64,000 nt of DNA from a phage, in the sequence record PZ452595.1. One strand, given 5' to 3'. The translations under genes and the position numbers were made by a program. This document shows positions 1 through 64,000 of the stretch, piece after piece (positions within the stretch are counted from its first letter, which is position 1; the number at the start of each line of letters is the position of its first letter). The notes under the pieces were generated by a model that was given only the letters and a program-made list of their open reading frames with translations, was not told the origin of the DNA and searched no databases.

Positions 1-93
1 ACCGTAAGAAGCTAATTTAGCAGCCAGACTTTCCGGAGTCTCACGCGACAAAGCTTTATCTAACAGAGCTAAACGTTCTTTAAAAGTTTTCAT
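1..93 (-). CDS. hypothetical protein, N-terminal part only (gene runs off window start)
   Basis: ATG at 91-93 (minus) overlaps stop of 90..419 ORF (ATGA); open to window edge; begins MKTFKERLALLDKALS. Confidence 0.4.
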   Translation of the reverse strand, partial: MKTFKERLALLDKALSRETPESLAAKLASYG

Positions 94-419
94 TTAAACC
101 ATCCTTTAATACGTTGCCACAAAGTTTTCTGCTGAGCTTTGTTAACACCAATTGAGCGAATAACTGGTTGAGATTCCTGGAATTCTTTATAATCAGCAAG
201 ATAAATTTCGTAAGCTGCATCCGTAAATGAACTTATCGCTGCCATAAAATTATTGCGAATACCTACTGGAGCATCTTTACTTTCACGAATAATCATGTAT
301 TTACCAGTCTTAATCTTTACGATAGTTCCAAGATAAGCTCCATGATACCAGATGTCCCACCCCTCTTGAGTGGGTTCTGCGCAACGACGAAGTTCATTAA
401 CAATTTCTAACTTGTTCAT
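90..419 (-). CDS. hypothetical protein (109 aa) downstream of motA
   Basis: ORF track; tightly packed after motA on same strand. Confidence 0.55.
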   Translation of the reverse strand: MNKLEIVNELRRCAEPTQEGWDIWYHGAYLGTIVKIKTGKYMIIRESKDAPVGIRNNFMAAISSFTDAAYEIYLADYKEFQESQPVIRSIGVNKAQQKTLWQRIKGWFK

Positions 420-429
420 TATTTATTCC

Positions 430-1065
430 TCACAGTTCAGATGCTACAGTGATTACTGCTTCAATGTTTTCTGCCGAGCGTTTAATGTCAAGATACACAT
501 TACCGTTTTTAGCGATTTTACATGACATTCCAATATCAGTAAATTTCTGAATATGATGTTCCATCATTTTGTATCCAAAAATTCGCATATTTCCATTGTT
601 GTTAATTTCAAAATTACGAATTCCGTGAGTACGTTTTTCTAAAATAGCGAGATAGTTACTACGATAAGTTTCAACCTTTTTAAGAACAAATCCATTTTCA
701 TCTAAAAGTTTTAACATGAAGTCTTTATCTTCTTCCATATCGGAAGTAATTTCGCGAGCTTTACGAGTTGCTCGTTTTTTCAGCAGTTCCGGAGCATTTT
801 CTTGTGCGTATAAAGTTGCTGCATTTGAAATAATATCCTGAGCTTCGCCTGTAATGATTAATCCATCACCAGATTTCTCTACCAGGCCTTTTTTAATCAA
901 TACCCCAATATTACTATTAACTACTGCGTTACCTAAATCTGGATGCACTTCACGAACTTCTGCAGCTGTAATGAAATCTTTCTTAGCAATAGTAATTAAA
1001 ATCGCAGCAGTTTTTTCATTCAGAACATCGTTAGAAGCTTTGATGATGTAAGTTACTTTAGACAT
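430..1065 (-). CDS. motA: MotA, activator of middle transcription
   Basis: 211 aa; N-terminus MSKVTYIIKASNDVLNEK matches T4 MotA by recall; SD GGAG upstream. Confidence 0.9.
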   Translation of the reverse strand: MSKVTYIIKASNDVLNEKTAAILITIAKKDFITAAEVREVHPDLGNAVVNSNIGVLIKKGLVEKSGDGLIITGEAQDIISNAATLYAQENAPELLKKRATRKAREITSDMEEDKDFMLKLLDENGFVLKKVETYRSNYLAILEKRTHGIRNFEINNNGNMRIFGYKMMEHHIQKFTDIGMSCKIAKNGNVYLDIKRSAENIEAVITVASEL

Positions 1066-1106
1066 TTTCTAATCTCCGTAATTCTGTATCAGTAGTTGAT
1101 AGTTGT

Positions 1107-1136
1107 ATAGTACCACAGTATGCTTTGGTTGTAAAC
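1107..1136 (-). promoter_or_regulatory. T4-type early promoter upstream of motA
   Basis: Minus strand GTTTACA - 17 nt - TACTAT; conserved cassette. Confidence 0.6.
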
Positions 1137-1166
1137 CGTTTTGTGAAAAATTTTTGAAATAAAAAA

Positions 1167-1186
1167 GGGAGAGCCGAGGCTCTCCC
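1167..1186 (-). terminator. GC-rich hairpin after small gene downstream of 52 (terminator/RNA-stabilising)
   Basis: gggagagccgaggctctccc inverted repeat. Confidence 0.5.
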
Positions 1187-1191
1187 TAAAA

Positions 1192-1341
1192 TTACTGCTC
1201 GAACGCGATAACTATCGTGATAACACGTTGAATTCCGAACGCAAGAAGACCTCCTGCTACGGCTGGAACAACGCCTAAACCCGCCAGTAAAATGCTACCG
1301 GATACTAATGCAGCGCTTGTAATACCAATGAATGGACTCAT
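1192..1341 (-). CDS. small hydrophobic protein (~49 aa)
   Basis: Hand-translated; ATG overlaps gene 52 stop (ATGA); not in ORF track (<60 aa). Confidence 0.4.
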   Translation of the reverse strand: MSPFIGITSAALVSGSILLAGLGVVPAVAGGLLAFGIQRVITIVIAFEQ

Positions 1342-2666
1342 TTGATTTCCTCTAAATCTTTAGTGTATTCAGTAACTACATCAGTAGTTTTCCAATATTC
1401 ATTTTCTTCTTTTTTAGCTTTAGCTTCTTCAGCAAGTTTCTTTGCTTCATCGGAAGTCATATGAAAAATATTCATTCCAACTAGTTTATCAACATAAGAA
1501 GAATACATATCGATTTTCGAAAGTTCTTCGGTCAGTTCTTTACGAGTTTTACCCTGCACAACAATTTCACCTGAAATTACTTTCTTAATGAAATGTGCCT
1601 TGGCAAAGGCTAAACGAAAAGCTGACTCAGTTTCTTTAATTTTGTTATCAATTCGTTTTTGGACATAAGTTTTACGAACTTCAACGAAGTCTTTAATTAA
1701 ATCAACCACGTTATCGTAAACTTGTAGTTTTCCTTTCTCATTAATAACCGTAATATTCTGAGAACGACGCTCAATCAACCCGAAGTCTTTCATAATTTTT
1801 GCATGGCGTTCTTCTTCGTTATCGCTCAAAGAGTATTCTTTGCGGAATTTAACTTTGAAGCCAAAACCATGCTCACCACAAGCATCATCCCATGTAATGA
1901 AGCCTTTATCTTCAAGTGGGTCTAAGATTTTACTCACGTAAGTTTCACGATCATACTTATACGGAATCTCAGTGATATGCATTTGAGTTCGTGAAGTAAA
2001 CTTATATGTTCCACGAATTTCATATTGCCCATCAATTTCAACGACTTCACCACGAAATTCTGGGAATTCTACCTTCGGTTTAGTTACTTTCTTTCCTTGA
2101 AGAGCTTGTAGTACAGCTTTCTTGACAGAAGAAACACTATGAGGAAGAATGTAAGTTGCATAACCAGTTGCAATACCGGAAACGCCATTAAGAAGAACAG
2201 TAGGAATAATAGGCAAATAGAAAGCAGGCGGAATGTGTTCTTTATCTTGATGTACTGGAGCATATTCAGTATCTTTATATACGTTATAGAAATTTTTACT
2301 TACACGAGCAAAAATATAACGACTTGCCGCTGCCTTTTGGACAGTACGAGAACCGAAGTTTCCTTGACCATCTAACAGAGGAAAGTTATTATTCCAAGTG
2401 TTAGCCATCAAAGCTCCCGCATCTTGCGCAGAGTTTTCGCCATGGTGATATCCAAGGTCCGCTACACCACCTGCAATAGAAGCGAGTTTGTGAAACTTAT
2501 CTTTATTTCCTCGTGCCAAATCAAGAGCTCGAGCAATAACAAATCGTTGAACTGGCTTAAATCCATCAATCATATTTGGAATGGCACGATTTTCAACCGT
2601 GTACATAGCATAAGCCAATGCTTCATTATCAATGATACTTTTTAAATCGCGATTATTCAGTTGCAT
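1338..2666 (-). CDS. 52: DNA topoisomerase II medium subunit gp52 (GyrA-like)
   Basis: 442 aa as in T4 gp52; position between motA and ndd. Confidence 0.9.
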   Translation of the reverse strand: MQLNNRDLKSIIDNEALAYAMYTVENRAIPNMIDGFKPVQRFVIARALDLARGNKDKFHKLASIAGGVADLGYHHGENSAQDAGALMANTWNNNFPLLDGQGNFGSRTVQKAAASRYIFARVSKNFYNVYKDTEYAPVHQDKEHIPPAFYLPIIPTVLLNGVSGIATGYATYILPHSVSSVKKAVLQALQGKKVTKPKVEFPEFRGEVVEIDGQYEIRGTYKFTSRTQMHITEIPYKYDRETYVSKILDPLEDKGFITWDDACGEHGFGFKVKFRKEYSLSDNEEERHAKIMKDFGLIERRSQNITVINEKGKLQVYDNVVDLIKDFVEVRKTYVQKRIDNKIKETESAFRLAFAKAHFIKKVISGEIVVQGKTRKELTEELSKIDMYSSYVDKLVGMNIFHMTSDEAKKLAEEAKAKKEENEYWKTTDVVTEYTKDLEEIK

Positions 2667-2670
2667 AAAT

Positions 2671-2811
2671 TTACCATACTAGTGAATGTAGTGCCATAAT
2701 AACATCAGAAATGAAAAGCACGACTTGAATTAATCCGAACATTACTCCATAATATAGTGCTACCAATAAAGTAGCAAGGGCTAATGAATAGCCCAAGATT
2801 TTCTTAATCAT
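2671..2811 (-). CDS. small membrane peptide (~46 aa)
   Basis: Hand-translated MIKKILGYSLALATLLVALYYG...; ends 4 nt before gene 52 start. Confidence 0.4.
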   Translation of the reverse strand: MIKKILGYSLALATLLVALYYGVMFGLIQVVLFISDVIMALHSLVW

Positions 2812-2971
2812 TAGTAGATAACAACACAAATGTTAAATATGCACACATACCCTGGGCTAAAGCTTGTGAAAACACACTGCTAGCATCGATCAGATAGTTA
2901 AAACACATGCTACTATCCAACAAATAAATGAAATAACTCCTAATAATTTTGCGATATTCATAATATTCTCC

Positions 2972-3127
2972 TCAACTATTTTTAGAACCAATGTACGCGA
3001 ATAATGATAAAATCGCTAATACGCCCTGAGCTGATGCTTGTAAAAATACTGAAGTTTCTCCAGTTATTACTGTTCCGATGCATAAAAAGAACCAACAGAA
3101 AAAGGCTATACCGTGAACAAATTTCAT
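2972..3127 (-). CDS. small membrane protein (~51 aa), possibly ac (acridine sensitivity)
   Basis: Hand-translated MKFVHGIAFFCWFFLCIGTV...; size and position fit T4 ac by recall. Confidence 0.4.
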   Translation of the reverse strand: MKFVHGIAFFCWFFLCIGTVITGETSVFLQASAQGVLAILSLFAYIGSKNS

Positions 3128-3139
3128 ATTTTCCTCACT

Positions 3140-3155
3140 GGCGTCCGAAGACGCC
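3140..3155 (-). terminator. UUCG-tetraloop hairpin
   Basis: ggcgtccgaagacgcc; minus-strand loop UUCG. Confidence 0.5.
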
Positions 3156-3214
3156 TTTGGTTTTAAGATTGTTACGATAGAACTGCATCACATGTTCGTT
3201 ATGGAAATTACTCA

Positions 3215-3658
3215 TTAATATGCCTGCAAAACAAATTTAAAGTTATCAGCCAACATACGGTTCATTTCTTCAAGTGTTTGATACTCAGAATGATGATTAC
3301 GAGTAAACGCCAAAGCTAACTGACCTTTTCCAAATCCCGTCGTCAGAGGTTTCATCTTAGAAGCAGGCAGATAAAACACTGCGTATACCATATTGTTATT
3401 TGCAATAGTACGCGCAAGTTGAGACCGGCGTTGACGAATATGACTTAGAACTGCACTGAATCCTTGCTTAGAACGCTGATTACCTACATAAAATCGTGCA
3501 GATACGCATGAACCATCGAATTCACTTACTAAAAAGTAAAATCCAGGTTTAGACAAAATGTCTTTATGCGGAGTTCCCAAAAACCATTCACCACCCTTGA
3601 TTGTACCAATAACAGTAGCGCCTGCATCATTCAGATCAGTAACAGTCATATATTTCAT
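3215..3658 (-). CDS. ndd: Ndd, host nucleoid disruption protein
   Basis: C-terminal 147 aa (from [10 protein letters not shown]) match T4 Ndd by recall; SD GAGGAAA before ATG at 3658; track ORF extends to 3706. Confidence 0.8.
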
Positions 3659-3718
3659 ATTAATTTCCTCTAAATTATTTTCTACTCCAAGGCCGCATGA
3701 ATACACACGGCCATTAAA

Positions 3719-3934
3719 TTAATCGTCGCAGTCGACGCTCAATTCCCAAAACTCTTCTACAGTATAAGTTTCAGTATCATTTTCAATACAGAAACGTTCA
3801 TTACTATTATTTTCTAAAGTAGCGTTAACTGTCATTTTCTCGCTAGTGCTCTTAAGAGGTGAAATACGAATTAACTGATCACCGTTATCTAAACAAAAAA
3901 TTTCACCAACTTTTACATCTTTAAAGATTTTCAT
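3719..3934 (-). CDS. hypothetical protein (71 aa)
   Basis: ORF track; SD-like GAGG upstream. Confidence 0.55.
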   Translation of the reverse strand: MKIFKDVKVGEIFCLDNGDQLIRISPLKSTSEKMTVNATLENNSNERFCIENDTETYTVEEFWELSVDCDD

Positions 3935-4049
3935 AATTCACCTCAGGGAGTATAAAATCCAAACGCAGTTGTTGACCATCCCATCCAATACGGAAAATTT
4001 GCACCAATGTAAAACATAAGAATATAAAACCAACCGCTCAGCAAATTCA

Positions 4050-4268
4050 TCATTTTACACCGTTCCAAATTGTTTCAACCACAGATTTTAAACCATTTTG
4101 ATGAATATCAATTCCGACTACTGTCATCAAATAGATTCCAACTACAACTGAACCTAAGGCAAAAATCAGCATGAAAATGAATAAAGCCGGAAAAATATTA
4201 TCGAAAAACCATTCAATAAATGTAAAAGCACTGCGTTTACGCTTCATATTTTCCTCACATAAATCCAA
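4050..4268 (-). CDS. small membrane protein (72 aa)
   Basis: ORF track; long hydrophobic segment FPALFIFMLIFALGSVVVGIYLMTVVGI. Confidence 0.55.
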   Translation of the reverse strand: MDLCEENMKRKRSAFTFIEWFFDNIFPALFIFMLIFALGSVVVGIYLMTVVGIDIHQNGLKSVVETIWNGVK

Positions 4269-4368
4269 AGTAAACGTTTAATACATCAATCATTAAAACG
4301 ATTGGGAATATACTCAAAACTATTAGTATTATAACTACATTCCATATAGCTTTAACAATCTTTTTCAT
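4255..4368 (-). CDS. small membrane peptide (~37 aa)
   Basis: Internal ATG after conserved GGAGGAAC SD; track ORF (to 4464) is a read-through of the promoter cassette. Confidence 0.4.
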   Translation of the reverse strand: MKKIVKAIWNVVIILIVLSIFPIVLMIDVLNVYFGFM

Positions 4369-4396
4369 TTTCTGTTCCTCCGTAGTTGATAGGGTA

Positions 4397-4426
4397 ATAG
4401 TACCACGGAAGAACAGTCTTGTAAAC
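4397..4426 (-). promoter_or_regulatory. T4-type early promoter
   Basis: GTTTACA - 17 nt - TACTAT followed by conserved 5' UTR and GGAGGAAC SD. Confidence 0.55.
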
Positions 4427-4432
4427 AACTTT

Positions 4433-4531
4433 TTAAAAATATTCGTAATAAATGTGAATACCAACTACTACCGCTGAAACTTGCACAACCCACCACGCAC
4501 AAGCAATAAGTACAGAATTCAAAATTTTCAT
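4433..4531 (-). CDS. small hydrophobic peptide (~32 aa)
   Basis: Hand-translated MKILNSVLIACAWWVVQVSAVVVG...; ATGA coupling to upstream peptide ORF. Confidence 0.35.
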   Translation of the reverse strand: MKILNSVLIACAWWVVQVSAVVVGIHIYYEYF

Positions 4532-4614
4532 AATAACCTCATTACAAAAGTAAATGTTAAACAAATTACTGGAATACTAATTAACCAAACAAAACACCAC
4601 CACAGTGAACTCAT
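4528..4614 (-). CDS. small hydrophobic peptide (~28 aa)
   Basis: Hand-translated MSSLWWCFVWLISIPVICLTFTFVMRLL; coupled to 8-codon leader ORF starting ~4637. Confidence 0.3.
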   Translation of the reverse strand: MSSLWWCFVWLISIPVICLTFTFVMRLL

Positions 4615-4684
4615 AGTTCAATCTCAGCGATTTTCATTTTATTCTCCAAATCCGTATCAGTAGTTGTCAGTAGTTGATAGTTGT

Positions 4685-4714
4685 ATAGTACCACGGTCCT
4701 TGTGGTATGTAAAC
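4685..4714 (-). promoter_or_regulatory. T4-type early promoter
   Basis: GTTTACA - 17 nt - TACTAT just downstream of denB. Confidence 0.55.
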
Positions 4715-4729
4715 CATTTTGTGAAATTT

Positions 4730-5287
4730 TTAAATGGAAAGATACCATCCGTTGTAGTTGCTTTTTCTTACAACCTTACGAAGGTCTTCTCTATCACCGA
4801 TGAACTTCGGAGTGTACTGGATGACACCTGGATGAATTTCTTTAGTGTTGAATATAATTATACAGTCAGCGACTTGATGATTTAGAATGGGCCCTAGATT
4901 TATTCCAGAACCGTATGGATACTCTCCGCTGCATCCTGTTGTTACAGAAATCCAACGTGAGTCAGTTTGATGTGTCTTAACTTCTACACGAAGCCCGCAG
5001 TATTTTGGATGCGCCAATACATCCCATGCATATGTGTACGGATCATCGACATCTTCTTGGCCTTTATTGACATATCCGCTTAGCCAATCTGCCACAAAAA
5101 ACTCTGCGTACACAGCGATACGGCATCTTTCGATAACTTCTGCCTTATCCTGATTTGGGTTCTGTTTTAAAGAGTATCTTGCAGTATCAGCAATTTTGAC
5201 CTTCATTTCACTAGTCAAGTCACTGTTCGATAGGGTAAATGTCGGAATCTGAAACAGTCTCTGTAAACCCGGATTCGTTTTCTGCAT
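4730..5287 (-). CDS. denB: DenB, endonuclease IV
   Basis: 185 aa as T4 DenB; position next to rIIB. Confidence 0.8.
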   Translation of the reverse strand: MQKTNPGLQRLFQIPTFTLSNSDLTSEMKVKIADTARYSLKQNPNQDKAEVIERCRIAVYAEFFVADWLSGYVNKGQEDVDDPYTYAWDVLAHPKYCGLRVEVKTHQTDSRWISVTTGCSGEYPYGSGINLGPILNHQVADCIIIFNTKEIHPGVIQYTPKFIGDREDLRKVVRKSNYNGWYLSI

Positions 5288-5352
5288 TTAAACTTTCCTT
5301 TTATGTCGGAATCACCGATATTCATATAAATCATAATTTCTCTTAAAACAAA

Positions 5353-5367
5353 AGGGCCGAAGCCCCT
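5353..5367 (-). terminator. UUCG-tetraloop hairpin
   Basis: gggccgaagcccc after 5372..5566 ORF. Confidence 0.5.
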
Positions 5368-5371
5368 TATT

Positions 5372-5566
5372 TTACTTGAATTGTGCAATTCTTTTCTCTA
5401 GACATTCAGCATAAGATTTCATTGAGATAAACTGCGAAAGTAACAGTTCTTGCTCAACTGCATTAACTGTTAGAAACTTTGCGCTTTCTAAAAATTTGCT
5501 CAGTGCATTAATTTTGAGCATTAATTGATCGTATTCTTCTTTTACTCGTGCTTGATAACCTAACAT
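5372..5566 (-). CDS. hypothetical protein (64 aa)
   Basis: ORF track; followed by UUCG hairpin. Confidence 0.55.
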   Translation of the reverse strand: MLGYQARVKEEYDQLMLKINALSKFLESAKFLTVNAVEQELLLSQFISMKSYAECLEKRIAQFK

Positions 5567-5580
5567 AATTTTCCTTAGTT

Positions 5581-5596
5581 AAGGGCCGAAGCCCTT
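5581..5596 (-). terminator. UUCG-tetraloop hairpin after rIIB
   Basis: aagggccgaagccctt overlapping rIIB stop. Confidence 0.55.
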
Positions 5597-6533
5597 ATTT
5601 AAATTGTTCAGTAACGTCTTCAACTACTTCGTATTGGCAGGTACGCATTTTAGCATCGTTGTAATCAATCGGAATTGATACTACATCGCGAGGATGAACT
5701 TTAACTTTTACAACTCGGCTGGTTGAACTGCCAAAGTGACGAATATAAGATTTAGAACACACATGCAGACCACGAGAACAAGTTTGTGTATCATCGTCAT
5801 TCACACGAGTACGTGGCATTTTAACTACTTTACCCGGACTGTTATCAAAGGTATTTGAGTGACAGTCAAAGTAATTGCTACGAACTACTTTCCAAGCATA
5901 GAAGTAACCATCTTCTGTAATTTCAATATCGTTTGCTACCAAGAAATCAAAGAGTCGAGATACCGCTTTTTGGCTTGGGTTTTCCAGCAGATTTTCCAAG
6001 AACGGAAAATAAAATTCAAAGTTTTCGCCTTTTTCCATCGAGTCAAGAATACGATCAACCAAACCAGACCGCAATTCAATATTTTGATAGAACAAGCTTC
6101 CACCTTCAATTCGAACATCGCCGGAAATATATTTTTCAACAGCGCGACGAACATTAATTTTTTGTGCCGCTTCTTCCAACTTATCCGCTACAAGCAGATT
6201 AAGAATTTCCTGGAAGTTTGAATGAGTATTAGGAGTTGCATTATAAGTTACACCGTCAACAGTAATTGAAATGAATTTTTTAGATGCATTCCAAATAATG
6301 TCAGATTTAGCAACTGGAGCAATAACTGCATCGCTATTAACTTTAACTGTAATATCACCGCTAATAGTAACTTTAGGGCGTTTAGCTTCTTCAGCATTTT
6401 TCAAAACACGACGGATTGTGTCAACCGATACACCTTGCCAATCAGCCAATTCCTGTTGGGTGTAATTACCACTTGAATACAGTTTAACAATTTCAGCTTG
6501 TTCGTTTTTGGTCAGGCATTTAATATTGTACAT
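5595..6533 (-). CDS. rIIB: RIIB, rapid-lysis/membrane integrity protein
   Basis: 312 aa as T4 rIIB; adjacent to rIIA. Confidence 0.9.
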   Translation of the reverse strand: MYNIKCLTKNEQAEIVKLYSSGNYTQQELADWQGVSVDTIRRVLKNAEEAKRPKVTISGDITVKVNSDAVIAPVAKSDIIWNASKKFISITVDGVTYNATPNTHSNFQEILNLLVADKLEEAAQKINVRRAVEKYISGDVRIEGGSLFYQNIELRSGLVDRILDSMEKGENFEFYFPFLENLLENPSQKAVSRLFDFLVANDIEITEDGYFYAWKVVRSNYFDCHSNTFDNSPGKVVKMPRTRVNDDDTQTCSRGLHVCSKSYIRHFGSSTSRVVKVKVHPRDVVSIPIDYNDAKMRTCQYEVVEDVTEQFK

Positions 6534-6544
6534 AATTTTCCTTA

Positions 6545-8722
6545 TTAGGCCGCAAGGGCCTTCATAGTTTTAGCGATTTGGGAAACTTCATCATCACTTA
6601 AAGAGTTGCGATAACTGATGAAGTCGGAAACAATACGGAATTTCTTGGTAAACTCAGCAACCATTTTATCACTGTTTTTTGAAGCATTATTTGATAATAC
6701 ATCAAAAAGATTAGTTACTGTCCAGATGTCATGACCGATGGTATCTTTTCCACCATTAAAATATACACCCTGTAATGAACTAACCATATTAGCGAGTCGT
6801 GTATATTCTTCAGAAACTTCATCTACACTGAAGTACTTCATCATAAAATCTAACTCAGGATACTTGATAATTTTATCAATATATCGTTTAGCTGAACTTG
6901 AATAACCTACATACTTATCATAATCTACATCATCAAAAGCATCTACATATAAATCACGCAAAGCTTCAAAAATACATTGGCACTGACCGAGTTCTTTTAC
7001 CTTTTTCTGTAAAAGCGGACGAATAACATAAAATTCATTAATGCCAATAAGATTAGCCATACGAATCAAAATATTCATAGATGGATGACAAAGAGATGTA
7101 GTACCATCCATAGAGAAAATATCAGAACGATGCATATACGCTACATAACCAGTAATTTCATCTGCTTCTGACGTAAGTGTAAATAGTTCCTCTTTTTCCC
7201 AGCGCCCGTCTTTAATTTCAAACTTAAATGCTGTAGCAGCTTTAGGACGAGGAGCTTTACTTTTAACTACCTTTGGAATATAGCTTTTAACTAAAGCTTC
7301 AATTTCTGACAAATAATGAATGTTAACTTCATCACTTTCAAACATCGCCATAATATCAGGAAGTAAATCAATCTGCGATTCTACTTCTGGGTTAATAAAC
7401 AGAAGGCGTTCGTTATGATGAATATTTAAAGTGTTATTAAATTCACTATCATCTAACGCATGTGCTAATCCACGGACAATATTAACACGATTTTTAATAT
7501 CATCAATAACGATATTAATTTTTGTTGTATTAATACCAAACAGACGATAGCTTGATGCAACGGCTGAAGTTTCATGGCTTTGCTTAATACGTTTCAGCCG
7601 AGGGTCAAGATTTACTTCATACACAACTCCTGCATTGCATAACTTACTATCAGGTTCAAACATGCTCTGCATCTTTTTATATGACAGATTTTTAGTCGTG
7701 AATTTGACTGAATTACTAATCATATAATCTCGAGCAGAATACCCCATCTTCATCAATTCACGATATGTATGACGAGGAGATGTAGATTCTTTAAATCGTT
7801 TTACATCTTCATTAAATGCTTTCTCACTGAGTTCTTTAACTCGTTCAATAATATTTTTACGAGTACGATCATCCAGTGAAAGAGCCTCGCGAGATGGAGC
7901 AATATCAAGTGAACCCATTGGAAACTTAATGTAATTCACTTCATTGCGAATGCTTAGCCAGTTACGGTCTCTAATAACACCATCGATAGGATAAACAATA
8001 CCGCCGTAGATAGCATACAATCCACCACGATCAGGCCAGTATCTTTCTGGATTTACGCCGTAATAATCATCGAAATCCGGAAAATAATCAATTTCGCGGT
8101 CAAGACCATTAATGATAGCCAAATCTTTGAACGGTCGCATGATATAAGAAACTTCATAAGCAAAGTTTCTAAAGTCTTTTTCTTCAACTGGAACTACGAT
8201 TTCAATACCAGTTTTATCATCTGGACCCATTTCTTTTACGAATGTAGGTTTAATCTGTGGACCATCACCATCCATGTAAGCTACATAACCACGAATTTCA
8301 CCTTTATGATAAGAAGTAATACTAAACGTATCAGTATAACTAAACGGAGATTTAGAACCTAAACCAAATCCGCCAATAAAGTCATTAGATTCAGCTTTAG
8401 ATGAACTGAAGTATGAATTATACAACCCAGGAGAATTATCATCACCTTGAATATCAAAATCACTCATACCCGGACCAAAATCTCGACAAACAAATCGTGG
8501 GTCTAAACGTCCAGGAACTTGTATGATAAATTTCTCTGGATTTCCATTAAGTGCATGAGCATCAATCATGTTAGTAATCAATTCACGGACTACTGCGCGA
8601 ATCTTGTTTGTATATAAATCAGATGACAGAATTTTAAATACTTTAGGAGATGCTGTGATGCTAAATGCTTTTGATTTAGAACCATTGCCAAGAATTGTTT
8701 CTTTTTCAGTGGTGATAATCAT
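6545..8722 (-). CDS. rIIA: RIIA, rapid-lysis protein
   Basis: 725 aa as T4 rIIA; position. Confidence 0.9.
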
Positions 8723-8732
8723 AATTTCCTCA

Positions 8733-8936
8733 TTAATTCATATTACGCTTAATAACTTCAGCAACTTCTAGTAGTTCATCTTTAGTTGCGGTGTCGGATT
8801 GAATTTTATCTCTAATATCTTTAAAGCGGTTTTTAAATTCTTCGGCTTCTCCCATATCGAAAAAGCGTTGAATGATTCTATATTCTCGATGAACTGCTTT
8901 ATCAAAAAGTTCTAAATTTACTTTATATGATTTCAT
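8733..8936 (-). CDS. hypothetical protein (67 aa), rIIA.1-like position
   Basis: ORF track; SD GAGGA; early promoter just upstream. Confidence 0.6.
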
Positions 8937-8961
8937 TTCAATATCCTCATTTGCCCAATTA

Positions 8962-8991
8962 ATTATACCACATCCTTGTGGTAAAGTAAAC
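8962..8991 (-). promoter_or_regulatory. T4-type early promoter upstream of rIIA.1/rIIA
   Basis: GTTTACT - 17 nt - TATAAT; 32-nt identity with promoter at 53189. Confidence 0.65.
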
Positions 8992-10808
8992 TATTGGCTC
9001 ATCCATTCTTTACGAAGGTCAGCATTATCTCCCATGAGCATTTCAAAAAGCTCTTTCCAGTTCTCAGGAAGTTTAACAACATCATATACTGGGTTTTGAA
9101 TCATCTCACGATATTCAGATTTTTCCAAAGAGCCAAGTCCTTTAATATAACGGATGCTATGTTTAGGTAAAGCATCTTTAGCACTCTCATATTCAGCGAC
9201 TGTATAAAACCATTCTTGTTTTTTACCGACCTGAGCGATGATTACAGGAGTTTTGACGAAGCGAATTCGTCCTTGCTCAAACAATTCTGGCCAATTACTA
9301 AAAAATCCAAGCAGAGAAGGATAAATGCTTCCTAGACCATCATGGTCAGCATCAGTCATAATAGCAATATTATGATAATTCAAGTTTTCAGCTTTTTCAC
9401 CGAGAACTAATCCAGTGATTGCGCAAATATCAAATAGTTCTTTGTTTTTAAGCATATCTGCATAAGACATACCCCAGCTATTAAGAACTTTACCACGCAA
9501 TGGATAACCACCGTGAAGTTCTTTATCACGAACATCAATAAGATATCCGATAGCAGAATCACCCTCAGTCAAGAAAAGAGTAGTGTCAGCATCTTTACCA
9601 CAAAGATTCGCTTTGATATGTTTATGAACCTTAGCTTTAGAAGCCTTTTTAGCTGCTTTAGTTTCTGCTGCTTTTTCTGCCGCCAATTTACGAGCCAAAG
9701 CAGCTTCAATAATCGGCATTAGAATTGCTTCATTATTTAGAATAGCACGTGAAATCTTTTTAGCATCAAGCTGAATATGACTACGGATTTCACCAAATGG
9801 AGAAGTCAAACGCTCTTTAGTTTGAGAATCAAATCGCATGTTTTTCATATCACGAACAAACATAACGATTGTCAAACATTCTTTTACACGCGCTTTAGTT
9901 ACATCAATTTTGAACTTACGTTTGATTTGTGGAATAAGGTCTTCACAAATATCATCCATAACACAGTCAATGTGATGGCCACCATTCTTAGTGTGAATGT
10001 TATTGACGTATGTTAATTGACGAAAACCATCCGGTGAACGACCAACCGCAATAGAACAATTTTCTTGTTCTTGAACGATAGCATGCTCATCATATTGGCG
10101 TGCATATTTCTTAAAATTGCCCTGAACCTTTTTACCATTAAAGGTAAATTGAATATCAGGATAAACTACTGCAAGTGTCTGGAGACGATCTAGTGTAATG
10201 TCAAGATAAACTTGGGACAGCTCATTAGTTTCAAATGACATAAAATCAGGAATGAAAGTAACACGAGTTCCTTTCCATTTTCCAGGAATATCTTCCCATG
10301 ATTTATTTTCCATGCCATTTGAACAACGAACTACAATATTATTTTGACCATCACCAGTTTCACCGACAAACATCACAGAAAAAATGTTTGTCAAACTAGA
10401 ACCAACACCATTCATACCACCGGTGACGCGTTCTTTATCATCACCGAAGTTACCACCTGCTTTTGGAATAGTCCATGCAGCAACAGGACCAGGAATTTCT
10501 TCACCGGTAGGTGTTTTAACCATCGCTTGTGGAATACCACGACCGTTATCTTCAACTGTTACTTGATTGTTTTTAATAGTAACATTAATTTTATTTGCGA
10601 ATTTAAACTTAGTACGAATACCTTCATCTACTGAGTTATCGATAATTTCATCAATAAGCTTAACAAGACCAGGTACATACTGAACACTTTCCCATTTACC
10701 AAACAGAAAGCGCTCATGCATTTCATTAGCAGAAGAGCCGATGTACATGCCACTGCGCTTTTTGATATGTTCAATATCGCTCAGAATTTTAATTTCATTC
10801 TTAATCAT
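8991..10808 (-). CDS. 39: DNA topoisomerase II large subunit gp39 (GyrB-like ATPase), uninterrupted form
   Basis: 605 aa from ATG (track ORF begins one codon earlier at GTG); MIKNEIKILSDIEHIKKRSGMYIGS GHKL N-terminus; single ORF, no gene 60 split. Confidence 0.9.
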   Translation of the reverse strand: MIKNEIKILSDIEHIKKRSGMYIGSSANEMHERFLFGKWESVQYVPGLVKLIDEIIDNSVDEGIRTKFKFANKINVTIKNNQVTVEDNGRGIPQAMVKTPTGEEIPGPVAAWTIPKAGGNFGDDKERVTGGMNGVGSSLTNIFSVMFVGETGDGQNNIVVRCSNGMENKSWEDIPGKWKGTRVTFIPDFMSFETNELSQVYLDITLDRLQTLAVVYPDIQFTFNGKKVQGNFKKYARQYDEHAIVQEQENCSIAVGRSPDGFRQLTYVNNIHTKNGGHHIDCVMDDICEDLIPQIKRKFKIDVTKARVKECLTIVMFVRDMKNMRFDSQTKERLTSPFGEIRSHIQLDAKKISRAILNNEAILMPIIEAALARKLAAEKAAETKAAKKASKAKVHKHIKANLCGKDADTTLFLTEGDSAIGYLIDVRDKELHGGYPLRGKVLNSWGMSYADMLKNKELFDICAITGLVLGEKAENLNYHNIAIMTDADHDGLGSIYPSLLGFFSNWPELFEQGRIRFVKTPVIIAQVGKKQEWFYTVAEYESAKDALPKHSIRYIKGLGSLEKSEYREMIQNPVYDVVKLPENWKELFEMLMGDNADLRKEWMSQ

Positions 10809-10860
10809 CACTTATCCTCGTTTGGTTTCGGGAATATTATACTCCAATAATCATAAAGCT

Positions 10861-10878
10861 AAAGGCCCGAAGGCCTTT
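10861..10878 (-). terminator. UUCG-tetraloop hairpin
   Basis: aaaggcccgaaggccttt. Confidence 0.55.
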
Positions 10879-11147
10879 TATTTAAAACGGATAGTCGAAT
10901 CCTTAAAGAACAGCCCAGAACATACTGTTCCTTCTACTTTCTGCCCAGTAGGTCCAATAGCACGAAATCCAGTATGCTGGAAATCATTTTCAGAGCAACC
11001 GAACCAATTATATCCAGTGATTTCAATATTAGTAAAACCACTTGAAGATAAAACTTTGGTTGCATTATCAGCATCAGTACATCCTGCTAACGACACTGCT
11101 AATACTAATGCTGCGATAGAACGATTAATATATTTCATAATTTTCAC
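10878..11147 (-). CDS. putative lipoprotein (89 aa)
   Basis: ORF track; signal peptide with lipobox LAGC. Confidence 0.6.
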   Translation of the reverse strand: MKIMKYINRSIAALVLAVSLAGCTDADNATKVLSSSGFTNIEITGYNWFGCSENDFQHTGFRAIGPTGQKVEGTVCSGLFFKDSTIRFK

Positions 11148-11515
11148 TTAAATTTAATGGCTTGAAGAAGACTAATAACTCTCAAGCGACTTCTTTCATC
11201 TTTAACTGTAAAAGAAAGAGGGTCACCAGATTTCATAGTAATAGTACATTCAAAATCAAAATCTTCGGAAACTTCTTTGAAGAAGTCAAATTCTTCATCA
11301 TAAATTAGAACATTACTCTGACAACTATGAAGAATTTTTCCATCATTTCCAGATGCTGTACTAATCATTGTAACATTATGACCTTTCATATCTTCAACGA
11401 TAAATTCACTAGTCAATATTACAGCATTAATAGAACTATTCCTATTACTAGCAGAAAGTAGATATTTCTGTTCTTCACCTTCACGAATGCGATATTTCTT
11501 ACCGATTTTAAACAT
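11144..11515 (-). CDS. hypothetical protein (123 aa)
   Basis: ORF track; 4-nt overlap with downstream gene. Confidence 0.6.
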   Translation of the reverse strand: MFKIGKKYRIREGEEQKYLLSASNRNSSINAVILTSEFIVEDMKGHNVTMISTASGNDGKILHSCQSNVLIYDEEFDFFKEVSEDFDFECTITMKSGDPLSFTVKDERSRLRVISLLQAIKFK

Positions 11516-11517
11516 AA

Positions 11518-11694
11518 TTACCCTTTAAGTAAGTCGTAAAAACCACCATTCACATGCTTAGGAGCAGAAGGCCGACGAGTAGACAAACGATGACATTTAG
11601 GGCAAACATCATTTTCTCGTTCAGAAATCTTTTTAATTTTTTCATATTCATGCCCACAATCTTCGGATTGGCATTTATAATCATACATTGGCAT
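11518..11694 (-). CDS. FmdB-like zinc-ribbon protein (~58 aa)
   Basis: Hand-translated MPMYDYKCQSEDCGHEYEKI...CPKCH; two CxxC pairs; not in ORF track. Confidence 0.5.
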   Translation of the reverse strand: MPMYDYKCQSEDCGHEYEKIKKISERENDVCPKCHRLSTRRPSAPKHVNGGFYDLLKG

Positions 11695-11696
11695 AA

Positions 11697-12122
11697 TTAT
11701 TCCTTAAAGTGTGCTTTCAGCATTTGATACAAGGACCATGCCTGTTCATTATTTTCAATAGTAACTTTCATGACTGGGAATTCTGTGAAATCTTCTATTT
11801 GATCTTGCTCTTTCTCTTCCTGCTCTTGCTCTTCAACTGCCTGATATGGATTTTCCACTTCATCAAAGAACCCAGCTTCGTTAGTAGAAAGCCAGATAAA
11901 GTTTTCGTCAAGGATATCACCATGTGTTGCATATCCAACTGTGCCAGTAGATGTCACAATTTTAGTAGGACGACCAAGATGGTCAACATCTAAAATTTTA
12001 AAAGGATGCATACCTAAACGGCGCGCATAGATTCCGTTATCAGTATGATCTTTAATAAAATTTTCTTGAGCTTGTTTATTTTTAAATTGATACCATTTAT
12101 TAACTTCAAATCTAATAGCCAT
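11697..12122 (-). CDS. goF: GoF-like protein (141 aa)
   Basis: Size and position (between 39 and motB) as T4 goF by recall; acidic [11 protein letters not shown] tract. Confidence 0.6.
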
Positions 12123-12340
12123 TAATAAATTTCCTTCCAGTAAGTTGTACCGTCTTCAGTGATTTCACGGAATACACCATAAATCGGTTGTTTATCACCA
12201 ACCTTTTCATACACATAAACCGAAGTCAAGTGAGTAAACTTGATGGTGTGTTCCTTTTGAACTACTACCAAATTTGGATCAAATAATACATCTTCAAATT
12301 CATCATTAGTGCAATTCTGAACAATTTTACGTTTCATCAT
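12122..12340 (-). CDS. Cef-like small protein (72 aa)
   Basis: ORF track; position/size like T4 cef (recall only). Confidence 0.5.
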
Positions 12341-12350
12341 AATTTCCTCA

Positions 12351-12620
12351 TTAATTGAACATTGGAGCGATGCGTTTCAGAAGAGTAGCAGCACCTTTGG
12401 CGAATTTTACATCATGAAAAACAGTTTCTTCTTCCGTTACAACACGAGCTTTAATGTTTTCGCAATCCCAATTTTTGCGAACAATCTTCAAAAGCTGCAA
12501 TAAATCTTTACATTCAGCAATATCGATAACATATCCACGAGAATCTTCCATTATCGCACGATAACCATAAGCCATACCATAATCATTGAAAGATTGCTCG
12601 ATGATAATTAAGTTTTCCAT
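12351..12620 (-). CDS. hypothetical protein (~89 aa)
   Basis: ATG preceded by GGAG + AATAAA spacer; track ORF starts at TTG 12632. Confidence 0.55.
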   Translation of the reverse strand: MENLIIIEQSFNDYGMAYGYRAIMEDSRGYVIDIAECKDLLQLLKIVRKNWDCENIKARVVTEEETVFHDVKFAKGAATLLKRIAPMFN

Positions 12621-12717
12621 TTTATTCTCCAAGTTATTTTCTGTATCAGTAGTTGATATTGATATAGTACCATAATCAACTACTGATGTATATAGTTTTA
12701 TGAAAAAATTTTAAACT

Positions 12718-13209
12718 TTATGCATAGCGAGCTTTGCTGTAGTGTTTAATCCAACTTTCAGGAATGACTTTGTATGTTCCTAAAAATACCGCGTTGTATA
12801 ACTTAACGCCATCTTCTACCCATTGATCAGTAATGTATGCACACATGGCGCGAGTACGGTTAACAACCCCTTCCTCACCTTCAGTAAATTCAAACTCATA
12901 AGGAGCAACGAACTTAATAGCTTGACCGAGTTTCCACTTAAAGTCTACGCCTACATGCGAAGTATCAATCGTTTCAATTCCTTTAGCAGGAACAGCTTTT
13001 AAAAACGCAGACTCAAGAAATTTCGCACGAACATAGCCAAACTGAGGTTTAGACTTTCCATCTTTAGGAATGATACGCACTTTTACTTCAGAATCTTCAT
13101 CTTTAACACCGTGTTTAAGCTGAATGCTTACAACTTCAACCAATTTTCCTGCTGCTTTAGAACGGGATTTATCAGATACACGAGCAATTTCACCGATATT
13201 AATAATCAT
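12718..13209 (-). CDS. motB: MotB-like DNA-binding protein
   Basis: 163 aa; N-terminus MIINIGEIARVSDKS and position fit T4 MotB by recall. Confidence 0.65.
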   Translation of the reverse strand: MIINIGEIARVSDKSRSKAAGKLVEVVSIQLKHGVKDEDSEVKVRIIPKDGKSKPQFGYVRAKFLESAFLKAVPAKGIETIDTSHVGVDFKWKLGQAIKFVAPYEFEFTEGEEGVVNRTRAMCAYITDQWVEDGVKLYNAVFLGTYKVIPESWIKHYSKARYA

Positions 13210-13253
13210 AGTTATCTCTCACTTGTTAAAAAGATTTTATACTCCACGGGACC

Positions 13254-13283
13254 ATTATACTCTGGTCCCAAGAGTTTGTAAAC
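13254..13283 (-). promoter_or_regulatory. T4-type early promoter upstream of motB
   Basis: GTTTACA - 17 nt - TATAAT. Confidence 0.6.
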
Positions 13284-13285
13284 TA

Positions 13286-13828
13286 TTAATTCAAAATAGC
13301 TACCACTGCACTACGAGGTACTACGCTAAAATCACCTGCATGAACAACGTTCAGAAGTTCAACACCATCTTCAATCCACTGGTCTGTTACCCAACCACAG
13401 ACCGAAATAAATGGGGTCTTGATAGCTACTGCACGAGTCAAAAGGTCAGTAGGATCAACTTCTTGGAAGAGGATAATCTCTGCTTCAAAGACTATAGTTT
13501 TAATTACTTCATCATTATCTAAGCGATGTGCTCGAATCACGTAAGCTTTATTCTTATCATACCAATTACTTTTTGAAAAACTTTTAACCACAAACTCACC
13601 TTCACCAAAAACACTGGTCAATGCTTTATAACCCAAATTTAGTTCAGTAGTTTTAATTTCAGTTTCAACCAGTTTGTAGGTTTTGCCAGTTTCGATGGTC
13701 CGAGCAGTCATAAATGTTTCCTTAATTTCTAATGGTTTAACAAGAGTGCCGTACATGCTTGCTATATCCATATCAAACGGTTTATCTACAGGATTCGGTG
13801 TGTATTCAGGATTATAATTAAATTTCAT
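13286..13828 (-). CDS. MotB paralogue (180 aa, shared C-terminal domain)
   Basis: C-terminal TDQWIEDGVELLNVV aligns with TDQWVEDGVKLYNAV of 12718..13209. Confidence 0.6.
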   Translation of the reverse strand: MKFNYNPEYTPNPVDKPFDMDIASMYGTLVKPLEIKETFMTARTIETGKTYKLVETEIKTTELNLGYKALTSVFGEGEFVVKSFSKSNWYDKNKAYVIRAHRLDNDEVIKTIVFEAEIILFQEVDPTDLLTRAVAIKTPFISVCGWVTDQWIEDGVELLNVVHAGDFSVVPRSAVVAILN

Positions 13829-13830
13829 AA

Positions 13831-14343
13831 TTATCTCATTTCAATAAAATCTACAAGTTCAGCATGGGATTTACGGAACATTACTTGATGCCCACCAATG
13901 ATAACTTGGTCATCTGGCACTTCATAAATCGCAATGTACATTCCACGATCTTTTAAGTCTTCACGCTCTTCTCGGGTGAACCATCTCATCATATCATATT
14001 CAGTAGCGAAAGCAAAATGATATAATGCAATAAACCACAATGGAATATAATTTTCAATTCGTGAATAATCTTTATTCCATTTAGTTTTAATAGCATCATT
14101 AGCATTTTCAACTAATAACTTATCATCGTGCGGAATAGGAATACTTTCATGACTTTCATAATTATCGCTATGATGATGAAATGACGATGAATTAATACCG
14201 CAAAATTTTAGCCAAGTTCGAGTTTTCATAGAATCAAATCCACGATAAGGAGTTGATTGAACGCATAACTCTTGCCTAATTTTCATTATACCACTATCAT
14301 CATTTAATGCGCTAAACGATGATTCAACACGATAAATTTTCAT
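13831..14343 (-). CDS. hypothetical protein (~170 aa)
   Basis: ATG after GAGGA SD; track ORF starts at TTG and reads through the upstream promoter. Confidence 0.55.
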   Translation of the reverse strand: MKIYRVESSFSALNDDSGIMKIRQELCVQSTPYRGFDSMKTRTWLKFCGINSSSFHHHSDNYESHESIPIPHDDKLLVENANDAIKTKWNKDYSRIENYIPLWFIALYHFAFATEYDMMRWFTREEREDLKDRGMYIAIYEVPDDQVIIGGHQVMFRKSHAELVDFIEMR

Positions 14344-14370
14344 TTTATTATCCTCAGTAGCTATGGTGTT

Positions 14371-14400
14371 ATAATACCACAACTGACCGAGGAAGTAAAC
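14371..14400 (-). promoter_or_regulatory. T4-type early promoter
   Basis: GTTTACT - 17 nt - TATTAT. Confidence 0.5.
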
Positions 14401-14406
14401 AACTTT

Positions 14407-15090
14407 TTATCGTTTTGTTGGAAGAGACAGAGGATCGCATTCTTCCTCTGACGGAGCATCTTCAAGACCCATAGCGTATCGCAAAGCATACTTCATCATC
14501 AGGATGTCTTTCGCACAGTCATGAATAGAATCATGTGCAACGAATCCATCTAAGGTTCCCTTTGGAAGAGGACATGTGGTCATATCACGAACAAGCAGAA
14601 GTGCTTCAATTCTGGTACGAATATCACGCTGATTCCAGAATTTACACGGTTCTAACTTAAATGTGTCAAGCTCATTCTCAGAAACACCATTAAGACGTTG
14701 AATATCACGAATGAGATCGACTAAAATTGGAAAATCAAACGACATTCCGCGACACCAGCCTTGAGATTTCCAAGGATCGATATTATGTGCATTGATGTAA
14801 TCATTAAATTTTGTAATACCATCGATAGTGCTTACATCTTCATCTGATGGTGCAATATTTTTTCTAGCTTCAGGAGATTGATTTTTCCACCATTCGATAG
14901 TGCTTTTAGTAAAAAGACGATGTCCTTTTTGGCTTTTTAAATCAAATTTGATTTTAATGCCACGTGAAACTAATTCATCAAACGTTTCAACTACTTCTGG
15001 ATTAGGGTCAAAAGCAATTACAGCCAAATCAATAACAGCTGCTTTTTCACCGCTTCCCATTGTTTCAAAATCTATAATAAAATCAAACAT
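14407..15090 (-). CDS. dexA: DexA, exonuclease A
   Basis: 227 aa as T4 DexA; acidic exonuclease motif FIIDFETMG. Confidence 0.85.
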   Translation of the reverse strand: MFDFIIDFETMGSGEKAAVIDLAVIAFDPNPEVVETFDELVSRGIKIKFDLKSQKGHRLFTKSTIEWWKNQSPEARKNIAPSDEDVSTIDGITKFNDYINAHNIDPWKSQGWCRGMSFDFPILVDLIRDIQRLNGVSENELDTFKLEPCKFWNQRDIRTRIEALLLVRDMTTCPLPKGTLDGFVAHDSIHDCAKDILMMKYALRYAMGLEDAPSEEECDPLSLPTKR

Positions 15091-15347
15091 TAAATTTTCC
15101 TCGCTAAATCACGAATTTGATCTACAGTATAGTCTTGAATATAAACTTTATTGATAGGCTCATCAATAAATTTTGCCATAGATTCAATGTCTTTTTGTAT
15201 TTCTTCAAGACTGTATACTATCTTTAAAGCTTTTTCGCGAATAGTAATATTTTCAGGACCCTGATTTTCTTCAATGACAGCTTTAACATTTGTCATAAGA
15301 GATTTAAATTGGTACCAACTTAATTCAATCATTAATAATCGCCTCAT
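15090..15347 (-). CDS. hypothetical small protein (85 aa), member of tandem trio
   Basis: ORF track; shares LEEIQKDI-type motif with neighbour. Confidence 0.5.
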   Translation of the reverse strand: MRRLLMIELSWYQFKSLMTNVKAVIEENQGPENITIREKALKIVYSLEEIQKDIESMAKFIDEPINKVYIQDYTVDQIRDLARKI

Positions 15348-15585
15348 AAAGATAGCTAATTTCGCCTAAAACATAATCATTAATTGTAACAGTTTTCACT
15401 TCACCACAAAAGAATTCTAACGCAATTAAATCTCGTTCAATTTCTTCTAATTGAAGCATCAACTTACTAGATTCAATTTTTACAGTTTCACGATTTTTAC
15501 CATGAGCAATTTCATAAATTTCGCTAACTTTATCCTGAAGAAGATAAAACTGATCTTTAGTTATTTCCACGAATAGCTTCCTCAA
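15325..15585 (-). CDS. hypothetical small protein (86 aa), member of tandem trio
   Basis: ORF track; LQLEEIERDL motif. Confidence 0.5.
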   Translation of the reverse strand: MRKLFVEITKDQFYLLQDKVSEIYEIAHGKNRETVKIESSKLMLQLEEIERDLIALEFFCGEVKTVTINDYVLGEISYLYEAIIND

Positions 15586-15817
15586 ATTTAATTAGTAATT
15601 TACAGACACTTTCATCTAGTGTAATTACCGTATCTGTATTACTGTGATATGATTGTTTTTCAATTCGTTTAATTGCTAATATAGTATCACTTATAAGATA
15701 AAGCTTATGAAGGAGCTCAGCTCCTGTTACCATAACATTAAGATTATCTTGCTTATTAGTATGCTTCCTTATACCATCTATTAGACGATTTAAATATTTT
15801 GAATTGATGTTAATCAT
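15557..15817 (-). CDS. hypothetical small protein (86 aa), member of tandem trio
   Basis: ORF track; overlaps neighbours by ~25 nt. Confidence 0.5.
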   Translation of the reverse strand: MININSKYLNRLIDGIRKHTNKQDNLNVMVTGAELLHKLYLISDTILAIKRIEKQSYHSNTDTVITLDESVCKLLIKFEEAIRGNN

Positions 15818-15823
15818 ATATCC

Positions 15824-17143
15824 TCACACATAAAACACATCATAACGACCACGAGTGACACCTACATAAAGAAGTTGCTGAGCTAATTCAGCATCTGCAT
15901 AATGAATACAAGGCGTATAGATGAAAGCACGGTCTACAGACATACCCTGTGCTTTATGGAATGTTGATGCAGGAAGTGCTTTCACTTTACTAAACTGTGA
16001 TTTAGCATCCCAAAAATCACTCCATGGAGCTTTTCCGCCTTTGTTCCAATTTTTATAAGTTTCTGCTGTTTTACCTAAAAATAGGTTAAACTTATACAAT
16101 TCTTCATCAGATGAAATTATTTTAATCTTTTCACGATAATATTCATCATCGCCGTAAGTTTCTACTGTTAAATCCCAATGACGAATTAAGTATTCTCCTG
16201 GAACACCACGAGCTTTAACAAACGTTGATGTATACTCTGCTTCTATAATACGAACTAACTGTCCGTTATTAAAAATAATTTCTGACACAGGCTTTCCATC
16301 AATTTTATATGTTTTAATTAATGGTTCCTGCATTACAATAATTTCACCGACAATAAAATCTTTATCGGTTTCAAAAATCTTTTTACGAATAATGCTATTT
16401 AACTTGTCAACAGATTTATTCGTAAATGCCATTACGCGATTTTCAAACAAATCATCTAGTGATTTTACGATTGAAAAATAATTTACCATAAAATCACGTA
16501 AAGCAGTATCACCAGTAAATCCACGTACTCCATGCCCGTCAACAACTTTGTCATAAATCCACTTACCGTTGCGAACGTCAGTAGCTACATCAATAATAGG
16601 AGCATTACTGCGTTTAACTTCAGTAAGTTCACACTGATAAAAATCTTTATGTGTAAAGAATGGACTGATATAAGCACTGTTTTCTCCTGGGTCAACAGGT
16701 CTAATTTGCTTATTATCGCCTATTCCAATTATAGTACACCAAGGTGGAATAGTTGAAAGCAGAATTTTAAACAGCTTTCTATCATACATTGACACTTCGT
16801 CACAGATTAATACTCTGCATTTAGCTAAATCTGGTACTTCCTTCTGCTCAAAGAGGACATTTTCTTCATATGTTACCGGGTTAATTTTAAGAATACTATG
16901 AATAGTACTTGCTTCTTTCCCTGATAGTTTTGAAAGAATCTTTTTAGCTGCATGAGTAGGAGCTGCTAAAATAATACCAGTTTCACCCGTAGATATTAAA
17001 GCTTCAATGATGAATTTGGTAAGAGTAGTCTTACCGGTGCCAGCAGGTCCATTAATAGTTACATGATGTTTCTTTTCTTTAATAGCCTTCATAACAATGT
17101 TAAAGGCATTTTTCTGGCCTTCGGTCAAATCATCAAATGTCAT
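15824..17143 (-). CDS. dda: Dda DNA helicase (SF1B)
   Basis: 439 aa as T4 Dda; Walker A GPAGTGKTT. Confidence 0.9.
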   Translation of the reverse strand: MTFDDLTEGQKNAFNIVMKAIKEKKHHVTINGPAGTGKTTLTKFIIEALISTGETGIILAAPTHAAKKILSKLSGKEASTIHSILKINPVTYEENVLFEQKEVPDLAKCRVLICDEVSMYDRKLFKILLSTIPPWCTIIGIGDNKQIRPVDPGENSAYISPFFTHKDFYQCELTEVKRSNAPIIDVATDVRNGKWIYDKVVDGHGVRGFTGDTALRDFMVNYFSIVKSLDDLFENRVMAFTNKSVDKLNSIIRKKIFETDKDFIVGEIIVMQEPLIKTYKIDGKPVSEIIFNNGQLVRIIEAEYTSTFVKARGVPGEYLIRHWDLTVETYGDDEYYREKIKIISSDEELYKFNLFLGKTAETYKNWNKGGKAPWSDFWDAKSQFSKVKALPASTFHKAQGMSVDRAFIYTPCIHYADAELAQQLLYVGVTRGRYDVFYV

Positions 17144-17451
17144 CGTAAATTCCCTGCAATTGGTATACTAACAATACGCCCAGTATCTAAAATTCGCTGA
17201 TATAATCTTTGTGTGTCTACGTCAGGCTTAACATGTTTAACTTCTATTTTATTAAACCAAAACTTACGTGGAGTCTCAACTAATCTTGGAATTCCCTTAC
17301 CTAAAGCTAGTCGATACTGTTCTTTAAGAGTAGTAAATACTTTATCAGCAATCTTCCATTCAAAAAATACAGCAGGACGATGTTCATCAAGCGGAACTGG
17401 CGCCGTAAATCCGTCTTTGTCTCGGTAAACTATCGCATATACATAAACCAT
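17140..17451 (-). CDS. hypothetical protein (103 aa)
   Basis: ORF track; 4-nt overlap with dda. Confidence 0.6.
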   Translation of the reverse strand: MVYVYAIVYRDKDGFTAPVPLDEHRPAVFFEWKIADKVFTTLKEQYRLALGKGIPRLVETPRKFWFNKIEVKHVKPDVDTQRLYQRILDTGRIVSIPIAGNLR

Positions 17452-17452
17452 A

Positions 17453-18199
17453 TTATCCTCGGATAAGTTTAAAAATTGAACAATTTAGCGGATATCCTCT
17501 TTTCAGTTTAAGTTTATCAATAAAAGACAAATTTTGATACCGCTCTACACCTTGAATAATTTTATCACACATATCATATTGCATTTCTGCTTCTGACAAC
17601 TTTTTCACAATTTTCCAATCCGAGCCTTTAAGAAGAACGTTCAATTTAACAACTTCAGCGCCTTCTGCTATGCGAGAACCATCAATACGAGCTTTAAGTG
17701 CTATAATTCTTAGCTTAATGTCAGAGGTCTGTTTTGATTTAGAAAGCTGAGAAATGTGTTCAATTCGGTTTTCACGTTTTTTCTGTATAGCTTTAATTTG
17801 ATTATAAGTCTTTTTGATTTTAGCCCATTTCTTTTCATCTAAATTTAGTTTATGAACTTTTTTCGCAGATGAACGACCAATTCGCAAAGCAAATAAATCA
17901 CGCTTTTCAATTAACTCTTCTAAAGTATAATCAGAACGAAATGTATTATACTTTTTCTTTACTGCAATAACATTCCCTTTAATGTATCCAACGTTATTAT
18001 CAAAACGTTCTAATGATAATTTCTCTCCTTCAATACGATTATCAAAAGGTTCTCCCGAGTAAGCGCAAACTTTTTGATCTAAAATGTTCTTAATGTAATT
18101 GAAGTCTAAGTTAAAATCTTTAGAACGTCTTTTTGCAGATGCCTGAGTATGCTCTAAACGACGTTTAATTTTACGAATTTGGTTATTAGACAGCTTCAT
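17453..18199 (-). CDS. Srd-like protein (248 aa)
   Basis: Size/position as T4 srd between dda and modA (recall); basic, helical. Confidence 0.55.
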   Translation of the reverse strand: MKLSNNQIRKIKRRLEHTQASAKRRSKDFNLDFNYIKNILDQKVCAYSGEPFDNRIEGEKLSLERFDNNVGYIKGNVIAVKKKYNTFRSDYTLEELIEKRDLFALRIGRSSAKKVHKLNLDEKKWAKIKKTYNQIKAIQKKRENRIEHISQLSKSKQTSDIKLRIIALKARIDGSRIAEGAEVVKLNVLLKGSDWKIVKKLSEAEMQYDMCDKIIQGVERYQNLSFIDKLKLKRGYPLNCSIFKLIRG

Positions 18200-18235
18200 A
18201 TTTTTCTCACATCTTACGGACGGTTAACTACTTAT

Positions 18236-18265
18236 ACTATAACATTTTTACTTTAACTTGTAAAC
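18236..18265 (-). promoter_or_regulatory. T4-type early promoter upstream of srd-like gene
   Basis: GTTTACA - 17 nt - TATAGT. Confidence 0.5.
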
Positions 18266-18280
18266 AACTTTATGTAAAAA

Positions 18281-18305
18281 TGCTTTAAAACTTTCATGGT
18301 ATAAT
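18281..18305 (+). promoter_or_regulatory. MotA-box middle-promoter match on the plus strand (antisense to modA)
   Basis: Plus strand TGCTTTA - 12 nt - TATAAT; no plus-strand ORF >=60 aa downstream. Confidence 0.4.
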
Positions 18306-18322
18306 GAATCTAAGTCCTTCCA

Positions 18323-18925
18323 TTATAGATTAAATCCTTCAAATTCAAGAGTATAGATAGTGTATGTTGAATACTTTTTGTACTCATATCTATCTGCAAT
18401 TCTAAATACACTTCCAGCTGGTATCATTACTTCTTGTTCATCTGAAACTAATTCCATATTACGATAACGATGGCTATCCGGAAACTTAAAGTTTGGATTG
18501 TATTCTTTACAGCGTAGAGCTTTTATAGCATACTCCTGGAAATTGAATACCATAGGAGCTTTGAATTCAAAAATAACTTGTGTGTTATACTCTAAACCAG
18601 AAGCAAAATGTAGAGCTATATTTTTATCATATGAAGCTGATACTACTTTATCAAATGTAATAATATCAATTCCTTGATTTAACACCTGCTTAGTCTCAGC
18701 TGGAACACCTCTCCAAAGAGGTTTATCGTTTGGAACCAAACGAGATTTGATTATTTCATTTAACCAAGAATGATCGTCTGGTTTATTAGTAATACAATGA
18801 ATTAAAAGTTCAATTTCAGATAAATTAAACCCTTCAGAAAGTAATTCTTCACGAATAGAAGCACGCACCGATGCATCCATTGATTTTATTTTAAAATCTT
18901 TTAGTTGCATTACTGAGTATTTCAT
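18323..18925 (-). CDS. modA: ModA ADP-ribosyltransferase
   Basis: 200 aa as T4 ModA; tandem with modB. Confidence 0.8.
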   Translation of the reverse strand: MKYSVMQLKDFKIKSMDASVRASIREELLSEGFNLSEIELLIHCITNKPDDHSWLNEIIKSRLVPNDKPLWRGVPAETKQVLNQGIDIITFDKVVSASYDKNIALHFASGLEYNTQVIFEFKAPMVFNFQEYAIKALRCKEYNPNFKFPDSHRYRNMELVSDEQEVMIPAGSVFRIADRYEYKKYSTYTIYTLEFEGFNL

Positions 18926-19545
18926 TCAACTACCTCAATATCATAAACTTTAAATGTTCCAAATGAATCGTGTAATTTTTCTTTTGAAATAGAAGTTATT
19001 CTATACTTTCCAATTGGAATCATCCATTCTTGTTCACGCACAATCATCATTAAGTTATCAGTACGCTCTGAATCTAGCCCATCAGTATCTTCATACGTGT
19101 ACTTAAACTCAGTATTAGGAGAAGAAAGTATAATATCGCTGATATGGTCAGAATAATTAAAAGCTTTATTAGTTTTTAAGCGAAGTATTATTTTAGTAAA
19201 ATATTCAGCGTAAGAAAAAGAACATGCTGTGAGCAAACTAGTAGTAAATGAATCTACTCTATTCGTTGAAAACACTTCTCCAACTTGTAAATCTTTAATA
19301 AGTTCTTCTGTTGATTTTGATATACCACGATATAACTGATAAGGTGATTTAGTTAAATGCTTTTTAATGATTTTATTCAACTGCCGATGAAGAGCTTCAT
19401 TCTTTTTGGCTTCCATACGTTGCCAAAGAACTGACTGCTCAAAGTCAGTAAATTTTTCACAGACCTTTTTATACATATCATATTGAAAATCGACGCTTTC
19501 AGCTTTTATAGATAACTGTTCAACATCTGCAAGATTAATAATCAT
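18922..19545 (-). CDS. modB: ModB ADP-ribosyltransferase
   Basis: 207 aa as T4 ModB; SD GGAGG; early promoter upstream. Confidence 0.8.
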   Translation of the reverse strand: MIINLADVEQLSIKAESVDFQYDMYKKVCEKFTDFEQSVLWQRMEAKKNEALHRQLNKIIKKHLTKSPYQLYRGISKSTEELIKDLQVGEVFSTNRVDSFTTSLLTACSFSYAEYFTKIILRLKTNKAFNYSDHISDIILSSPNTEFKYTYEDTDGLDSERTDNLMMIVREQEWMIPIGKYRITSISKEKLHDSFGTFKVYDIEVVE

Positions 19546-19571
19546 GATAGCCTCCGTATACTTCAGAAGCT

Positions 19572-19601
19572 ATCATATCATCGTTAGAAAGGAAAGTAAA
19601 C
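19572..19601 (-). promoter_or_regulatory. T4-type early promoter upstream of modB
   Basis: GTTTACT - 17 nt - TATGAT. Confidence 0.5.
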
Positions 19602-19612
19602 AACTTTTTGAA

Positions 19613-19795
19613 TTATTTTGCCCAGGGAGCCCAGGGCGGAGGGTCAAGATGGTATGAAGCTAGTTCTTCTAGAAGAGCATCTGGGGCTTCAATTCCATAA
19701 TTCTGTAATACTATACGGTACTCTTTCTTATAATCACTGGAATCATTCTGGTTATTCGTAGAATGATTATCTTCTAACATCTCAAATAAATCCAT
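19613..19795 (-). CDS. hypothetical protein (60 aa)
   Basis: ORF track. Confidence 0.5.
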   Translation of the reverse strand: MDLFEMLEDNHSTNNQNDSSDYKKEYRIVLQNYGIEAPDALLEELASYHLDPPPWAPWAK

Positions 19796-19803
19796 ATTAA
19801 TTC

Positions 19804-20274
19804 CTAGCGATAAAAACCAAATTGACGATTAGCTTCAATAATCTTTCTTTCTTCTTCGGACATTCTCCAGCGTAGTCCAACGTCAAAATGAGCCCAGACC
19901 ATCTTAACAAATGCATTTATATCTTTAATATCTTCAATAATGAATGTTTTACTTTTAAAAGGCTGACTCGCTAATTTAACTTTATCATCTTCAAACAGGT
20001 CAAAAAGACCATATTCATGAGCTCTTTTATAGCCTTTAATAGTTAAAGCTTCAGAAGAAGAAAACGGTGAATCAGTATTCTGCAAAATATCTTCAGTATG
20101 CTTTATAATTAGAATAATATTTTCTGGATATTTTCTTTCTTTTATATCTTTAATTAAAAAATCCGGATTTTCTGCTAAAGGAATAATTAATGAGCATTTT
20201 TTATCAAGTGTATTTACTGATTTACCTTCTTTAGACATAAATTCTATTGAATAATGTTTTGCTACTTCAATCAT
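19804..20274 (-). CDS. hypothetical protein (156 aa)
   Basis: ORF track. Confidence 0.55.
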
Positions 20275-20427
20275 GGGATTTCCTTTTGCCTACTAATGGA
20301 CCATCGGGAATTTTGTTTTCCTGGATATATTTCTCATTTTCTTCCATCATTTTACTACCAATTTTAAGAAGCAAATCCAGTGCTTCATTTGCTTTAGCTT
20401 TAGCCTCTTCCAGCGTCATATCTTTGT

Positions 20428-20631
20428 TCACGATTTATCCCCATAGATGTCTCTCATCAATTTAAGCGCTGAGCGTTCTAATTTCTTTTCTTTCTCAGCA
20501 CTAATCATTGATTTCATCCATTCTTCTGATTCGTTCTGCATTTCTTTATTTGCTTGTTCAACCCAACCATCATCAATGTACATTGAGTTTGGTCTATTGA
20601 ACCATTCAAGAATCTTCTTGAGAGCTTTCAT
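20428..20631 (-). CDS. hypothetical protein (67 aa)
   Basis: ORF track. Confidence 0.5.
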
Positions 20632-21091
20632 TTATTTTACCTAAAACAATAGTAGGAGCATCGTCAAATTTATGAATTTTGAGTAAATTTGGATTTAAAT
20701 TATTCCATAAAGAGGTAATAAAATATGATAGCGCATTTTCTTCTGTAATTATAAATTTATTTCCCTTATCTATTTTCCAGTCATATATTGAATCATATGA
20801 ATAGAAGGACAATGGTTTATTATTATAATATGCTTCACTAACATCAATATAGTTAGATTTAGTAAATGCTTGAATTGCCATAAATGGAGAATTTTGTACA
20901 GTTTCAATAATTCCGATCTTTTTAAGTTTTATTTCAACATCTTCTGGAATTGGCATTGAAATAAAATCTTCTACTAGATACATATTATTGTCATATCTTT
21001 TATCAATCATTACTGCTACGGTAATTGGAACATCCTTGACAAACGCCATACTAATACTATTGATAGACATTTCAAACAAAATTGCTTCCAT
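20606..21091 (-). CDS. hypothetical protein (~161 aa)
   Basis: ATG with GAGGAAA SD; track ORF begins at TTG 21124. Confidence 0.5.
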
Positions 21092-21099
21092 AATTTTCC

Positions 21100-21441
21100 T
21101 CAATCGCAAGATGTAGATGAACAACTAGAATCACAAGAACTTCCACATGAATCGCCCGTCCATACATGAACAGGAACATTAGTATCATATGAATCAGAAC
21201 TAGACTGTGTTTTCTGTGTGTTAGATGATGTAGTAGGTACTGACCAGCGCCAAGGATTTTTATAATATTCTTGGGCTTCTTCATAAGTCATAGTAACTGC
21301 TTCTACTGTTCCATCTCCCATATAAACATATTCAACTACAGTTAAAGGAAGGTAGTCATTTGAAATAGGAACTACACCTTCCCCAGGAGTCGTAGAGAAA
21401 AAATCCGTAAAGAAACTTTTAAACCAGTTAAAGATAAACAT
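21100..21441 (-). CDS. hypothetical protein (113 aa) with Cys/Ser-rich C-terminus
   Basis: ORF track; C-terminal [15 protein letters not shown]. Confidence 0.55.
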
Positions 21442-21647
21442 TACAAAAAGCCTCTCTTGAATTCGACTTGCTTTTCGCCATAATCATATCGAATCTCTGC
21501 ATTAAATTCGACAGAACCATCTGCGTACATCATAAATGAATGCACAACAACTTCTGTAGACCATGGTTGTAGTTCATATTTCTTCATTACATGCCGTGAA
21601 ATGATAATATCTAAATCTTCATTTGGTTTAATCCAGCGATTTAACAT
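21441..21647 (-). CDS. hypothetical protein (68 aa)
   Basis: ORF track; SD GAGGAG; early promoter upstream. Confidence 0.55.
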   Translation of the reverse strand: MLNRWIKPNEDLDIIISRHVMKKYELQPWSTEVVVHSFMMYADGSVEFNAEIRYDYGEKQVEFKRGFL

Positions 21648-21673
21648 AGTACTCTCCTCTATAAGATAATTCT

Positions 21674-21703
21674 ATTATACCATACTCATTTTGGAAAGTA
21701 AAC
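21674..21703 (-). promoter_or_regulatory. T4-type early promoter
   Basis: GTTTACT - 17 nt - TATAAT. Confidence 0.6.
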
Positions 21704-21720
21704 CGTTTAAATGAAAAAAA

Positions 21721-21738
21721 GGACTCCCGAAGGAGTCC
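21721..21738 (-). terminator. UUCG-tetraloop hairpin after soc
   Basis: ggactcccgaaggagtcc. Confidence 0.55.
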
Positions 21739-21744
21739 TTGAAT

Positions 21745-21990
21745 TTATTCACCAGTTACTTTCCACAAATCTTCATTTGCAGCAATCCATTCAGTACGTT
21801 GATTTTCTTCATATACTGTAGAATATGCTGCTTTTTCTGAAGGGAATGTCTGGTAATGAGCACCAGAAATTTTGTGAACGTCAGAGTAAAGAGGGAAAGC
21901 TACGGAAATTTCCTTTCCTTCAATTTTCTTATTTCCATCTAATTTCTGCTCAAATGTTTTAATATTAACATAACCGCGAGTACTAGCCAT
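21745..21990 (-). CDS. soc: Soc, small outer capsid protein
   Basis: 81-aa ORF, MASTRGYVNIKTFEQ...WKVTGE matches T4 Soc; late promoter TATAAATA upstream. Confidence 0.9.
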   Translation of the reverse strand: MASTRGYVNIKTFEQKLDGNKKIEGKEISVAFPLYSDVHKISGAHYQTFPSEKAAYSTVYEENQRTEWIAANEDLWKVTGE

Positions 21991-22020
21991 GTAATTCTCC
22001 TTTTATTTAAATTACATGAT

Positions 22021-22028
22021 TATTTATA
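22021..22028 (-). promoter_or_regulatory. late promoter for soc
   Basis: Minus strand TATAAATA ~30 nt upstream of soc ATG. Confidence 0.6.
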
Positions 22029-22073
22029 ATAAATTCTCGCGGCTTTTAAGTCGTCGTTTAAATAAACGAGCTA

Positions 22074-22592
22074 TTAATAGCCTCGATCTTGACGTGCGAA
22101 ATTTTCGGCATTTTTCAGATAATAAAGTTTAAAGATTTCCTCAGCTGACATTCCAAGAGCAATAAATTTATTCATAAAAAAGTGAAATTGGTCAATCAGT
22201 TCAAATTTAATTTCAAGCTGATCTTCAGGAGATAAGTCTTGAATTTTCTTGGATTGCATTTCAGAATAACGTTTCTTCCAAGGTTTCCATACGGCAGAAG
22301 CTTCTTTTTCACCATTACTCATACCACCAAGAGAAGTATATAGCTCGCGAGTTTCATCTGCGATATAATCGTCTTGGTTTCGCAGCCAAGCAAGAACTTC
22401 TCCTGCGGTTTCAAGTGAATCAGGATGACGATTTGTTTCTGGCTTATCATTAGCCAAACGAATCTGTAAAGACCGCTGCATATCAAGCATAACCTGCAAT
22501 GGGTCTTTTTCATCACCGAGAATATCCCAGTATTCATTTTGAGCTTTATCAACACCTTCGATCAAATGAGCGCATTCATTAAAGTGAGCCAT
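22074..22592 (-). CDS. 56: gp56 dCTPase/dUTPase
   Basis: 172 aa from MAHFNECAHLIEG; track ORF has spurious GTG-initiated extension. Confidence 0.85.
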   Translation of the reverse strand: MAHFNECAHLIEGVDKAQNEYWDILGDEKDPLQVMLDMQRSLQIRLANDKPETNRHPDSLETAGEVLAWLRNQDDYIADETRELYTSLGGMSNGEKEASAVWKPWKKRYSEMQSKKIQDLSPEDQLEIKFELIDQFHFFMNKFIALGMSAEEIFKLYYLKNAENFARQDRGY

Positions 22593-22617
22593 TATTTTTC
22601 CTTTCAATTCATGGGTT

Positions 22618-22641
22618 AGTAGATTAATTATACAATAAATA
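22618..22641 (-). promoter_or_regulatory. MotA-box middle promoter upstream of gene 56
   Basis: TGCTTTA - 11 nt - TATAAT. Confidence 0.5.
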
Positions 22642-22663
22642 TATAAAGCAATAAGGAGGACAT

Positions 22664-22864
22664 ATGGTACAAAAATTAATGGCACTTGTTGATGCCATAA
22701 AAGGTAATAAGAAACGTATAGCTTTTACTATTTCTGCTATGGTAGGAATTTTACTCTGGAACTTTATTCTATCACCTGTTGCGATTGCACATGGTATTAA
22801 TATTCCAGTAGTTACTCTTGATACATTCGTAGATTTAGCATTTGCTTTAGTTGGGTTAATTTAA
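22664..22864 (+). CDS. small predicted membrane protein (66 aa), plus strand
   Basis: Perfect SD AAGGAGGA 6 nt before ATG; hydrophobic core; convergent with gene 61 (stop codons overlap). Confidence 0.5.
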   Translation: MVQKLMALVDAIKGNKKRIAFTISAMVGILLWNFILSPVAIAHGINIPVVTLDTFVDLAFALVGLI

Positions 22865-23889
22865 ATCTTGGCATATTTAGATAGCCGCATTTTAGCCATC
22901 AACCCCTGGGCAATATTATTTTTCATATATTCCATAATTTGTTCAGTGGTTGCACCTTCCTTTCTAATCATATCATTAACATCTTTTGATTTCCAGGGAG
23001 ATTTATCCCAAAACATAACCCTTTCTCCTGCATCAACTAATTTAGTCATTCGCTTAATAGTGTCAGGATGACGAGGTTCATTATCTAAAACCCACACACG
23101 TCTATCTTTAAATGGAACAACTTCTAGGTCTAATTGACCACCCGTAATAGCTATACCATTTTCAATAAAAAGTGAATCTATAGGTCCTTCTAGAACATAT
23201 ACATCACCATCTTTAACTCGTTCTACTCCATAGATTTTTGTTGCCTCAGGATAAGCTTTGATGGTGATATATTTTTGAGGAGCATCTTTCTTTAATGCAC
23301 GTCCTTGAAAAGACTCAGCTTTTCCATTAGCATTATAAATTGGAATAACAAGACGAGGCTCAGAAATTTCCTTTTTATATGTTCCCGGTGCTATACTATT
23401 AACTAATTTAGGCCATTCGGTTGTAAACCAAAGATATTTCCATTTATCCTTTGGAATACAACGAGCTTTTACGTATTTTATAATTGGATGGTCTTCCGCC
23501 AGTTTATCTAATCTAACACATGACGGAAGAGATTTAATTATTTTCTTTTCAGGTTGTTTAGGAAGTTCTTTAAGTTTTTCTACTGGACGGCTTTTACCTT
23601 TTTCTTTTCTTATTTCAAAGATATACTCACGATATAAATCAGGTTCAAACTCCTTTAAATATATTCCGATTGGTGCATGATAGTTACAGTTATAACAATG
23701 AATATTTCCTTCATTATTATCACCATAATACCATCCACGAGCTTTATTTTGGTCGGTTTTTGAATCTCCACAAACAGGGCATCTAAACCGTAATTTAAAA
23801 GTTGAACTATTATTTACTTGTGTGAATTTAGGTAAATGGGCTAATGCACGGTATGCAAACTCATTATCAATCCAAGGTATTGATGACAT
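22861..23889 (-). CDS. 61: gp61 DNA primase
   Basis: 342 aa as T4 gp61; zinc ribbon CPVCGDS...CYNC. Confidence 0.9.
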   Translation of the reverse strand: MSSIPWIDNEFAYRALAHLPKFTQVNNSSTFKLRFRCPVCGDSKTDQNKARGWYYGDNNEGNIHCYNCNYHAPIGIYLKEFEPDLYREYIFEIRKEKGKSRPVEKLKELPKQPEKKIIKSLPSCVRLDKLAEDHPIIKYVKARCIPKDKWKYLWFTTEWPKLVNSIAPGTYKKEISEPRLVIPIYNANGKAESFQGRALKKDAPQKYITIKAYPEATKIYGVERVKDGDVYVLEGPIDSLFIENGIAITGGQLDLEVVPFKDRRVWVLDNEPRHPDTIKRMTKLVDAGERVMFWDKSPWKSKDVNDMIRKEGATTEQIMEYMKNNIAQGLMAKMRLSKYAKI

Positions 23890-23891
23890 TT

Positions 23892-24056
23892 TTACTCTTC
23901 TTTTTCTTTAGATTCCTCTTTTTTCTTTTTAGGAATCTGTTCAGGACCTTTATTTACTACAGCGCCTGATGTTGTTCCAGTAGAGATATTTTCAGGATTA
24001 CCACCTGAATCTCCAGCGACCATATCTTCTTTGATAAATTCTTTATATGTTTTCAT
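23892..24056 (-). CDS. small acidic/lysine-rich protein (~54 aa)
   Basis: Hand-translated MKTYKEFIKEDMVAGDSGGNPEN...; ends 2 nt before gene 61 ATG. Confidence 0.45.
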   Translation of the reverse strand: MKTYKEFIKEDMVAGDSGGNPENISTGTTSGAVVNKGPEQIPKKKKEESKEKEE

Positions 24057-24057
24057 A

Positions 24058-24684
24058 TTAACCTCTATTCATAAAAGCATTAAAAATTTGGTCATCAATA
24101 GAAACATTTACTTTAGACTGTTTTTCAGATGGCAATTCATATCCACATATTACAATTTTATGATCAATATCAAAATACACAGAAGCAATATGATTAATGA
24201 TATTTTCAGTGAAGTCTAAATCAACATCAATGTCTTTTTGACCAAAGCCCAAAGGATAAATAATGCGAGTAATTCGATTATCTTTAACAAAGATTCCACC
24301 GACATACTCTGTGCTGCGTTTAAAGTCTACACGCCGACGAAATGAAAAATATTCAGGCTCTTTATGAGCTCGGCTCATAGGGCACAACGAATAACTAGAA
24401 TAAGAGATGTCAAATCCTACGCCTTCAATATGAACTAAATTGTCATGATTAAACCAATTATAATCGTATGCCAAGTCCATTAGATTGTCATATGTGAAAG
24501 GCACCGGATTAACATCATTGGTCACAAGCATATAATTAGCAACTGCTATAATTTCATTATTTTTAACGAATACAAACCGTGATTGATGCGAATGGCCTGG
24601 ACCTGCGTTTTCACGATTAATGATATAACACTGGGCACCTTTATATGTGTACGTGTCTTTACACTTGTGCATTTGATAAAGCAT
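24058..24684 (-). CDS. hypothetical protein (208 aa) at the T4 61.2 position; candidate AdfA (anti-DarT)
   Basis: Position between 61 and sp; assignment from memory of T4 61.2, not verified. Confidence 0.55.
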   Translation of the reverse strand: MLYQMHKCKDTYTYKGAQCYIINRENAGPGHSHQSRFVFVKNNEIIAVANYMLVTNDVNPVPFTYDNLMDLAYDYNWFNHDNLVHIEGVGFDISYSSYSLCPMSRAHKEPEYFSFRRRVDFKRSTEYVGGIFVKDNRITRIIYPLGFGQKDIDVDLDFTENIINHIASVYFDIDHKIVICGYELPSEKQSKVNVSIDDQIFNAFMNRG

Positions 24685-24977
24685 TATTCACCTACCACTT
24701 CAGCGATGATATTTTTATTATTAAAGTTTTTATCACAATACAGAACATAATTATACTGCATTACACCACCAGACTTAAGCTGTTTTTGCACTTCAGCTTT
24801 CATTTCAGGGCGATCGCGCTCAACGATATTCATAATATCTGCTTCAATTTGAGTTTCAACCTCAGTCTGATCTGCCGTCATAGACCATTCGCACAAATCT
24901 TTATCATAACCTGCCATAGCAGGCTGAGCAGCACAAGAAGCTAAAGCAAAAATTGTAGCAAAGATAAATTTTTTCAT
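24684..24977 (-). CDS. sp: Sp (spackle), periplasmic superinfection-exclusion protein
   Basis: 97 aa with signal peptide MKKFIFATIFALASCAAQPAMA as T4 Sp. Confidence 0.85.
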   Translation of the reverse strand: MKKFIFATIFALASCAAQPAMAGYDKDLCEWSMTADQTEVETQIEADIMNIVERDRPEMKAEVQKQLKSGGVMQYNYVLYCDKNFNNKNIIAEVVGE

Positions 24978-25037
24978 GATAATCTCCTCAGTAGTTTATG
25001 TTTATATAGTATCTCAATTTCCAACAAAAGTAAACAG

Positions 25038-25295
25038 TTATTTTAAAATTTCTGCGTAATCACATGTTACAAACTGTTTCTCTAGCTTAACGATCTTACG
25101 AAAATACCTTTTACACTGACGAATCTGTCGCTTCGTAGGACGTACAGCAAACTTAATAAATTCCACTCGACCAAATGGAGGACTTTCTTCTGCTGGAATA
25201 TCTAACACCAATTCCCACGTATCTGCAATAAGTGCTTTAAATTGTGTATTTTTCCTGACGTTATACGGAGTAGGTTTAAATAAAACAATATGCAT
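25038..25295 (-). CDS. small basic protein (~85 aa) at the T4 61.4 position; candidate TifA
   Basis: ATG with GAGGA SD ending 1 nt before dmd stop; Arg/Lys-rich; assignment by synteny only. Confidence 0.5.
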   Translation of the reverse strand: MHIVLFKPTPYNVRKNTQFKALIADTWELVLDIPAEESPPFGRVEFIKFAVRPTKRQIRQCKRYFRKIVKLEKQFVTCDYAEILK

Positions 25296-25296
25296 A

Positions 25297-25479
25297 TTAT
25301 CCTCGGCAATCCACTTCACATACTTTCTTGTCATCAATGAAAGCTTTAACTAATGCTTTATTAACTTCAGCATACTGAGTAGTAGCCCATTGAACGTCAT
25401 CTTTCATCATTGTGGTTTCTTTAGTAAACATGCTTTCATTCTTAAACCACCCCATAAAAACTACCTTTACCAATTCCAT
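25297..25479 (-). CDS. dmd: Dmd, antitoxin against RnlA/LsoA
   Basis: 60 aa as T4 Dmd; early promoter 25509-25538. Confidence 0.85.
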   Translation of the reverse strand: MELVKVVFMGWFKNESMFTKETTMMKDDVQWATTQYAEVNKALVKAFIDDKKVCEVDCRG

Positions 25480-25508
25480 AACAATCTCCTCATTTAACCA
25501 ACAAGACT

Positions 25509-25538
25509 ACTATACCATAGTCTCGTCAGCTTGTAAAC
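25509..25538 (-). promoter_or_regulatory. T4-type early promoter upstream of dmd
   Basis: GTTTACA - 17 nt - TATAGT. Confidence 0.6.
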
Positions 25539-26965
25539 TAAAATTTTAATTCATTCGCCAAAGCATCTAACTGAGCTCGAGTGGATTCATTTCTTTGATA
25601 GCGATTCTGCTCAGCCTGAATCTGTTGTGAACCTGCTACTTCGTTCACTTCAGTTGGAGTAGAATCTTGTTCAATTTCTACCCATTTCTGATTTCCCTTT
25701 TGAACACCCATCAAAAACTTATTCCACTTATTCTTATCACCATATCGTGATTTGATTTGCTTAATGAGTTGTTGTTCAGCAGCTGCTAGCTCCTCGGTTT
25801 CAATGACCGCAAGCATAAAATCAGCTGTCGCTGGAAGACCAGCAGATTCTGCGATATCACTCATGTTAACATCAGAAGAATCCCAAGCTTGTTTGCCGAC
25901 CTGCGCTGCAGTCCAAAGAACAGTTTCGGTTTCAACAGCCAAAGCACGCAATTCCTCTGCAATAGCTTTAACAGTTGTGTAACTATTTTCTGAATAAACT
26001 CTAATACGGCAAGATTTACAAATACCAAGATAGTCGACAATAATGATTGTTGGAACAAAATTCTTCTTGAGCTTCAATTCGTTTAAAAGTGATCGAAATG
26101 TATTAGCATCTGCTCCACCAGTAGGATACTGTTTAACGATTAAACGCCCGAGAGTAGATTTCTCGCGCCATTTTTCCATTTTTCCTTTATACTCAGCGTA
26201 AGAAATATGCCCATCATCAATATCATCAAGAGAAACATCAAGCATATTAGCATCAATACGCTTAGCACAGACTTCTTCTGCCATTTCCATGGAAATGTAA
26301 AGAACGTTATGACCAAGCTGCAAATAATCTGCTGCCAATGAACACAATCCTAATGACTTACCAACGTTAACGCCAGCCATTAAAACGTTCAGTGTTCCAG
26401 TCTCAGCTCCGCCTTTAGTAATTTTGTTTAGAATTCTGAGTTTAAATGGAACCTTACGAGCTTTATTCATATAAGATAGCCAACGTGCTTCGTAGTCATC
26501 CATCCAGTCATGACCAACGTAGCTATCAAATGAAATTGATAATGCTTGCCGCATAATGTCAGGAATAGCACCAACATCCGGCATTTTCTTATTTCGTTTT
26601 TCCGGAGGAAGCTCAGCATTAGTTTGAATTTCGATTATTTTAGATGTAGCATTAAACATCGCCCTTTGCTGAACATATTTTTCTGTTTCTTTTACTAACC
26701 AGCTGTGGTCTTCCGGAGAATCAGCCAGTTTTGAAATAAGTGTTTTTACACCAGAATATTCTGTTTCAGTAAATGAACTATTTTCTAATGCAACATTTAA
26801 CGCATTAATAGATGGAACGCTATGATACTCATTGACATGAGATTTAATTAATTTGAATGTATTTTTAGCTGGACCACTTTCAAAATATTCTGAATCCATA
26901 TATGGCCAAACTTTTGAAAAATAAGCTTGATCAAATATGAGATGAGAAAGAATAATTTCTACCAC
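25538..26965 (-). CDS. 41: gp41 replicative DNA helicase
   Basis: 475 aa as T4 gp41; Walker A GVNVGKS. Confidence 0.9.
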   Translation of the reverse strand: MVEIILSHLIFDQAYFSKVWPYMDSEYFESGPAKNTFKLIKSHVNEYHSVPSINALNVALENSSFTETEYSGVKTLISKLADSPEDHSWLVKETEKYVQQRAMFNATSKIIEIQTNAELPPEKRNKKMPDVGAIPDIMRQALSISFDSYVGHDWMDDYEARWLSYMNKARKVPFKLRILNKITKGGAETGTLNVLMAGVNVGKSLGLCSLAADYLQLGHNVLYISMEMAEEVCAKRIDANMLDVSLDDIDDGHISYAEYKGKMEKWREKSTLGRLIVKQYPTGGADANTFRSLLNELKLKKNFVPTIIIVDYLGICKSCRIRVYSENSYTTVKAIAEELRALAVETETVLWTAAQVGKQAWDSSDVNMSDIAESAGLPATADFMLAVIETEELAAAEQQLIKQIKSRYGDKNKWNKFLMGVQKGNQKWVEIEQDSTPTEVNEVAGSQQIQAEQNRYQRNESTRAQLDALANELKF

Positions 26966-26974
26966 ACTTACTCC

Positions 26975-27337
26975 TTAAAAGAATTTAAATTTTTTCTTTG
27001 ACCTTTTATTAAATGCATCTTGTAGTTGCATTGTAATACATTTTTCTACATGAGGAGCTAACTCAGCTTTTCTTTCTTGGTCAAGAACAGCAAAGTCCAT
27101 TACAACCTTTCCATCAACCCAATCCAGTTTAGTTACATACACTATATGTGTAGAACCATCTTCTAGTTTAATGACAATCTCCTGGATAACATTTTCCATA
27201 GCAGATTTAATTATCTTAAGAGACTCATTAAAAAGACGTTCTTTTCTTTCTTCTTCCCCCTCCGAAGAGGGGGATTCATCGATAATTTCTAGATCTAAAT
27301 CTAAATCATCTTTATTCATTAAATTCTTCCATATCAC
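26975..27337 (-). CDS. 40: gp40-like protein (120 aa)
   Basis: Position between uvsX and 41 as T4 gene 40; acidic N-terminus. Confidence 0.65.
   Translation of the reverse strand: MIWKNLMNKDDLDLDLEIIDESPSSEGEEERKERLFNESLKIIKSAMENVIQEIVIKLEDGSTHIVYVTKLDWVDGKVVMDFAVLDQERKAELAPHVEKCITMQLQDAFNKRSKKKFKFF
27256..27273 (-). terminator. UUCG-tetraloop hairpin inside gene 40 coding sequence, just 3' of uvsX
   Basis: ccccctccgaagaggggg; 7-bp GC stem within codons ESPSSEGEE. Confidence 0.45.
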
Positions 27338-28493
27338 TTAACTGATCTAGATCAGTTTCTAAATCAGCTGCTGATTTACTTTTACTTTCTGGAGATTTAA
27401 ATTTTTCAACCTTTGAGTTAATCAATTCATCAACTTCAGCTTCAACAATTTCATTACTATCAATAGCACCTAACTGATAAGCACGTTTAATAGCATCTCG
27501 GAATGGTTGATGCTTAAATAAAGGACCCCAGAATGTAGTGCAGTTGGTATCTTTTGCACGCCAAGATTTTTCTTCGCGAATCATCTCGCCGGTTTCTTCG
27601 TCAAGAAATTCACGAGCATACCAACCGTTCTTAGGTTTTACCACGAATCCTAATTCTAGAGCCATATCTAACAATCCAGAATAAGGATCGATACCACCGT
27701 CAAATTTAACATCAATAAAGAATTTACTTTTTTCTTTAACGGTACGAGATTTTTCTACATTTAGAACAAATTGATACCCCTGAAGATCAGAACCATCTTT
27801 AATCTGGCGTTTACCGATAATGAATACAGTATCAGCCGAATACATTACGCCTGTACCACCTGTCATCACGGTTTTACTAAACATTTCAATTGTTTCAATT
27901 GTATGGTTAACCGCAACACATGGAATATTTTTAATGCTAAAATAAGGAGTAACAATACGGAATAATGACTTCAGTGATTTAGCACGAGTCATATCTGCCA
28001 CAGATTTTTCATTCAAGGCATCTTCCGTTTCTTTCTTAGAAGCCATATTACCGATTGAGTCGATGAATACAATAACCTTTTCACCACGCTCAATAGCTTC
28101 AAGCTGATTCACCATATCAATTTTCAGCTGTTCAACTGACTGAATTGGCGTATGAATTACTCGTTCCGGGTCAACTCCCATGGAACGTAAATAAGCTGGA
28201 GTAATACCAAATTCGCTATCATAGAATAGACAAACCGCGTCAGGATATTTGTTCAAATATGCCGCAACCATAGTCAAAGACATATTTGATTTAAAGTGTT
28301 TAGAAGGCCCTGCGAAAATAGTTAAACCAGACTGCATACCACCATCAATCGCACCAGAAATAGCGATATTAAGCATTGGGATTTTTGTACGGATTACATC
28401 CTTTTCATTAAAGAATTTAGATGTAGTCAGTTCAGCAGTCATTTTAGAAGTGGAAGCTTTAATCAAACGGGATTTTAAATCTGCAATAGACAT
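27312..28493 (-). CDS. uvsX: UvsX recombinase (RecA-like)
   Basis: 393 aa; MSIADLKSRLIKASTSK N-terminus as T4 UvsX. Confidence 0.9.
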   Translation of the reverse strand: MSIADLKSRLIKASTSKMTAELTTSKFFNEKDVIRTKIPMLNIAISGAIDGGMQSGLTIFAGPSKHFKSNMSLTMVAAYLNKYPDAVCLFYDSEFGITPAYLRSMGVDPERVIHTPIQSVEQLKIDMVNQLEAIERGEKVIVFIDSIGNMASKKETEDALNEKSVADMTRAKSLKSLFRIVTPYFSIKNIPCVAVNHTIETIEMFSKTVMTGGTGVMYSADTVFIIGKRQIKDGSDLQGYQFVLNVEKSRTVKEKSKFFIDVKFDGGIDPYSGLLDMALELGFVVKPKNGWYAREFLDEETGEMIREEKSWRAKDTNCTTFWGPLFKHQPFRDAIKRAYQLGAIDSNEIVEAEVDELINSKVEKFKSPESKSKSAADLETDLDQLSDMEEFNE

Positions 28494-28546
28494 TCATTTT
28501 TTCCATAGGCATCATTATATTTTCCTCACTGGTTAAAGATAGAGTA

Positions 28547-28571
28547 ATTATAACACAATAAATTTAGGCAT
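28547..28571 (-). promoter_or_regulatory. promoter-like element upstream of uvsX (extended -10)
   Basis: TGTTATAAT with TGCCTAA MotA-box-like element ~11 nt upstream. Confidence 0.35.
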
Positions 28572-29413
28572 TAATCAACTGCTATTGGATGAATAGCATT
28601 AAACTTATGAAATGCTTCTGATTTTTCTTTACGCGAAACACACATGCGAAGAACCTTTAATGGCTCATCTTCTTCACCCAACGATTTTCGTTTTTCAATA
28701 TTAGAAGTTTTCCAACGAGCTTGTTCTGGAAACTCTCTATTGATTTGCTCAAGCGCTCTATTATGTTTAGAATTACTACGAATTGAACTGCACCCGCCAG
28801 GAGCTTGTGCTTTTCCAGATACAACCAGATATTTGAACAAGGCCAAATGCGGATAACCTTGATTAATTAAATTGAGAAATGCATACATATCTTCGCATAA
28901 ATCAATTTTTCCATACCCAATTTGTTCTGTCGTAAGTTTTCCGAGGTCATACCATGTATTCGTGAATCCATATGAATTTTCACGATAATTACCCCAAGAT
29001 GAAGTAATTTTAAAAATAGGTAGACGAGCATGGCCATGATAATACCCGCAATCCATGGCATCTTCAACGTATTGAATCAATTCATAGAACTGTTCACGAG
29101 TTAATTGATTAACTTTATCTACGCAGCGACGATCATCTCTCTTTCGCATTGAACTCATACGAATAGTAGTATCATCGTCAATCATCCAGATTCGTTGACC
29201 TGCATACATATCAGTAATAGCTTTACGAGTACCGGCAATTCCATTTACATCATCAGGAATAGTTATAATTTTAGCTCTAGACCCATAGGCATCACAATAA
29301 GCTTTTTCTTCGTGTTCACGCACTACAATATGCGGTTCATAATCAGTCGGAAACATATCAAGGGCAGAAACTGCCCCAACACGCTGATAACTTGGAATTA
29401 CGAATTGAATCAT
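28571..29413 (-). CDS. glycosyltransferase (DxD type), occupying the T4 beta-gt position
   Basis: ~280 aa from ATG (track start is GTG); IWMIDDDTTI DxD motif; ATGA coupling with gene 42. Confidence 0.6.
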   Translation of the reverse strand: MIQFVIPSYQRVGAVSALDMFPTDYEPHIVVREHEEKAYCDAYGSRAKIITIPDDVNGIAGTRKAITDMYAGQRIWMIDDDTTIRMSSMRKRDDRRCVDKVNQLTREQFYELIQYVEDAMDCGYYHGHARLPIFKITSSWGNYRENSYGFTNTWYDLGKLTTEQIGYGKIDLCEDMYAFLNLINQGYPHLALFKYLVVSGKAQAPGGCSSIRSNSKHNRALEQINREFPEQARWKTSNIEKRKSLGEEDEPLKVLRMCVSRKEKSEAFHKFNAIHPIAVD

Positions 29414-30150
29414 TTCCACTCACCTTTATAGTCTTTTTTCACAATATGAGTTTCGCCAGTATTCCACCAATGATCAACCAAGTAAAAATGACGAGAATAT
29501 ACATGAAGACTTCCAACATTCCATATAATAGAACCTGCTTTATACTGACGAGTTGAATCGCCTGCATTCAAATCAGATACTAATTTATCTAATACGTATT
29601 TTTGCCATGCATAATCATTACGGAATCCGAAGACTACGTCATTTGAGCGCATGTTAACAACTGCATTGATTTTCTTGTCACGAATCAGGTATTGTACTGT
29701 ATTCGTACACATGAAATCTGACATACCATCTTTATTGTAGTCAAATTGCATAGATGGACGAGTATAAATCATGATACCACGTCGAGAATCAGGATTTTGA
29801 CCAAGTTCAGCTAAACACATATCATACTGAGCATAATTATCTTCTGACCAAATAGCCCAACCATAATTCGAGTTAATTTCACCTTTAGAAGATGCTACTT
29901 GTTGCCAAATCTTCGGTGTTTCACCCGGAATATCTTTAACGAACAAGCTCTTAGATTTATACCATTCAAGTTCACGCTGGATGTATTCATCATTAAGAGC
30001 GCCAAAAATAAACGGTTCATCTGCTACAAATGATGCGCCAATAATTTCAATAGTTTTAACGCCAGTTTTATCAACTACGAAATCTTTTTCTTTTAATGCA
30101 AGCCCCAAATGAAGACGGATTTCTTCAACTGTCATAGAGTCACTAATCAT
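29410..30150 (-). CDS. 42: gp42 dCMP hydroxymethylase
   Basis: 246 aa as T4 gp42; thymidylate-synthase-like with catalytic Cys in FMCTNT. Confidence 0.85.
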   Translation of the reverse strand: MISDSMTVEEIRLHLGLALKEKDFVVDKTGVKTIEIIGASFVADEPFIFGALNDEYIQRELEWYKSKSLFVKDIPGETPKIWQQVASSKGEINSNYGWAIWSEDNYAQYDMCLAELGQNPDSRRGIMIYTRPSMQFDYNKDGMSDFMCTNTVQYLIRDKKINAVVNMRSNDVVFGFRNDYAWQKYVLDKLVSDLNAGDSTRQYKAGSIIWNVGSLHVYSRHFYLVDHWWNTGETHIVKKDYKGEWK

Positions 30151-30303
30151 TTAAACCTCAATTGATACATTCATATTTAACTTGTAACAGTAATAAACTC
30201 CAACCTAAAATAATAGTTGGAATCATAAGAGGAACCGTTACACTATAGTATATACTTATTATAACCATCAAGATTAAAAGCAACACTGCTATAATTTTGC
30301 TTT

Positions 30304-30555
30304 TCATTCCTTCTCTCTGATGATAATTACTTGATTTGGCTGTGCAGACTTTTTAGTTTCACCCGCAATTGACCAAATAAATGTAATAAACCAACCAATA
30401 ATTGACCAGTTAAACAGCAAAGATGTGAAAAAGATTCCTACTGTCGATTTTGACCCACGCATCAAGGCGATGAACCATGGAAGCATGTATATAATAATAG
30501 CCAACACGCCTGAAACTAAAACCATAAAAATTGAACCTGTTACTAAAGTTTCCAT
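30304..30555 (-). CDS. imm: Imm, superinfection immunity membrane protein
   Basis: 83 aa, two TM segments, as T4 Imm. Confidence 0.8.
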   Translation of the reverse strand: METLVTGSIFMVLVSGVLAIIIYMLPWFIALMRGSKSTVGIFFTSLLFNWSIIGWFITFIWSIAGETKKSAQPNQVIIIREKE

Positions 30556-30562
30556 CTTTTCC

Positions 30563-30943
30563 TCACTTAGTCAAATTTTTTACGCATGAATTATAAGAAT
30601 TCACTACATACTCCATCGGAGCATTTTTACCAGTACGCCATTGGTAATTATTAGCCCAATTAGCCCAAATTTCGGCGCAGTAGTTTTCAATTTTTTCTTC
30701 GCGTGTAATTACATCCGAATTACGATATGCTTGAGCAGATTCATCTGGGCGAATAGCTTCGTCAAAATTCGCCTGCATTTGTTCTACTGTCTGTTTTGGA
30801 GCTTCTTTATAACACTTGACATTAGGATTATAAAATTTGCTTGAACAGTTTACAATTTTTCCTACATCAGACTGATTTACTACCGGTCCTTGAGCTACAC
30901 AACCAGTAAGACCTAATGCAATAACCAAAATAGCGATTTTCAT
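30563..30943 (-). CDS. putative lipoprotein (126 aa)
   Basis: ORF track; signal peptide with lipobox LTGC. Confidence 0.6.
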   Translation of the reverse strand: MKIAILVIALGLTGCVAQGPVVNQSDVGKIVNCSSKFYNPNVKCYKEAPKQTVEQMQANFDEAIRPDESAQAYRNSDVITREEKIENYCAEIWANWANNYQWRTGKNAPMEYVVNSYNSCVKNLTK

Positions 30944-30955
30944 AATAATTTCCTC

Positions 30956-31207
30956 TTAAAACTTAACAAATAACTTTAAAGCATCTTCAGTTTTAATTCC
31001 TTTTCTTACACCCATAACAGAAATTGGCTGTGACTGAAATTTTCCTTTACCATTATAAATTTCTAATCCAGTCACCATTCCATTTTGTTCTATAATACCG
31101 TAAGTGTTACCTTCATTTTCAAATTCTTTAACTTTAAAGAGTTTATTAGCTTTTTCTGCATTAACAACTTTTAAATTTTGAATAAAATTAGTTTGAATAT
31201 TTTTCAT
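30956..31207 (-). CDS. hypothetical protein (83 aa)
   Basis: ORF track; conserved early promoter + SD cassette upstream. Confidence 0.55.
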   Translation of the reverse strand: MKNIQTNFIQNLKVVNAEKANKLFKVKEFENEGNTYGIIEQNGMVTGLEIYNGKGKFQSQPISVMGVRKGIKTEDALKLFVKF

Positions 31208-31235
31208 TTTGTGTTCCTCCGTAGTTGATAGTTGT

Positions 31236-31265
31236 ATAGTACCACAGAGGAACAGTCTTGTAAAC
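31236..31265 (-). promoter_or_regulatory. T4-type early promoter
   Basis: GTTTACA - 17 nt - TACTAT; 54-nt identity with cassette at 56150. Confidence 0.6.
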
Positions 31266-31352
31266 AGTTTTGTGAAAAAATTTTTAGGGAATTCTAAAGG
31301 TCCAGAATCATCTGTTTTTCATAAGTATAGATTTATATTACTTGTATGAAAA

Positions 31353-31370
31353 AGGGACCCGGAGGTCCCT
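31353..31370 (-). terminator. tetraloop hairpin after gene 43
   Basis: agggacccggaggtccct; loop UCCG on minus strand. Confidence 0.55.
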
Positions 31371-31382
31371 AGATTTATTCTA

Positions 31383-34079
31383 TCAGCCAAACAGGAAGTC
31401 TAACGAAGCTTTTTCTTCATAGTCCATACCAGCCGATTCACACATACCCGCAAGCGGTTTAACAAACGATTTTTGGAACAAAGTTGAGTAGTCAATCCAA
31501 GACAGTACATCAGAACGAATTTCTTTTGGAAGTTCTGTGCCCGACGGCCAAGCAATGCACTTGTCACCAAATGGATTTCCTTCACGCAATGGAAGAACCA
31601 TTACCTTATTTCCATCCAAAATTGGAGCTACACCCAGACCACTAACAGCTCGACGATAAGTTAGCACACCACGAATATGGAACGGGCATTTAAATCCTGG
31701 CCAACCTTTATCATCATATTTCGCTATATCGTTCGCAGTTTTTACTTCAGCAATAACTTTATAGTCAAGTTGACGATATTCTTTCTCGAAGTTCTTGTAA
31801 TATTCTTGGACAGACTCTTCGCCTTCCTGAAGAATACGACGAATACTTTCTTCGAGAGCTTCTTGCACTGCTTTTGGTGTTGAGCTCTGCTGAGTTTCCA
31901 TACCCATGATTTTTAGATGTGGTTCAGCAAATCGCTTATCTTCCATATCATAAACGTTCAGAGCATAACGCTTTTTCGCTTTCCAAAATCCACCGACGCC
32001 CTTTGAACCAAGCGGAGGGCAAGAAATAGCTTCACGGTCCATATGCATCAGATGCTCGCGGTTATTCATATAATCACATAACTCACGATATGCAACATCA
32101 ATCATAGGTTCCATCTTTTTCTTACCGAACTGATTCATGAATTCAACTAAATCGTTCTGCTCTTTGAATCGGTCAAGACCAACTTTTTCAATAACTTTAT
32201 CTACGCAAACATATACCGAATCAGTATCACCTGCCGCGATGAAATCTTCACCATTAGTTCCGCATACTTTATTCAGATATTCATTAATTTTACGAGCAAT
32301 CCACTGAATACCAACTTGGCCGAAAATTGTGATAGCAGTAGCATTTCGCAAATCATAGTAACGGAAATGAATATTACCAAGAGCACCATAAAGACTGTTA
32401 ATAAGAATTTTACGGTTCAGCTGATTTGTGTTAGCAAGTGTAGCTGCTTTTTCACATTCCTCAATCAGACTATTGAGAACAGATTCAGTATAATTCGATA
32501 GTTCATTTAAGAAATCATCACTGAACTTAACATATCGTTCAACTTCTGGTTTAGTTGAACAGGACCCTGCGCCTTTCATAATAATCTTTTTAATAGCTTC
32601 GGCATTCATTTCTTCAGCGAACATTTTCTTTTTCCAATCTTTACGCTGGAAAAATACTTTAGCGATTTCCTTTGGAATGATACCTTCTTGATGCTTATCA
32701 TACATCCATCCATTCGGAGAACAAGAATATTCATCACTTGGTTTAGGAGCTGTTCCTGCGATATATTCATGAATTGGATGAACTTTAAACTGTCCACGAA
32801 TAGTCTCAGGACTAATGTTAACCTGACGAATAATGCTCGGATACAGAGACGTCAAGTCAAAACTCATAATATATCGACGAGCAATTGGTTTAGGTTCAAA
32901 CACAAATGCACCCGGAAAACTCTGTTTAACGTGCGAACCTTGTTGAGGAATAACCTTATGTTCACCTTTCAATGAGTTAAAAATAATAGCATCCCAAGTT
33001 TTAATAGGACTCATTACACCAGAAAAAGGCATTTTAGCGTAATAAGACATACTTAAAACTAGATCGATAAACCCGCGAATTTTATCAATTGCTTGAACTG
33101 ATTCTACGTCAATGATGTTATAACTAATGTATCGTTGATGATTAGTCTCACGAAGTTTATTAATAGGACCGTCGTATGGTAATTTACCTTTTTTGGTTTC
33201 ATGTTGAGCAACTGATTCCAAAGAGAATGACGGCAAATTAGTAAAAGCGAATTTCTTGTACAAATCTAAATAATCAAGAATAGATACGCCATCAATAGAA
33301 TAAATTTCTTTGCTACCGTACATATTTTGAATTAGTTTAGATTTTACCCGACCGATTGGAGAGAAACGTTTCATACTGCGTTCACCTAGAATCATTTTAA
33401 CGCGATTCATAATATATGGAACGTCAAACCCCTCAATATTCCAACCAGTAAAAATAGCAGGTCGTTTCTGTTCCCAGAGATTGATATATTCCATGAGCAT
33501 ATCACGCTCATTATCGAATGGCATATAAATTACTCGGTCAAGAATTTCTTGAGGAACTTCATCACCACCTTCACAGTCAAGCTTAGCAGCTAACTTTGCA
33601 TCCCATTTTGATACTGAACCGTACATTGAATTCAACAAATCAAAGACATAAAAACGGTCATCAATTGAATCGTAATGAGTGATAGCATCAATTTCATATT
33701 CTGCTTTCATTGGGTCAGGAAATTTATCACCAGTAACCTCAATGTCACAGTTAGCTACACGAACAAATTTTCGGTCATAAACAATTTCTGAACCATATGT
33801 ATCACTGATATAAGCGAGTTTAAAATCGTTCATACCGAGAGCTTCGAGACCGATGTCTTCCATTCGCTTCATCCAATCTCGAGCATCTTTCATTGATGGA
33901 AATTTTTGAGGAGCACAGTTTTTACCATAGATGTCTTTGTATTTTGACTCTTCCTTACAATGCCTAAACATAGTCGGAAGATATTCTACTTCACGGGTAC
34001 GTTCCTTTCCATTTTCATCAATATAACGTTCAACAATGTTATTTCCGACTGTTTCAATAGAGATATAAAATTCTTTCAT
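31383..34079 (-). CDS. 43: gp43 DNA polymerase (family B)
   Basis: 898 aa as T4 gp43; exonuclease and polymerase motifs (YGDTDS). Confidence 0.95.
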   Translation of the reverse strand: MKEFYISIETVGNNIVERYIDENGKERTREVEYLPTMFRHCKEESKYKDIYGKNCAPQKFPSMKDARDWMKRMEDIGLEALGMNDFKLAYISDTYGSEIVYDRKFVRVANCDIEVTGDKFPDPMKAEYEIDAITHYDSIDDRFYVFDLLNSMYGSVSKWDAKLAAKLDCEGGDEVPQEILDRVIYMPFDNERDMLMEYINLWEQKRPAIFTGWNIEGFDVPYIMNRVKMILGERSMKRFSPIGRVKSKLIQNMYGSKEIYSIDGVSILDYLDLYKKFAFTNLPSFSLESVAQHETKKGKLPYDGPINKLRETNHQRYISYNIIDVESVQAIDKIRGFIDLVLSMSYYAKMPFSGVMSPIKTWDAIIFNSLKGEHKVIPQQGSHVKQSFPGAFVFEPKPIARRYIMSFDLTSLYPSIIRQVNISPETIRGQFKVHPIHEYIAGTAPKPSDEYSCSPNGWMYDKHQEGIIPKEIAKVFFQRKDWKKKMFAEEMNAEAIKKIIMKGAGSCSTKPEVERYVKFSDDFLNELSNYTESVLNSLIEECEKAATLANTNQLNRKILINSLYGALGNIHFRYYDLRNATAITIFGQVGIQWIARKINEYLNKVCGTNGEDFIAAGDTDSVYVCVDKVIEKVGLDRFKEQNDLVEFMNQFGKKKMEPMIDVAYRELCDYMNNREHLMHMDREAISCPPLGSKGVGGFWKAKKRYALNVYDMEDKRFAEPHLKIMGMETQQSSTPKAVQEALEESIRRILQEGEESVQEYYKNFEKEYRQLDYKVIAEVKTANDIAKYDDKGWPGFKCPFHIRGVLTYRRAVSGLGVAPILDGNKVMVLPLREGNPFGDKCIAWPSGTELPKEIRSDVLSWIDYSTLFQKSFVKPLAGMCESAGMDYEEKASLDFLFG

Positions 34080-34096
34080 AGATATTCCTTAGTTTA

Positions 34097-34116
34097 TAGC
34101 CCGAGTTATTAGGCTC
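34097..34116 (-). promoter_or_regulatory. gene 43 translational operator hairpin (autogenous repression by gp43)
   Basis: Minus-strand RNA GAGCCUAAUAACUCGGGCU just 5' of gene 43 SD; loop AAUAACUC is the wild-type T4 operator loop as I recall. Confidence 0.65.
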
Positions 34117-34137
34117 TTGATATATTATACTCCAAAT

Positions 34138-34155
34138 AAGGGGCCGAAGCCCCTT
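34138..34155 (-). terminator. UUCG-tetraloop hairpin between regA operon and gene 43
   Basis: aaggggccgaagcccctt. Confidence 0.55.
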
Positions 34156-34157
34156 GC

Positions 34158-34379
34158 TTAAATTAGTACTATTTGTCGGTGAAAAATTGTCATTCCATCT
34201 GCATTAATTGACTTAACGACTGCGGTAAAGTGTTTTTGTTCTGGATGAATTAATTTTTGAAATTCTACCTGAAATTTTAGTTGAAGGTTTTCTGGTAAAT
34301 CAAAAAGTGTTTCTGTTGCAGAAAGATTATATTTTTCTTTAAGAGACGCCATGTATTCTTGTGGAGTTATAGCAGTCAT
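34158..34379 (-). CDS. hypothetical protein (~73 aa) between regA and 43
   Basis: ATG 1 nt after regA stop; track ORF extends to 34421; followed by UUCG hairpin. Confidence 0.5.
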   Translation of the reverse strand: MTAITPQEYMASLKEKYNLSATETLFDLPENLQLKFQVEFQKLIHPEQKHFTAVVKSINADGMTIFHRQIVLI

Positions 34380-34380
34380 A

Positions 34381-34749
34381 TTAATTACCAATCGTATATT
34401 TAGGAACGAGTTTCCATTCATGCTTTTGTTTAAAAGAAATAACTCGGAAGTTATTAGTTAAATCTTTCATAAAAGTTCTTTGACCAGGAACGATTTCAAT
34501 CAGTCCCCAATCTTCTAACAACCATGCAATCGAATCACGACGAACTTCATCTTCTTCTGTCATTTCAACTTGGCGACCATCCATACGAAGCATTTCTTTA
34601 AAATGAACGATATAGTATAGTCCTTTTTTCTGAAGAATATGACAGGACTGATACAGAACTTTATCTTTATTATTAGCAATTCCCATACGAGTCAAAGTTT
34701 CTTTTACTTTCAGAAAATCTTCAGGTTTTTTAAGAGTAATTTCAATCAT
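34381..34749 (-). CDS. regA: RegA translational repressor
   Basis: 122 aa as T4 RegA. Confidence 0.85.
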   Translation of the reverse strand: MIEITLKKPEDFLKVKETLTRMGIANNKDKVLYQSCHILQKKGLYYIVHFKEMLRMDGRQVEMTEEDEVRRDSIAWLLEDWGLIEIVPGQRTFMKDLTNNFRVISFKQKHEWKLVPKYTIGN

Positions 34750-34750
34750 T

Positions 34751-35314
34751 TTACCATTCCAATGCTAGTTTTTTGAGTTGTTTCTGTTCTTTTACGTTCT
34801 TAGTCACTTCTTTCAAAAAATCATCCGTGACTAAACCTTTTAGTTCTTTTAATACTAAAGGAAGTTTTCCATTTTTAGTAAGAATTGATTTATAGTTAAT
34901 TGCATCATTTGTATTAACTTGATACCGTTTAGCAAGTAACTTAATAATCAATACTTCGGTGGAATCTTCAACCAGTTTTGCCCATTTACCGTATCTTTTA
35001 CCACGAGGAACAGCAGCCATTAGATAATTAAAATGAGCTTCATCACTTAATCCAGAACCGATTAAATTCATTGCATATACAGCTGGCATGCACTCCGGAA
35101 ATTGTGATAATGCATTTTCGACCATGAATTTTGAATAATCTTTTTGAGCAATAGAGCATTTAGTTTTATTATTGATAGCTCCAATTATTTCAAAAAATTC
35201 ATTTTCAGCTTTTTCTTTAAAAGAATCAGCAGCGGATTGGACAGCTGTCCAATCTTTTGAATACCAAGCAATCTGATGCTCGTTTAATTGAATATCATCT
35301 TCAAATAAGCTCAT
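34751..35314 (-). CDS. 62: gp62 clamp-loader subunit
   Basis: 187 aa as T4 gp62. Confidence 0.85.
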
Positions 35315-35315
35315 A

Positions 35316-36275
35316 TCACTTCCACTGCATTTCGCATGCTAATTGAATGAAAAGATAAGCTAAATGCAATTCAGTATTAGCTGCAATACCATGATACTGA
35401 TTATTTTCGCCGACAATTTCGTACATACGAATAATACTTTGTGGAGTTACACGTGAATAGATTTCTTCGGCAAGTTTACCAACGAACCACGAATAATCAG
35501 CCGCATATTTTGGTGCTAAAGCTCTGAGTTGTTTAACATCTTTATTTTTGAGAGACTCAAGAACATCATCAATAGCACCACAATCGTTAGTAACCAGTGA
35601 TAAAATACCAGCATCCAAAACACCTTTAGATGAATAACTATCGAGCTCGCCAATAGTTTTACGAAAATCAGGAAAATTCTTTTTAACCAAAGCTGCTACA
35701 ACTTTCATATCAGCTATAGCAATTCCTTCATGCTTGCAGATTTCAGTCAATCGACGAATCATCTGCTTCATCATTTCAATTTTATCTTCATCGGTCGGTT
35801 GACCGAATGTAATAACTCGGCAGCGTGACTGGAGAGGTTTAATAATACCATCAATATTGTTAGCAGTAATAATAATACTACAGTTTGAACTATAAGCTTC
35901 CATAAAGGAACGAAGATGTCGCTGAGACTCTGCTAACCCTGAGCGGTCAAATTCATCAATAACGATTACTTTTTGACGACCATCAAATGAAGCTGCACTA
36001 GCAAAATTAGTCAAAGGACCACGAACGAAATCAATTTTACAATCTGACCCATTCACAAACATCATATCAGCATTTACATCATGACACAATGCTTTTGCTA
36101 CAGTTGTTTTACCTGTTCCTGGAGAAGGAGAATGAAGAATAATATGTGGAATCTTACCTTTACTTGTAATAGATTTAAAGGTTTCTTTATCAAAGGCTGG
36201 AAGAATACATTCATCGATAGTAGATGGACGATATTTCTGTTCAAGAATGTGTTCTTTTTCATTTACGGTAATCAT
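35316..36275 (-). CDS. 44: gp44 clamp-loader ATPase subunit
   Basis: 319 aa from [17 protein letters not shown] (track start is TTG); Walker A SPGTGKTT. Confidence 0.85.
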
Positions 36276-36307
36276 AATTTCCTCATTCAAGTTTTAGTGT
36301 AAATTAT

Positions 36308-36325
36308 AAAGGGCCGAAGCCCTTT
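36308..36325 (-). terminator. UUCG-tetraloop hairpin after gene 45
   Basis: aaagggccgaagcccttt. Confidence 0.55.
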
Positions 36326-36326
36326 A

Positions 36327-37013
36327 TTAAAAATCGTGGGTAGAATCAGCTTCAAGAGCTACTACATAATTCGCGTGTTCACCTTCAAATTTAGCAGCAC
36401 CTTGTTTACCTTTTGCCCAGAGCAGAAGTTTATAATTTCCTGGTTGCATTTTCATATTTGCCATATTGATAATGAAATTAAATGTATTTTCACCATCATA
36501 ATCACCAAGAGTCAAAGAATATTTAACACGGGTCAGAGCAGAATCTTCTACTTTATTAAAACCGTTAATTACGATTTTACCTTCTTTTACTGTGATAGCA
36601 ATTGTATCAATCTGCAGACCACGAGATACACGCAACAGTTGTTGAAGGTCTTCAGCTTTAATTTCAGTAACAACAGATGCTACCGGGAATGGAATTGGTT
36701 TATTAGGAGCAACTACTGTACTCGGATCGGCTGCTGGCCAAAAAATTGTTGAGCGGGCATCAGCAATTTTAATATTTCCATCTTCTGACTGGGAAATTTC
36801 TGCATCATCATTAACTAGAGACAGAATACCGAGAAAACCGTTCAAATCGTAAATTGCTACATCAAAATCAATAACGTCAGAAATATTTGCTTCCGCATAA
36901 GTTGTGCCATTAACTGCGCGAGTCATAATAAATTGACCGGATTTAAGCATAATACCGGAGTTAATAGTAGCGAAATTTTTAAGCAGAGCAGTAGTATCTT
37001 TAGACAGTTTCAT
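36327..37013 (-). CDS. 45: gp45 sliding clamp
   Basis: 228 aa as T4 gp45; MotA-box promoter upstream. Confidence 0.9.
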   Translation of the reverse strand: MKLSKDTTALLKNFATINSGIMLKSGQFIMTRAVNGTTYAEANISDVIDFDVAIYDLNGFLGILSLVNDDAEISQSEDGNIKIADARSTIFWPAADPSTVVAPNKPIPFPVASVVTEIKAEDLQQLLRVSRGLQIDTIAITVKEGKIVINGFNKVEDSALTRVKYSLTLGDYDGENTFNFIINMANMKMQPGNYKLLLWAKGKQGAAKFEGEHANYVVALEADSTHDF

Positions 37014-37042
37014 GTAATTTCCTTCAATTCAAATGAGATTTA

Positions 37043-37067
37043 ATTTTATAACTAATTTAATAAAGCA
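37043..37067 (-). promoter_or_regulatory. MotA-box middle promoter upstream of gene 45
   Basis: TGCTTTA - 12 nt - TAAAAT. Confidence 0.45.
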
Positions 37068-37068
37068 A

Positions 37069-37458
37069 TTAACGATTAAAATCAGCCGCAATTGTTTCCG
37101 CAACAATTTGTGCAGCAACAATTAGACGTTCATCTGCATTGCCGCAATAATCATCTTCAAGGCGTTCACCACATGAAGTCATAATAAATTTAGCACCGGC
37201 GTTTAGGGATTCTGCAGTATGTTTGCGCATTAGTTCAATCCATTTATTACTTACTTCACGATCGATAGCTTCATAATACGCATGACGAGCAGGTGCAGAT
37301 TTAATTTTGTTCTGAATAACTTCCATTGCGTTATCAGAAAGAGACAAAACCCATGCTCGACGAATTTTATTTTGGTTTTGTGGATTTGATTCAGAACGCA
37401 CGTGTTTTGGCTGAATATCTTTTACATCAACAGTATAATTCACAGTAATTTTAGTCAT
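37069..37458 (-). CDS. rpbA: RpbA, RNA polymerase-binding protein
   Basis: 129 aa as T4 RpbA; position. Confidence 0.7.
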
Positions 37459-37467
37459 AATACACCT

Positions 37468-37656
37468 TTAGTCATAATAATCAGTAACAGTCCAAGCTTC
37501 ATTTCTATTGGACATTATTTTTGTATATTCTGCTTTAAATGCATTCCTAAGCATAGATTCAGTAACTATATGCTCTTCATTAGAAAAATTATTTCTCAGA
37601 ATATATCGTTTTATTTCAGGAATAGTTAATAGATGCTGTCCAGTTGAATATTCCAT
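37468..37656 (-). CDS. hypothetical protein (62 aa)
   Basis: ORF track; SD GGAGG; MotA-box promoter upstream. Confidence 0.5.
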   Translation of the reverse strand: MEYSTGQHLLTIPEIKRYILRNNFSNEEHIVTESMLRNAFKAEYTKIMSNRNEAWTVTDYYD

Positions 37657-37684
37657 GTTTTTCCTCCATAGAGATTATACTCTA

Positions 37685-37708
37685 ATAAATTAAAGCATAA
37701 TCTCTTAT
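37685..37708 (-). promoter_or_regulatory. MotA-box middle promoter upstream of 37468..37656/rpbA
   Basis: TGCTTTA - 11 nt - TATAAT. Confidence 0.5.
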
Positions 37709-37711
37709 AAA

Positions 37712-39394
37712 TTAAACCATTACAGTAAATCGACCAACTTTCTTCATTTGAAGATGCTGACCATATGCTTGTGGGTCATGGTCTCTATGCGAAATAACAA
37801 AAACATTAGTATTTTTTAAACTATCTAAAATAGTTGAAATAGCTTTTACACCTTCAACATCGGTCGCTGAATCAAAAACTTCGTCAAGAATTAACGTGTT
37901 TATTTTAACACCTGAAACTTTTTCAGCAATATCACGCCAAGTAAATAAAAGAGCAATATCAATTCGTGCTTTTTCACCTTGACTGAATGAAGCATAACTA
38001 AAATCTTCACGACCACGGGATTTAATTGTCTCATTAAATTCTTCATCTAATGTAAACACATAATCCGCTTCCATTATTTTAAGATAATGGTTAATCTGCT
38101 TATTAAATAATGGAATGTACTTTTTAATAATAGCACCTTTAATACCAGAATCTTTGAGCATATCAGTCAAAATTCCTCGGTGGTATTTTTCCATTACTAA
38201 ATTAGTTTTTGTCTTAACAATTTTATCAAGTTCTTCTTGAAGCAGTGCTATTTCATCAGCATGGTCAATAAACTCAGAAGATGCTTTTTCTATAGCCGCT
38301 TTAACTTTTTTAGCTTTATCTACCGTCGTGATTAGAGATTGCTTTTTATTGCGAATATCATTTGCCAACGACTGTTGGGTTTTAATATTATCTCGGTATT
38401 CATCAACAAGAACTTTTAAATTATCACGATGTGTTGAAAGCTGTTCAAACGAATGCGTACATTCAGAAACTTTATCTTTAATTTTAGAAACAACTTTATC
38501 ACCGGAACTCAATTGTGACAAACAGGTTGGACATAATCCACCTTCGTGATACATATTAATGACTTTATTATACGAGTCAATTTTTGATTTAATTAAAACT
38601 GCTTCTTGACCGATTTTATTAAATGCATCAGTCGGGTCTTCATCTAAAACAATATTAACTAATCTTTCGTTAGCTTCTTCTATTTCCGATTTTAGCGTTC
38701 TAGCTTCTTTTGCCAAATCATCATACATATTTTGCAGACGAGTAAGGTTGTCACCCGTTAATTTTTTCTGGCGTTCAACGTTATCATTATATATTTTAAT
38801 TTGTTGGATAATACTATATTTTTTAACATCAAGCACTTGGTTCTGCGAATTTAATTCACGTATTAGTGCTTTATTAAGCTTATCCATTTCAGCTAATGTT
38901 CCTACCTCGAGCAGGTCTTCCACAAGCTTTCTTCGCGCAGGGGTCGACAAACCCATGAAAGGGGTATACCCTGCTGTACCAAGGACAACAATCTGCTTGA
39001 AACTGGCATATGACATTCCGATAAGCTGTTCAAATTCTGCTTGGAAATCTTTACTGCTGGCAGATTCATTAAGACGTGTACCGTTAACGGTGATTTCAAA
39101 AACGTTTGGTTTTTGTCCTCTTTTGATATAGTATTTTTTCTCATCATATTCCATCCACAGTTCAACTAAAAGTTCTTTCTTATTTGTGCTGTTTATTAAT
39201 TGACCTTTCTTTACATCACGAAATGGCTTACCAAAAAGCCCAAATGTGATGGCTTCTAGCATAGTAGACTTACCACCGCCATTTCGGCCAGTAATAAGAG
39301 TTTTTTGAACCTTATCTAATTGAATGTCAATAGGATTTCCACCTACTGACATTATATTTTGATACCTAACTCGGTTTAGTTTAAAATTCTTCAC
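37712..39394 (-). CDS. 46: gp46 recombination nuclease subunit (Rad50/SbcC-like)
   Basis: 560 aa as T4 gp46; Walker A GRNGGGKST. Confidence 0.85.
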   Translation of the reverse strand: MKNFKLNRVRYQNIMSVGGNPIDIQLDKVQKTLITGRNGGGKSTMLEAITFGLFGKPFRDVKKGQLINSTNKKELLVELWMEYDEKKYYIKRGQKPNVFEITVNGTRLNESASSKDFQAEFEQLIGMSYASFKQIVVLGTAGYTPFMGLSTPARRKLVEDLLEVGTLAEMDKLNKALIRELNSQNQVLDVKKYSIIQQIKIYNDNVERQKKLTGDNLTRLQNMYDDLAKEARTLKSEIEEANERLVNIVLDEDPTDAFNKIGQEAVLIKSKIDSYNKVINMYHEGGLCPTCLSQLSSGDKVVSKIKDKVSECTHSFEQLSTHRDNLKVLVDEYRDNIKTQQSLANDIRNKKQSLITTVDKAKKVKAAIEKASSEFIDHADEIALLQEELDKIVKTKTNLVMEKYHRGILTDMLKDSGIKGAIIKKYIPLFNKQINHYLKIMEADYVFTLDEEFNETIKSRGREDFSYASFSQGEKARIDIALLFTWRDIAEKVSGVKINTLILDEVFDSATDVEGVKAISTILDSLKNTNVFVISHRDHDPQAYGQHLQMKKVGRFTVMV

Positions 39395-39606
39395 AAAAGA
39401 TTCCTTTTAATGTATCTTTTAGACCATTCTATCATATCATCATAATCTAAAAAGTATTCATCAAATTCAGCCATGCAAACAACACCTTGTGCTGTTTTTG
39501 ATGTAATATAAATTATTCCAACATATCTAGAATCTTCTTCGGTATAATCAATATTTGCTATGAATTCATCATTAATGTCAAATGTCGAAAACTTCACAGT
39601 ATGCAT
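39391..39606 (-). CDS. hypothetical protein (~71 aa)
   Basis: Internal ATG of track ORF 39391..39654; overlaps neighbour. Confidence 0.45.
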   Translation of the reverse strand: MHTVKFSTFDINDEFIANIDYTEEDSRYVGIIYITSKTAQGVVCMAEFDEYFLDYDDMIEWSKRYIKRNLL

Positions 39607-39841
39607 CCTTAATACAAGATACAGCCATATCTCGCAATGATTTAGGTGTGTCATTATCTAAAATGTTGAAGTTAAAAGATACAGCCCAGTCAGTGCAGAC
39701 TGTAACCTTTTTAATACAATTATCTTCAACCTCTAACGGTTCAAACCAATATTCAATAATTTCTTTATGCCCAATATCATCTTTTACTTCGCATTCAAAA
39801 TGCTGACTCATCATAACATTTTTAAATTCATCAAAAGTCAT
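39578..39841 (-). CDS. hypothetical protein (87 aa)
   Basis: ORF track; 4-nt overlap with gene 47. Confidence 0.5.
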   Translation of the reverse strand: MTFDEFKNVMMSQHFECEVKDDIGHKEIIEYWFEPLEVEDNCIKKVTVCTDWAVSFNFNILDNDTPKSLRDMAVSCIKDAYCEVFDI

Positions 39842-40857
39842 TGTGTTGCCTCTACATATAACTGATTTGCATATTGAATAAGTGCTTCACGGTCAGAATC
39901 AGTGATGTCTGGAATTGCATTAATATACTCTTCCATTAATGTCTGAAGCGATTGAACTTCAACTTCTTCACTGTCATCTGACTCGACAGAGTTATCAATC
40001 TTTGACACAACTCGTAATGAATGCACAACTTTTTCTAGTTCAGATTCGAACTTCGTCAGATTTTTGTCTACTTCAGTTACTATAACACGTACTGATAGAT
40101 TTGTAAAATCTTTATAGTCAATTTTTCCTTTAAATGGATAATGAATTCTACGGTGCCAGGTAGTATTGTTTGGAATAAATTCCATTCGTTCTGTTTCTGT
40201 ATCAAACATCCAGAACCCACGAGGGTCATTCTCGTCACCTGCAGTTAGTGTCCATGGTGTCCCAATATATCTGACGTTAGCAGCCTCAGAGATAGTATGG
40301 AAGTGACCAGACCACACCTCTTTATAAGTCTTAAGGAAATCAGGTTCAAGGCCGTGAGATTTCATTCCTTTATAAAAATAAAATCCATTCAGCTCCCAGT
40401 GACCAACACAAAAAGAAGCAGATGAAGTTTTGATGTGTTCAAGAATTTCACCAGTATTTTCTTCACACATCCAAGGAATTAAATCAATCAAACATCCGTC
40501 AAAATCTACTGTAGTAGGCTTATCATATACTTTAACATTAGGATATTTAGCCAAAAGCTCAGTAGAAGCATTTGGAGTTAAAGTATTTTTAAAGTGCATA
40601 TCATGGTTTCCTACAACAGTATGTAGGGTAATACCAGCATCATCAAGCATTTGAACTATTTCACGAGCGAACTCCATAGTTTTATGCGTGATTGCTTTTC
40701 GCACATCAAAAATATCGCCGTATTGAATCCATGTAGTAATTCCATTTTTCTTAGAATATTCTATTGCTTGTTTAATTCCATCCAACTGAATAGATTGAAC
40801 CCACTCATCATCAGCTTTAACGCCTAAATGCCAATCACCTAAATTTAAAATTTTCAT
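39838..40857 (-). CDS. 47: gp47 recombination nuclease subunit (Mre11/SbcD-like)
   Basis: 339 aa as T4 gp47; phosphoesterase motifs (GDWH, GNHD). Confidence 0.85.
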   Translation of the reverse strand: MKILNLGDWHLGVKADDEWVQSIQLDGIKQAIEYSKKNGITTWIQYGDIFDVRKAITHKTMEFAREIVQMLDDAGITLHTVVGNHDMHFKNTLTPNASTELLAKYPNVKVYDKPTTVDFDGCLIDLIPWMCEENTGEILEHIKTSSASFCVGHWELNGFYFYKGMKSHGLEPDFLKTYKEVWSGHFHTISEAANVRYIGTPWTLTAGDENDPRGFWMFDTETERMEFIPNNTTWHRRIHYPFKGKIDYKDFTNLSVRVIVTEVDKNLTKFESELEKVVHSLRVVSKIDNSVESDDSEEVEVQSLQTLMEEYINAIPDITDSDREALIQYANQLYVEATQ

Positions 40858-40992
40858 ATATCAAGAACCGTCATTGAAATGCAAAATAAAATTATTGAAA
40901 TAAATCCATCTGGAGTGCTAAAGAACCCAATCCAACATGCTCTAGTGAATAGATAGAATGCAAGAAAAAGTATCACATATCCAAGAAATATC

Positions 40993-41017
40993 ATTATATC
41001 AAACTCCGTATAAAGCT
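40993..41017 (-). promoter_or_regulatory. MotA-box middle promoter upstream of gene 47
   Basis: AGCTTTA - 12 nt - TATAAT; conflicts with a possible 47-aa ORF start inside the -10. Confidence 0.4.
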
Positions 41018-41035
41018 AAAGGGCCGAAGCCCTTT
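41018..41035 (-). terminator. UUCG-tetraloop hairpin after a-gt
   Basis: aaagggccgaagcccttt. Confidence 0.55.
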
Positions 41036-42236
41036 ATTTTGTAATAATGTCAAACTGTTCTTTAAAGCAGAAGCTTGAATCTTGATGCTGATACAAAAAT
41101 TCATATGCTTTTTCTCGCTCACGGTCATAAAGAGCTCGATCAGATGACAGTTCTTTAATACGCTCGAATGTTGATTCCATGTCATTTTCATCAAACCAAA
41201 TGATACCGCTATCATGCGAGGTCAAAGGAGTATTATCAACACGGAATTTCAAATTATCACCCGTTGATTTCCAGAAAACAGGAATTGTACCGCAAGCACC
41301 AAGCTCGAGATGAGTATATTCTAAAGAACGTTGTAGATATTTTTTGTCCAACTTACTCAGCTGATAACCAAATCCGGATTTACTCATGCGTTCAAGCATT
41401 TCGCTATTTACATAACGGTCAAGAATTTGCGTTGGCAAATTAGGAGCAATTTTAATTTGGTCTACTTGATGAAGACGATAATACTCGTATGGAATTCCTT
41501 TTTCTTTAATAGGAATGAACGCTGGAGAACGTTCCAGACCTTCCATAACAGTACTTAGTCCTGCAGGTTTAAGATGTTTTTCGTGAAAATCAAACATCTG
41601 ATAAAAACCTTTCCATGTAGTCGTACGACCAATCCAACGGTTGATATTCATGTTAATTTCAGAAACATCTTTCCAGTAGGTTGATCGAACCTTCGCAATA
41701 TCCATAGGAGGCTGAAAGTTATATACGGTTGGTGCTTCTTCAATATCATCAAACAGAGAAACTGTTTCTGGATACCATTCTTTCATCAGAACTTTATTAA
41801 AATCACCATTATCAGAATGGCTAAAAATAACATCAGCTCGACGAACAGTTTCTTCTAATCCCAAATTTCGGCGCAAAGAAAGAGAAGAATGGTCATGTTG
41901 ATAAACTACAACACGAACCGAAGGTTTAATGTTATCAATAATTTTTTTATAGTTATTAATAGTATCTTCTTCAACTGAAGTAGCAGGAACTGAATTGATA
42001 ATTAGAATATCACAATCATTTACCAGCTTAAGTGTTTTATCGTATTCTTTTGCCAATAAAACCGGAATTGAAAATGATTTATAATCATGTGCACAGTTAC
42101 GAGTAAATGATTTATCTTTAGCATAAACCAAAGTTACTTCATGACCATTTTTAATAAACCAATCACGTTGCTCAAGAGAAAATTTAGTTACACCACAACC
42201 TTCAAGACCTCGAGCCATAAAAATACATACTTTCAT
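41034..42236 (-). CDS. agt: alpha-glucosyltransferase
   Basis: 400 aa; near-identical to T4 a-gt by recall (CIFMARGLEGCGVTKFSLEQ). Confidence 0.85.
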   Translation of the reverse strand: MKVCIFMARGLEGCGVTKFSLEQRDWFIKNGHEVTLVYAKDKSFTRNCAHDYKSFSIPVLLAKEYDKTLKLVNDCDILIINSVPATSVEEDTINNYKKIIDNIKPSVRVVVYQHDHSSLSLRRNLGLEETVRRADVIFSHSDNGDFNKVLMKEWYPETVSLFDDIEEAPTVYNFQPPMDIAKVRSTYWKDVSEINMNINRWIGRTTTWKGFYQMFDFHEKHLKPAGLSTVMEGLERSPAFIPIKEKGIPYEYYRLHQVDQIKIAPNLPTQILDRYVNSEMLERMSKSGFGYQLSKLDKKYLQRSLEYTHLELGACGTIPVFWKSTGDNLKFRVDNTPLTSHDSGIIWFDENDMESTFERIKELSSDRALYDREREKAYEFLYQHQDSSFCFKEQFDIITK

Positions 42237-42260
42237 TTAATATCCTCTTTGTTTTGGTTT

Positions 42261-42284
42261 ATTTTACCAAAAATTTATAAAGCA
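42261..42284 (-). promoter_or_regulatory. MotA-box middle promoter upstream of a-gt
   Basis: TGCTTTA - 11 nt - TAAAAT. Confidence 0.4.
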
Positions 42285-42286
42285 AT

Positions 42287-42306
42287 ATAGGAGCCGAAGC
42301 TCCTAT
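42287..42306 (-). terminator. UUCG-tetraloop hairpin upstream of a-gt promoter
   Basis: ataggagccgaagctcctat. Confidence 0.5.
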
Positions 42307-42479
42307 CCACATAATACGCCATACAGAGGCTCGTTAGAACTTTTAAATTTTATGCGCTTATATTTTATAGTTCCTTCTGCTTTAGCTTTATCATGAGACT
42401 CTTTAAAGCGTCTCATCATTTCCTCTTTAGAGGAACGAATTTTATTATAATCTATTTCAGAAGTCTGGGTGTTCATCTT

Positions 42480-42683
42480 TCACAGTTGCCACCATTTTTT
42501 AACTTGATAAGAATCAACCCACACTTTCATATTAGGGTCTGCTCTTACAATAGGAGGATTAACTTCTTTAATTGAACTATCATGGTATTCTTTTTCAGAA
42601 ATTTTCACACAAAGATGACCATTCAAAGATTCAGTAAATCCTGCATTAATTTTAAGACGCTTGAATTTTACGTGTGTAAGCAT
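42480..42683 (-). CDS. hypothetical protein (67 aa)
   Basis: ORF track. Confidence 0.45.
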   Translation of the reverse strand: MLTHVKFKRLKINAGFTESLNGHLCVKISEKEYHDSSIKEVNPPIVRADPNMKVWVDSYQVKKWWQL

Positions 42684-42969
42684 TAATCATATCCTCAATT
42701 TGCGATCTAGTAGTCTTCCAAAGAATACTGATGAGTTCATCGTTATATGGCTGTTTTAGAATATCCCGACTTTTCTTGATAGCATATTCGTATTGAGCAA
42801 AATTATTATTTTCAGCTGCAATCTGAGCGTGCTTATAAAGACGATTCAGTTCGCGTTTGTTTTTAGACAATAACTTATTTGCTTTTCTTTCTGCTTCAAG
42901 ACGGTTCTTTTCTTCAATAGAAGAAATAAGCTTTTCCACTTCATCATTAATTTCGGGTTTATCAGTCAT
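42652..42969 (-). CDS. hypothetical protein (105 aa)
   Basis: ORF track. Confidence 0.5.
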   Translation of the reverse strand: MTDKPEINDEVEKLISSIEEKNRLEAERKANKLLSKNKRELNRLYKHAQIAAENNNFAQYEYAIKKSRDILKQPYNDELISILWKTTRSQIEDMINAYTRKIQAS

Positions 42970-42970
42970 A

Positions 42971-43189
42971 TTATTTCTCTAATATAAAATAAAAATCATC
43001 ATCTGTTAAATGATACCGATAATTTAATTCTACACCATTAGATTTAAAAGCGGTATCATACGGATTTTCTGGATCAATATCAATGTCAAGAGCTAAAACT
43101 TCCCTGAGATACATTTTAAGTAAATAGGGAATAGCTTCAACTTCAGGTATTTCTTCCAAAAATCCGGAGAGGTTAATCGTTAGCCTCAT
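42971..43189 (-). CDS. hypothetical protein (72 aa)
   Basis: ORF track. Confidence 0.5.
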
Positions 43190-43730
43190 ATAAAAAATCC
43201 AAACTAGGAGAATCGTCTACAACACTTTTCTTTTCAGCCCCCGGTGTTCTATAGGTTGATTCTTCGTAATGCGTCATTTTATCGTAGATGTCTTGAATAA
43301 AAGTTTCATCTACTAACGCAACCATATCGTCGTCACGGCTGTCATAGACATTGTGAACGAAGTAACTATATTTCTTTGCAACTTCCTTACGTTCTTTTTT
43401 AATACGTTGGACGAATGCATTAAAACAAGCTTGAGTTATATATGCATGTGGGTTTTTATATTTCGTTTCATCAAAATTGTGAAGCCCCTTAATAGAAGCT
43501 TCTATACCATCTGCAATCATTTCTTGTTTCCAAGACTGGGTGTATCCTGAAAAGTTGAAACGTTTAGATAAGCCTTCTGCAATAAGCATAATGGCTAATC
43601 CGATAGTATCATTCTGACGAACTACTTTATTTGGGTCTTTATTATTTGCTAATTCTGTTTTCCAATCAATAATAGCTTGTAAAAGCTCTTTATTGTTTAC
43701 GTAATTATATTTAGGCTTAGTTTCTGACAT
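43173..43730 (-). CDS. 55: gp55 late-transcription sigma factor
   Basis: 185 aa from [18 protein letters not shown] as T4 gp55; track ORF starts 2 codons earlier at GTG. Confidence 0.9.
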
Positions 43731-43808
43731 TTTCACCTCTTAGCTCAATTCATAGATCTATTATATCATAATATTTGAAGATCTATCTTAAAGCATAGAG
43801 GATATCAG

Positions 43809-44078
43809 TTATCTAAGTAAACAGTATGCTTGGAATACTTTCTCCATCATCTTTTTAAATTCATGAATATCTATATAATGACTAGTTAGTTCAGCATGAT
43901 ATAAAAAGTCTAAAAACTTTTCATGTGTACTAACATATTCACTTTCATTTAATTCAGAAACATGGCTTTCCCAATATCCAACACCAGTCTTATTTGGGAA
44001 AAATGAAATTTTCATGTATTGGTCAACATAGAAAATGCCATAATTTTCAATAGTAATAGAAATATTAATAAATTTCAT
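43809..44078 (-). CDS. hypothetical protein (89 aa)
   Basis: ORF track. Confidence 0.5.
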   Translation of the reverse strand: MKFINISITIENYGIFYVDQYMKISFFPNKTGVGYWESHVSELNESEYVSTHEKFLDFLYHAELTSHYIDIHEFKKMMEKVFQAYCLLR

Positions 44079-44290
44079 ACATTTATCAGCTTAGCCGCTC
44101 CAAGAGCTGCATCTAGTGAATCAAATTGATCGACATATTCAATCAGTTTGCCGTAATTAGCATATAACCACCATTGGCTAAATTCATACTCAAGGATGAA
44201 TCCATTTCCTTCAATTTGAGTTAAACCATTGCCGTTTGTATTTACTTCATATCCGGCAAGACGTAAATCGTTAATAAGAGCTTCGTTCAT
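44075..44290 (-). CDS. hypothetical protein (71 aa)
   Basis: ORF track. Confidence 0.5.
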   Translation of the reverse strand: MNEALINDLRLAGYEVNTNGNGLTQIEGNGFILEYEFSQWWLYANYGKLIEYVDQFDSLDAALGAAKLINV

Positions 44291-44292
44291 AA

Positions 44293-44517
44293 TTATGCCT
44301 TAGTAATTTTCAGGTCTGCAAATTTTTTCTTGCGTTGATTTTTCATGCGACGAATAGTTTTATCGGAAATTTCATGCTTTTGATAAGCTTTAGATTCTAC
44401 ACCAAAAGCTTTAACATCAAATTCCGACAAGATATATTGAACCAACAATTCACGGACAGTATTGCGTCCAATTTTCTGATCATTCTGTTTCATCGTCTGA
44501 TGAAGCTCTTTTTCCAT
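44293..44517 (-). CDS. hypothetical basic protein (74 aa)
   Basis: ORF track. Confidence 0.5.
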   Translation of the reverse strand: MEKELHQTMKQNDQKIGRNTVRELLVQYILSEFDVKAFGVESKAYQKHEISDKTIRRMKNQRKKKFADLKITKA

Positions 44518-44670
44518 TTATCCAAAATTTGAGGAGTTACAATATCGCCTTTTTCTAGCAAAGAAACTACTTTATCATATGCGTAAGAATTGATGGCGTT
44601 TTTAATTTGAATAGTCATACATTATCCTCAATTGCGTTAAAATTTTATTATCCAAAAAGGGCCGAAGCCC

Positions 44671-44871
44671 TTAGCTAAACTTTTTGGCACCCTTCCAGCC
44701 TTCGTACATCATTGCGGCTGATATTAATATTGCTCCTGAGCAACTTGAATATTTGTGATTCCAAAACCAGTTTAGAAAAACTTCGTCATCAATACCTTGG
44801 GCTATCATATTTTCAAAGAACTGACGACGAGCTTCGGCAATTCGCTGCGATAATTTAGATTCAGGATTCAT
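44671..44871 (-). CDS. hypothetical protein (66 aa)
   Basis: ORF track; hairpin immediately downstream. Confidence 0.5.
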   Translation of the reverse strand: MNPESKLSQRIAEARRQFFENMIAQGIDDEVFLNWFWNHKYSSCSGAILISAAMMYEGWKGAKKFS

Positions 44872-45010
44872 TTAAATTTTCCAGTTACCGTTTTCATCAA
44901 TAAATTCAATCCAGTCATTTACTGACCACTTAGTTGTATCACCTTTTGGAGTAACATTTAAAGTGTATAACCCCTGCTTAAAAAGCATTCGTTTGATATT
45001 CATATTTTCC

Positions 45011-45349
45011 TCAGCTGTAACGATAACACTCGTTTGATTTACGTTTAGCAACTCGTTGAGATGTATTATAATCTAATTCATCGTCGATGTAAACATCTTT
45101 TTTCAACTTTCTCACTTCATTACGTAATTGACGATTTAATTCATTCTTAACCTCTGAATCAACACCTCGCATACGTCGCCATTTATCTGAACGAAAAATG
45201 TTTTCAACCATATCTTTATGACTTACACCATCAGGAGCTTTACGCTTTCCGAAATAGTCATAATCACGTACTTTTAAATCTTTACGACGATACGTTTTAC
45301 CCATGGAGTTTAATTTCCTTAGCAACTGAACTAAATACAGCACGGTCAC
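45011..45349 (-). CDS. hypothetical basic protein (112 aa)
   Basis: ORF track. Confidence 0.5.
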   Translation of the reverse strand: MTVLYLVQLLRKLNSMGKTYRRKDLKVRDYDYFGKRKAPDGVSHKDMVENIFRSDKWRRMRGVDSEVKNELNRQLRNEVRKLKKDVYIDDELDYNTSQRVAKRKSNECYRYS

Positions 45350-45479
45350 AAATCATCTGTTTATGTAACTTAAGTATAAGATAATAAACTTCAAAACCGT
45401 TTACATAAGTAACACGAACAACATTACCATTAATAAAATAATATTGTCCCCTTTTAATTTCTTTATCAACCACAACCAT
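45297..45479 (-). CDS. hypothetical protein (60 aa)
   Basis: ORF track; SD GAGGA; early promoter upstream. Confidence 0.5.
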   Translation of the reverse strand: MVVVDKEIKRGQYYFINGNVVRVTYVNGFEVYYLILKLHKQMICDRAVFSSVAKEIKLHG

Positions 45480-45509
45480 ATCAAATCCTCAAAGGCAATT
45501 CATATGTTA

Positions 45510-45539
45510 ATAATACCACAGTTTGAACTTGTTGTAAAC
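45510..45539 (-). promoter_or_regulatory. T4-type early promoter
   Basis: GTTTACA - 17 nt - TATTAT. Confidence 0.5.
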
Positions 45540-45620
45540 AACTTTGTGAAAAATATTTTAGGGAATGACAAGAAGGGAACGATAGCTTAGAATGGTAATA
45601 TACAGAATGCGAGAAAGAAA

Positions 45621-45634
45621 GGCCCAGAGGGCCC
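45621..45634 (-). terminator. GC hairpin after nrdH
   Basis: ggcccagagggccc. Confidence 0.45.
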
Positions 45635-45637
45635 GTC

Positions 45638-45961
45638 TTAATCTTCTATGATATCTCTATCATATCCAAGTGAAATGAGAGTTTCTTTGAAGTGTTTAAT
45701 GTTCTTTTGTCTAGAATCATTAATGAAAATGACTGGATAACGAATGTTAAGAGATGTGAATCCAGCGCGTTTAGCAAGAGATACAATCAGTGGACGATCA
45801 TACTCAATCTTACCGTTATTTGTAAGAACTTTATAGAAAGTAAAAGGAGCATTGAGCTCCTTTAGAAGTTTTGTAACTGATTGACATCCAGGACAACGAC
45901 CTACTTCATCTGGAATTCCATAGACTTCAATCTTATTCTTTAAGTTCGAGTTTTGTTCCAC
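45638..45961 (-). CDS. nrdH: NrdH-like glutaredoxin/thioredoxin-fold protein
   Basis: KIEVYGIPDEVGRCPGCQ redox motif; start uncertain (GTG at 45961 with AAGGAA SD, or ATG at 46009). Confidence 0.55.
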   Translation of the reverse strand: MEQNSNLKNKIEVYGIPDEVGRCPGCQSVTKLLKELNAPFTFYKVLTNNGKIEYDRPLIVSLAKRAGFTSLNIRYPVIFINDSRQKNIKHFKETLISLGYDRDIIED

Positions 45962-46244
45962 GAGAAATAATTCCTTGGTAAGCCCAATAAGGAGGATTAA
46001 CAGAATCATCACCAGAATTTTCTTCAGGGAAATAAACCTGGATAACGAAGCCGGATTCATCAAAGGTGAAATAAGTAGTAGGCAGTTCACCTAACAAATC
46101 GGCACGAGCGTCGATTTCTTCGAGGTCTTGTTCACGTCCAGCCCAGAAGCTTGGGTTCAGACTACATTCATAGAAATAATAGTCATTACCGAACATATCA
46201 AAACCATTCCAACTCTCTACTACATACCGCTCAAAACTAATCAT
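45933..46244 (-). CDS. hypothetical protein (103 aa)
   Basis: ORF track. Confidence 0.5.
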   Translation of the reverse strand: MISFERYVVESWNGFDMFGNDYYFYECSLNPSFWAGREQDLEEIDARADLLGELPTTYFTFDESGFVIQVYFPEENSGDDSVNPPYWAYQGIISRGTKLELKE

Positions 46245-46246
46245 AA

Positions 46247-46462
46247 TTAAGCCTTTTTATCAAGAACAGCATTCAGCTTGTTAGTAATTTTATCCAGACG
46301 CTCATTGAACTCACTAGAAGATAAGCCCTTTTCTGGAGAAATTAAACTAATAACGAAAAATACAACAATAAAAGGAATAAGAAAAATAGCTCCAACTGCC
46401 ATAAACAGAAAGAATGTTACAGTTGTAAGAAAATCAGCTAAACCTTTACGAAATTTATACAT
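46247..46462 (-). CDS. small membrane protein (71 aa)
   Basis: ORF track; TM segment VTFFLFMAVGAIFLIPFIVVFFVISLI. Confidence 0.5.
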   Translation of the reverse strand: MYKFRKGLADFLTTVTFFLFMAVGAIFLIPFIVVFFVISLISPEKGLSSSEFNERLDKITNKLNAVLDKKA

Positions 46463-46577
46463 ATTTTACCCTTAATTGATTAACCAAGCATTGATAAGCA
46501 CTAAACTATATTGCGAATAAAATTCTGGACCAAAATGAAAAATCATATCATTTATAGTATCCATAATGTAATTCAAT

Positions 46578-47048
46578 TTAATCATGTGTCCACCCCTCAT
46601 CGGTATTTGACCAAAGTCGCTGATTATCTGATCCTCGCCACAGCTTTTTGGTCGGAAGATTTTTCTCATACTTCCCATCAATAATAACATCAACATATTT
46701 AAGCATTTCTAGTTGTTTAATATCTTCAAACTTATATCCTGTCCACAACCAAATGCTTTTATTGGGATAAAGATTTTTAATAGTTTGAACCACAGAGTGA
46801 ATCACGTCTCTGTTATCAGGATAAAGAGGGTCTCCTCCAGTTATAGTTAATCCTTCTATATAATCATTATTCAAACATTCAATTAATTGCTCTAGTGTTT
46901 CACCAGTGAATGGAATGCCATTTCTAGCATTCCATGTTGATTTATTATAACACCCTTCACATTTATGCAAACAACCTGTAACGAAAAGAACGACCCTGCA
47001 ACCAGGGCCATTCACAAAATCGCAAGGATAAAATCTATCATAATTCAT
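46578..47048 (-). CDS. nrdG: NrdG, anaerobic ribonucleotide reductase activase (radical SAM)
   Basis: 156 aa as T4 NrdG; cysteine cluster CLHKCEGC. Confidence 0.85.
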   Translation of the reverse strand: MNYDRFYPCDFVNGPGCRVVLFVTGCLHKCEGCYNKSTWNARNGIPFTGETLEQLIECLNNDYIEGLTITGGDPLYPDNRDVIHSVVQTIKNLYPNKSIWLWTGYKFEDIKQLEMLKYVDVIIDGKYEKNLPTKKLWRGSDNQRLWSNTDEGWTHD

Positions 47049-48862
47049 TGGTGTTTAACCCTATGCATGATTTCTTTATTTTTACCGAGATTAAATCCGC
47101 GTTCGTTCGGATTTCCCAAATAACCACATGTTCTTCTTATTGTATTCATCTTTTTAGGATCAGTTTCTCCACAAATAGAACAAACAAATCCGTTTTCAGT
47201 AGGAGTCATTTCATGGGTACTTCCGCATGTAAAACATTTATCTACTGGCATATTAACACCAAAATAATCTAAATGTTGTGCAGCATAATCCCATACGGCC
47301 TCAAGACCTTTTAAGTTATTTTTCATATCAGGAAGTTCAACATAAGAAATGTGACCACCTGTCGCAATGAAATGATATGGCGCTTCACGAGAAATCTTTT
47401 CAAACGGAGTAATATTTTCTTCTACTGAAACATGGAAACTGTTAGTGTACCAACCTTTATCGGTAACATCTTTTACGCTTCCATATTTTTCTGTATCGAG
47501 TTTACAGAAGCGATAACAAAGGTTTTCAGCAGGAGTCGAATATAAACTAAAAGCAAATCCGGTTCTTTCAGTCCACTGTTTAAGATGAGCATTCATTTTA
47601 GTTAAAATTTCTCGTCCAATATCACGACCGACAAGAATATTCAATTCGTGAATACCAATGTATCCTAAAGACACTGAACTTCTACCGTTTTTAAATAACT
47701 CAATTATGTCGTCATCAGGTTTAAGACGAACCCCGAATGCACCTTCTTGGTAAAGAATAGGAGCAACAGTAGCTTTAACTCCTTTTAAGGAACTAATTCT
47801 ACACATCAAAGCTTCAAAACATAAATCCATTCGTTCATTGAATAATTCGATAAATTTCTGTTCATTGAACTGTGTTCCAATATAAGAATCTAACGCGATG
47901 CGAGGAAGATTTAATGTTACAACACCGAGATTATTACGTCCATCAAGAATTTCATTACCGGTTGAATCTTTCCACACACTCAAGAAACTACGGCAACCCA
48001 TTGGAGAAACAGGAATAGATGAGCCGGTGATAGCTTTATTGTTCTTAGCTGAAATAATATCAGGATACATTCTTTTGCTTGCGCACTCTAGAGCAAGCTG
48101 TTTAATATCATAGTTCGGATCGTCTTTATAAAGATTAACACCTTCTTCAACGAACATAACAAGTTTAGGGAAAATAGGAGTTATCCCATCACGACCAAGA
48201 CCTTTAATACGATTTTTCAGAATTGCTTTCTGAATCATTCGTTCAGTCCAGTCAGTTCCTGTACCAAATGTAATTGTTACAAAAGGTGTTTGTCCGTTTG
48301 AACTAAAGAGAGTATTTACTTCATATTCATAAGCTTGGAATGCATCGTATACATCTTTTTCTGTTTTAGATTGAGCATAATTCAACGCATCAGCGATTTG
48401 CCATTTTTCTGCATCCTCAATATGTTTTGCATAGGTGCGTTTAACATAAGGAGAAAGTACTTTATCGACATTAGCAAATGTAGTTCCGCCATATTGGTGA
48501 GAAGCAACCTGTGCAGTAATTTGTGCCATAATTGCAGTAGCAACACCGATTGATTTAGGAGTTTCAATCTGTGCATTACCAAGCTTAAATCCGTTCTCAA
48601 GCATTCCTTTTAAATCTACTAAACAGCAATTAGTAAATGGAAGAGCAGGGGAATAATCAATATCGTGGAAATGAATAATTCCGCTTTCATGCGCTTTCAT
48701 AATAAAAGACGGGACCTTATTTTTGGCAATGTGTTTAGACACAATACCAGCCATAAGGTCCCGTTGAGTTGGAAAAACACGAGAATCTTTATTAGCATTC
48801 TCGTTTAAAAGGTCTTTATTAGTTTTATGAATCAATCCTTCAATTTCTTTTTCAATTGTCAT
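47045..48862 (-). CDS. nrdD: NrdD, anaerobic ribonucleoside-triphosphate reductase (intronless)
   Basis: 605 aa continuous ORF; C-terminal glycyl-radical region RRTCGYLG; ATGA coupling with nrdG. Confidence 0.9.
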   Translation of the reverse strand: MTIEKEIEGLIHKTNKDLLNENANKDSRVFPTQRDLMAGIVSKHIAKNKVPSFIMKAHESGIIHFHDIDYSPALPFTNCCLVDLKGMLENGFKLGNAQIETPKSIGVATAIMAQITAQVASHQYGGTTFANVDKVLSPYVKRTYAKHIEDAEKWQIADALNYAQSKTEKDVYDAFQAYEYEVNTLFSSNGQTPFVTITFGTGTDWTERMIQKAILKNRIKGLGRDGITPIFPKLVMFVEEGVNLYKDDPNYDIKQLALECASKRMYPDIISAKNNKAITGSSIPVSPMGCRSFLSVWKDSTGNEILDGRNNLGVVTLNLPRIALDSYIGTQFNEQKFIELFNERMDLCFEALMCRISSLKGVKATVAPILYQEGAFGVRLKPDDDIIELFKNGRSSVSLGYIGIHELNILVGRDIGREILTKMNAHLKQWTERTGFAFSLYSTPAENLCYRFCKLDTEKYGSVKDVTDKGWYTNSFHVSVEENITPFEKISREAPYHFIATGGHISYVELPDMKNNLKGLEAVWDYAAQHLDYFGVNMPVDKCFTCGSTHEMTPTENGFVCSICGETDPKKMNTIRRTCGYLGNPNERGFNLGKNKEIMHRVKHQ

Positions 48863-49332
48863 TTTAAACTCTTTCTAAGCTGCTTCTTAAATGAAGCTAT
48901 TAACTGTGTTTTGGTGTCAGATTCATTATATTCAAATCCTCTTTGAAGCATCTCGGCCATCATTTCCTCTTTTCCTAAACGAGAAAATTCCTTTGATTTA
49001 TCTCCAACAAAGTTAGGGTGAATATTATTTTGGGTGTAATCGGATTTTAAATAAGTAAGTAAATTTTCTAACCATTCAAGATAATCAACACCTTGTCCCT
49101 TTAAGCCAGAACGATTAAATTTATGCTTCATTTGACCTTCTGCGGCATTGCAGAGATTACAAAGCAATCCACGTACCTTTCCAGCTTTCGGTCCGTTTAA
49201 TTCATGGTCATGGTCGAGGTGATTAGCTTGAACATCAGGATTTAGTTCTCGTTGGCAAATTAAGCATTTACCGTTTTGCGCATCATAAAATTTCTGTTTT
49301 TCTTCTTTATATAATTTGCCAGTCAATAACAT
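48859..49332 (-). CDS. 49: gp49 endonuclease VII (Holliday junction resolvase)
   Basis: 157 aa as T4 gp49; zinc-binding CLICQ...HLDHDH. Confidence 0.85.
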   Translation of the reverse strand: MLLTGKLYKEEKQKFYDAQNGKCLICQRELNPDVQANHLDHDHELNGPKAGKVRGLLCNLCNAAEGQMKHKFNRSGLKGQGVDYLEWLENLLTYLKSDYTQNNIHPNFVGDKSKEFSRLGKEEMMAEMLQRGFEYNESDTKTQLIASFKKQLRKSLK

Positions 49333-49373
49333 AATAAACCCTTACCTTAAATAGATAAGGGTATTTATTATTT

Positions 49374-49859
49374 TCAAGTATTGTAAAACATTTGATGCAA
49401 TCGCTTATATTGCCGAATCTTTTGGTCAGAAAAAGAAATTTGATTTTCAAGCCATTCAATGTATTCTGCGGCAGCTTGCATCAGGTTACCTTCATAGCCA
49501 TCGTTATTTTCTTGTGCAGCTAATTTAGCTAATGCGTATGAAATACGTTCACCTTGAAAATCGGCTTTAGGCTTCTGAACAACTTGATTAGTTCGCTCTA
49601 CAACTTCTTCAATTTCGCCATTTTCGACTGATTCAGTATTCCACAAGCACCAATACGTAATTGGCTTATCGTAGATGTTAATAATTTTTCCATCAGAAAG
49701 TTCAATTTCAATAATTCCAGTGTCAGGCTCTATATCATCTTCACATTCTTTTGCAAGTTCACGAACTTTAAAGACAGTACCTGCACTAAGTTCCGGCCAG
49801 TAATTACACAGCCCTGTATCAGCACGATTAATTCTAAACCACTTATCTACTGTAATCAT
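49374..49859 (-). CDS. pin: Pin, inhibitor of host Lon protease
   Basis: 161 aa from MITVDKWFRINR (track start is TTG); position after gene 49. Confidence 0.7.
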   Translation of the reverse strand: MITVDKWFRINRADTGLCNYWPELSAGTVFKVRELAKECEDDIEPDTGIIEIELSDGKIINIYDKPITYWCLWNTESVENGEIEEVVERTNQVVQKPKADFQGERISYALAKLAAQENNDGYEGNLMQAAAEYIEWLENQISFSDQKIRQYKRLHQMFYNT

Positions 49860-49981
49860 GTCCCATCTCCATATCAATTAAGTCATTTATCGTTGGTTCA
49901 TTATATACTGTTTCTTCATCAGTGTAAACCGGTTCTTCCGGCTCTGGCTCTACAGTTTCCCATCTAGCCGCCCACCAAGGT

Positions 49982-50191
49982 TTAACCCCGAAGCTTATTA
50001 AGTTCTTCATAATCAATCCAGGATTCTAATCCTGATGGCAGGTCACATTCAATTTCCCAAAGAAGTTCTTCAATTTTATGAAGACGATCTAATTCTTCAA
50101 CAGGAATAGTAACCATTGATGGAGCTCTTGCTGCACTAATATCGTATATCATATTTACCCCAGTTTGACCATGCAATCGCCGTATTTCCAC
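49982..50191 (-). CDS. hypothetical protein (69 aa)
   Basis: ORF track. Confidence 0.5.
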   Translation of the reverse strand: MEIRRLHGQTGVNMIYDISAARAPSMVTIPVEELDRLHKIEELLWEIECDLPSGLESWIDYEELNKLRG

Positions 50192-50370
50192 TTAGAAATA
50201 GACTTTTCGCCGTTAGAATAATAAACTTCGAGTTTAGCACGATTATTTTTAATTTGAATAACCTTGGCTGTCATCAAAGTTCCATACCCATAGTAAACTG
50301 CAACTTCATCACCTACATATACCGCGCTGCCGCGGTAATCGTGAATATAGTCAGTTCCTTCAAGCATCAT
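50155..50370 (-). CDS. hypothetical protein (71 aa)
   Basis: ORF track; ATGA-type coupling with nrdC. Confidence 0.5.
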   Translation of the reverse strand: MMLEGTDYIHDYRGSAVYVGDEVAVYYGYGTLMTAKVIQIKNNRAKLEVYYSNGEKSISKWKYGDCMVKLG

Positions 50371-50630
50371 TTAAAATATTCTCGCAATTGGTCAAATCCA
50401 CCAATATGACTTCCATCAGGAGCAAATACCTGAGGCATTGTCAAGCCGATTTGAGTATCACGACCTAGTTTAGTCAGAAGCTCAGCAATTTTCTCATCAT
50501 CAAAAACACCTTTTTCTGGCATAATGTTGATAAATTCAAACGGCTGTTTCTTCACAGTCAAAAGACGTTTTGCATTATCGCAGTACACGCATTTATGGAT
50601 GTTGCTATCATAACCATATACTTTAAACAT
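50367..50630 (-). CDS. nrdC: NrdC thioredoxin/glutaredoxin
   Basis: 87 aa; MFKVYGYDSNIHKCVYCDNAKRLL as T4 thioredoxin. Confidence 0.85.
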   Translation of the reverse strand: MFKVYGYDSNIHKCVYCDNAKRLLTVKKQPFEFINIMPEKGVFDDEKIAELLTKLGRDTQIGLTMPQVFAPDGSHIGGFDQLREYFK

Positions 50631-50631
50631 A

Positions 50632-50874
50632 TTATTCCTTAATTCCTAGTACTTGTTTAAAAGTCTCGTCGTAATCAAGACTTTGGCCCGTTTGTTCTTT
50701 ATGTTTGTATATAATATCACTTACTTCTGATAGCATATTTTTATATGAACGAGTTAAAGCTGATTTAAGCACGCTGTATCTATCAGGAAATTTACCATGT
50801 TCATTATAATAAGCTATTGCTAATTCACGGACTGCCTTTTCAGCAGCCTCCATATATTCTTTACGCTTTGTCAT
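50632..50874 (-). CDS. hypothetical protein (~80 aa)
   Basis: Internal ATG ([13 protein letters not shown]); track ORF 50632..51033 overlaps 50861..51178 in another frame. Confidence 0.45.
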
Positions 50875-51178
50875 TTTCTTCTCGGTCAAATCGGTGTTTA
50901 CAATGACGACATTTATAACGAAGATTATTAGTCTGCCAATGGACCAATTGCACCTGTTCAGTTCCACACTCAGGGCAATTAGGAACGTTTTTAGAAGCTC
51001 TTTCACGTCGTTCAACCATAGCCATAATAGCATCCCATGCTGGAGGTTTAAAATCTAAATCGTCGCAGCCGTGAATCTTTCCACGCATTTCCATATCATC
51101 TTCCTCACCAGCCATAATAATTTTAATTAGACTGGAATTACTTGAAGCTGCAATATCTTCTAATAAACGCTTTTTCAT
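50861..51178 (-). CDS. zinc-ribbon protein (105 aa)
   Basis: ORF track; CPECG...CRHCKH. Confidence 0.55.
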
Positions 51179-52098
51179 TTCAGTACCTCAATAGCATCAC
51201 GTAAACCATTTGCTTTGGCTGTTAAAGCCTTAAGAACTTTAGTATGCTCTTCAATCTGTTTTTCAACTTCAATCAAACGAGCACTGAGATATTCGCGTTC
51301 TTCTTTCATAGTATCATTCCCATGATTGGGCTTTGGTGTAGGTTTAAATTTACTAGGGTCCTTTAACTTAATAACAATTTTAGTTTCAAACAGTGAAAGA
51401 CCATAATTCGTATTATCATCAAAGGATTCAACTACGTCCATTTTAGACAATAACGTACGAAGATTATAAGTCAAAGAACGAATCGTTTTATTATGTTTAT
51501 TAGCTTCGCATGGTTTCATATATGGAAGATTTTTATATATTTCATGTGGAGCACAAACAATAATTGACAATTCAACTGGTCCATTCTGCGATGGAATGAA
51601 TTTAGCCGTAACCCAATCTTTTACATTTACATTAATAGTACGGTCATCGCCATGACAAAACAGTCTACGAGAATGCTTAAAAAGCATATTCACATTATTA
51701 TTAAATTCGTGTGAAAACTCACTAGCAAATTTTTCTTTACTATTTTTAGAAAACCATTCTTCTAAATAAGTTCTTTTCACGTCATTAATAATATTAAATG
51801 TAACAACATTAGCATTTGATACATTAGTCTCAATGTAGCTTGGATACATAAATTTTTTAACATTATTAACAGCTATCACAGAAGATAGTAATCGGGAACG
51901 TTTGAACCACTCGAGCAAAGAACCAAGAGAATGTGAATACGCATTTTGTGTATCTTTACAAATATGATTTTCCCATCCAATATAGTCTAAAAAATCACGA
52001 AGAATATTATTGATTACTGCTCTGTGTCCTATCTGATAATTACGATGTTTAGTAATAAGACTGTCAAAATAATCAATATAATGTTTACGAGTTTTCAT
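51175..52098 (-). CDS. hypothetical protein, paralogue family member 1 (307 aa, C-terminal coiled coil)
   Basis: Shares FKHSRRLFCHGDD core and heptad-like C-terminal tail with three neighbours. Confidence 0.6.
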   Translation of the reverse strand: MKTRKHYIDYFDSLITKHRNYQIGHRAVINNILRDFLDYIGWENHICKDTQNAYSHSLGSLLEWFKRSRLLSSVIAVNNVKKFMYPSYIETNVSNANVVTFNIINDVKRTYLEEWFSKNSKEKFASEFSHEFNNNVNMLFKHSRRLFCHGDDRTINVNVKDWVTAKFIPSQNGPVELSIIVCAPHEIYKNLPYMKPCEANKHNKTIRSLTYNLRTLLSKMDVVESFDDNTNYGLSLFETKIVIKLKDPSKFKPTPKPNHGNDTMKEEREYLSARLIEVEKQIEEHTKVLKALTAKANGLRDAIEVLK

Positions 52099-52152
52099 GT
52101 TCTTCTCACTTGGTTAATGATTTATACTCCGAGCCATCCTTGGCTTTAAATT

Positions 52153-53154
52153 TTACTTAATTAACTGTAAAGCTTGTTCAAGACGATCAAGACGATTAAC
52201 AGATTCTTCCCAAATCCTTTTAGCCTGCTCATATTCTTTCTGCGCTTTATTAGAAATTTCTAGAACTTCTTTATAAGCTTTTTCTAATGCAATAACTTCT
52301 GGACGAATTTCTATCGGTTCAGGTGAATCGTCAAGACATTCCATTAGTTCCTCAAGGGTAGTTTCTTCTTTAGGAGTATTCACAATTTCATCACATTTTT
52401 GCTGGTAAATTTCTTTATCAGTCAGTGAGTACGCACACTTTACTTCACGAAGACTAACTACAATTTTATATCCTTCCCAGCCGCATATATTCTTAAAAGG
52501 ATATGTATGAATATTTTCTACTGTTTCCATACAAAGTAATGCGGTCTCTAATTGACGAGTTATAGTGCTAGCAATTGAGAAAAATTTATTAATATTCTTT
52601 TGGTTAGTTTCTGGTGTAAAAAATCTGTAATTAATAAAAATAGCTACTTTGTTTTTATCAAGCTCATATTCTTCTGCTATAATCATATCATCAGCTAATG
52701 GATGAATTTGACGATAATCGCCATAACATAATTTAGAAGCTGATTTTAGAATTTGCTTCGTAAAACTCCTAAATTCACTAACCCAACGACGAGTAAAAAT
52801 ATTCTCAGGGTCTTCTTTATTATTAAGATGATAAGAATTAACATCACCGAACCAATTATATCCTACTACATCTTTGGTTCGTTTAATTTCTTTCCCAAAT
52901 TTACTAAGAATATCTTGATTAACTAAATATGAAAGAAGACGAGACCCTTTAAAGGTTTCCTTAATATCATCTTTATCTGCACGACTAGAAATTTTATGAA
53001 CTTCATGAATAAATTTGCTGGAAGAAACAATACTTGCATCAGTATTATTGAGCCATTGATTGATAATGGAAATAACGCTATTCTGACTAGACATAGGTTT
53101 AACTTTATCATCAATAACGCTATTGAATGATTTGATATATTCGTTACGAGTCAT
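52153..53154 (-). CDS. hypothetical protein, paralogue family member 2 (~333 aa)
   Basis: ATG with GGAG SD (track start 53190 reads through promoter); FTKQILKSASKLCYGD core; coiled-coil tail. Confidence 0.6.
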   Translation of the reverse strand: MTRNEYIKSFNSVIDDKVKPMSSQNSVISIINQWLNNTDASIVSSSKFIHEVHKISSRADKDDIKETFKGSRLLSYLVNQDILSKFGKEIKRTKDVVGYNWFGDVNSYHLNNKEDPENIFTRRWVSEFRSFTKQILKSASKLCYGDYRQIHPLADDMIIAEEYELDKNKVAIFINYRFFTPETNQKNINKFFSIASTITRQLETALLCMETVENIHTYPFKNICGWEGYKIVVSLREVKCAYSLTDKEIYQQKCDEIVNTPKEETTLEELMECLDDSPEPIEIRPEVIALEKAYKEVLEISNKAQKEYEQAKRIWEESVNRLDRLEQALQLIK

Positions 53155-53188
53155 AATAATAATAATCTCCTCAGTAGAAAGTAAGAAC

Positions 53189-53218
53189 ATTATACCACAT
53201 CCTTGTGGTAAAGTAAAC
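53189..53218 (-). promoter_or_regulatory. T4-type early promoter upstream of paralogue 2
   Basis: GTTTACT - 17 nt - TATAAT; identical to 8962-8993. Confidence 0.6.
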
Positions 53219-54246
53219 TAGTTTAGTGCATTTAGTGCATTGTTCAGTTTAGAACGTTGCTTCGTGAGATTTTTGACTTTTTCTTGAGCTTTTTCTAGCA
53301 TCTTTTCAGCTTCTAACACTTCATTGGTTGCTTTAACGAGTTCATCATCTACAGCCTTAAGAGACTTCTCAATCGCGTCAGCGTGCCATTTTTCAACAGG
53401 TTTAAGACTCGGATTTTCAATAGGAAGAAAATTCACTTTATTGAATTTCCATGCATCCTTATTACCTGAACTATACATCCAAAATTTAGGATCGTTTGAT
53501 GAGTAATTGGATAAATTTAAATTTAAGTTATCTTGCACTTCTTGCTTTTTCTCTTGCGTGACTTCGTCTTTTCTCAAAAAATCGTATTTAAATGAAACGA
53601 TCATATCAAGTTCATATGTTGTTGTGTCTAATTTAAATCGTTCGAAATGCTGTGAAATCTTAGACTGAACAGCGGCAACAACATCCATATACTTAAATGC
53701 TTCTGTCAGCTGTGATTTAAGGCATTCGCAAATTGAAAGAGAATTTTTTGTATTAGGTTTAAAGCTAATTCGTGCAGTTCTATTATTTTCTTTTAACGGT
53801 CTTACTTCCATCTGAAGAGTATAACCATCAAATTTCAGGTTCTTTAAGTTAATATCAGAACCTTTTAATCGACTAGCCGTCGACAAAATTTGCTTTAATT
53901 GTTTACGGAATAGAGCAATAAATCTCCATTCAATACGATAATGATTTGGATTAAAAAATCCAGATGATAAATCAACCTTACTCTGACCAACACCTTGAAC
54001 AAATAGAGGATTTTTATAATCAATAGTTTTACAGAAATCAGTGAGCTGCTCACGAGCAGTCATTTGAGTAATATACCCAGCTTCATTAAAATTACGCACC
54101 CATTCACTGCTGTTCAGATGTTTAAAGGCGTGAATGGAACAATTAACTTTACCAAGGTCTAAATTATTTTCGCACAAAAATGTCATAGCATCACGAGTAT
54201 AGCTGGCATTACGAACCATATCTTCAATTTGAGAACGAGTTTTCAT
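53218..54246 (-). CDS. hypothetical protein, paralogue family member 3 (342 aa)
   Basis: FRKQLKQILSTASRLKGSD core; coiled-coil tail. Confidence 0.6.
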   Translation of the reverse strand: MKTRSQIEDMVRNASYTRDAMTFLCENNLDLGKVNCSIHAFKHLNSSEWVRNFNEAGYITQMTAREQLTDFCKTIDYKNPLFVQGVGQSKVDLSSGFFNPNHYRIEWRFIALFRKQLKQILSTASRLKGSDINLKNLKFDGYTLQMEVRPLKENNRTARISFKPNTKNSLSICECLKSQLTEAFKYMDVVAAVQSKISQHFERFKLDTTTYELDMIVSFKYDFLRKDEVTQEKKQEVQDNLNLNLSNYSSNDPKFWMYSSGNKDAWKFNKVNFLPIENPSLKPVEKWHADAIEKSLKAVDDELVKATNEVLEAEKMLEKAQEKVKNLTKQRSKLNNALNALN

Positions 54247-54254
54247 AGTGTTCC

Positions 54255-55157
54255 TTAAGATTTAAGTAAATCAACAATTTTAATTAATTTTTCACGCTCA
54301 GATTTAGCTTTACTACTCAATCCAGATAGTCTGAAAATTTCATCGTCATATTGTTGAATAGAAATATTCAGCTCTTCAATTTGCTTATTAAAATAATCAA
54401 TTTGTTCAGAATGTTTTTCGTTACTACGAACTGGTACAGGTTTTGTAGGCAATTTAGTTGAACTGGATTCATCCGGGCGATAAATTAAAATACAACTTGA
54501 ACCAATAGGGCATTTAGCACCAGATGAATATTCTAACGTTCCAGCTTCTTTTAAAACTTCAAAAGCTAAACAGAGATGATGCCCCATATTAACATAATCT
54601 GTAGAGCGAGCTCTGATATAATAATCATCGCCGCGAATACTAAATTTAAAGCATTTAAGGTCTTCTGTATTATTGGTCTTAAAAATCATTTGTTTATCTA
54701 GACCTTTAGCTAATCGAGCGCCTAATGCTAATAATCGTCGTTGATTTTCCCACAAATCTGCGATCATTTGGTCAAATGATAATTTCGGCATTAGTCGACC
54801 ATAAAGGTCATATCCTTTATTATAATTGCGAAGGATTTCACTCGCATTAATACGAGACAACGCTCCAATTTTATTAAGGGCTTTCATGATGCGATTAGAT
54901 AAACCCATTCCAGACCCGTTTGTTCGTTGTAAATGTTTATCTAATCCAAACCCAATATCAACTTTAAATTTATCTAAAATTTCAGCATGAACATCTCTGT
55001 CAATAACATTCAAATCCAAAGTTGGGTTAAATCTATGAAAAAATTTATCTGGCTCTCCACGACGAAGTACAGTCCATTCATTTAATTTTTTATTAACTAA
55101 AGATTTAATTACTGTATTGACATTATTAATTACTACTGACATATTTTTCTCACTCAA
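54255..55157 (-). CDS. hypothetical protein, paralogue family member 4 (300 aa)
   Basis: NQRRLLALGARLAKGLD core; coiled-coil tail. Confidence 0.6.
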   Translation of the reverse strand: MSEKNMSVVINNVNTVIKSLVNKKLNEWTVLRRGEPDKFFHRFNPTLDLNVIDRDVHAEILDKFKVDIGFGLDKHLQRTNGSGMGLSNRIMKALNKIGALSRINASEILRNYNKGYDLYGRLMPKLSFDQMIADLWENQRRLLALGARLAKGLDKQMIFKTNNTEDLKCFKFSIRGDDYYIRARSTDYVNMGHHLCLAFEVLKEAGTLEYSSGAKCPIGSSCILIYRPDESSSTKLPTKPVPVRSNEKHSEQIDYFNKQIEELNISIQQYDDEIFRLSGLSSKAKSEREKLIKIVDLLKS

Positions 55158-55558
55158 TTTTCAATTTTACTAAATACACAGAATATGATGGAAAAGACTA
55201 TATAAGCACCGCATACAGATTGAACTAATACCATTCCAAAGAACCAAACAATATTATCAAACCATGTCTGTTTTACGTCGAAAGGACGTAAACTTACAGT
55301 AATATTATCGCCTTTTTCTATTGATGAATACATCTCTGGTGAAATATATTCGCTAAATCTATAACCGTCTTTGAGTTCATATACGGCAATAAACGATAAA
55401 CTAGACCCCTTTCCTTGAGTTCCTGTAAAGGTATTAACTACAGTAACATCATAATCTTTATAATGCATATAATCATTAATTGCGTAATAACCATATGCAA
55501 CTACTACACATAAACAACATATCAATAAATTCAATCTTTTAATTATCAACTGTTTCAT
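55154..55558 (-). CDS. membrane protein (134 aa, two TM segments)
   Basis: ORF track; first gene of the operon containing the four paralogues. Confidence 0.55.
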   Translation of the reverse strand: MKQLIIKRLNLLICCLCVVVAYGYYAINDYMHYKDYDVTVVNTFTGTQGKGSSLSFIAVYELKDGYRFSEYISPEMYSSIEKGDNITVSLRPFDVKQTWFDNIVWFFGMVLVQSVCGAYIVFSIIFCVFSKIEN

Positions 55559-55613
55559 AATAATCTCAATTAAAAGAGCTTAGAACCATTATACCATCCT
55601 TGGTATAAAGCGG

Positions 55614-56141
55614 TTATGCGAGTACCGTCTTTAACCGTTCTTCAAACTTCCGAAGAGTATTTTGGCGTTCAGCTCTTTGCTTTTTGTAAGTTTCAATACG
55701 CTCTGAAATGAGAGTGTATCGTTCATTTACTGATTCTTTCATAAAATCAGGAATTTCACGAGAAGCTTTAATCTCGTCAAATTTATCAATAACAGCTTGC
55801 TCTTCAGCAATTAAGTTATCATACATCAAAATATCTTTCTTGATGAACTCAATATCTTCTTGAGTTACACGAGATAACTTAGATGCTTTATCCTTTTTGT
55901 ACTGTTCGTTAGTATCACGAGACCAGTGTAATGTACGATTTTTATTCGTATTCTTGTAAATTTCTACAATACCAATCTCATCGATAATAACGATCCAATT
56001 CCAACGGGATTTGTAAATTTGTCCTCCATCAACAGTGATTTCACCTCCGATTGAGATGTCATTAAAGAACTTGCTTTGTGCTTCAGATTTAAATTTACCA
56101 TCATTGTAGTTTACCAAGTTGAAAATATCTTTAGCATTCAT
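55614..56141 (-). CDS. hypothetical protein (~175 aa)
   Basis: ATG after conserved GGAGGAAC SD; track N-terminal extension is promoter read-through. Confidence 0.6.
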   Translation of the reverse strand: MNAKDIFNLVNYNDGKFKSEAQSKFFNDISIGGEITVDGGQIYKSRWNWIVIIDEIGIVEIYKNTNKNRTLHWSRDTNEQYKKDKASKLSRVTQEDIEFIKKDILMYDNLIAEEQAVIDKFDEIKASREIPDFMKESVNERYTLISERIETYKKQRAERQNTLRKFEERLKTVLA

Positions 56142-56169
56142 TTTCTGTTCCTCCGTAGTTGATAGTTGT

Positions 56170-56199
56170 ATAGTACCACAGAGGAACAGTCTTGTAAAC
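56170..56199 (-). promoter_or_regulatory. T4-type early promoter
   Basis: GTTTACA - 17 nt - TACTAT; same cassette as 31236. Confidence 0.6.
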
Positions 56200-56201
56200 A
56201 A

Positions 56202-56504
56202 CTAAAAGAAACTTCTTTCACAATTTTTTCCACTGAACCACGCGCTCACTGCTTTCTTAGTCTCAGGAGCGGTGTTATCCATAAACCATTCAAAGGCAGC
56301 CTTTTTATGATTCTGGAGGGCTTCTCGGGCTTTAATCTGCTCACGGTCTATTAACACTAACATATGAGCCTTTCTTGTCACCAAGGGCTTCTTATGATTC
56401 TTGGAGTATTCCCAGTCATTTGTCCAACGCATTGTCGTTGCGAACTGATGAACTGCGTCTTTAATTTTAGTTTCATAAATTTCACGAGCCTTTGAGTATA
56501 ACAT
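56202..56504 (-). CDS. hypothetical protein (~100 aa)
   Basis: ATG with GGAGG SD; track ORF begins 4 codons earlier. Confidence 0.5.
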   Translation of the reverse strand: MLYSKAREIYETKIKDAVHQFATTMRWTNDWEYSKNHKKPLVTRKAHMLVLIDREQIKAREALQNHKKAAFEWFMDNTAPETKKAVSAWFSGKNCERSFF

Positions 56505-56605
56505 CACTACCTCCATTTACCAGTTTAATTCTAGTCATCTTTTTAATGGCAGTCCATATAATCTATTTCTGAACTGCCTTTTTGTCATAGAAGTCCTCTT
56601 ATGAA

Positions 56606-57574
56606 TTATTTCAGAAGAGTAACCTCAGCAATTTCTTCCCAACCGTTTTTGTCGGTCATAATAAAGTCAGCAAGATAAAGAGCAGTACGCAGTGAAACAT
56701 TGCGTAAACGATTAACATTAACTTTCATCCATGATAATGCTTTATAAGTTTCTTCATCAGAAAGACCACGCTTTTGCATCATGTCGGTTGAAAGAATAAC
56801 ATCTTCAACCCTGACCATAATTTCTTCATTAGTGTGAACACCCAAATCCAAATAAACTGAGCGGGACACTAATGCTTGTAAATGTGGAGCAAGTTTAGTA
56901 CCACGGTCTAATTCGCGGTCAATGTCAACGTTTGTGATAAAAACAATCGTTCCTTTAAATTCAAACTCACGCTCAATGCCTTTTTCTTCTAAGTAAGAAG
57001 ATGCGGTACTCCAGCAGACTTTACGGGTCTCTCCAGTGTCCAGAGCAGCTTTCAGAAGATTAAGAATGTCCATATCAGAGAAAACATCCACATCATCAAT
57101 CAAAAGGACAGAATTCTCTTCACGATTATTCCAAAGCTGCTCATAAAGACCAATACCAGAGATTTTACCATTAATGCTTTTATACTCAATGTATCCAATA
57201 TCATTTGCTTTATTTAAAGCTTTATCTAAAGAATACGTTTTACCAATACCCGCCGCACCAGAGATAATTAATGAACGAATATTTCCGTTAATAATACCGT
57301 TCGTCATCATTCCCATAACATTAAATCTTTTATTAATGCGGGTTTTCATATCTTCATATGATTCTTTAACTTCTTCAACTTTTACACCATCATATGAAAT
57401 GTCTGATTTGTAAACCCAAACACCGCGACGCTTACCGTCAATTTCAACAAAAACTTTACCATCTCCTTGTGCATCTACCGGAGCATTATCTGGGAACCAT
57501 TCGCCCAAGAGTTCAAAAGTTCCAGAGATTTCTTTACCGAAGTAGATACCCTTATTGATAGTTACAGTTTTCAT
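56606..57574 (-). CDS. P-loop (AAA-like) ATPase, uncharacterised
   Basis: Walker A GAAGIGKT, Walker B VLLIDDVD; ATG after GGAG; track start 57691 reads through terminator and promoter. Confidence 0.65.
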   Translation of the reverse strand: MKTVTINKGIYFGKEISGTFELLGEWFPDNAPVDAQGDGKVFVEIDGKRRGVWVYKSDISYDGVKVEEVKESYEDMKTRINKRFNVMGMMTNGIINGNIRSLIISGAAGIGKTYSLDKALNKANDIGYIEYKSINGKISGIGLYEQLWNNREENSVLLIDDVDVFSDMDILNLLKAALDTGETRKVCWSTASSYLEEKGIEREFEFKGTIVFITNVDIDRELDRGTKLAPHLQALVSRSVYLDLGVHTNEEIMVRVEDVILSTDMMQKRGLSDEETYKALSWMKVNVNRLRNVSLRTALYLADFIMTDKNGWEEIAEVTLLK

Positions 57575-57608
57575 TTTATTCTCCAAATCCGTATCAGTTG
57601 ATAGTTGT

Positions 57609-57638
57609 ATAGTACCATAAAGCTTTATGCTTGTAAAC
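57609..57638 (-). promoter_or_regulatory. T4-type early promoter upstream of P-loop ATPase gene
   Basis: GTTTACA - 17 nt - TACTAT. Confidence 0.55.
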
Positions 57639-57667
57639 AGTTTTGTGAAAAATTTTTGAAATAAAAA

Positions 57668-57685
57668 GGGAGCCCGAAGGCTCCC
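57668..57685 (-). terminator. UUCG-tetraloop hairpin after nucleotidyltransferase-like gene
   Basis: gggagcccgaaggctccc. Confidence 0.55.
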
Positions 57686-57687
57686 TA

Positions 57688-58701
57688 TCATTTATAATAA
57701 CTTCGGTGGTTTTCAAGATAGACCTTCTCAAGGAAGTCATCCCAGAAACCCATGTCTACTTTTTGCTGCATACCATTCTTAGAAGCTTCAGTAGATGCTG
57801 CTTCTACTTGATCGACCACATCTTCCAAAAACTCTTGAACCGTTTTAAATGGATGTTTACCCAACTTCACGTCGAGAATAAATGGAGCATCTTGGAGTGG
57901 ATAAACCAGGTCACCAGTTTTGTAAATTTCCAATAGTTGGAGTCCACCACGACAAGCATGACTCAGAGCTTTCCAGTCAATACCTTCATTGGCTTCGGCC
58001 TTACGAGCGCGTTCACCATATTCAGCATCTAATTTGTTCAGTGACTGCTTAAGCTCAATAAGAGAAAGAGTTGTCTGATATTTACGACCCAACACTGTGT
58101 AAAACATCTGTGGGCCTGTTTTCTCATGATTATGGAACACCCATTCACAGAATTCGTTTTCTGGAAGACGATGCTTAATATCTTCAACTTTAGTACGACG
58201 CTGCTTAATAGAACCATCTTCTTGGTAATCAACCCATTGCTCAGGGATTTGATTAACTACTTTCAATACATCACGTAATGCAGCCAAACGAGAACCCTTG
58301 ACACCGTATTTAGAAGCTTGCTTGCGGACATATCCTAAATATGATTTCATGTTAGTCGTATAAAAACGAGAACGGTTGTCTTGGATAAACTTCCACACAT
58401 CAGGCAAATCAGATTTAACCACTAGTTCAGGTGGAGTGTGAAGCATATCTAATGCTACGGTTTCACCATCTGCTGCTAATTTAAAGAAATACTTAAGACT
58501 GTATAGTTCATGGTCAATATCATCTTTAGTGTTTTTAGATGATGTGTTGTTGGTATTTTTACTCATATGCTCTTTGACGTTTCCGATAAGAATATCGCGA
58601 GCAGGAGGAACAAAGATTTCTTTAAAATCTAAGTCAGATTCTGGGGTAGAAGTTCCATACAGATGACTACCAAAATAGCTTTTCATTACTGTTTTCATCA
58701 T
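57688..58701 (-). CDS. pol-beta-superfamily nucleotidyltransferase-like protein, uncharacterised
   Basis: N-terminal GSHLYGTSTPESDLDF fits hG[GS]x9-13Dx[DE]; 337 aa. Confidence 0.6.
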   Translation of the reverse strand: MMKTVMKSYFGSHLYGTSTPESDLDFKEIFVPPARDILIGNVKEHMSKNTNNTSSKNTKDDIDHELYSLKYFFKLAADGETVALDMLHTPPELVVKSDLPDVWKFIQDNRSRFYTTNMKSYLGYVRKQASKYGVKGSRLAALRDVLKVVNQIPEQWVDYQEDGSIKQRRTKVEDIKHRLPENEFCEWVFHNHEKTGPQMFYTVLGRKYQTTLSLIELKQSLNKLDAEYGERARKAEANEGIDWKALSHACRGGLQLLEIYKTGDLVYPLQDAPFILDVKLGKHPFKTVQEFLEDVVDQVEAASTEASKNGMQQKVDMGFWDDFLEKVYLENHRSYYK

Positions 58702-59159
58702 TCAGCCTTATATTCAATAACAGGACATACTTTAGCTTTACGCGCTTTTAAAAATTCGACGATAATCGATTTCTTTGGTTGAATAGGAGGTAAACCTTTA
58801 TACGCCCTATCAATATTTTCTAGGTGTAAAGCATAATCCTTTTTCCATTTATAATCTTTATATTTTTCACGCAAATGTGCAGGAATAACAAATGAACCGA
58901 TAATAAGTAAAACAACCAAAAGCGCAAGTATAAATGCCGATGGAAGAAGAGTCCATAAACTACCGAAAATAAGCCAACGTTGTAGGCTTTCTGCACAAAT
59001 AATTGTTAACCCTACGAGTATAGCACACCCAAAAATAGAAACGAAAAATGTAGGAATGACAATAGACCAAAAATATGCGCATAGTGTCTTAGGTCGTTGC
59101 CATTCATCGTTAAACAATTTGAATAATTTATAGTGCCAAGAGTTTTCATTAATAATCAT
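58698..59159 (-). CDS. membrane protein (153 aa)
   Basis: ORF track; two long hydrophobic segments. Confidence 0.55.
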   Translation of the reverse strand: MIINENSWHYKLFKLFNDEWQRPKTLCAYFWSIVIPTFFVSIFGCAILVGLTIICAESLQRWLIFGSLWTLLPSAFILALLVVLLIIGSFVIPAHLREKYKDYKWKKDYALHLENIDRAYKGLPPIQPKKSIIVEFLKARKAKVCPVIEYKAE

Positions 59160-59161
59160 AA

Positions 59162-59683
59162 TTATCCTTTCATTGAAGGCGTAACGGTTGTTAAATACTT
59201 AATCATAGCTTCAGCTTCTGATTTTGATAATGAAATTTCTCCATTGTTTTGACGAATAGAAATAAAATCCGGATGACGGTCACCACCAGCTTTTAAAACA
59301 CACATATAAGTATCAACTTCGCCTTCAATATTTGAAATGATTGAAGCAGTTCCACATGAATGCGGTTTTTGATAAATCAATACAGCTTTTCTTCCACCGT
59401 TTGACTGCTCATAGGCTTTTAATACATCAAGCAAATCAGTTCTTTTATCAATAGCTAAAATGTTGTTTTCATCTTCAATGTTAAATCCTTCGGATACTTC
59501 ATAAAGCGTTACCCATAAATCACCAATGTCAATAACAGCATTTACTTTTCCACGGCTTTTAAGAGTATGACAAATTTTCTTGATTTCGTCATAACTCATT
59601 TTAATAATATCATCTCCTTGACTAAGGAAGATGTCATTTTTAAATTCAACACGAATTAAACCACTTCCACTTGAAATAAACAT
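59162..59683 (-). CDS. hypothetical protein (173 aa), tandem paralogue A
   Basis: C-terminal SKSEAEAMIKYLTTVTPSM aligns with neighbour. Confidence 0.55.
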   Translation of the reverse strand: MFISSGSGLIRVEFKNDIFLSQGDDIIKMSYDEIKKICHTLKSRGKVNAVIDIGDLWVTLYEVSEGFNIEDENNILAIDKRTDLLDVLKAYEQSNGGRKAVLIYQKPHSCGTASIISNIEGEVDTYMCVLKAGGDRHPDFISIRQNNGEISLSKSEAEAMIKYLTTVTPSMKG

Positions 59684-59689
59684 ATTTCC

Positions 59690-60244
59690 TCACTTTGAAA
59701 TCATAGTTGGAATAACAGAATCAAGATAAGTCTTTAGTGCAATAGCTTCGTCTTTGGTAAATGTGACAATATGTGCTCGAGAATCATCAATTTGACGAAT
59801 AGTTAAGACGTCTCCATCTTCATAACATTTTGATACATTTAAAACAGTTTCATCATTCTGATCGCAAGCGTTAGTAATAATAGCATTGCAATTTTTAAGC
59901 CATTTTAGACTGTGTTTTCTTTCATTAGAATAATAAAAATATTTAATCTTAGTTATAAAATTATCCCAATTATTAATTGATAAGCATATTGACTCGCTTT
60001 CAATGTTAAATCCTGGGCATAAAGAATAAAAATGAATTTTATGCTCATCATTAATGCTTACAATTTTATCAGTATAAGAATTTTCAATTTGGGTTAAATG
60101 AATAATTTCGTTAGGCGTAAAATATAGCATATCGTCTTCTTGTGTCAAACGATACATATTATTTACTTTTTCTATGGTCAATTCACCAAAAAGTGAACTA
60201 ACTTCTAATACTAATCGTTTCATATTAATCCTTTTTAATGGCAT
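59690..60244 (-). CDS. hypothetical protein (184 aa), tandem paralogue B
   Basis: C-terminal TKDEAIALKTYLDSVIPTM; shared GFNIE motif. Confidence 0.55.
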   Translation of the reverse strand: MPLKRINMKRLVLEVSSLFGELTIEKVNNMYRLTQEDDMLYFTPNEIIHLTQIENSYTDKIVSINDEHKIHFYSLCPGFNIESESICLSINNWDNFITKIKYFYYSNERKHSLKWLKNCNAIITNACDQNDETVLNVSKCYEDGDVLTIRQIDDSRAHIVTFTKDEAIALKTYLDSVIPTMISK

Positions 60245-60503
60245 GAATTTGTTCTAAAATTTTAGAGTATTCCTTTATATCAGATTTACGTACAATCGAT
60301 ACACTATAAGGCATACTATCGGTGTCTTTTATAAAGCGTTCCAAATGACACTCTAACAAAATTTCTGGATTATAAATCGTGTACATCAAATTACCTGTTG
60401 CTCCACGATATTGACAGATTTCTACTGATTGAGCATCATTCCACAATTTTGTTAAGACTAAATCACCTACTTCTAATTTAGGAAAGCCCATGTTATTCAC
60501 CAA
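60225..60503 (-). CDS. hypothetical protein (92 aa)
   Basis: ORF track. Confidence 0.5.
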   Translation of the reverse strand: MVNNMGFPKLEVGDLVLTKLWNDAQSVEICQYRGATGNLMYTIYNPEILLECHLERFIKDTDSMPYSVSIVRKSDIKEYSKILEQIHAIKKD

Positions 60504-60678
60504 TTAAAGTTTCAATATAAGAATCAAGATTTACTTTAGCTTCTTCCATAAGAGTTTTGTATTTAATCTTGTTAGCATGTCCGGAGAAAGCTGATTCATC
60601 AATAACTGTTGCTGTATGAACAGCTTTGCTATATGTTTCAATTAATTCTCTTAATTTAAAAGCCTGCTCACTTGTCAT
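60493..60678 (-). CDS. small helical protein (61 aa), member of small-protein family
   Basis: ORF track; SD GAGGAG; MTSEQAFKLRELIETYSKAV. Confidence 0.5.
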   Translation of the reverse strand: MTSEQAFKLRELIETYSKAVHTATVIDESAFSGHANKIKYKTLMEEAKVNLDSYIETLIGE

Positions 60679-60782
60679 TACATACTCCTCTGAATCATAT
60701 CAATAATGTTATTCACCAAATTATAAGTAAACATTGGGTAATTATATTGAATCATCACATACACAACAAACAAAACTTTCAT
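60678..60782 (-). CDS. small hydrophobic peptide (~34 aa)
   Basis: Hand-translated; AAGGAG SD; stop overlaps next ATG (TAATG); follows early promoter 60811-60840. Confidence 0.4.
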   Translation of the reverse strand: MKVLFVVYVMIQYNYPMFTYNLVNNIIDMIQRSM

Positions 60783-60810
60783 TCTCTTCTCCTTGGCAGT
60801 TGACAAGATT

Positions 60811-60840
60811 ACTATACCATAACCTTGCCAACTTGTAAAC
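60811..60840 (-). promoter_or_regulatory. T4-type early promoter
   Basis: GTTTACA - 17 nt - TATAGT. Confidence 0.55.
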
Positions 60841-60842
60841 CA

Positions 60843-61016
60843 TTAAATGACGTTTTCGATAAAATTCTGAAGCTTTGTATGAGCATCAACCATGATTTTC
60901 ATTTCTTCTTTGGCGAAAGCTATACCTCTTTCCCGAGAAGAACATTCATAGTCAGAAACTGCATTAGCGTATTCTTCAATTAGCTTCATTAAAAACATCT
61001 GCTTTTCAGTTTTCAT
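60843..61016 (-). CDS. small helical protein (~57 aa), member of small-protein family
   Basis: Hand-translated MKTEKQMFLMKLIEEYANAV...; paralogous to 60493..60678. Confidence 0.45.
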   Translation of the reverse strand: MKTEKQMFLMKLIEEYANAVSDYECSSRERGIAFAKEEMKIMVDAHTKLQNFIENVI

Positions 61017-61200
61017 TATTCCACCTAATCATTTCAAGATATTGAACTAACTTAGCTTTAGATTTATCCAAATCCTTTTTAGCTGCTTCTATACCGTCGT
61101 ATGAATATCCTTCACAATGCTCAACTGCTAATTGATATGAATCTATTTCAATATCATGCGCTAATTTAATGATTTTTTCAAACTGTTCGCGTGTTAGCAT
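61006..61200 (-). CDS. small helical protein (64 aa)
   Basis: ORF track; MLTREQFEKIIKL. Confidence 0.5.
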   Translation of the reverse strand: MLTREQFEKIIKLAHDIEIDSYQLAVEHCEGYSYDGIEAAKKDLDKSKAKLVQYLEMIRWNNEN

Positions 61201-61202
61201 AC

Positions 61203-61394
61203 TTACACTCTCGTATTATGATCGATAATTTCATCAAGAAACATATCTAACGCTTCTACAGCATTATTAAATTTAGCTTCAAATTCTTCAATACCTGATA
61301 AACCTGATAAGGCAAAGTTAATGCGTTCCTCATCTGCTTTACGAATTAAAGCTACCAATTCCTTAATTTTATCCGCTTGTTCGATACTAATCAT
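61203..61394 (-). CDS. small helical protein (~63 aa)
   Basis: Internal ATG ([13 protein letters not shown]) overlapping upstream stop by 1 nt; track ORF to 61430. Confidence 0.5.
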   Translation of the reverse strand: MISIEQADKIKELVALIRKADEERINFALSGLSGIEEFEAKFNNAVEALDMFLDEIIDHNTRV

Positions 61395-61582
61395 TATTCC
61401 ACCACATATGAAAGAGAGAATATTGCACACGCCATGTGAGTTGCAACTTCATCACACATATTATAACGTTTCTTAAGAAGTTCTACAAGTTCTTCACTAG
61501 TAACTTCATCCATGTCGACGAAAAAATCACCATTAATGATGACGTAGATATTTCCTTCTTGATTGAGTGCTTCAATTTTCAT
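61394..61582 (-). CDS. small acidic protein (~62 aa)
   Basis: ATG after promoter cassette; track start 61627 is TTG read-through. Confidence 0.5.
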
Positions 61583-61610
61583 GATGTTCTCCTCTTTATC
61601 CGATAGTTGT

Positions 61611-61640
61611 ATAGTACCACAGCTCAAACGGAAAGTAAAC
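61611..61640 (-). promoter_or_regulatory. T4-type early promoter
   Basis: GTTTACT - 17 nt - TACTAT. Confidence 0.55.
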
Positions 61641-61656
61641 CGGTAAAATGAAAAAA

Positions 61657-61672
61657 GTCTCCCGAAGGAGAC
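61657..61672 (-). terminator. UUCG-tetraloop hairpin after rI.-1-like gene
   Basis: gtctcccgaaggagac. Confidence 0.5.
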
Positions 61673-61677
61673 TAATG

Positions 61678-62064
61678 TTATTCGAGGGAAAGAAGATACT
61701 TACTCTGGTAAAACATTCCAGTAATATCATCTATCGTGCTTTGGATGGCTGGAGGCATTTCTTTATAAATGCTGTTAGATTGGTCTAGTATGCGATCAAT
61801 CATTTTAATTGTGTCGGTAGGAAGTTTACTGGCATCTGGAATTGAAGGTGTGTATTTTCTACCAGAATACCCCAAATACTGCTCACCAAATTTGTCAATC
61901 AAATCTGGTAACTCGGAAAAAATAAAATCGTATGCTTTGTGTCTAGCATAGCTTTTAGTTTCAAAATGCGCAGAATGAAAATAAGCTTGTGCAGCCATTA
62001 ATAAACCTAAGTATTCATCTGCCTTTGAAGGTTTTCCACTTTGTGAAAAGTCGCTGAATTTCAT
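61678..62064 (-). CDS. hypothetical protein (128 aa), rI.-1-like position
   Basis: ORF track; 4-nt overlap with rI; hairpin downstream. Confidence 0.55.
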
Positions 62065-62354
62065 TCAGTCTCCAATTTAATGTTCATAATTCTAGCGTAT
62101 GATTGTGCCATCTCCGCGCCTCGCTCTATACATTCAAAATCAGAAGAGCACGGGTCATTTTTATAGGTCGTTCTCATAAAACTATAGAATTGTTCAGACG
62201 ATTCTACGCTTTTATTTTCAAAAAGCATATAAACATGTCTAATACCAGATTCCATAAATTTATCAAAATGAGGATCGACATTCGCTTCAATCGATGGAGA
62301 TAAAACAAATGACAATCCTAGCATGGCAAAAAGTGCCGTTGCTTTTAAGGCCAT
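62061..62354 (-). CDS. rI: RI antiholin (lysis inhibition)
   Basis: 97 aa with N-terminal signal-anchor MALKATALFAMLGLSFVLSPSIEA as T4 RI. Confidence 0.85.
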   Translation of the reverse strand: MALKATALFAMLGLSFVLSPSIEANVDPHFDKFMESGIRHVYMLFENKSVESSEQFYSFMRTTYKNDPCSSDFECIERGAEMAQSYARIMNIKLETE

Positions 62355-62366
62355 AAAGGCCTCCTA

Positions 62367-62579
62367 TCATTTTTGTCCTGTATTTACTTTATGCCGATGC
62401 ACGGCCTTAACTTTATCAAGGTATTTTTCAAAATTTCGCAATCTAGTATAGTCTGCCGGAGATTGGTTGAGTGATACTTCTCGACGCAAAGCTGAAATGA
62501 TATTTCCAACTTCCCTACGAATTTCATCTAATTGAAGCACAGTAAGATTGCGAAGTTGCTTTTCAGTTAATTGTAGCAT
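62367..62579 (-). CDS. hypothetical protein (70 aa)
   Basis: ORF track. Confidence 0.5.
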
Positions 62580-62621
62580 ATATACCCCTTTAGTTAGATA
62601 AACCTATTTATAACTTTTGCA

Positions 62622-63203
62622 CTAACCGAGCTTTTTAGTTAATTCATTCCAATGTTTTCTACACAAAGAAACATAAATTTCATCACCAATACAGATTTGA
62701 TTACCTTCTTTAACTGGTGTTCCATCTTCCATTAATCGAGCTGTCATAATCGCTTTTTTGCCGCAATGACAAACTGCCTTTAGTTCAATAAGTTTATCTG
62801 CAATCGCTAAAAGTTCTTTAGAACCTTCAAACAATTTTCCAGCGAAATCAGTCCTTAATCCATAAGCCATAACAGGAACATTATATGTATCAACAATTCG
62901 GCTCAATTGATGCACCTGTTCAGTTTTTAAAAACTGGGCTTCATCTACAAATACGCAATGAATATCTTTTTGTGCTTCAGCCCATTTATAGAACTCGAAA
63001 ATATCCATATCATCTGTAATAATATTTGCTTCCTGCCTAATTCCAATGCGAGAAACGACTTCACAGACAGAATCGCGAGTATCAATAGCAGGCTTAAGAA
63101 CTAATACACTCATTCCACGTTCTTTATAATTGTGCGCAGCAGTCAAAAGAGAAGCAGATTTTCCAGCATTCATTGCTGCATAAGTAAAAATTAAACTCGC
63201 CAT
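62622..63203 (-). CDS. tk: thymidine kinase
   Basis: 193 aa; P-loop NAGKSASL; zinc site CHCGKKA as T4 Tk. Confidence 0.9.
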   Translation of the reverse strand: MASLIFTYAAMNAGKSASLLTAAHNYKERGMSVLVLKPAIDTRDSVCEVVSRIGIRQEANIITDDMDIFEFYKWAEAQKDIHCVFVDEAQFLKTEQVHQLSRIVDTYNVPVMAYGLRTDFAGKLFEGSKELLAIADKLIELKAVCHCGKKAIMTARLMEDGTPVKEGNQICIGDEIYVSLCRKHWNELTKKLG

Positions 63204-63204
63204 C

Positions 63205-63393
63205 TTAGTCCTTAGTTAAATTTTCTAAATATGTTTCTAAATCATTTTCAGCTTTATCGATAGATTTTACTAATTCGTAATATGTTTCGGCATCTCCATA
63301 TTCAGAAGATATTTCAAAAGACAAATCCTTTTCTAAACTAATAATTTCACCAACTAAAAATAATATTTCGTTCTTTTGTTCGCGAGTAATCAT
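63205..63393 (-). CDS. small helical protein (62 aa)
   Basis: ORF track; MITREQKNEILFL resembles small-protein family. Confidence 0.5.
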   Translation of the reverse strand: MITREQKNEILFLVGEIISLEKDLSFEISSEYGDAETYYELVKSIDKAENDLETYLENLTKD

Positions 63394-63575
63394 AAGGAAT
63401 TTATATAATCAATGAGTTCTTGTTCTTTATTATCGAATTCTTTAGAAAGTTCTTCGTATTCGTCAGTATTAAAAGGACCGCATTCATTACAAACTTTTTC
63501 CAATTCACTATTTTTATCCATAACTTCGTGGATAAGAGAAAAGAGTTTGTCTTTTTGTTCTTTGCTTAGGCTCAT
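63390..63575 (-). CDS. small helical protein (61 aa)
   Basis: ORF track; MSLSKEQKDKLFSL; ATGA coupling. Confidence 0.5.
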   Translation of the reverse strand: MSLSKEQKDKLFSLIHEVMDKNSELEKVCNECGPFNTDEYEELSKEFDNKEQELIDYINSL

Positions 63576-63745
63576 ATATTAATTTCCAGAAGTTTTAAAA
63601 TAATTCGCTTTTGCTTAAATATTTCCATAGTTAAATGATCAGTATCTTTTTGACCAATTCCAATGGCAAAACCTTTATTAGCAGCGAGTTCAATTAAATT
63701 ATCAAGTTCACGTGACACTTCATATTGTAACTCAGAACTATTCAT
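63572..63745 (-). CDS. small protein (~57 aa)
   Basis: Hand-translated MNSSELQYEVSRELDNLIEL...; ATGA overlaps at both ends. Confidence 0.4.
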   Translation of the reverse strand: MNSSELQYEVSRELDNLIELAANKGFAIGIGQKDTDHLTMEIFKQKRIILKLLEINI

Positions 63746-63954
63746 TTCGGTTTACCTTCTTTAACGAAATCTGGATAAGGATAAAATCCCGAATAAAATC
63801 CTTCACCTTTATGATTGATGCATCCTTTATTAGAACAATAGCACCAATAATCGAAATCACAAGCCATTTCATCGTTGCATAAAGCAAAAACAACTGGCCA
63901 TTTACACTTTTCACAATGGGCATTTTTAAGAATACTAGTTTGGCTCATAACCAT
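63742..63954 (-). CDS. Cys-rich small protein (70 aa)
   Basis: ORF track; CEKCKW...CYCSNKGC; preferred over overlapping frame 63738..63923. Confidence 0.5.
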   Translation of the reverse strand: MVMSQTSILKNAHCEKCKWPVVFALCNDEMACDFDYWCYCSNKGCINHKGEGFYSGFYPYPDFVKEGKPK

Positions 63955-64000
63955 GTAACCTTTAAGCAGTATTCTTCTACATGCTGTTTACGACCTTTCT

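Follow-up and report, generated by a model that had tools for sequence, protein, structure and literature searches.

The interval between primase gene 61 and helicase gene 41 of this phage is almost certainly, to judge by its sequence, a T4-type 61.1-adfA-sp-tifA-dmd locus, three of whose products would inhibit toxin-antitoxin (TA) defences and whose early promoter would lie upstream of dmd-tifA. The reading of this region as an anti-TA island is supported and already known; the region was termed a possible 'anti-TA island', with gene 61.2 as adfA and gene 61.4 as tifA, in 2022 (Srikant et al., eLife 2022, PMC9391042). The island itself thus adds nothing new scientifically, and the modest added value of the analysis is an observation on gp61.1, the product of the small gene beside the primase. 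The comparisons covered sequence identity, family membership, allele residues, gene order and the motifs of promoters and ribosome-binding sites; the activities of the products we infer from published T4 and RB69 experiments on identical or near-identical proteins.

Gene order and orthology with T4

Five minus-strand open reading frames (ORFs) occupy positions 23892-25479, between gene 61 and gene 41, in the 64,000-nt stretch of record PZ452595.1 that was analysed (the window). The features of the locus are as follows:

22861..23889, minus strand: gene 61, DNA primase, left flank; 342 aa, four amino-acid differences from T4 gp61, annotated 61 in T4
23892..24056, minus strand: gene 61.1, no assigned function; 54 aa, 52/54 identical to T4 gp61.1, phrog_1823
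24058..24684, minus strand: adfA (gene 61.2), anti-DarT factor A; 208 aa, 205/208 identical to T4 gp61.2, PF23813
24684..24977, minus strand: sp (gene 61.3), Spackle; 97 aa, 96/97 identical to T4 Sp, PF25676
24978..25037, minus strand: spacer between tifA and sp, containing the ribosome-binding site of sp and a weak promoter-like site
25038..25295, minus strand: tifA (gene 61.4), ToxN inhibitory factor A; 85 aa, 85/85 identical to T4 TifA, PF23945
25297..25479, minus strand: dmd (gene 61.5), antitoxin against RnlA and LsoA; 60 aa, 59/60 identical to T4 Dmd, PF17587
25509..25537, minus strand: sigma-70-type early promoter-like site upstream of dmd-tifA; 10/12 match
25538..26965, minus strand: gene 41, replicative helicase, right flank; no amino-acid difference from T4 gp41 (475/475)

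The order given in the preliminary description (a 54-aa ORF, a 208-aa ORF, sp, an 85-aa ORF and dmd between 61 and 41) agreed with the ORF check in every coordinate. The five genes are closely packed; the stop of sp and the start of adfA share one nucleotide at 24684, and adfA, tifA and dmd all fall inside 1.42 kb.

A 2-kb stretch matched 556 phage records, at 97.9-98.4% identity for T4 and for close relatives, and the locus was ~98% identical to T4 overall. T4 (NC_000866) aligned without gaps over window positions 22700 to 27100, where its annotation reads 61, 61.1, 61.2, sp, 61.4, dmd, 41 and each ORF has the length seen in the window; gene order, strand, overlaps and intergenic spacers were likewise the same, and the early promoter-like site upstream of dmd was kept. 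Protein identity was 96-100%, and the five island proteins together carried seven substitutions (F4Y and I26T in gp61.1; K13T, L62P and P190S in AdfA; K53E in Sp; I22T in Dmd). Divergence at the nucleotide level was mosaic (1-6%), and each of the 42 codon differences in gene 41 was synonymous. To the left of gene 61 the window diverges from T4, and no dam lies beside gene 61. By these likenesses the window is from a T4-like phage (Tequatrovirus), and the locus is orthologous to its T4 counterpart rather than a chance resemblance.

AdfA and TifA

That the gene at the 61.2 position is adfA, as had been proposed from the T4 gene order, was borne out both by the comparison of the 208-aa protein with T4 gp61.2 (205/208) and by a full-length match to the "Anti-DarT factor A" family of Pfam, PF23813 (E=3.2e-136; score 451.9 bits, curated cut-off 27 bits; residues 1-208 on profile positions 1-211). 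T4 gene 61.2 was named adfA, anti-DarT factor A, in PMC9391042, and one GenBank record, that of H46, already labels its homologue 'anti-DarT factor A'. The three substitutions relative to T4 gp61.2 may affect the protein and count against the reading. In the alignment, His165 of the window protein falls opposite Arg164 of RB69 AdfA, which assigns it to the His allele, the DarT1-binding type. The R164H mutation allows RB69 AdfA to bind and neutralise DarT1, and T4 AdfA has His naturally (PMC11257639 / PMC11825919).

T4 AdfA supplied in trans suffices against DarTG1. T4 lacking adfA stays DarTG1-resistant, the operative factor being AdfN (30.3); loss of adfA is without a DarTG1 phenotype even when adfN is absent as well, and the authors suggested another DarT as the target of T4 AdfA (PMC11257639 / PMC11825919). 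Nor was adfA among the hits of the DarTG1 or DarTG2 screens by HIDEN-SEQ (HIDEN-SEQ preprint). Because of these two results, the natural target of T4-type AdfA is unsettled. The window AdfA is of the DarT1-binding type by its His allele, and would probably be redundant against DarTG1 should the phage carry adfN outside the window. The anti-DarTG2 gene tk.4 (adfM) was not found in the window, which ends in the tk.1-tk.3 region, just short of it.

The 85-aa protein had been described as basic (computed pI, 9.8) and assigned by position to TifA; its identity to T4 TifA over all 85 residues confirmed the assignment. It also matched Pfam PF23945, DUF7279 (E=2.3e-20; cut-off 24.5 bits). The 85 residues are counted from the ATG; an upstream TTG start would make the protein 99 aa. 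The gene differs from T4 tifA by 15 nucleotides in 14 codons, all synonymous with no non-synonymous change, which argues for purifying selection on the protein. T4 gene 61.4 was named tifA, ToxN inhibitory factor A, in PMC9391042. The window protein shares the basic residues K55, R56 and R59 with both T4 and RB69 TifA, and K55A R56A R59A served as the RNA-binding-deficient control of RB69 TifA (PMC10853763).

At position 41 the window TifA has Phe, as does wild-type T4, and not the Ser or His of strong inhibitors; F41S or F41H strengthens inhibition of ToxN, the T4-type F41 being the weak allele (PMC10853763). This residue bears on potency, not on membership in TifA. A single copy of T4-type tifA suffices against toxIN on the chromosome but not against toxIN on a plasmid, which restricts wild-type T4, T2 and T6; full plating of T4 on chromosomal toxIN requires native tifA (PMC9391042). 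With a single copy of the F41 allele, the window phage would probably cope with chromosomal toxIN but not with plasmid-level toxIN. No solved structure was found for AdfA or for TifA.

Dmd and Spackle

The 60-aa dmd product, previously recognised as a known antitoxin, proved 59/60 identical both to T4 Dmd, from which it differs by I22T, and to chain B of PDB 5HY3 (E=1e-36), and matched Pfam PF17587 (E=1.8e-45). The T22 allele is common in nature; the phages listed at 60/60 identity include teqsoen and G29. T4 Dmd neutralises RnlA (PMC9391042), and LsoA is named in PMC10760071; on RnlAB-positive K-12, dmd is conditionally essential (HIDEN-SEQ preprint). The window phage is predicted to be resistant to RnlAB and LsoAB.

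Spackle, in which K53E is the single difference from T4 Sp, matched Pfam PF25676 (E=1.3e-44) and PDB 6X6O (E=8e-62, 96/97 identical). The Pfam scores of Spackle and Dmd, like those of AdfA and TifA, exceeded the curated cut-offs. Its N-terminus is a signal peptide; the mature chain of 7CN6 begins at residue 23, after ...AQPAMA. By these matches Spackle is the periplasmic inhibitor of gp5 lysozyme that serves superinfection exclusion, and not an anti-TA factor.

Together, the three small anti-TA proteins would replace labile host antitoxins after infection: Dmd would bind the RNase toxins RnlA and LsoA, TifA together with RNA would bind the type III toxin ToxN and trap it in an inactive ribonucleoprotein, and AdfA would bind the DNA ADP-ribosyltransferase DarT1. 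Spackle, exported to the periplasm, would block the tail lysozyme of superinfecting phages.

Transcription signals

The promoter-like site upstream of dmd consists of TTTACA, a 17-nt spacer and TATAGT, the last preceded by a TG; the dmd-41 spacer differs from that of T4 at 25500 and 25524, both outside the hexamers. The early promoter for tifA has been placed upstream of dmd (PMC9391042). All 60 nt of the tifA-sp spacer are identical to T4, and the spacer holds a weaker promoter-like match (9/12, 25004->24976); a promoter downstream of tifA is mentioned in PMC9391042. A second promoter probably lies upstream of sp. No terminator or structured RNA was found in the tifA-sp spacer, and no stable fold was predicted (z=+1.2).

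The locus as an island

The preliminary description had proposed a ~1.6-kb multi-factor counter-defence island on synteny and size only, and the proposal now has the T4 identities and Pfam matches behind it. Its wording of several anti-TA factors holds for three of the five genes, adfA, tifA and dmd, so that at least two adjacent genes are directed against different TA systems; it does not extend to sp, a superinfection-exclusion gene, or to 61.1, whose product is head-protein-like, and the members are thus not uniformly anti-TA.

In RB69, the 41-61 interval carries 61.1, adfA, sp, tifA and dmd in the same order, with imm and imm.1 between sp and tifA and four further ORFs. AdfA was discovered in RB69, whose protein is 69% identical and bears the non-neutralising Arg164 allele; RB69 TifA, the stronger inhibitor, has His41, is 57% identical and is without the C-terminal 15 residues, and RB69 61.1 is a long form that the reference record divides between two ORFs. 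In CC31, adfA, tifA and dmd are all absent from the same slot, which holds 61.1 and a gene resembling spackle, and T2 has at the adfA position a 118-aa relative of the C-terminal half of AdfA.

We considered whether the clustering is incidental, the 41-61 interval being a hyperplastic slot for any accessory genes, in which tolerated insertions and shared early transcription bring genes together without a selected unit. This is a possible reading, though one we doubt. It is favoured by the variation in slot content among RB69, CC31 and T2, by the differing distribution of the members over the phage collection (1397 records for 61.1, 801 for Dmd, 642 for TifA and 487 for AdfA), and by the fact that Sp and the RB69 imm genes serve superinfection exclusion and not anti-TA functions. 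However, dmd and tifA are adjacent and co-operonic in T2, T4, T6 and RB69 (PMC9391042), three unrelated proteins against three TA types within 1.4 kb exceed what would usually be drawn at random from ~150 accessory genes, and anti-defence genes cluster in other phages too. Like anti-CRISPR and anti-restriction islands, the locus gathers small, unrelated, early-expressed inhibitors of host immunity in a variable slot; unlike them, it is directed at TA systems (types II, III and IV), has no shared regulator such as Aca, and includes genes that are not anti-TA. Given that three of five genes are anti-TA, and given the contents of the RB69 and CC31 slots, 'island' may overstate the functional coherence of the locus.

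It is also conceivable that the alleles are ineffective or retargeted, with AdfA tuned to an unknown DarT homologue and TifA too weak, so that neither would measurably protect the phage from DarTG1 and toxIN, the model systems, and Dmd would be the sole working anti-TA factor. We consider this quite improbable. The missing DarTG1 phenotype of the T4 adfA deletion and the other DarT target suggested by its authors speak for it, as do the restriction of T4, T2 and T6 by plasmid-borne toxIN and the weakness of F41 relative to F41S and F41H; the window TifA is identical to that of T4, and its AdfA has three extra substitutions. Set against these are the sufficiency of T4 AdfA in trans against DarTG1, the need of T4 for native tifA for full plating on chromosomal toxIN, and the purely synonymous divergence of tifA, which argues for active selection on the protein.

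What most GenBank records carry as three "hypothetical proteins" can be annotated as AdfA, TifA and Dmd with confidence, and the allele states AdfA His165, TifA Phe41 and Dmd Thr22 permit host-range prediction for the phage.

gp61.1 resembles internal-protein leaders and gp23

No Pfam family and no corresponding PDB chain were found for gp61.1. Residues 2-38 aligned with residues 57-93 of gp23 (E=1e-8), a segment that includes the prohead-protease cleavage site. The start of the protein, MKTYKEFIKE, also resembles that of T4 IPII/IPIII, MKTYQEFIAE, in the shared pattern MKT(Y/F)xEF..E, with Y4, F7, I8 and E10 identical; in the capsid targeting sequence (CTS), residues 4 and 7 are important for targeting and residues 8 and 10 for processing (PMC9026906). 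Translation of the window in all six frames gave a single occurrence of the CTS motif, and across the 13 loci compared it lies only at the starts of 61.1 and ip genes.

Several features set gp61.1 apart from the T4 internal proteins. Just 44 residues remain beyond the putative cleavage site, and the neighbours of the gene are early replication genes; the late-promoter consensus TATAAATA was found at 22021 and 62605 in the window and nowhere in or near the island, although an early protein could persist. In homologues from other genera, a ~100-aa N-terminal domain replaces the N-terminal CTS. Neither a report of gp61.1 in virions nor a mention of its likeness to gp23 or the CTS was found in the searchable literature.

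We reasoned that gp61.1 might be a fourth CTS-bearing protein, loaded into the prohead core and cut by gp21 after Glu10 to leave a 44-residue peptide that copies the N-terminal arm of gp23*, a proposal that we regard as unlikely on present evidence. The candidate peptide, DMVAGDSGGNPENIS..., would start at Asp11 and would consist of a copy of gp23 residues 66-93 followed by a Lys-rich tail. It could accompany the DNA on injection and act as a first-response factor of counter-defence, in the manner of IPI*, which acts against GmrSD; alternatively, it could be a decoy for host sensors of the major capsid protein, or have a role in head assembly.

Some homologues of 61.1 are labelled 'putative head morphogenesis protein' or 'major capsid'. 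These labels were rejected as support for the gp23 link, the annotation of the T2 record being unreliable: by synteny with the T4 41-61 interval, the gene that this record labels 'major capsid protein' is at the position of helicase gene 41. Mimicry of the Gol peptide, the activator of Lit protease, was considered as well; the Gol core presumably lies downstream of gp23 residue 93 and would then be distinct from the gp61.1-like region.

gp61.1 is small, widely conserved and always encoded beside the primase gene, and it combines an internal-protein targeting sequence with a copy of the gp23 maturation-site region. Were it packaged, the anti-defence cluster of T4 would include the gene for an injected peptide that has so far gone unrecognised.

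Identity of the genes between primase and helicase

The cluster between the gene 61 primase and the gene 41 helicase had been proposed in the preliminary description to be a multi-factor counter-defence island, with its 208-aa and 85-aa ORFs assigned tentatively, by synteny and size, to AdfA (anti-DarTG) and TifA (anti-ToxIN). A six-frame ORF listing confirmed the positions given there for five ORFs, all on the minus strand.

Genes of the island and its flanks, with identical residues and synonymous/non-synonymous codon differences relative to T4
22861-23889: gene 61 primase, flank
23892-24056, minus strand: 61.1, 54 aa; 52/54 (F4Y, I26T); 0/2
24058-24684, minus strand: adfA (61.2), 208 aa; 205/208 (K13T, L62P, P190S); 4/3
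24684-24977, minus strand: sp, 97 aa; 96/97 (K53E); 7/1
25038-25295, minus strand: tifA (61.4), 85 aa from ATG, 99 aa if an upstream TTG is used; 85/85, no change; 14/0 (15/258 nt differ)
25297-25479, minus strand: dmd, 60 aa; 59/60 (I22T); 1/1
25538-26965: gene 41 helicase, flank, followed by genes 40 and uvsX; 475/475, no change; 42/0

The island genes leave little room between them: the stop of sp and the start of adfA share one base, dmd and tifA lie one base apart, as do adfA and 61.1, and the only sizeable spacers measure 60 nt (24978-25037) and 58 nt (25480-25537). Alignment of 22700-27100 with T4 (NC_000866) was gap-free, and the T4 annotation over this stretch (61, 61.1, 61.2, sp, 61.4, dmd, 41) gives ORFs of the same lengths. 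By megablast, 23700-25700 matched 556 phage records, nearly all T4-like phages of Escherichia, Shigella or Yersinia, with a top identity of 98.4% (Yersinia phage fPS-65) and 97.9-98.0% for T4; since the window elsewhere is ~96% identical to various Tequatrovirus members, it represents a mosaic member of the genus, not T4 itself.

Both assignments were borne out. The 208-aa protein, 205/208 identical to T4 gp61.2, matched Pfam PF23813, "Anti-DarT factor A", over its full length (E=3e-136), and the 85-aa protein is T4 gp61.4 residue for residue and matched PF23945 (DUF7279), where Pfam files TifA homologues; solved structural relatives were found for neither. The 60-aa protein matched PF17587 (Dmd) and 59/60 residues of PDB 5HY3 chain B. 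The 97-aa protein matched PF25676 (Spackle) and PDB 6X6O, the mature chain (7CN6) beginning at residue 23, past the signal peptide. By established knowledge and the names of the PDB entries, Spackle travels to the periplasm, where it inhibits the gp5 lysozyme that superinfecting phages bring. With adfA, tifA and dmd, the cluster holds three counter toxin-antitoxin (anti-TA) genes, which supports the proposed island.

The divergence of tifA from T4 is purely synonymous, direct evidence that TifA is under purifying selection. All differences in tifA (15) and gene 41 (42) are silent, and 61.1 and adfA differ at only ~1% of positions; this contrast, together with a 60-nt tifA-sp spacer identical to that of T4, suggests that a boundary of mosaic recombination lies close to the spacer, at about 25000-25040.

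Predicted activities of the anti-TA proteins

This DNA itself gives evidence that the genes are orthologous, keep their reading frames and are under selection, and it shows the diagnostic residues as well as motifs of promoters and ribosome-binding sites; the activities are extended from experimental work on proteins of identical or nearly identical sequence. The three small proteins, made early in infection, would substitute for labile host antitoxins, with Dmd countering RnlA and LsoA, TifA countering ToxN, and AdfA countering DarT1 or a DarT1 relative.

Gene 61.4 was renamed tifA by Srikant, Guegler and Laub (eLife 2022, PMC9391042) after tandem amplification of the dmd-tifA operon had proved to be how T4 escapes plasmid-borne toxIN; ToxN is neutralised by TifA protein, not tifA mRNA, TifA co-precipitates with ToxN, and single-copy native tifA suffices against chromosomal toxIN. 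According to Guegler et al. (NAR 2023, PMC10853763), TifA binds ToxN as well as RNA and sequesters the toxin in a large ribonucleoprotein, and its potency is tuned at position 41, T4 TifA being stronger with F41S or F41H (PMC10853763). The window TifA has Phe41 and retains K55, R56 and R59, a combination that, judged by residue type, makes it the weak but functional T4 allele.

Thr22 of Dmd is an allele common in nature, and identity to the Dmd of the window is 99% or higher in 100 phage records. In a transposon screen (HIDEN-SEQ preprint), dmd was conditionally essential on RnlAB-positive K-12, and 61.1, 61.2 and 61.4 were non-essential on K-12.

AdfA was discovered in RB69, in which the escape change R164H enables DarT1 binding and neutralisation; T4 AdfA naturally has His at the equivalent position and is effective in trans (PMC11257639, PMC11825919). 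His165 of the window AdfA aligns with RB69 Arg164 and is thus of the DarT1-binding allele type. Loss of adfA nevertheless leaves T4 resistant to DarTG1, the main factor being AdfN (gene 30.3; PMC11257639, PMC11825919), and in the HIDEN-SEQ preprint adfN was the only gene required under DarTG1 and tk.4 the only one under DarTG2. The latter gene, recently named adfM, encodes the T4 anti-DarTG2 macrodomain protein; the window ends (63742-64000) in the tk.1-tk.3 region, just short of its expected position.

Regulation of the island

Upstream of dmd (25537->25509, minus strand) is a promoter-like site of the sigma-70 type, consisting of TTTACA, a 17-nt spacer and TATAGT preceded by TG; neither of the two differences from T4 in the 58-nt spacer falls within the hexamers. 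The site fits the early promoter placed upstream of dmd by Srikant et al. (PMC9391042). The tifA-sp spacer gave only a weak promoter-like match and no stable RNA fold. The T4 late-promoter consensus, TATAAATA, is absent from the island and occurs twice in the whole window (22021 and 62605, both minus strand) against ~10 expected from shuffles, a rarity that fits an early or middle gene region.

Variation of the slot among T4-type phages

The content of the 41-61 slot differs between genera: RB69 additionally carries imm, imm.1 and four further ORFs, and CC31 has 61.1 and a spackle-like gene without adfA, tifA or dmd. Homologue records in the phage collection are likewise unequal (61.1, 1397; Dmd, 801; TifA, 642; AdfA, 487). 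The best description is therefore not a fixed module but a slot for accessory genes, where three anti-TA genes have accumulated in T4-type phages.

In T2, said to lack adfA, the adfA position is occupied by a 118-aa ORF (2143-2499 of locus L012) related to the AdfA C-terminal half; it is 34% identical to AdfA residues 109-208, shares the last 14 residues, SIDDQIFNAFMNRG, and corresponds to phrog_4122. Product names in the T2 record (GenBank AP018813.1) are unreliable and should carry no weight as evidence; the gene that synteny places at the helicase 41 position, for example, is called 'major capsid protein', and tifA bears the label 'DNA primase/helicase'.

Resemblance of gp61.1 to gp23 and the internal proteins

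The cluster itself has already been described as the T4 anti-TA island, and its residual novelty lies only in a resemblance of gp61.1. This 54-aa protein, which matched no Pfam family, is the most widely conserved island member; its gene lies directly upstream of gene 61 in every genus checked (T4, T2, RB69, CC31, Klebsiella phage Kpn6N, Acinetobacter phage Ac42 and Aeromonas phage AS4). Residues 2-38 align to residues 57-93 of the major capsid protein gp23 (16/37 identical, pairwise E=1e-8). RB69 and CC31 gp61.1 likewise match their own gp23 (E=5e-6 and 3e-7), and window gp61.1 matches gp23 of Acinetobacter phage 133 (E=6e-11). Against all PDB sequences, gp23 was the top match (E=0.0085) and the only protein below 0.01, the next three matches also being gp23. 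The alignment runs across the maturation site of gp23 (LTE|AEIGGD in gp23, IKE|DMVAGD in gp61.1, LFE|D in RB69 and CC31), and the cleavage-like site keeps Glu with Leu/Ile at the second position before it, a feature shared with the sites at which gp23 and IPII/IPIII are cleaved; the prohead protease gp21 cuts after Glu following a short motif (PMC9026906).

The gp61.1 N-terminus, MKTYKEFIKE, is identical at 8/10 positions to MKTYQEFIAE, the capsid targeting sequence (CTS; PMC8442874) with which the T4 internal proteins IPII and IPIII begin; IPI begins MKTFKEF. The identical positions include residues 4 and 7, critical for targeting, and 8 and 10, critical for processing (PMC9026906). The pattern MKT[YF]xEF has a single occurrence when the 64-kb window is translated in all six frames and, in the 13 loci compared, is confined to the start codons of 61.1, ipI, ipII and ipIII. 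Three observations speak against taking gp61.1 simply for a fourth internal protein: the island has no late-promoter consensus, the searchable literature yields no link of 61.1 to capsid targeting, and homologues from CC31, Ac42 and, with ORFs joined, RB69 bear a ~100-aa N-terminal domain before the cleavage-like site in place of an N-terminal CTS. Nor does the searchable literature mention the CTS/gp23 resemblance. These long forms, of ~150 aa (CC31, L005:2167-2631; Ac42, L009:2183-2635; RB69, L002:1318-1784), have an additional domain that matched no Pfam family; the RB69 reference record splits its copy into two ORFs, one of which, ORF032c, shares 82% identity with residues 1-51 of CC31 gp61.1. 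The resemblance of gp61.1, and with it a possible role as fourth internal protein, is put forward as a lead rather than a finding.

Beyond gene 61, collinearity with T4 was lost left of about 22700, where gene 61 is followed by a gp56 dCTPase-like ORF (22074-22685, minus strand) without an intervening dam gene. A 66-aa hydrophobic ORF on the opposite strand (22664-22864, plus strand) lies between the two, and the corresponding place in T2 and Kpn6N is likewise taken by a small ORF on the opposite strand.

Follow-up and report, generated by a model that had tools for sequence, protein, structure and literature searches.

The window, by which we mean the whole stretch of 64,000 nucleotides analysed here (PZ452595.1), derives from a T2-type Tequatrovirus. 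The 1.7 kb around the feature under study was 99.1% identical to phage T2 and carried, on the minus strand, the genes for beta-glucosyl-HMC-alpha-glucosyltransferase and uvsX followed by genes 40 and 41 (Table 1). The ATG of gene 40 overlaps the end of uvsX (AUGAAUAA), and the T4 annotation shows the identical overlap. A short G/C-rich hairpin is embedded in the first part of gene 40, in the segment coding for the N-terminal extension of gp40.

Table 1. Positions of the genes and of the hairpin in the uvsX, gene 40 and gene 41 region of the window
Feature	Positions	Strand	Basis and remarks
uvsX, RecA-like recombinase, 393 aa	27312..28493	minus	ORF and annotation in T2 and relatives; stop TAA 27314-27312
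Gene 40, head vertex assembly chaperone, 114 aa	26975..27319	minus	ORF and annotated relatives; ATG 27319-27317
gp40 variable acidic N-terminal extension, about codons 1-33, bearing the hairpin	27221..27319	minus	Protein alignment
RNA hairpin U-CCCCCUC-UUCG-GAGGGGG-A	27255..27274	minus	Fold and sequence reading; C(UUCG)G tetraloop
Gene 41, replicative helicase, GTG start	25538..26965	minus	ORF and annotation in relatives

On the minus strand, the arms of the stem are CCCCCTC (27273-27267) and GAGGGGG (27262-27256), with the TTCG loop at 27266-27263. The core consists of seven G/C-rich pairs, and an outer T-A pair (U-A in the RNA; 27274-27255) extends the stem to 8 bp. The hairpin starts 37-38 nt downstream of the uvsX stop and occupies codons 16-22 of gene 40, which are read as S-P-S-S-E-G-E (in the context ...DESPSSEGEEE...). 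An earlier note on this DNA had reported a UUCG hairpin here, about 40 nt past the uvsX stop; its coordinates, sequence and peptide were correct when read from the minus strand and its distance agreed with ours, and the codons that it assigned, 20-27 of gene 40, are replaced by the numbers given above.

The 30-nt segment containing the hairpin had a minimum free energy of -16.7 kcal/mol and ranked third for stability among all 63,971 segments of this length on the minus strand; these averaged -2.28 (sd 2.19). In a fold of the complete 358-nt stretch that precedes gene 41, each pair of the stem formed with a probability of at least 0.998, and the hairpin was the sole strong stem-loop of that region (-16.7 vs. 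-7.1 kcal/mol for the runner-up). No U-rich tract was present 3' of the stem (tail AGAAGAAAGA / AGAAGAAAGAAAAGA), the gene 40 hairpin was not scored as terminator-like in the terminator scan, and the Rfam covariance models gave no family match for it. The GenBank and RefSeq records of T4 carry no regulatory annotation at the uvsX/gene 40 hairpin site.

Some other characteristics of this neighborhood were observed. Directly upstream of uvsX (28494-29419) the window encodes the 282-aa beta-glucosyl-HMC-alpha-glucosyltransferase and has no segA, which corresponds to the T2/T6-type arrangement; the region upstream of uvsX in T4 (NC_000866 23562-25455) holds the homing endonuclease gene segA and a 351-aa beta-glucosyltransferase. 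The last ~15 codons of uvsX contain, just before the stop, a local structure at 27340-27369 on the minus strand (AGCUGAUUUAGAAACUGAUCUAGAUCAGUU, -13.0 kcal/mol), and a small AU-rich stem at 27310-27281 lies between the uvsX stop and the hairpin. The 3' region of uvsX, with these two structures, may fold as a multi-hairpin unit.

UUCG hairpins in the window

Hairpins with a UUCG loop and a stem of at least 6 bp numbered 13 on the minus strand, which is the strand of all genes here, and none was found on the plus strand; the expectation from 200 dinucleotide shuffles was 0.8 (maximum 4). Ten of the 13 started within -3 to +4 nt of the stop of an ORF of at least 60 aa, and one additional hairpin, with a UCCG loop (31353-31370), was located 12 nt past a stop. 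The class of gene-end hairpins described in the earlier note is real and strand-biased, with 12-13 members at the 6-bp threshold instead of the 14 or more counted there. Its statement that one copy lies inside a gene rather than at a gene end also held: the gene 40 copy was the only one truly within coding sequence, the other 12 being noncoding. About seven of these 12 likewise had no U-tract, so that the gene 40 copy is typical in this respect.

C(UUCG)G hairpins were discovered in T4 mRNA (Tuerk et al., 1988, as summarised in PMC4371310). The gene 40 copy resembles them in its C-G-closed UUCG loop on a G/C-rich stem, in its location on the transcribed strand and in belonging to an over-represented class. 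It differs from them in position, since it is translated instead of being intercistronic right after a stop; the intercistronic position was found in relatives with a short gp40. The bypass hairpin of T4 gene 60 is also a UUCG hairpin within a T4 coding region, and the gene 40 copy is flanked by GAA codons on both sides. Unlike gene 60, gene 40 has no take-off codon with a stop behind it and stays in one open frame across the stem, and within each genus the encoded peptide is conserved. No evidence of bypassing at the gene 40 hairpin was found in the sequence, and a frameshift or bypass site was discarded on account of the absent slippery heptamer, the absence of a stop and the continuous frame.

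Two other candidate functions of the segment were also rejected. The GGAG of the 3' arm, considered as a cleavage site for RegB, is enclosed in the stem and is not kept in relatives (in Mosigvirus it reads GGAAGGGG). An alternative start of gene 40 past the hairpin was discarded because no in-frame ATG, GTG or TTG occurs between the stem and Met41, and the differences that close relatives show in the extension are synonymous or in-frame.

Two hairpins elsewhere in the window deserve mention. The copy at 57667-57686 (minus strand), which had appeared to be a second coding-embedded one, is an intergenic terminator and the call of the enclosing ORF was over-extended. It is a canonical UUCG terminator (AGGGAGCC-UUCG-GGCUCCCU followed by UUUUAUUU) located 1 nt past a 337-aa ORF, and the true start of the mechanically called ORF 56606..57691 is likely an ATG near 57573 that is preceded by a promoter-like TTTACA...TACTAT and by a GGAG Shine-Dalgarno. 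The palindrome at 1159-1194 (AGGGAGAGCC-UCGG-GCUCUCCCU) was of similar stability on both strands (-18.6 on the minus and -18.1 on the plus strand), with an A-rich flank on one side and a U-rich flank on the other, by which it may be a bidirectional terminator.

Conservation of the pairing and of the peptide

The stem of the gene 40 hairpin is written in the rarest codons of the long ORFs of the window: CCC accounted for 3 of 350 proline codons and GGG for 41 of 588 glycine codons, and the serine codons of the stem were rare as well (TCC 30/719 and TCG 36/719). When synonymous versions of the first 33 codons of gene 40 were drawn according to the codon usage of the phage itself, the observed stability was matched by none of 1000 recodings folded in the T alphabet without a UUCG bonus (observed value -15.8) and by none of 500 recodings folded in the U alphabet (observed value -16.7). 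Matching recodings amounted to 0-2 per 1000 in T4, Mosigvirus, Karamvirus, Gelderlandvirus, and Marfavirus, and to 8-28 per 1000 in Jiaodavirus, Gaprivervirus, and Dhakavirus.

The sequence of the hairpin was identical in T4, at +45 to +64 of gene 40, a register in which the third positions of codons pair with one another. The earlier note had suggested comparing gene 40 across relatives for covariation that preserves the stem, and two compensatory synonymous double changes were found, CCC>CCU with GAG>GAA in Mosigvirus and UCC>UCU with GGG>GGA in Jiaodavirus. Among ten distinct codon-aligned sequences and seven core pairs, all 70 cells were paired (70/70), two pairs being changed on both sides and none on one side only; as the sample of ten sequences is small, this covariation is supportive but not decisive. 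The loops varied freely (UUCG, UUUG, UCAG, and GGAA) despite the cost of a Ser>Leu, Ser>Gln or Ser>Glu replacement.

In more distant genera, a hairpin of -12 to -20 kcal/mol was found at the equivalent position, but neither its sequence nor the encoded peptide was the same. Marfavirus presented GCUCCCCUU-GAAG-AAGGGGAGU, with the register shifted by 1 nt, and Gaprivervirus GCGGAGGGAGC-UAAG-GCUCCUUCUGU, with the arms swapped and the peptide EGAKAPS in contrast with P-S-S-E-G. The hairpin was GAGGGUC-CUAGU-GACCCUC in Dhakavirus and CCUCCCC-UUCG-GGGGAGG in a metagenomic phage (L072), and one Acinetobacter-type phage (L059) also had a hairpin at the equivalent place. Pairing is kept by compensation or by replacement, beyond what the protein needs, as expected of a conserved RNA element.

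That the palindrome arose by chance, or as a by-product of an important gp40 peptide, PSSEGE, and has no RNA function is very improbable. Residues E15, P17, E20, and G21 were invariant in six of six gp40 sequences with the extension, which speaks for the peptide. This is opposed by the failure of synonymous recodings to reach the observed stability (0/1000 and 0/500), by the compensatory synonymous changes, by hairpins of other lineages that encode unrelated peptides, including the mirror-image EG..PS, by the persistence of the stem while the loop tolerates Ser>Leu and Ser>Gln, and by the complete absence of the segment from short gp40 proteins. It is the P-S-x-E-G peptide that is the by-product of the stem, in which CCC/UCN pairs with GAN/GGG.

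Versions bearing G·U pairs were far stronger on the mRNA strand than on the opposite one (-19.8 vs. -9.0 in Gaprivervirus and -18.5 vs. -13.0 in Marfavirus), which speaks for an RNA rather than a DNA element. An element acting as DNA, either a cruciform or a protein-binding palindrome, would account for the perfect symmetry of the palindrome and for an antisense stability only slightly lower in most lineages. It is nevertheless scarcely credible, given that the G·U pairs leave the versions of Gaprivervirus, Marfavirus, and L059 much weaker on the other strand, that the loops are RNA-specific stability motifs (UUCG, GGAA, and GAAA), that the class is distributed 13:0 in favor of the transcribed strand, and that the pairing is conserved while the sequence is not.

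Selection acts on the RNA structure beyond the peptide. The proposal of the earlier note that the coding sequence is constrained by RNA structure was borne out by the rare codons together with the recoding tests, by the compensatory changes, by the replacement hairpins and by the strand bias of the G·U pairs. It is a case of RNA structure dictating protein sequence, with the stem kept in at least nine Straboviridae lineages and the peptide changing even to its mirror image.

Placement of the hairpin in relatives

The gp40 proteins of 13 genera were aligned and, this set being too divergent, relatives were gathered through single queries and a tighter alignment was made. The conserved core of gp40 starts approximately at K-S-L-x-I-I-x-x-A-M, and the ~30 residues preceding it constitute a variable acidic extension. 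In all the Tevenvirinae genera examined the hairpin was coding, and a U-tract was absent from every coding-embedded version examined (tails AGAAGAAAGA, AAUUUGAAAG, and similar ones). Krischvirus, Pseudotevenvirus, and an Aeromonas phage have a short gp40 without the extension, and the hairpin was intergenic there, 4-10 nt past the upstream stop and 29-45 nt ahead of the ATG of gene 40.

Several of the intergenic versions look like terminators. The hairpin of Krischvirus (AAAGGGGC-UACGU-GCCCCUUU followed by UUC) and that of the phages L051-L054 (GGGGGC-UUU(U)-GCCCCC followed by UUUU) are canonical ones, and in Pseudotevenvirus NC_031057 the hairpin is annotated as "terminator", some relatives carrying UUUU tails. 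The gene 40 hairpin of the window shares with intrinsic terminators a G/C-rich stem-loop downstream of a gene but not the U-tract, in contrast with these equivalents of Krischvirus and some Pseudotevenvirus relatives, which have U-tracts and are annotated as intrinsic terminators or resemble them. Without a U-tract it is not a canonical intrinsic terminator, and efficient intrinsic termination is not expected of it.

The distance from the hairpin to the core motif of gp40 was similar for coding and intergenic versions, at 31-56 nt in the former and, in the latter, 53-56 nt (Pseudotevenvirus) or 63-76 nt (Krischvirus and the Aeromonas phage). The hairpin is coding only because gene 40 of Tevenvirinae has an N-terminal extension and a start that overlaps the uvsX stop. 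The simplest reading of this distribution, made from the distribution itself and not from a reconstructed phylogeny, is that an ancestral gene-end hairpin would have been absorbed as the start of gene 40 moved upstream over the uvsX stop. In the annotation of T4-like phages, gene-end hairpins are worth seeking also inside downstream genes that overlap, up to codon ~30.

No comparable hairpin was found in most of the Acinetobacter phages examined (Melin, ZZ1, and L058), and it is thus not indispensable. In the Aeromonas phage Aswh_1 the gene directly upstream of the hairpin was not uvsX, so that the hairpin of this phage might just as well be associated with the 5' side of gene 40.

As regards gene order, small hypothetical ORFs were located directly upstream of gene 40 in Acinetobacter phage ZZ1 (L026) and in Aswh_1 (L027), the place that uvsX takes in other lineages. 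In the latter, uvsX is placed just before the inserted ORF, and gene 40 is followed by a hypothetical ORF and not by gene 41. These arrangements indicated that the uvsX-40-41 synteny is not universal.

RNA 3' ends and possible functions

According to Kim et al. (2025; PMC12152347), who cite Hinton (1989), the 358 nt that precede T4 gene 41 contain a stem-loop, and an in vivo RNA 3' end lies immediately past it. The same source reports that more RNA ends in this upstream region in rho mutants, that the extension of RNA into gene 41 responds to rho (nusD) and goF alleles, and that the level of gene 41 mRNA depends on RNA extending beyond the gene 40 region. It also reports that GoF(D25Y) raises the expression of a reporter placed behind the 358-nt region through RNA stabilisation, the effect being strongest on that region (PMC12152347). 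In T4, these 358 nt are exactly gene 40 plus the uvsX stop. As the T4 sequence is identical and no other strong stem-loop is present there, we take the published stem-loop to be the gene 40 hairpin (CCCCCUCUUCGGAGGGGG). The locus is the same in both cases, with the difference that the window is from a T2-type phage, and the identity with the published stem-loop is deduced on the grounds just given.

A stem-loop with an adjacent 3' end, apparently this one, is already described for T4 in that source. Since the element was known, the present results are a refinement and not a discovery. What they add is the cross-genus evidence for conservation of RNA over peptide, the alternation between coding and intergenic placement, the covariation and the replacement hairpins, which we did not find in the accessible literature. 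The review of Uzan and Miller makes no mention of the uvsX/gene 40 hairpin site, and our literature search yielded nothing usable on genome-wide mapping of T4 3' ends or on this hairpin.

Our main reading, to which we give a probability of about 0.75, is that the hairpin is a 3'-end-defining element of uvsX transcripts in T-even phages, acting mainly as a barrier to exonucleases and possibly as a weak terminator. A barrier of this kind calls for a local stem-loop of high thermodynamic stability that folds within the surrounding RNA, and such a structure was found here (third in stability on its strand, pairs at 0.998 or more). The suggestion of the earlier note that the hairpin may define the 3' end of the uvsX mRNA is supported by the 3' end reported for T4 (PMC12152347), on the understanding that the two stem-loops are probably the same. 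The barrier is most likely the main mode because there is no U-tract, and the stabilisation of RNA by GoF(D25Y) makes a decay-related role fit better than pure termination.

The hairpin would fold on the mRNA as soon as it is transcribed and would mainly block 3'->5' exonucleases, perhaps serving as well as a weak, factor-influenced site of pausing or termination. RNA decaying from downstream, or ending nearby, would be trimmed to the base of the stem, leaving a stable uvsX message, and only a part of the RNA would go on as uvsX-40-41 readthrough. The predicted outcome is more UvsX than gp40 or gp41 helicase, and the proportion of recombinase to helicase mRNA is probably set by the hairpin. 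Since translation of gene 40 requires ribosomes to open the stem, the barrier would need sparse translation of gene 40, or decay that outruns translation.

Intercistronic stem-loops that block 3' exonucleases and give rise to differential mRNA stability within operons are exemplified by the REP elements of malEFG and the hairpins of the puf operon. The gene 40 hairpin resembles them as a stable stem-loop that separates a strongly expressed cistron from downstream ones expressed at lower levels, RNA 3' ends being reported at the base of what is probably this stem. Unlike them, it is embedded in translated sequence, and the stabilisation of uvsX RNA by it is a prediction.

The early location of the stem, at codons 16-22 and in the rarest codons, could also suggest a translational brake as the main function, in which the stem would hold back ribosomes on their way into gene 40 and, by coupling, into gene 41, keeping the chaperone and the helicase low and making the RNA 3' ends secondary. 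Some modulation of gene 40 translation, the other option named in the earlier note, may occur. The coupling of the gene 40 start to the uvsX stop, the coding placement kept across the Tevenvirinae genera examined, and the post-transcriptional action of the 358-nt region on a downstream reporter (PMC12152347) are compatible with it. We consider it unlikely, however, as the intergenic hairpins of Krischvirus, Pseudotevenvirus, and Aeromonas phages cannot slow elongation, the stem begins at +45 or later, which is beyond the initiation footprint, stems of 7-8 bp are normally unwound by elongating ribosomes, and the remainder of the UUCG class is found at gene ends and not at coding starts.

It is less probable still that the hairpin acts from the 5' side, capping a processed 40-41 mRNA against 5'-end-dependent decay by RNase E after an endonucleolytic cut just upstream. 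The spacing between the hairpin and the gp40 core is conserved to about the same degree as that between the upstream stop and the hairpin, the hairpin of Aswh_1 precedes gene 40 without uvsX directly upstream, and the rho/goF literature concerns regulation of gene 41 mRNA stability (PMC12152347), all of which would fit such a cap. Yet the end described next to the stem-loop is a 3' end and not a 5' end (PMC12152347), the RNA processed from coding versions would lose the start codon of gene 40, and several intergenic versions have U-tracts of the terminator type.

The exonuclease-barrier reading may be extended, tentatively and with rather low confidence, to an evolutionary and regulatory one. 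An ancestral intergenic terminator or stabiliser of uvsX, overprinted by gene 40, might now work as a translation-gated switch for the helicase gene 41 and be the site of the rho(nusD)/goF effects. Active translation of gene 40 would open the stem, and the RNA, or the RNA polymerase, would continue into gene 41; with poor translation of gene 40 the stem would form and the RNA would end there. The hairpin is in any case a place where the T4 rho(nusD)/goF phenotype, the loss of gene 41 RNA, could be dissected.

The nrdD/nrdG junction of the window has the same layout as that of uvsX and gene 40, the ATG of nrdG (47048) overlapping the nrdD stop. If the gating described above were true, this layout would make the translation-gated hairpin a general T-even device. 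The nrdG hairpin (GGCCCUG-GUUG-CAGGGUC, within 46986-47015 on the minus strand) had -18.7 kcal/mol and was the most stable on its strand. It covers codons ~13-20, 35-60 nt into the gene, and is followed by a U-rich run (GUUCUUUUCGUU). Its stability was reached by none of 500 synonymous recodings, and it was conserved in relatives, in which a compensatory C-G>U-A change costs a Val>Thr replacement (loci L080-L107). A different strong hairpin was present at +7 of nrdG in the Pseudotevenvirus relatives. A second nrdG hairpin of the window (46910-46935, minus strand; AUGGAAUGCUA-GAAA-UGGCAUUCCAU), with 11 bp, a GNRA loop and -15.2 kcal/mol, was located at codons ~38-47, and its stability was reached in 4 of 500 recodings.

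Follow-up and report, generated by a model that had tools for sequence, protein, structure and literature searches.

In phage T4, segA and the gene for the 351-aa beta-glucosyltransferase (beta-gt) are annotated between uvsX and gene 42. The locus studied here raises the question of which enzyme takes this place in another T4-like phage, and of what it does to hydroxymethylcytosine (hmC) in the phage DNA. We analysed a stretch of 64,000 nucleotides (sequence record PZ452595.1), referred to below as the window. A preliminary description, made from the letters alone, had noticed a protein of ~280 aa with an IWMIDDDTTI motif, flanked by uvsX and gene 42, and its coordinates, length, motif and flanks all agree with the list of open reading frames. 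From a GTG codon the frame covers 28571..29419 on the minus strand and encodes 282 aa. The ATG at 29413, which is also the start annotated in T2, gives a product of 280 aa that ends at a TAA codon (28571..28573). The coordinates of the features are collected in Table 1.

Table 1 Features of the glucosyltransferase locus and its partner genes in the window.
Feature	Position	Strand	Basis
ba-gt ORF	28571..29413	minus	ORF list; T2/T6 identity, PF20691, PHROG 842, codon substitutions
Asp79-Asp80-Asp81 codons (DxD), predicted site for divalent metal and UDP-sugar diphosphate	29171..29179	minus	Family alignment
Glu174-Asp175 codons (CED), putative catalytic base for an inverting GT-A mechanism	28889..28894	minus	Family alignment
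Arg11 codon, PSYQR motif after strand 1, family-invariant	29381..29383	minus	Alignment and homologues
Gene 42, dCMP hydroxymethylase, makes the hmC precursor	29410..30150	minus	ORF; PF00303; T4 DNA identity
a-gt, DNA alpha-glucosyltransferase, makes the alpha-glucosyl-hmC acceptor	41034..42236	minus	T4 identity, PF11440
uvsX	27312..28493	minus	Downstream neighbour of ba-gt
uvsX spacer, 77 nt, between ba-gt and uvsX	28494..28570	minus	Sequence; identical in T2 and T6
Segment without T4 DNA homology, 946 bp	28482..29427		blastn of window 26000..32000 against T4

The ATG of the gene runs into the stop codon of gene 42 (TGA, 29410..29412) as ATGA, an overlap that we take to be the usual mark of co-transcription and translational coupling and which suggests that the two genes are expressed in this way. 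Since the glucosyltransferase gene would be read together with gene 42, we infer that it is expressed early or in the middle period, alongside hmC synthesis. Gene 42 itself falls into the thymidylate-synthase family of Pfam, and by blastn its DNA and what lies beyond, as far as window position 29428, are 96.9% identical to T4. 'Thymidylate synthase' is a widespread label for gene 42 in database records. Base composition is continuous across the region, with no break, and the gene occupies the Tevenvirinae slot between gene 42 and uvsX, where a TET-associated glycosyltransferase (TAGT) has likewise been placed (PMC13390438).

We are highly confident that the gene encodes the T2/T6-type beta-glucosyl-HMC-alpha-glucosyltransferase (ba-gt or ggt; PF20691), the enzyme of the standard second glucosylation step, as had been guessed from the letters. 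Over the full 280 aa, the window protein shares 98.9% identity with its T2 counterpart, in each of two independent T2 records, and 98.6% with that of T6. The Pfam family PF20691 (TAGT) is matched at 41.6 bits, above its gathering cut-off of 27.5, and the match runs across the profile in full, from position 2 to 205 of 205. PHROG 842, which is annotated as beta-glucosyl-HMC-alpha-glucosyltransferase, is matched at 1e-88, and neither this protein nor alpha-gt has an NCBIfam model. A megablast search with the locus returned 475 phage records covering at least 80% of it, with a top identity of 98.9%, and many of these records name the gene 'beta-glucosyl-HMC-alpha-glucosyltransferase', 'beta-alpha-glucosyltransferase' or ggt. 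The likeness to T2 and T6 extends to the surroundings: the slot is the same, gene 42 is likewise overlapped through ATGA, the spacer between ba-gt and uvsX is identical, and the alpha-gt partner is shared.

Compared with T2, T6 and the IMG/VR relatives, the gene shows 22-28 synonymous codon differences and only 1-4 non-synonymous ones, and because the differences are almost all synonymous, we regard ba-gt as a working gene under purifying selection. We also weighed and rejected a pseudogene, as the frame is unbroken, no invariant residue has been lost and most substitutions are synonymous. The activity of the enzyme has been known since the 1960s, and Winkler and Rueger reportedly cloned the ba-gt genes of T2 and T6 (in 1993, Nucleic Acids Res). 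The gene, its position, fold class, product and effect on defence are already published, and it is annotated in hundreds of genomes. For the window, gene identity, family, fold class, motif conservation, synteny, the alpha-gt partner and the absence of beta-gt were computed in the present work.

The fold was modelled by AlphaFold with a family alignment of ten sequences, down to 32% identity, obtained from a word-indexed search of 5.8 billion proteins (11 clusters). PF20691 was present on all nine of the database homologues that have a precomputed Pfam entry, and a scan of IMG/VR gave only relatives at identities of at least 62%. With few clusters and only these IMG/VR relatives, the alignment lacks depth, and the model is poor in its C-terminal half. 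The model reached a pLDDT of 70 (85-95 in the N-terminal half) and a pTM of 0.72, and it is poorly defined at residues 126-151, 196-211 and 261-280; the model from the single sequence (pLDDT 38) was unusable. In the model, the protein adopts the GT-A fold of nucleotide-diphospho-sugar transferases and not the two-domain GT-B fold, and its fourth strand is followed by a DxD motif. This motif, Asp79-Asp80-Asp81 within IWMIDDDTTI (residues 75-84), comes after the fourth beta-strand of the Rossmann-like half and is invariant both in the ten-sequence alignment and in a homologue of 24% identity, so the label 'DxD-type' in the preliminary description was apt. The other residues invariant in the alignment are Pro7-Ser8-Tyr9, Arg11, Gly58, Thr62, Arg63, Asp175 and Gly206-Gly207, and Glu174 is nearly invariant.

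Drawing on general knowledge of GT-A and GT2 enzymes, in particular for the metal role of Asp79 and Asp81, we infer that Asp79-Asp80-Asp81 most likely hold a divalent metal and the UDP diphosphate. GT2 enzymes carry a (T)ED base motif at some distance after their DxD; the CED motif of the window protein lies at a similar spacing, ~95 residues past the DxD, and its Asp175 is the probable catalytic base. An inverting mechanism is proposed because it would fit the beta product. In the PDB sequences, phmmer found two chance hits with E above 1 and no structure of the family detectable by sequence, and a weak profile match (E = 0.21) pairs the DDD with the DDD of the GT2 beta-1,3-glucosyltransferase 9jma_A. 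We compared ba-gt with inverting GT-A enzymes of the GT2 type, namely TarP, TarS, the AvpGT/PglI-like beta-1,3-glucosyltransferase and the catalytic domain of BcsA. Unlike these enzymes, to which it shows no significant sequence similarity (E = 0.21), ba-gt has DNA-borne glucose as its predicted acceptor, and its C-terminal 70 residues, which are basic and poorly modelled, have no counterpart among them. A published AlphaFold3 model of the T6 TAGT is likewise of the GT-A fold and clusters as a sister to GT2.

Both alpha-gt, the first-step hmC glucosyltransferase, and gene 42, for hmC synthesis, were found in the window. The a-gt product is 92% identical to T4 alpha-gt over all 400 aa and matches PF11440 at 2.5e-237, which bears out the earlier remark that a-gt is conserved. 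With these two genes present, the window encodes hmC synthesis, the first glucose and the second glucose. We propose the following pathway, the chemistry of which is taken from the literature. Gene 42 would make hydroxymethyl-dCMP, which replication would build into DNA, and alpha-gt would attach an alpha-linked glucose to hmC in the DNA. Then ba-gt, as a small inverting enzyme of GT-A fold with metal and UDP held by its DDD and Asp175 as the base, would add a second glucose from UDP-glucose in beta-1,6 linkage, resulting in gentiobiosyl-hmC. The phage DNA should in that case contain hmC, alpha-glucosyl-hmC and gentiobiosyl-hmC, and no beta-glucosyl-hmC. Judging from its sequence, the window enzyme is expected to make gentiobiosyl-hmC from UDP-glucose and alpha-glucosyl-hmC DNA, and for ba-gt such an activity on alpha-glucosyl-hmC DNA is documented by T6 genetics (PMC11078745) and by LC-MS of near relatives (PMC13390438).

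How much second glucose is added is a separate matter. The preliminary description had predicted a T2/T6-like pattern; this holds for the type of gene, and the level is not fixed by the sequence alone. Gentiobiosyl-hmC amounts to about 5% in T2 and about 72% in T6 (PMC6024577). The Durham Tequatroviruses encode alpha-GT and a TAGT that is syntenic with the T4 beta-GT position, and HPLC/MS divides them into two classes, one with hmC, alpha-glucosyl-hmC and alpha-gentiobiosyl-hmC at about 1:2:2, and the other with about one-third hmC and two-thirds gentiobiosyl-hmC (PMC13390438). In none of the Durham Tequatroviruses analysed by HPLC/MS was beta-glucosyl-hmC found (PMC13390438). JK1 and CM8, the nearest database relatives of the Durham phages, are 98.2-98.3% identical to the window locus.

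The alleles can be told apart at a few residues. At residue 40, the window has Cys, T2 has Tyr and T6 has Asn; Cys40 (TGT, 29294..29296) is the sole private substitution of the window allele, all close relatives examined having Tyr or Asn, and the position is variable across the family (Y/N/C/E and others). At residue 11, the window has Arg whereas T2 has His (SYQH; PV648363, locus 3037..3039, and AP018813), and Arg11 is found in every homologue examined, down to 24% identity, except both T2 records. Each of the two public T6 genome records carries a lesion of its own in ba-gt. In MH550421, codon 10 reads TAG for CAG (window 29384..29386; locus 4923..4980) and the ba-gt CDS is annotated from a downstream Met, with 261 aa. 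In AP018814, one GAT of GAT-GAT-GAT is gone (locus ~4735; window 29171..29179), by which one Asp of the DDD is lost and 279 aa remain. For T6, the classical high-gentiobiose phage, this means either that the function was lost or weakened in the stocks concerned or that the records are in error. Both the amber codon and the Asp deletion of these records are absent from the window gene.

From the residues we lean towards an active, T6-like enzyme in the window, because all invariant residues are kept, including Arg11, which is His in T2. An unlikely alternative is that the allele is weak or inactive, in which case the DNA would essentially resemble that of T2, with mono-alpha-glucosyl-hmC predominating and gentiobiosyl-hmC at a few per cent, or would lack the second glucose altogether. 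Nearly identical genes are indeed associated with outcomes as far apart as 5% in T2 and 72% in T6 (PMC6024577, PMC11078745), and the Durham phages split into a 1:2:2 class and a class with roughly two-thirds gentiobiosyl-hmC (PMC13390438). Laboratory-stock lesions also occur, as with the amber codon 10 of MH550421 and the lost DDD Asp of AP018814, and the window has its private Cys40. However, the window gene is full-length with every invariant residue in place, the DDD as well as Arg11, its differences from relatives are almost only synonymous, and position 40 varies in the family.

Beyond an active T6-like enzyme in the window, a broader reading would have the level of second glucose tuned by small changes in ba-gt. 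His11 would then account for the 5% of T2, the window allele would be a fully active T6-type enzyme, and the lesions in the T6 records would reflect ready loss where no defence selects for the gene. We regard this reading, put together from conservation and the published percentages only, as tentative and rather doubtful. If it were true, the window enzyme would gentiobiosylate most of the glucosylated sites, and ba-gt would be easily lost or down-tuned wherever no defence selects for it. A link between R11H and the low gentiobiosylation of T2 is not stated in the literature examined.

Another alternative concerns the acceptor. The enzyme might act directly on hmC, or transfer another sugar or form another linkage, and would then be a functional replacement of beta-gt and not a second-step enzyme; we consider this very improbable. 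It can appeal to PF20691 being defined on glycosyltransferases associated with TET/JBP dioxygenases, and to a survey in which 288 of 753 phages have a solitary TAGT homologue without alpha-GT or beta-GT (PMC13216743). Homologues are moreover paired with beta-GT in CC31 and in Tequatrovirus G3F8, which argues that acceptor specificity is not uniform across the TAGT family. However, 98.6% identity to T6 makes a change of specificity very unlikely in the window enzyme, T6 without ba-gt is reported to keep only alpha-glucosyl-hmC (PMC11078745), and relatives have alpha-linked gentiobiose and no beta-glucosyl-hmC (PMC13390438). The TAGT family was named for members beside TET/JBP-type dioxygenases; unlike with such TAGTs, the hmC of the window would be made at the nucleotide level by the thymidylate-synthase-like gene 42, and the acceptor of ba-gt would be the sugar on hmC and not hmC itself. 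In classical genetics, alpha-gt mutants of T2 and T6 have unglucosylated DNA, and for this reason ba-gt would not be expected to use bare hmC.

The sequence comparisons also separate the second-step enzyme from T4 beta-gt. BLASTP of the window protein against the 351-aa T4 beta-gt detected no similarity (best E = 2.2), and tblastn searches of the whole 64-kb window gave a best E of 1.5 with T4 beta-gt and of 5.0 with SegA. The only Pfam family matched by the window protein is PF20691, and T4 beta-gt matches PF09198 at 9e-98. The preliminary description had seen no resemblance to T4 beta-gt and had proposed aligning the protein to it as well as to the T2/T6 enzyme. The first alignment gave no full-length match and the second the 98.9% and 98.6% identities, both in agreement with its view. 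In the DNA, blastn homology to T4 ends at 28481 and restarts at 29428, the junctions falling in the codons that open uvsX and in those that close gene 42; the window segment between them stands in for a segment of 1941 bp with segA and beta-gt in T4.

The idea that the gene is T4's beta-gt diverged past recognition, to which the shared slot between gene 42 and uvsX and record labels such as 'b-gt' or 'putative beta-glucosyltransferase' might lead, can practically be dismissed, refuted as it is by sequence (BLASTP E = 2.2), by Pfam family (PF20691 against PF09198), by fold class (the window model matches GT-A only, whereas T4 beta-GT is GT-B; PMC13216743) and by the coexistence of both genes, which adjoin in CC31 and G3F8. 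Since TAGT and beta-gt stand side by side in these two phages, they are not alleles, nor are they alternatives for a single site in every lineage. The window ba-gt and T4 beta-gt share the genomic slot, the UDP-glucose donor, a beta linkage, which implies inversion, and the general role of decorating DNA that contains hmC, but they are unrelated in sequence and fold (PF09198 and GT-B for T4), and the acceptor of the T4 enzyme is hmC itself. No metal-binding DxD is known to be involved in T4 beta-gt. The T4 slot differs further in that it also carries a homing endonuclease, segA.

At least three states of the slot between gene 42 and uvsX were found: segA with beta-gt in T4; TAGT alone in the window, T2 and T6; and TAGT followed by beta-gt in Karamvirus CC31 and the E. 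coli Tequatrovirus G3F8. In the phage collection, tblastn found a ba-gt homologue in 689 records, with identity reaching at least 95% in 472, and T4-type beta-gt at 90% identity or more in 29 records. With 472 records against 29, the window has the arrangement of the majority and T4 is the exception, a status that is also supported for T4 among the T4-like coliphages by PMC13216743. The earlier framing of the locus was right about a T2/T6-type gene and mistaken in treating the departure from T4 as a surprise, this being the majority arrangement in T4-like coliphages. It is the commonest arrangement in the genus, and nothing of it is new.

Several database records deserve a remark. In CC31 (locus 2168..4077) and G3F8 (locus 2153..4077), the TAGT adjoins a beta-gt homologue that is 49-55% identical to that of T4, and the G3F8 TAGT shares 96% identity with the window protein. 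One may ask whether beta-glucosyl-hmC, too, can serve as an acceptor for this enzyme. In RB55 (KM607002), a T4-type beta-gt is labelled 'beta-glucosyl-HMC-alpha-glucosyl-transferase', and in RB10 (KM606999) the TAGT carries the gene name b-gt. Labels are also mixed up in MN781580, MF327007 and others, several of which call the TAGT 'putative beta-glucosyltransferase'. PV654520.1, entered as 'Pseudomonas phage vB_PSGBLB0006' with P. aeruginosa as its host, is 98.3% identical to the window locus, and its host assignment or sample looks doubtful.

For the defence phenotype we turned to the literature. Deletion of ba-gt from T6 leaves alpha-glucosyl-hmC only, the DNA becomes degradable by Brig1 in vitro and the phage is more sensitive to Brig1 in vivo (PMC11078745), findings that back the expectation in the preliminary description of an altered response to glucose-dependent defence systems. 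The expected modification pattern alters the set of modification-dependent defences to which the phage DNA is open. The presence of ba-gt predicts the make-up of this DNA, and it bears on restriction enzymes, glycosylases such as Brig1, enzymes of the GmrSD/BrxU type and CRISPR, as well as on sequencing and cloning behaviour.

A few observations were made around the gene. The spacer in front of uvsX carries an extended -10 element, TGtTATAAT (28555..28547), preceded by a MotA-box-like TGCCTAA (28570..28564). By comparison with the T4 middle-promoter consensus, these elements probably form a middle promoter of uvsX that lies outside the enzyme system; the sigma-70 scan did not list this promoter. 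That scan, run over the region together with a terminator search, gave 11 promoter-like sites against 9.8 expected from shuffling, none above expectation. A terminator-like hairpin on the minus strand (29361..29377), GGGGCAGTTTCTGCCCT followed by TGATATGTTT, falls inside the 5' end of ba-gt at codons 13-21. It is kept in T2 and T6, and the region has two such sites against 0.8 expected; because it encodes conserved residues, the hairpin may be a coincidence.

Between gene 42 and imm, a strongly hydrophobic ORF of 49 aa (MKSKIIAVLLLILM...) lies on the minus strand at 30158..30307, and a Pfam search with it gave no match. It is nearly identical in T4 (26227..26376), where NC_000866 leaves the interval unannotated, and it is annotated as hypothetical in T2 PV648363 and in G3F8. 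Between imm.1 and gene 43, where T4 has 19 bp, the window has an insertion of 274 bp (30944..31217). The insertion holds an ORF of 83 aa on the minus strand (30956..31207), for which a Pfam search likewise returned no match, and at the same place T2 carries a hypothetical gene of 252 nt.

Follow-up and report, generated by a model that had tools for sequence, protein, structure and literature searches.

The window, by which we mean the whole 64,000-nucleotide stretch of phage record PZ452595.1 that was analyzed, comes from a T-even phage (Tequatrovirus) and covers its early region, in which every gene is on the minus strand. It is colinear with T4 162551..168903 plus 1..60717, with ~96–98% identity to T2, RB27, UFV13, and T4. 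On its minus strand, 19–22 sites fit the pattern -35 GTTTAC(A/T), ~17 bp, -10 TAnnnT, usually with TGn, and these lie 5' of early genes, in sense orientation, at positions orthologous to mapped T4 promoters. This T4-specific pattern was used for the scan since a generic sigma-70 consensus was non-discriminating (96 sites vs. 88.6 expected in 20 kb of A/T-rich DNA). Scans of IMG/VR returned few T-even contigs (25 stretches with the cassette pattern and five Dmd loci), and annotated phage records were therefore used. Transcription start sites (+1) were placed by rule, ~7 nt after the -10, and are predicted rather than mapped. The features discussed below are as follows (SD, Shine–Dalgarno sequence).

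31205..31266, minus strand: early-promoter cassette, copy 1 of a 54-nt repeat, before an extra 83-aa ORF; -35 GTTTACA at 31265-31259, TGG plus -10 TACTAT at 31241-31236, predicted +1 near 31229, SD GGAGG at 31220-31216, and ATG at 31207-31205
31241..31254, minus strand: 5' arm of a hairpin, sense TGTTCCTCTGTGGT, in the -35/-10 spacer plus TGG, upstream of the predicted start
31212..31225, minus strand: 3' arm of the same hairpin, sense ACTACGGAGGAACA, including the SD
31267..31290, minus strand: A/T-rich UP-element-like tract AAAAATTTTTTCACAAAAC, common to several cassettes
31346..31369, minus strand: intrinsic terminator after gene 43, GGGACCTCCGGGTCCC plus a T run, ~90 nt upstream of the cassette and annotated as a terminator in the fPS-65 record
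30956..31207, minus strand: 83-aa ORF of unknown function (phrog_18567)
56139..56200, minus strand: nrdC.8 early-promoter cassette, copy 2 of the 54-nt repeat; -35 at 56199-56193, -10 at 56175-56170, SD at 56154-56150, and ATG at 56141-56139
56175-56189 and 56145-56159, minus strand: arms of the nrdC.8 hairpin
1063..1137, minus strand: motA early-promoter cassette, leader ...ACGGAGATTAGAAAATG, preceded by a terminator
4366..4427, minus strand: ndd.4-like cassette, a paralogue of the 54-nt cassette, with spacer AGACTGTTCTTCCGTGG and leader ...CTACGGAGGAACAGAAAATG
4635..4715, minus strand: ndd.6 cassette, B-type leader ...TGATACGGATTTGGAGAATAAAATG, in a slot polymorphic across Tequatrovirus
8934..8992, minus strand: rIIA.1 cassette, copy 1 of a 32-nt repeat, GTTTACT-TTACCACAAGGATGTGG-TATAAT, with a spacer-internal hairpin
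12618..12693, minus strand: cassette before the ORF between motB and cef, -35 ATATACA
13207..13284, minus strand: motB promoter, with GGGACC...GGTCCC bracketing the -10
14341..14401, minus strand: motB.2 promoter (T4 orthologue 8218)
19543..19602, minus strand: modB promoter
25477..25539, minus strand: dmd promoter, directly 3' of the gene 41 stop codon, with a 15-bp hairpin bracketing the -10
53152..53219, minus strand: nrdC.4 cassette, copy 2 of the 32-nt repeat
57572..57639, minus strand: nrdC.10 cassette, B-type leader, its SD GGAGAATAAAA a perfect match to the RegB/S1 site
57667-57686: terminator upstream of the nrdC.10 cassette
60780..60841, minus strand: mobD.3-like promoter; its -10 is enclosed by a 14-15-bp hairpin, and the SD follows directly 3' of that stem
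61580..61641, minus strand: mobD.5-like cassette, GTTTACT...TGGTACTATACAACTATCGG..., with a terminator upstream at 61656-61673

An earlier note on this DNA had read a 54-nt string as identical at 31209-31262 and 56150-56203. The identity held up and the coordinates did not: the string GTTCCTCCGTAGTTGATAGTTGTATAGTACCACAGAGGAACAGTCTTGTAAACA has just two exact copies, at 31213-31266 and 56147-56200 in plus-strand coordinates (offsets of +4 and -3), with 0.00 matches expected from dinucleotide shuffles. A 32-nt string was found exact where it had been placed, at 8962-8993 and 53189-53220 (0.00 expected by chance), and a third exact repeat, the 31-nt TTTTCATTTTATTCTCCAAATCCGTATCAGT, lies at 4631 and 57568. 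The proposed close variants (1091-1136, 4376-4426, 4661-4714, 57590-57638, and 61601-61640) all belong to the same family, for which a repeat search of the window returned 10 copies, at 1072, 4362, 4650, 12629, 24971, 31201, 56135, 57574, 60776, and 61576; in the same search, longer families of 75–87 nt reached into the A/T tract upstream of the -35. This UP-like tract (AAAAATTTTTCACAAAAC) is common to five to six cassettes, and the spacer AGACYGTTCYTCYGTGG to three. The genes downstream are indeed unrelated, belonging to different PHROG families, none with an assigned function.

Read on the minus strand, each cassette consists of GTTTAC(A/T)-17 nt-TAnnnT, a leader, an SD, and an ATG, and those of the 54-nt type read GTTTACA-17-TGGTACTAT. 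T4 early promoters (Pe) are said to have been described by Liebig and Rueger in 1989. Their signature is GTTTAC at -36 to -31, and they combine UP, -35, TGn, and -10 elements with further consensus regions (Hinton 2010, PMC2988021). The interpretation of the repeats as promoter, leader, SD, and ATG was correct: orthologous loci in the colinear T4 genome carry near-identical promoters (motA, motB.2, modB, dmd, nrdC.8, and others), and the Tequatrovirus record of phage fPS-65 annotates the same sites as predicted early promoters. The motB.2 promoter (T4 8218) was equated with the experimentally studied P8.1 by map position only, not by a sequence match. From this anatomy and orthology we infer promoter activity in PZ452595.1 itself. 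The repeats are thus very probably early sigma-70-dependent promoters with short leaders and translation starts, which also serve as joints for the exchange of small ORFs. As such, they are a well-described T2/T4-like element, and the finding, although real, is ordinary and already known, amounting to a rediscovery of T4 early promoters together with a published idea of modular shuffling.

Its practical value lies in annotation, since gene callers extend several ORFs through these promoters. As had been suspected, such N-terminal extensions are spurious: the ORF at 55614..56201 takes as its start a TTG within the -35 and runs through ...TIQLSTTEEQKM up to the true ATG at 56141, from which NrdC.8 is 175 aa long, like T4 NrdC.8. 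The T4 reference record also appears to start ndd.4 inside a leader.

The leaders differ with respect to RegB/S1, whose 11-nt T4 consensus site, GGAGAAUAAAA, lies in the SD of early genes and whose cleavage is used to shut off early mRNAs, motA RNA being one substrate (Durand et al. 2006, PMC1702504; Uzan and Miller 2010, PMC3014915). B-type leaders (4635-4650, 12618-12633, and 57572-57587) match GGAGAAUAAAA at 11/11 positions and are predicted sites, and folding of B-type leader RNA from the predicted +1 gave no structure. The motA leader matches at 10/11 positions, and the A-type leader GGAGGAACAGA at only ~8/11. The wider target pattern, single-stranded GGAGRAYARAA with GGAGAAUAAAA as its T4 optimum, searched for in early intergenic regions, is present in B-type leaders and partly in A-type leaders.

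It had been argued that repeats of this length exceed what promoter function needs. This does not apply to the UP-like tract, the TGn, the start region, or the RegB/S1 site, all of which have known functions, and it does apply to the identical spacers. Each unit stacks within ~100 nt an A/T-rich UP-like tract, the -35 GTTTAC(A/T), a 17-bp spacer, and an extended -10 (TGG-TAnnnT), followed in its 3' part by the conserved start region CTATCAAC, a GGAG-type SD doubling as a predicted RegB/S1 cleavage site, and ATG-AAA, and these stacked constraints probably account for most of the similarity between cassettes. Common descent or copying needs to be invoked for the identical spacers alone; they probably mark true paralogues, spread or homogenized via recombination.

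Short homology suffices for T4-type recombination, so that the cassettes probably double as joints where small accessory ORFs enter, are lost, or give way to others. The module-shuffling role proposed in the earlier note was borne out when gene content was compared across related phages, where three cassette slots (43/imm.1, denB/ndd.6, and nrdC.11/nrdC.10) differ by gain, loss, or replacement of whole small ORFs, with junctions inside the cassette and with chimeric cassettes. Slot 43/imm.1 exists in three states: cassette A plus the 83-aa ORF in the window and T2, cassette B plus an unrelated 78-aa ORF in fPS-65, and cassette B fused to imm.1 in T4, and the junctions between these states fall inside the cassette. 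Slot denB/ndd.6 holds zero, one, or two extra ORFs bounded by the repeat AATRAAATGAAA, and in AR1 it carries a chimeric cassette. At the polymorphic slot nrdC.11/nrdC.10, cassette-flanked ORFs are found in other phages; thus, in G2540 two cassettes flank two extra ORFs, and the single cassette of the window equals the left part of one G2540 cassette joined to the right part of the other. The 83-aa ORF is present in only 38 phage records and is missing from T4; a homologue (54% identical), which has a cassette of its own, occupies a different locus in Dhakavirus IME08. The cassette-bounded ORFs are 49–87 aa long, and the four scanned against PHROGs and Pfam had no known function.

The direction and mechanism of each exchange event can be suggested from sequence comparison only, and the events form a minority of the indels seen. 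The cassettes, which make up ~4% of the compared span, are touched by 2/19 indels vs. T4, 2/5 vs. fPS-65, and 2/8 vs. OES_C-2. With about 2/19 touching a cassette, the idea that most T4 indels are cassette-bounded was rejected; the remainder in that comparison are homing-endonuclease genes, an intron, or ORF indels at ordinary gene junctions. Also rejected was a cassette-mediated origin of the motB/cef indel, an ORF-internal microhomology deletion in T4 that is among the indels counted as touching a cassette. Since the three polymorphic slots were picked for carrying cassettes, they provide no unbiased rate, and the stable orthology of the cassettes between this phage and T4 indicates that exchange is occasional, not rampant.

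These data bear on whether the similarity could be purely functional, the long shared consensus of strong early promoters and ribosome-binding sites having converged without any special role in recombination. Such convergence would be in keeping with a described function for every segment but the spacer, with the orthologous T4 positions of the cassettes, and with the few pairwise indels that touch them. However, three cassettes have identical or almost identical spacers, a segment whose individual bases are not read by RNA polymerase, while the spacers of the others are unrelated; alternative ORFs lie behind one promoter with junctions inside that promoter; and there are chimeric cassettes (AR1) as well as a cassette-flanked insert whose deletion product is the cassette of the window. 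We therefore regard pure convergence as quite improbable. Their multiple copies, the variable ORFs they flank, and the presence of one ORF family at two loci could suggest that the cassettes belong to, or form the ends of, an autonomous mobile element, transposon- or MITE-like or driven by a homing endonuclease. However, no transposase or endonuclease accompanies the cassette-bounded ORFs, no target-site duplications or terminal inverted repeats were found, all copies share a single orientation, as required of promoters, and the homing-endonuclease insertions of the region sit elsewhere. With no recombinase, terminal repeats, or target duplications, this extremely improbable reading was dropped.

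A further property of the cassettes lies in the spacer itself. In 30 of 50 promoters from three genera, the spacer is complementary to the leader or ribosome site of the same promoter, compared with 23% when spacers were shuffled and 29.5% when they were swapped. Median duplex energies of native and chimeric spacer/leader pairs differ weakly, while duplexes in the tail at or below -12 kcal/mol account for 22–32% of native and 6–7.5% of chimeric pairs. Among equally scored stem mismatches there were 16 G.T to 1 A.C on the sense strand (12 to 1 without paralogues), G-U or A-U pairs are kept where stems differ among T4, the window, and RB7, and among motB.2 orthologues the proposed mask persists in four genera through three different sequences. 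The excess over controls, the G.T bias, and the motB.2 orthologues indicate that the pairing is maintained by selection.

The 5' arm is contributed by the -35/-10 spacer or by the -10, and in five window cassettes the 3' arm is the SD itself. In predicted read-through RNA, the SD and/or AUG is paired for nrdC.8, the 83-aa ORF, ndd.4, motB.2, and modB (z of -4.2 to -5.1), while RNAs from the predicted +1 have no 5' arm and fold at -0.3 to -2.3 kcal/mol, with z ~0. Thus, the cassette at 31205..31266 gave -20.5 kcal/mol (z -5.1) for read-through RNA and -0.3 kcal/mol (z +0.5) from +1, and the nrdC.8 cassette gave -26 kcal/mol (z -4.8) and -2.3 kcal/mol (z 0.0), respectively. The ndd.4-like cassette (4366..4427) has the same SD-sequestering hairpin as the 54-nt cassette. 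In the 17-bp motB.2 hairpin, the spacer TCCTCGGTCAGTTGTGGT pairs with leader and SD ACCATAGCTACTGAGGA, and in modB the -10 region and the sequence just 3' of it (ATGATAGCTTC) pair with SD and ATG (GAGGCTATCAT). The spacer of the ndd.6 cassette contains a hairpin of its own (TACCAC/GTGGTA), and its leader a 10-nt tandem duplication; in the 12618..12693 cassette a 13-bp inverted repeat (TCAGTAGTTGATT/...ATCAACTACTGA) brackets the -10. In T4, accessibility of the SD zone is lower for promoter-proximal genes (median 0.36 vs. 0.49, p=0.037).

Inverted repeats centered on the -10 could instead act as DNA, either as cruciforms or hairpins attracting recombination or endonuclease VII or as operators for a repressor of early promoters. 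A DNA-binding protein at PeSL stems (promoter-early stem-loop cassettes) has been speculated upon (Arbiol et al., PMC2839356), and the mechanism of early-promoter shut-off is a gap in the literature. However, arm sequences vary from promoter to promoter and so offer no common operator, the 16:1 excess of G.T over A.C (12:1 without paralogues) is a signature of sense-strand RNA pairing, and the stem differences that preserve G-U or A-U pairs argue in the same direction. A role as DNA is therefore very improbable.

If the stems act as RNA, they could be terminators or attenuators of upstream transcription rather than translational masks, as proposed for the PeSLs of RB49 and phi1, one stem-loop of which had measured terminator activity (Arbiol et al. 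2010, PMC2839356). The nrdC.4 hairpin, TACCACAaggaTGTGGTA followed by a T-rich tail, was flagged as terminator-like. Hairpins were also carried by 20/44 promoters without an upstream intrinsic terminator but by only 1/16 with one (Fisher p=0.005), an association that was weaker under a second definition (25/37 vs. 5/13, p=0.10); since this alternation depends on the definition used, it is a trend only. On the other hand, most T-even stems have no U run and are followed by A-rich or mixed sequence (e.g., ...GGAACAG-AAAAUGAAU), and in the five window cassettes named above the SD itself forms the 3' arm. We consider attenuation rather unlikely.

In about half of the cassettes, the spacer holds the 5' half of a hairpin and the leader or ribosome site the 3' half. 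Since this hairpin can form only in RNA begun further upstream, we propose that it may insulate the gene, in translation or from RegB, against read-through transcripts. Tentatively, and as a possible rather than a probable reading, the otherwise unread spacer of many early promoters might encode an anti-SD or anti-leader in four or more genera of T-even phages, the gene being masked in read-through RNA and open only in the transcript from its own promoter; such a mask could act against ribosomes, RegB, or both. In the full-text papers searched, no earlier report of SD masking at early promoters was found.

If the hairpin does block translation or RegB cleavage of read-through RNA, a simple rule would separate T4 immediate-early from later expression, addressing an acknowledged gap, as early shut-off in T4 is not fully understood. 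For host-takeover genes, among them modB, motB.2, and ORFans of the ndd and nrdC groups, expression would then be confined to the immediate-early burst by a general, promoter-embedded mask, which would be an alternative to an upstream intrinsic terminator and would explain why spacer and ribosome site travel jointly in cassette exchange. For phage engineers, it would offer a compact insulator design.

Compared with T4 early promoters, the cassettes have the same -35, 17-bp spacer, TGn plus TAnnnT, UP-like tract, start-region consensus, and location 5' of early genes, and nothing essential differs, although a few slots of this phage hold other ORFs. RegB/S1 target sites, GGAGAAUAAAA in the SD of early genes, are likewise common to both, those of the cassettes being predicted from sequence. 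The shuffling role of such cassettes is also already in the literature, for T-even internal-protein (IP) loci and for the PeSLs of RB49 and phi1. According to Repoila et al. in 1994, early-promoter/inverted-repeat homologies of ~70 bp reportedly flank the IP genes of T-even phages. The same shuffling idea is attributed to that work where it is cited in PMC2839356; as relayed there, it concerned variable small ORFs bordered on both sides by a T4 early promoter that an inverted repeat overlaps, at two IP loci outside the window, whereas here the slots are 43/imm.1, denB/ndd.6, and nrdC.11/nrdC.10.

Cassette-mediated ORF shuffling has been published for coliphages RB49 and phi1 (Arbiol et al. 2010, PMC2839356), whose PeSLs share with the window cassettes an A/T tract, a promoter, a stem-loop overlapping or between the -35 and -10, an SD, and an ATG within ~100 bp, as well as the association with ORFans. 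Recombination between cassettes there similarly inserts or deletes ORFs and leaves chimeras, with crossovers between the -10 and ATG. PeSLs, however, have sigma-70-like consensus promoters, GGGG...CCCC stems, and demonstrated transcription termination (PMC2839356), whereas the window promoters are T4-type and their stems are A/T-richer and promoter-specific, many including the SD and lacking a U run; the combination of a sigma-70 consensus with poly-G/poly-C stems was not found in the window cassettes. Arbiol et al. called the T-even elements analogues, not homologues, of PeSLs, and their paper never mentions translation (PMC2839356). Lambdoid morons and integron gene cassettes are likewise small accessory genes with their own expression signals (PMC2839356). 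Unlike the cassettes here, the movement of morons is not attributed to homology of regulatory sequences, and integrons use an integrase and attC sites, neither of which is present in the window cassettes.

The proposed mask comes closest in principle to T4 genes e, soc, 49, and I-TevI, whose translation-start hairpins have a promoter inside, with SD and/or AUG paired in the long read-through RNA; with the promoter inside the structure, the gene's own transcript has no 5' arm and is translatable. Those hairpins contain late (or middle) promoters and delay expression, whereas in the window cassettes it is an early promoter that lies inside, the 5' arm would be the promoter's own spacer, and the arrangement appears to recur in many early promoters of several genera. 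If true, the principle, described for a few late genes, would take in the early class as well, and the promoter-embedded hairpin is a less-documented, testable extension of the known cassettes.

Repeat finding bore out the claim of the earlier note that long promoter cassettes recur exactly within the window. The 54-nt string has only two exact copies, at 31213-31266 and 56147-56200, a few bases from where they were first placed, and the 32-nt string likewise only two, at 8962-8993 and 53189-53220, just as reported; shuffled sequence held 0 matches to either. Self-alignment also returned a third exact repeat, 31 nt long (starts 4631 and 57568), and placed the 54-nt copies in a ten-member family (starts 1072, 4362, 4650, 12629, 24971, 31201, 56135, 57574, 60776 and 61576), whose likeness extends 5' of the -35 and spans 75-87 nt overall. 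All long ORFs of the window lie on the minus strand and, read on that strand, every copy has the proposed layout of GTTTAC(A/T), 17 nt, TGG-TAnnnT, leader, GGAG-type Shine-Dalgarno (SD) and ATG, with near-identical sequences at the orthologous T4 positions. Several hundred Tequatrovirus genomes match the window at 95-99% (T2, RB27, UFV13, T4), and it is colinear with T4 through arn.3, rIIB/rIIA, 39, dda, modA/B, 41, 42, 43, 45, 46/47, 55, nrdD and the nrdC cluster to tk.2. The features concerned are:

31383-34079, minus: gene 43
ATG 56141, minus: nrdC.8, a 54-nt copy in front
ATG 31207, minus: 83-aa ORF between gene 43 and imm.1, absent from T4, a 54-nt copy in front
rIIA.1 and nrdC.4, minus: 32-nt copies in front
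motA, two small ndd-region ORFs, nrdC.10 and a mobD.5-like ORF, minus: variant cassettes in front
~5353, 5590, 10863, 34140, 36310, 41020 and 44658, sense strand minus: GGGC-UUCG-GCCC terminators

No function or Pfam match was found for the products of the ORFs behind the cassettes, which are spread over different PHROG families. The terminators, each followed by a U run, form a second regulatory repeat family, near-identical at at least seven sites; the RegB/S1 literature mentions structures with UUCG tetraloops between T4 genes. Gene 39 is here one 606-aa ORF (8991-10811, minus), and the ~1.1-kb stretch of T4 that holds the gene 60 bypass, 60.1 and mobA is missing, as in T2-type phages.

The repeats are T4-type early promoter, leader and ribosome-binding units, a known element that had been read correctly. 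T4 early promoters comprise an UP element, -35, TGn and -10, plus further consensus regions (PMC2988021), and T4-like phages share a conserved GTTTAC between -36 and -31 and a conserved A-rich stretch between -40 and -44. The record of phage fPS-65 annotates the same sites as predicted early promoters, the CTATCAA start region is also found in RB69 and JS98 promoters, and the T4 promoter at 8218 ahead of motB.2 is taken, by map position, to be P8.1, which has been dissected by mutation (Hinton 2010, PMC2988021). GGAG is the most frequent early SD and the RegB cleavage site, the T4 optimum of RegB with S1 being the 11-mer GGAGAAUAAAA (PMC1702504, PMC3014915); the B-type leader (that of the ndd.6 and nrdC.10 cassettes) at 4635, 12618 and 57572 matches it exactly from SD to ATG. 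Because about five stacked signals fill most of the length, the idea that the repeats exceed what a promoter needs is only partly true, and what survives of it concerns the spacer, the one segment in which RNA polymerase has no base-specific role. Three cassettes share one spacer, AGACYGTTCYTCYGTGG, exactly or almost exactly, and the spacers of the others are unrelated; since it is common to the three without such a role, they are true paralogues.

As the earlier note had warned, the cassettes mislead ORF finders: six maximal ORFs extend 5' through promoters to a TTG, GTG or ATG in the -35, spacer or -10, with SD-preceded ATGs downstream:

55614-56201, minus: true start ATG 56141
4255-4464, minus: true start ATG 4368
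12351-12632, minus: true start ATG 12620
13831-14382, minus: true start ATG 14343
52153-53190, minus: true start ATG 53154
61394-61627, minus: true start ATG 61582

The T4 record AF158101 (~166750-166764) annotates ndd.4 from an ATG within the early-promoter leader (CTATGGAGG; window counterpart CTACGGAGG); the in-frame start 15 nt downstream, behind a GGAGG SD, looks more likely.

Gene content across related phages revealed cassette-bounded exchange at each of the three slots examined, in keeping with a role in module shuffling. The 43/imm.1 slot has three states: a cassette with the A-type leader (that of the 54-nt unit) and the 83-aa ORF in the window, T2 and 36 other records; a B-type cassette and an unrelated 78-aa ORF in fPS-65 and OES_C-2; and, in T4, imm.1 fused directly to the B-type leader, a fusion that looks like the product of a deletion between two ATGAAAAT repeats. 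All three states share the upstream A/T tract and the -35, and the break falls within the cassette; the imm.1 ribosome site is the same in the window and fPS-65, its place being taken by the B-type leader in T4. In IME08 (Dhakavirus) a homologue with 54% identity to the 83-aa ORF lies at a different locus, rI.-1/mobD.3, behind its own early promoter, and RB69 has the whole imm.1-imm module between sp and 61.4 (19011-19750), versus after gene 43 in T4 and the window, behind its own early promoter at both loci. The denB/ndd.6 slot has no insert in the window or T4, an 87-aa ORF with the direct repeat AATRAAATGAAA on either side in most Tequatroviruses, two ORFs in slur02 and, in AR1, a chimeric cassette whose -35 and spacer are of ndd.6 type and give way at TGGTACTAT to an ndd.4-type leader. 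The ndd.6 leader of the window (4657-4676, minus) carries a 10-nt tandem duplication, CAACTACTGA x2, which is not in T4, PhiZZ23, slur02 or AR1 and resembles the outcome of minor slippage within the cassette. At nrdC.11/nrdC.10, G2540 has two ORFs with one cassette on each flank; joining the left part of its first cassette to the right part of its second, with CTATCAA as the crossover point, yields the single nrdC.10 cassette of the window. In TadeuszReichstein the slot holds another ORF and two other cassettes, one RB69-type. In this Tequatrovirus an RB69-type early promoter, GATAGGACTAtgtTATAGTAGTCCTATC, stands ahead of nrdC.10 at ~1730-1790, which suggests that promoter-ORF modules cross genus boundaries.

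The cassettes' role in ORF exchange is nevertheless not to be overstated. Only 2 of the 19 indels between window and T4 touch a cassette, one of the two being an ORF-internal microhomology deletion; the others are homing-endonuclease genes, the nrdD intron, the gene 60/mobA segment and ORF indels at ordinary junctions. Small ORFs without a T4 counterpart also lie at ordinary junctions without a promoter cassette (34158-34421, 43809-44078, 11144-11515, 15557-15817 and 60225-60678, minus), and represent another way, independent of cassettes, in which ORFs are gained and lost. Exchange at the three slots follows the mechanism of the PeSLs, the promoter-early stem-loop cassettes of coliphages RB49 and phi1, and the same shuffling was noted at the T-even IP loci (Arbiol et al. 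2010, PMC2839356). Cassettes were proposed as recombination joints from 1994 and shown to be such in the sister group in 2010 (PMC2839356); neither the promoter units nor their role as joints is new.

The 54-nt unit also contains an inverted repeat, its spacer CTGTTCCTCTGTGGT being complementary to ACTACGGAGGAACAG in the leader; the 15-bp stem so formed leaves the -10 and the start site in the loop. When the sense strand was folded from -35 to ATG, 10 of 19 window promoters gave a strong structure (z <= -3.7). Computed folds of read-through RNAs, i.e., transcripts begun upstream of the cassette, reached -19.5 to -26 kcal/mol (z -3.6 to -5.1) for nrdC.8, the 83-aa ORF, motB.2, modB and dmd, while the three of these five folded from the predicted +1 (nrdC.8, the 83-aa ORF and motB.2) were unstructured (-0.3 to -2.3 kcal/mol, z ~0). 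Since the 5' arm precedes the start site, only RNA begun further upstream can fold, which limits the predicted hairpin to read-through RNA. In one hairpin class the SD, alone or together with the AUG, forms the 3' arm (nrdC.8, 83-aa ORF, ndd.4, motB.2, modB); in the other the arms bracket the -10 only (dmd, mobD.3-like, motB, the ORF before cef).

Four comparisons address whether selection maintains the pairing. Early promoters of RB69 (Mosigvirus) and JS98 (Dhakavirus) have the same architecture in other sequences, with arm pairs such as TTCTCCTCTGGTT/AACCAGAGGAGAA, TTCTCCTCTAGTTG/CAACTAGAGGAGAA, TTCCTCCAAG/CTTGGAGGAA and TTCTCCTCATG/CATGAGGAGAA and, in RB69, the recurrent bracket GATAGGACTA/TAGTCCTATC. 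Across the three genera, a structure needing sequence 5' of +1 was present in 30/50 promoters, a count that includes paralogous, not fully independent copies, and fell to 23% with the spacer alone shuffled (binomial p = 3e-8) and to 29.5% with a spacer swapped from another promoter (binomial p = 8e-6). When the scoring gave G.T and A.C mismatches equal weight, stems on the sense strand held 16 G.T and 1 A.C (12 to 1 without paralogues), against a chance G.T share of ~55% estimated from base composition; this excess points to pairing in the sense RNA, not DNA. Ahead of motB.2, promoters of four genera retain a hairpin that masks the SD, by three sequence solutions; within Tequatrovirus, the two changes by which RB7 differs both preserve the pairing. 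MotB.2 itself (13831-14343, minus) has two allelic types within Tequatrovirus, with ~74 records >=90% identical to the window protein and ~400 only 60-80%; the promoter hairpin is kept in both.

We propose that in read-through RNA the spacer-encoded 5' arm would pair with the leader and SD and mask the gene, the own-promoter transcript staying open; the hairpin would thus insulate the gene from read-through transcripts. In a T4-wide scan, which as a sanity check returned gene 49 as the least accessible start, promoter-proximal genes were modestly less accessible in the read-through context than other genes (median 0.36 vs 0.49, p=0.037), with accessibility < 0.35 in 10/21 of them vs 26/112 others. 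RegB is easily inhibited by structure (PMC1702504, PMC3014915), so the hairpins would protect GGAG sites inside long transcripts as well. A hairpin was found in 1/16 promoters with an intrinsic terminator upstream vs 20/44 without (p=0.005; weaker under another definition, p=0.10), a distribution that fits an insulating role, although the trend depends on definition. The tendency of hairpins to sit where no terminator lies upstream would also suit attenuators of upstream transcription, as proposed for PeSLs (PMC2839356), and the nrdC.4 spacer hairpin looks terminator-like; most stems, however, lack a following U run. Attenuation remains a rival to translational masking.

Full-text search of the papers covered found no promoter-embedded translational mask, with key older papers outside that scope and priority uncertain, and a full-text check of the PeSL paper (PMC2839356) found no mention of translation. 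The closest precedent is in the T4 genes e, soc, 49 and I-TevI: long early RNA has their ribosome sites base-paired, and a late promoter inside the structure gives transcripts in which the sites are free. There the promoter within the hairpin is late, whereas in the window cassettes it is early; by analogy, a promoter-embedded mask would be a plausible extension of this known T4 principle.
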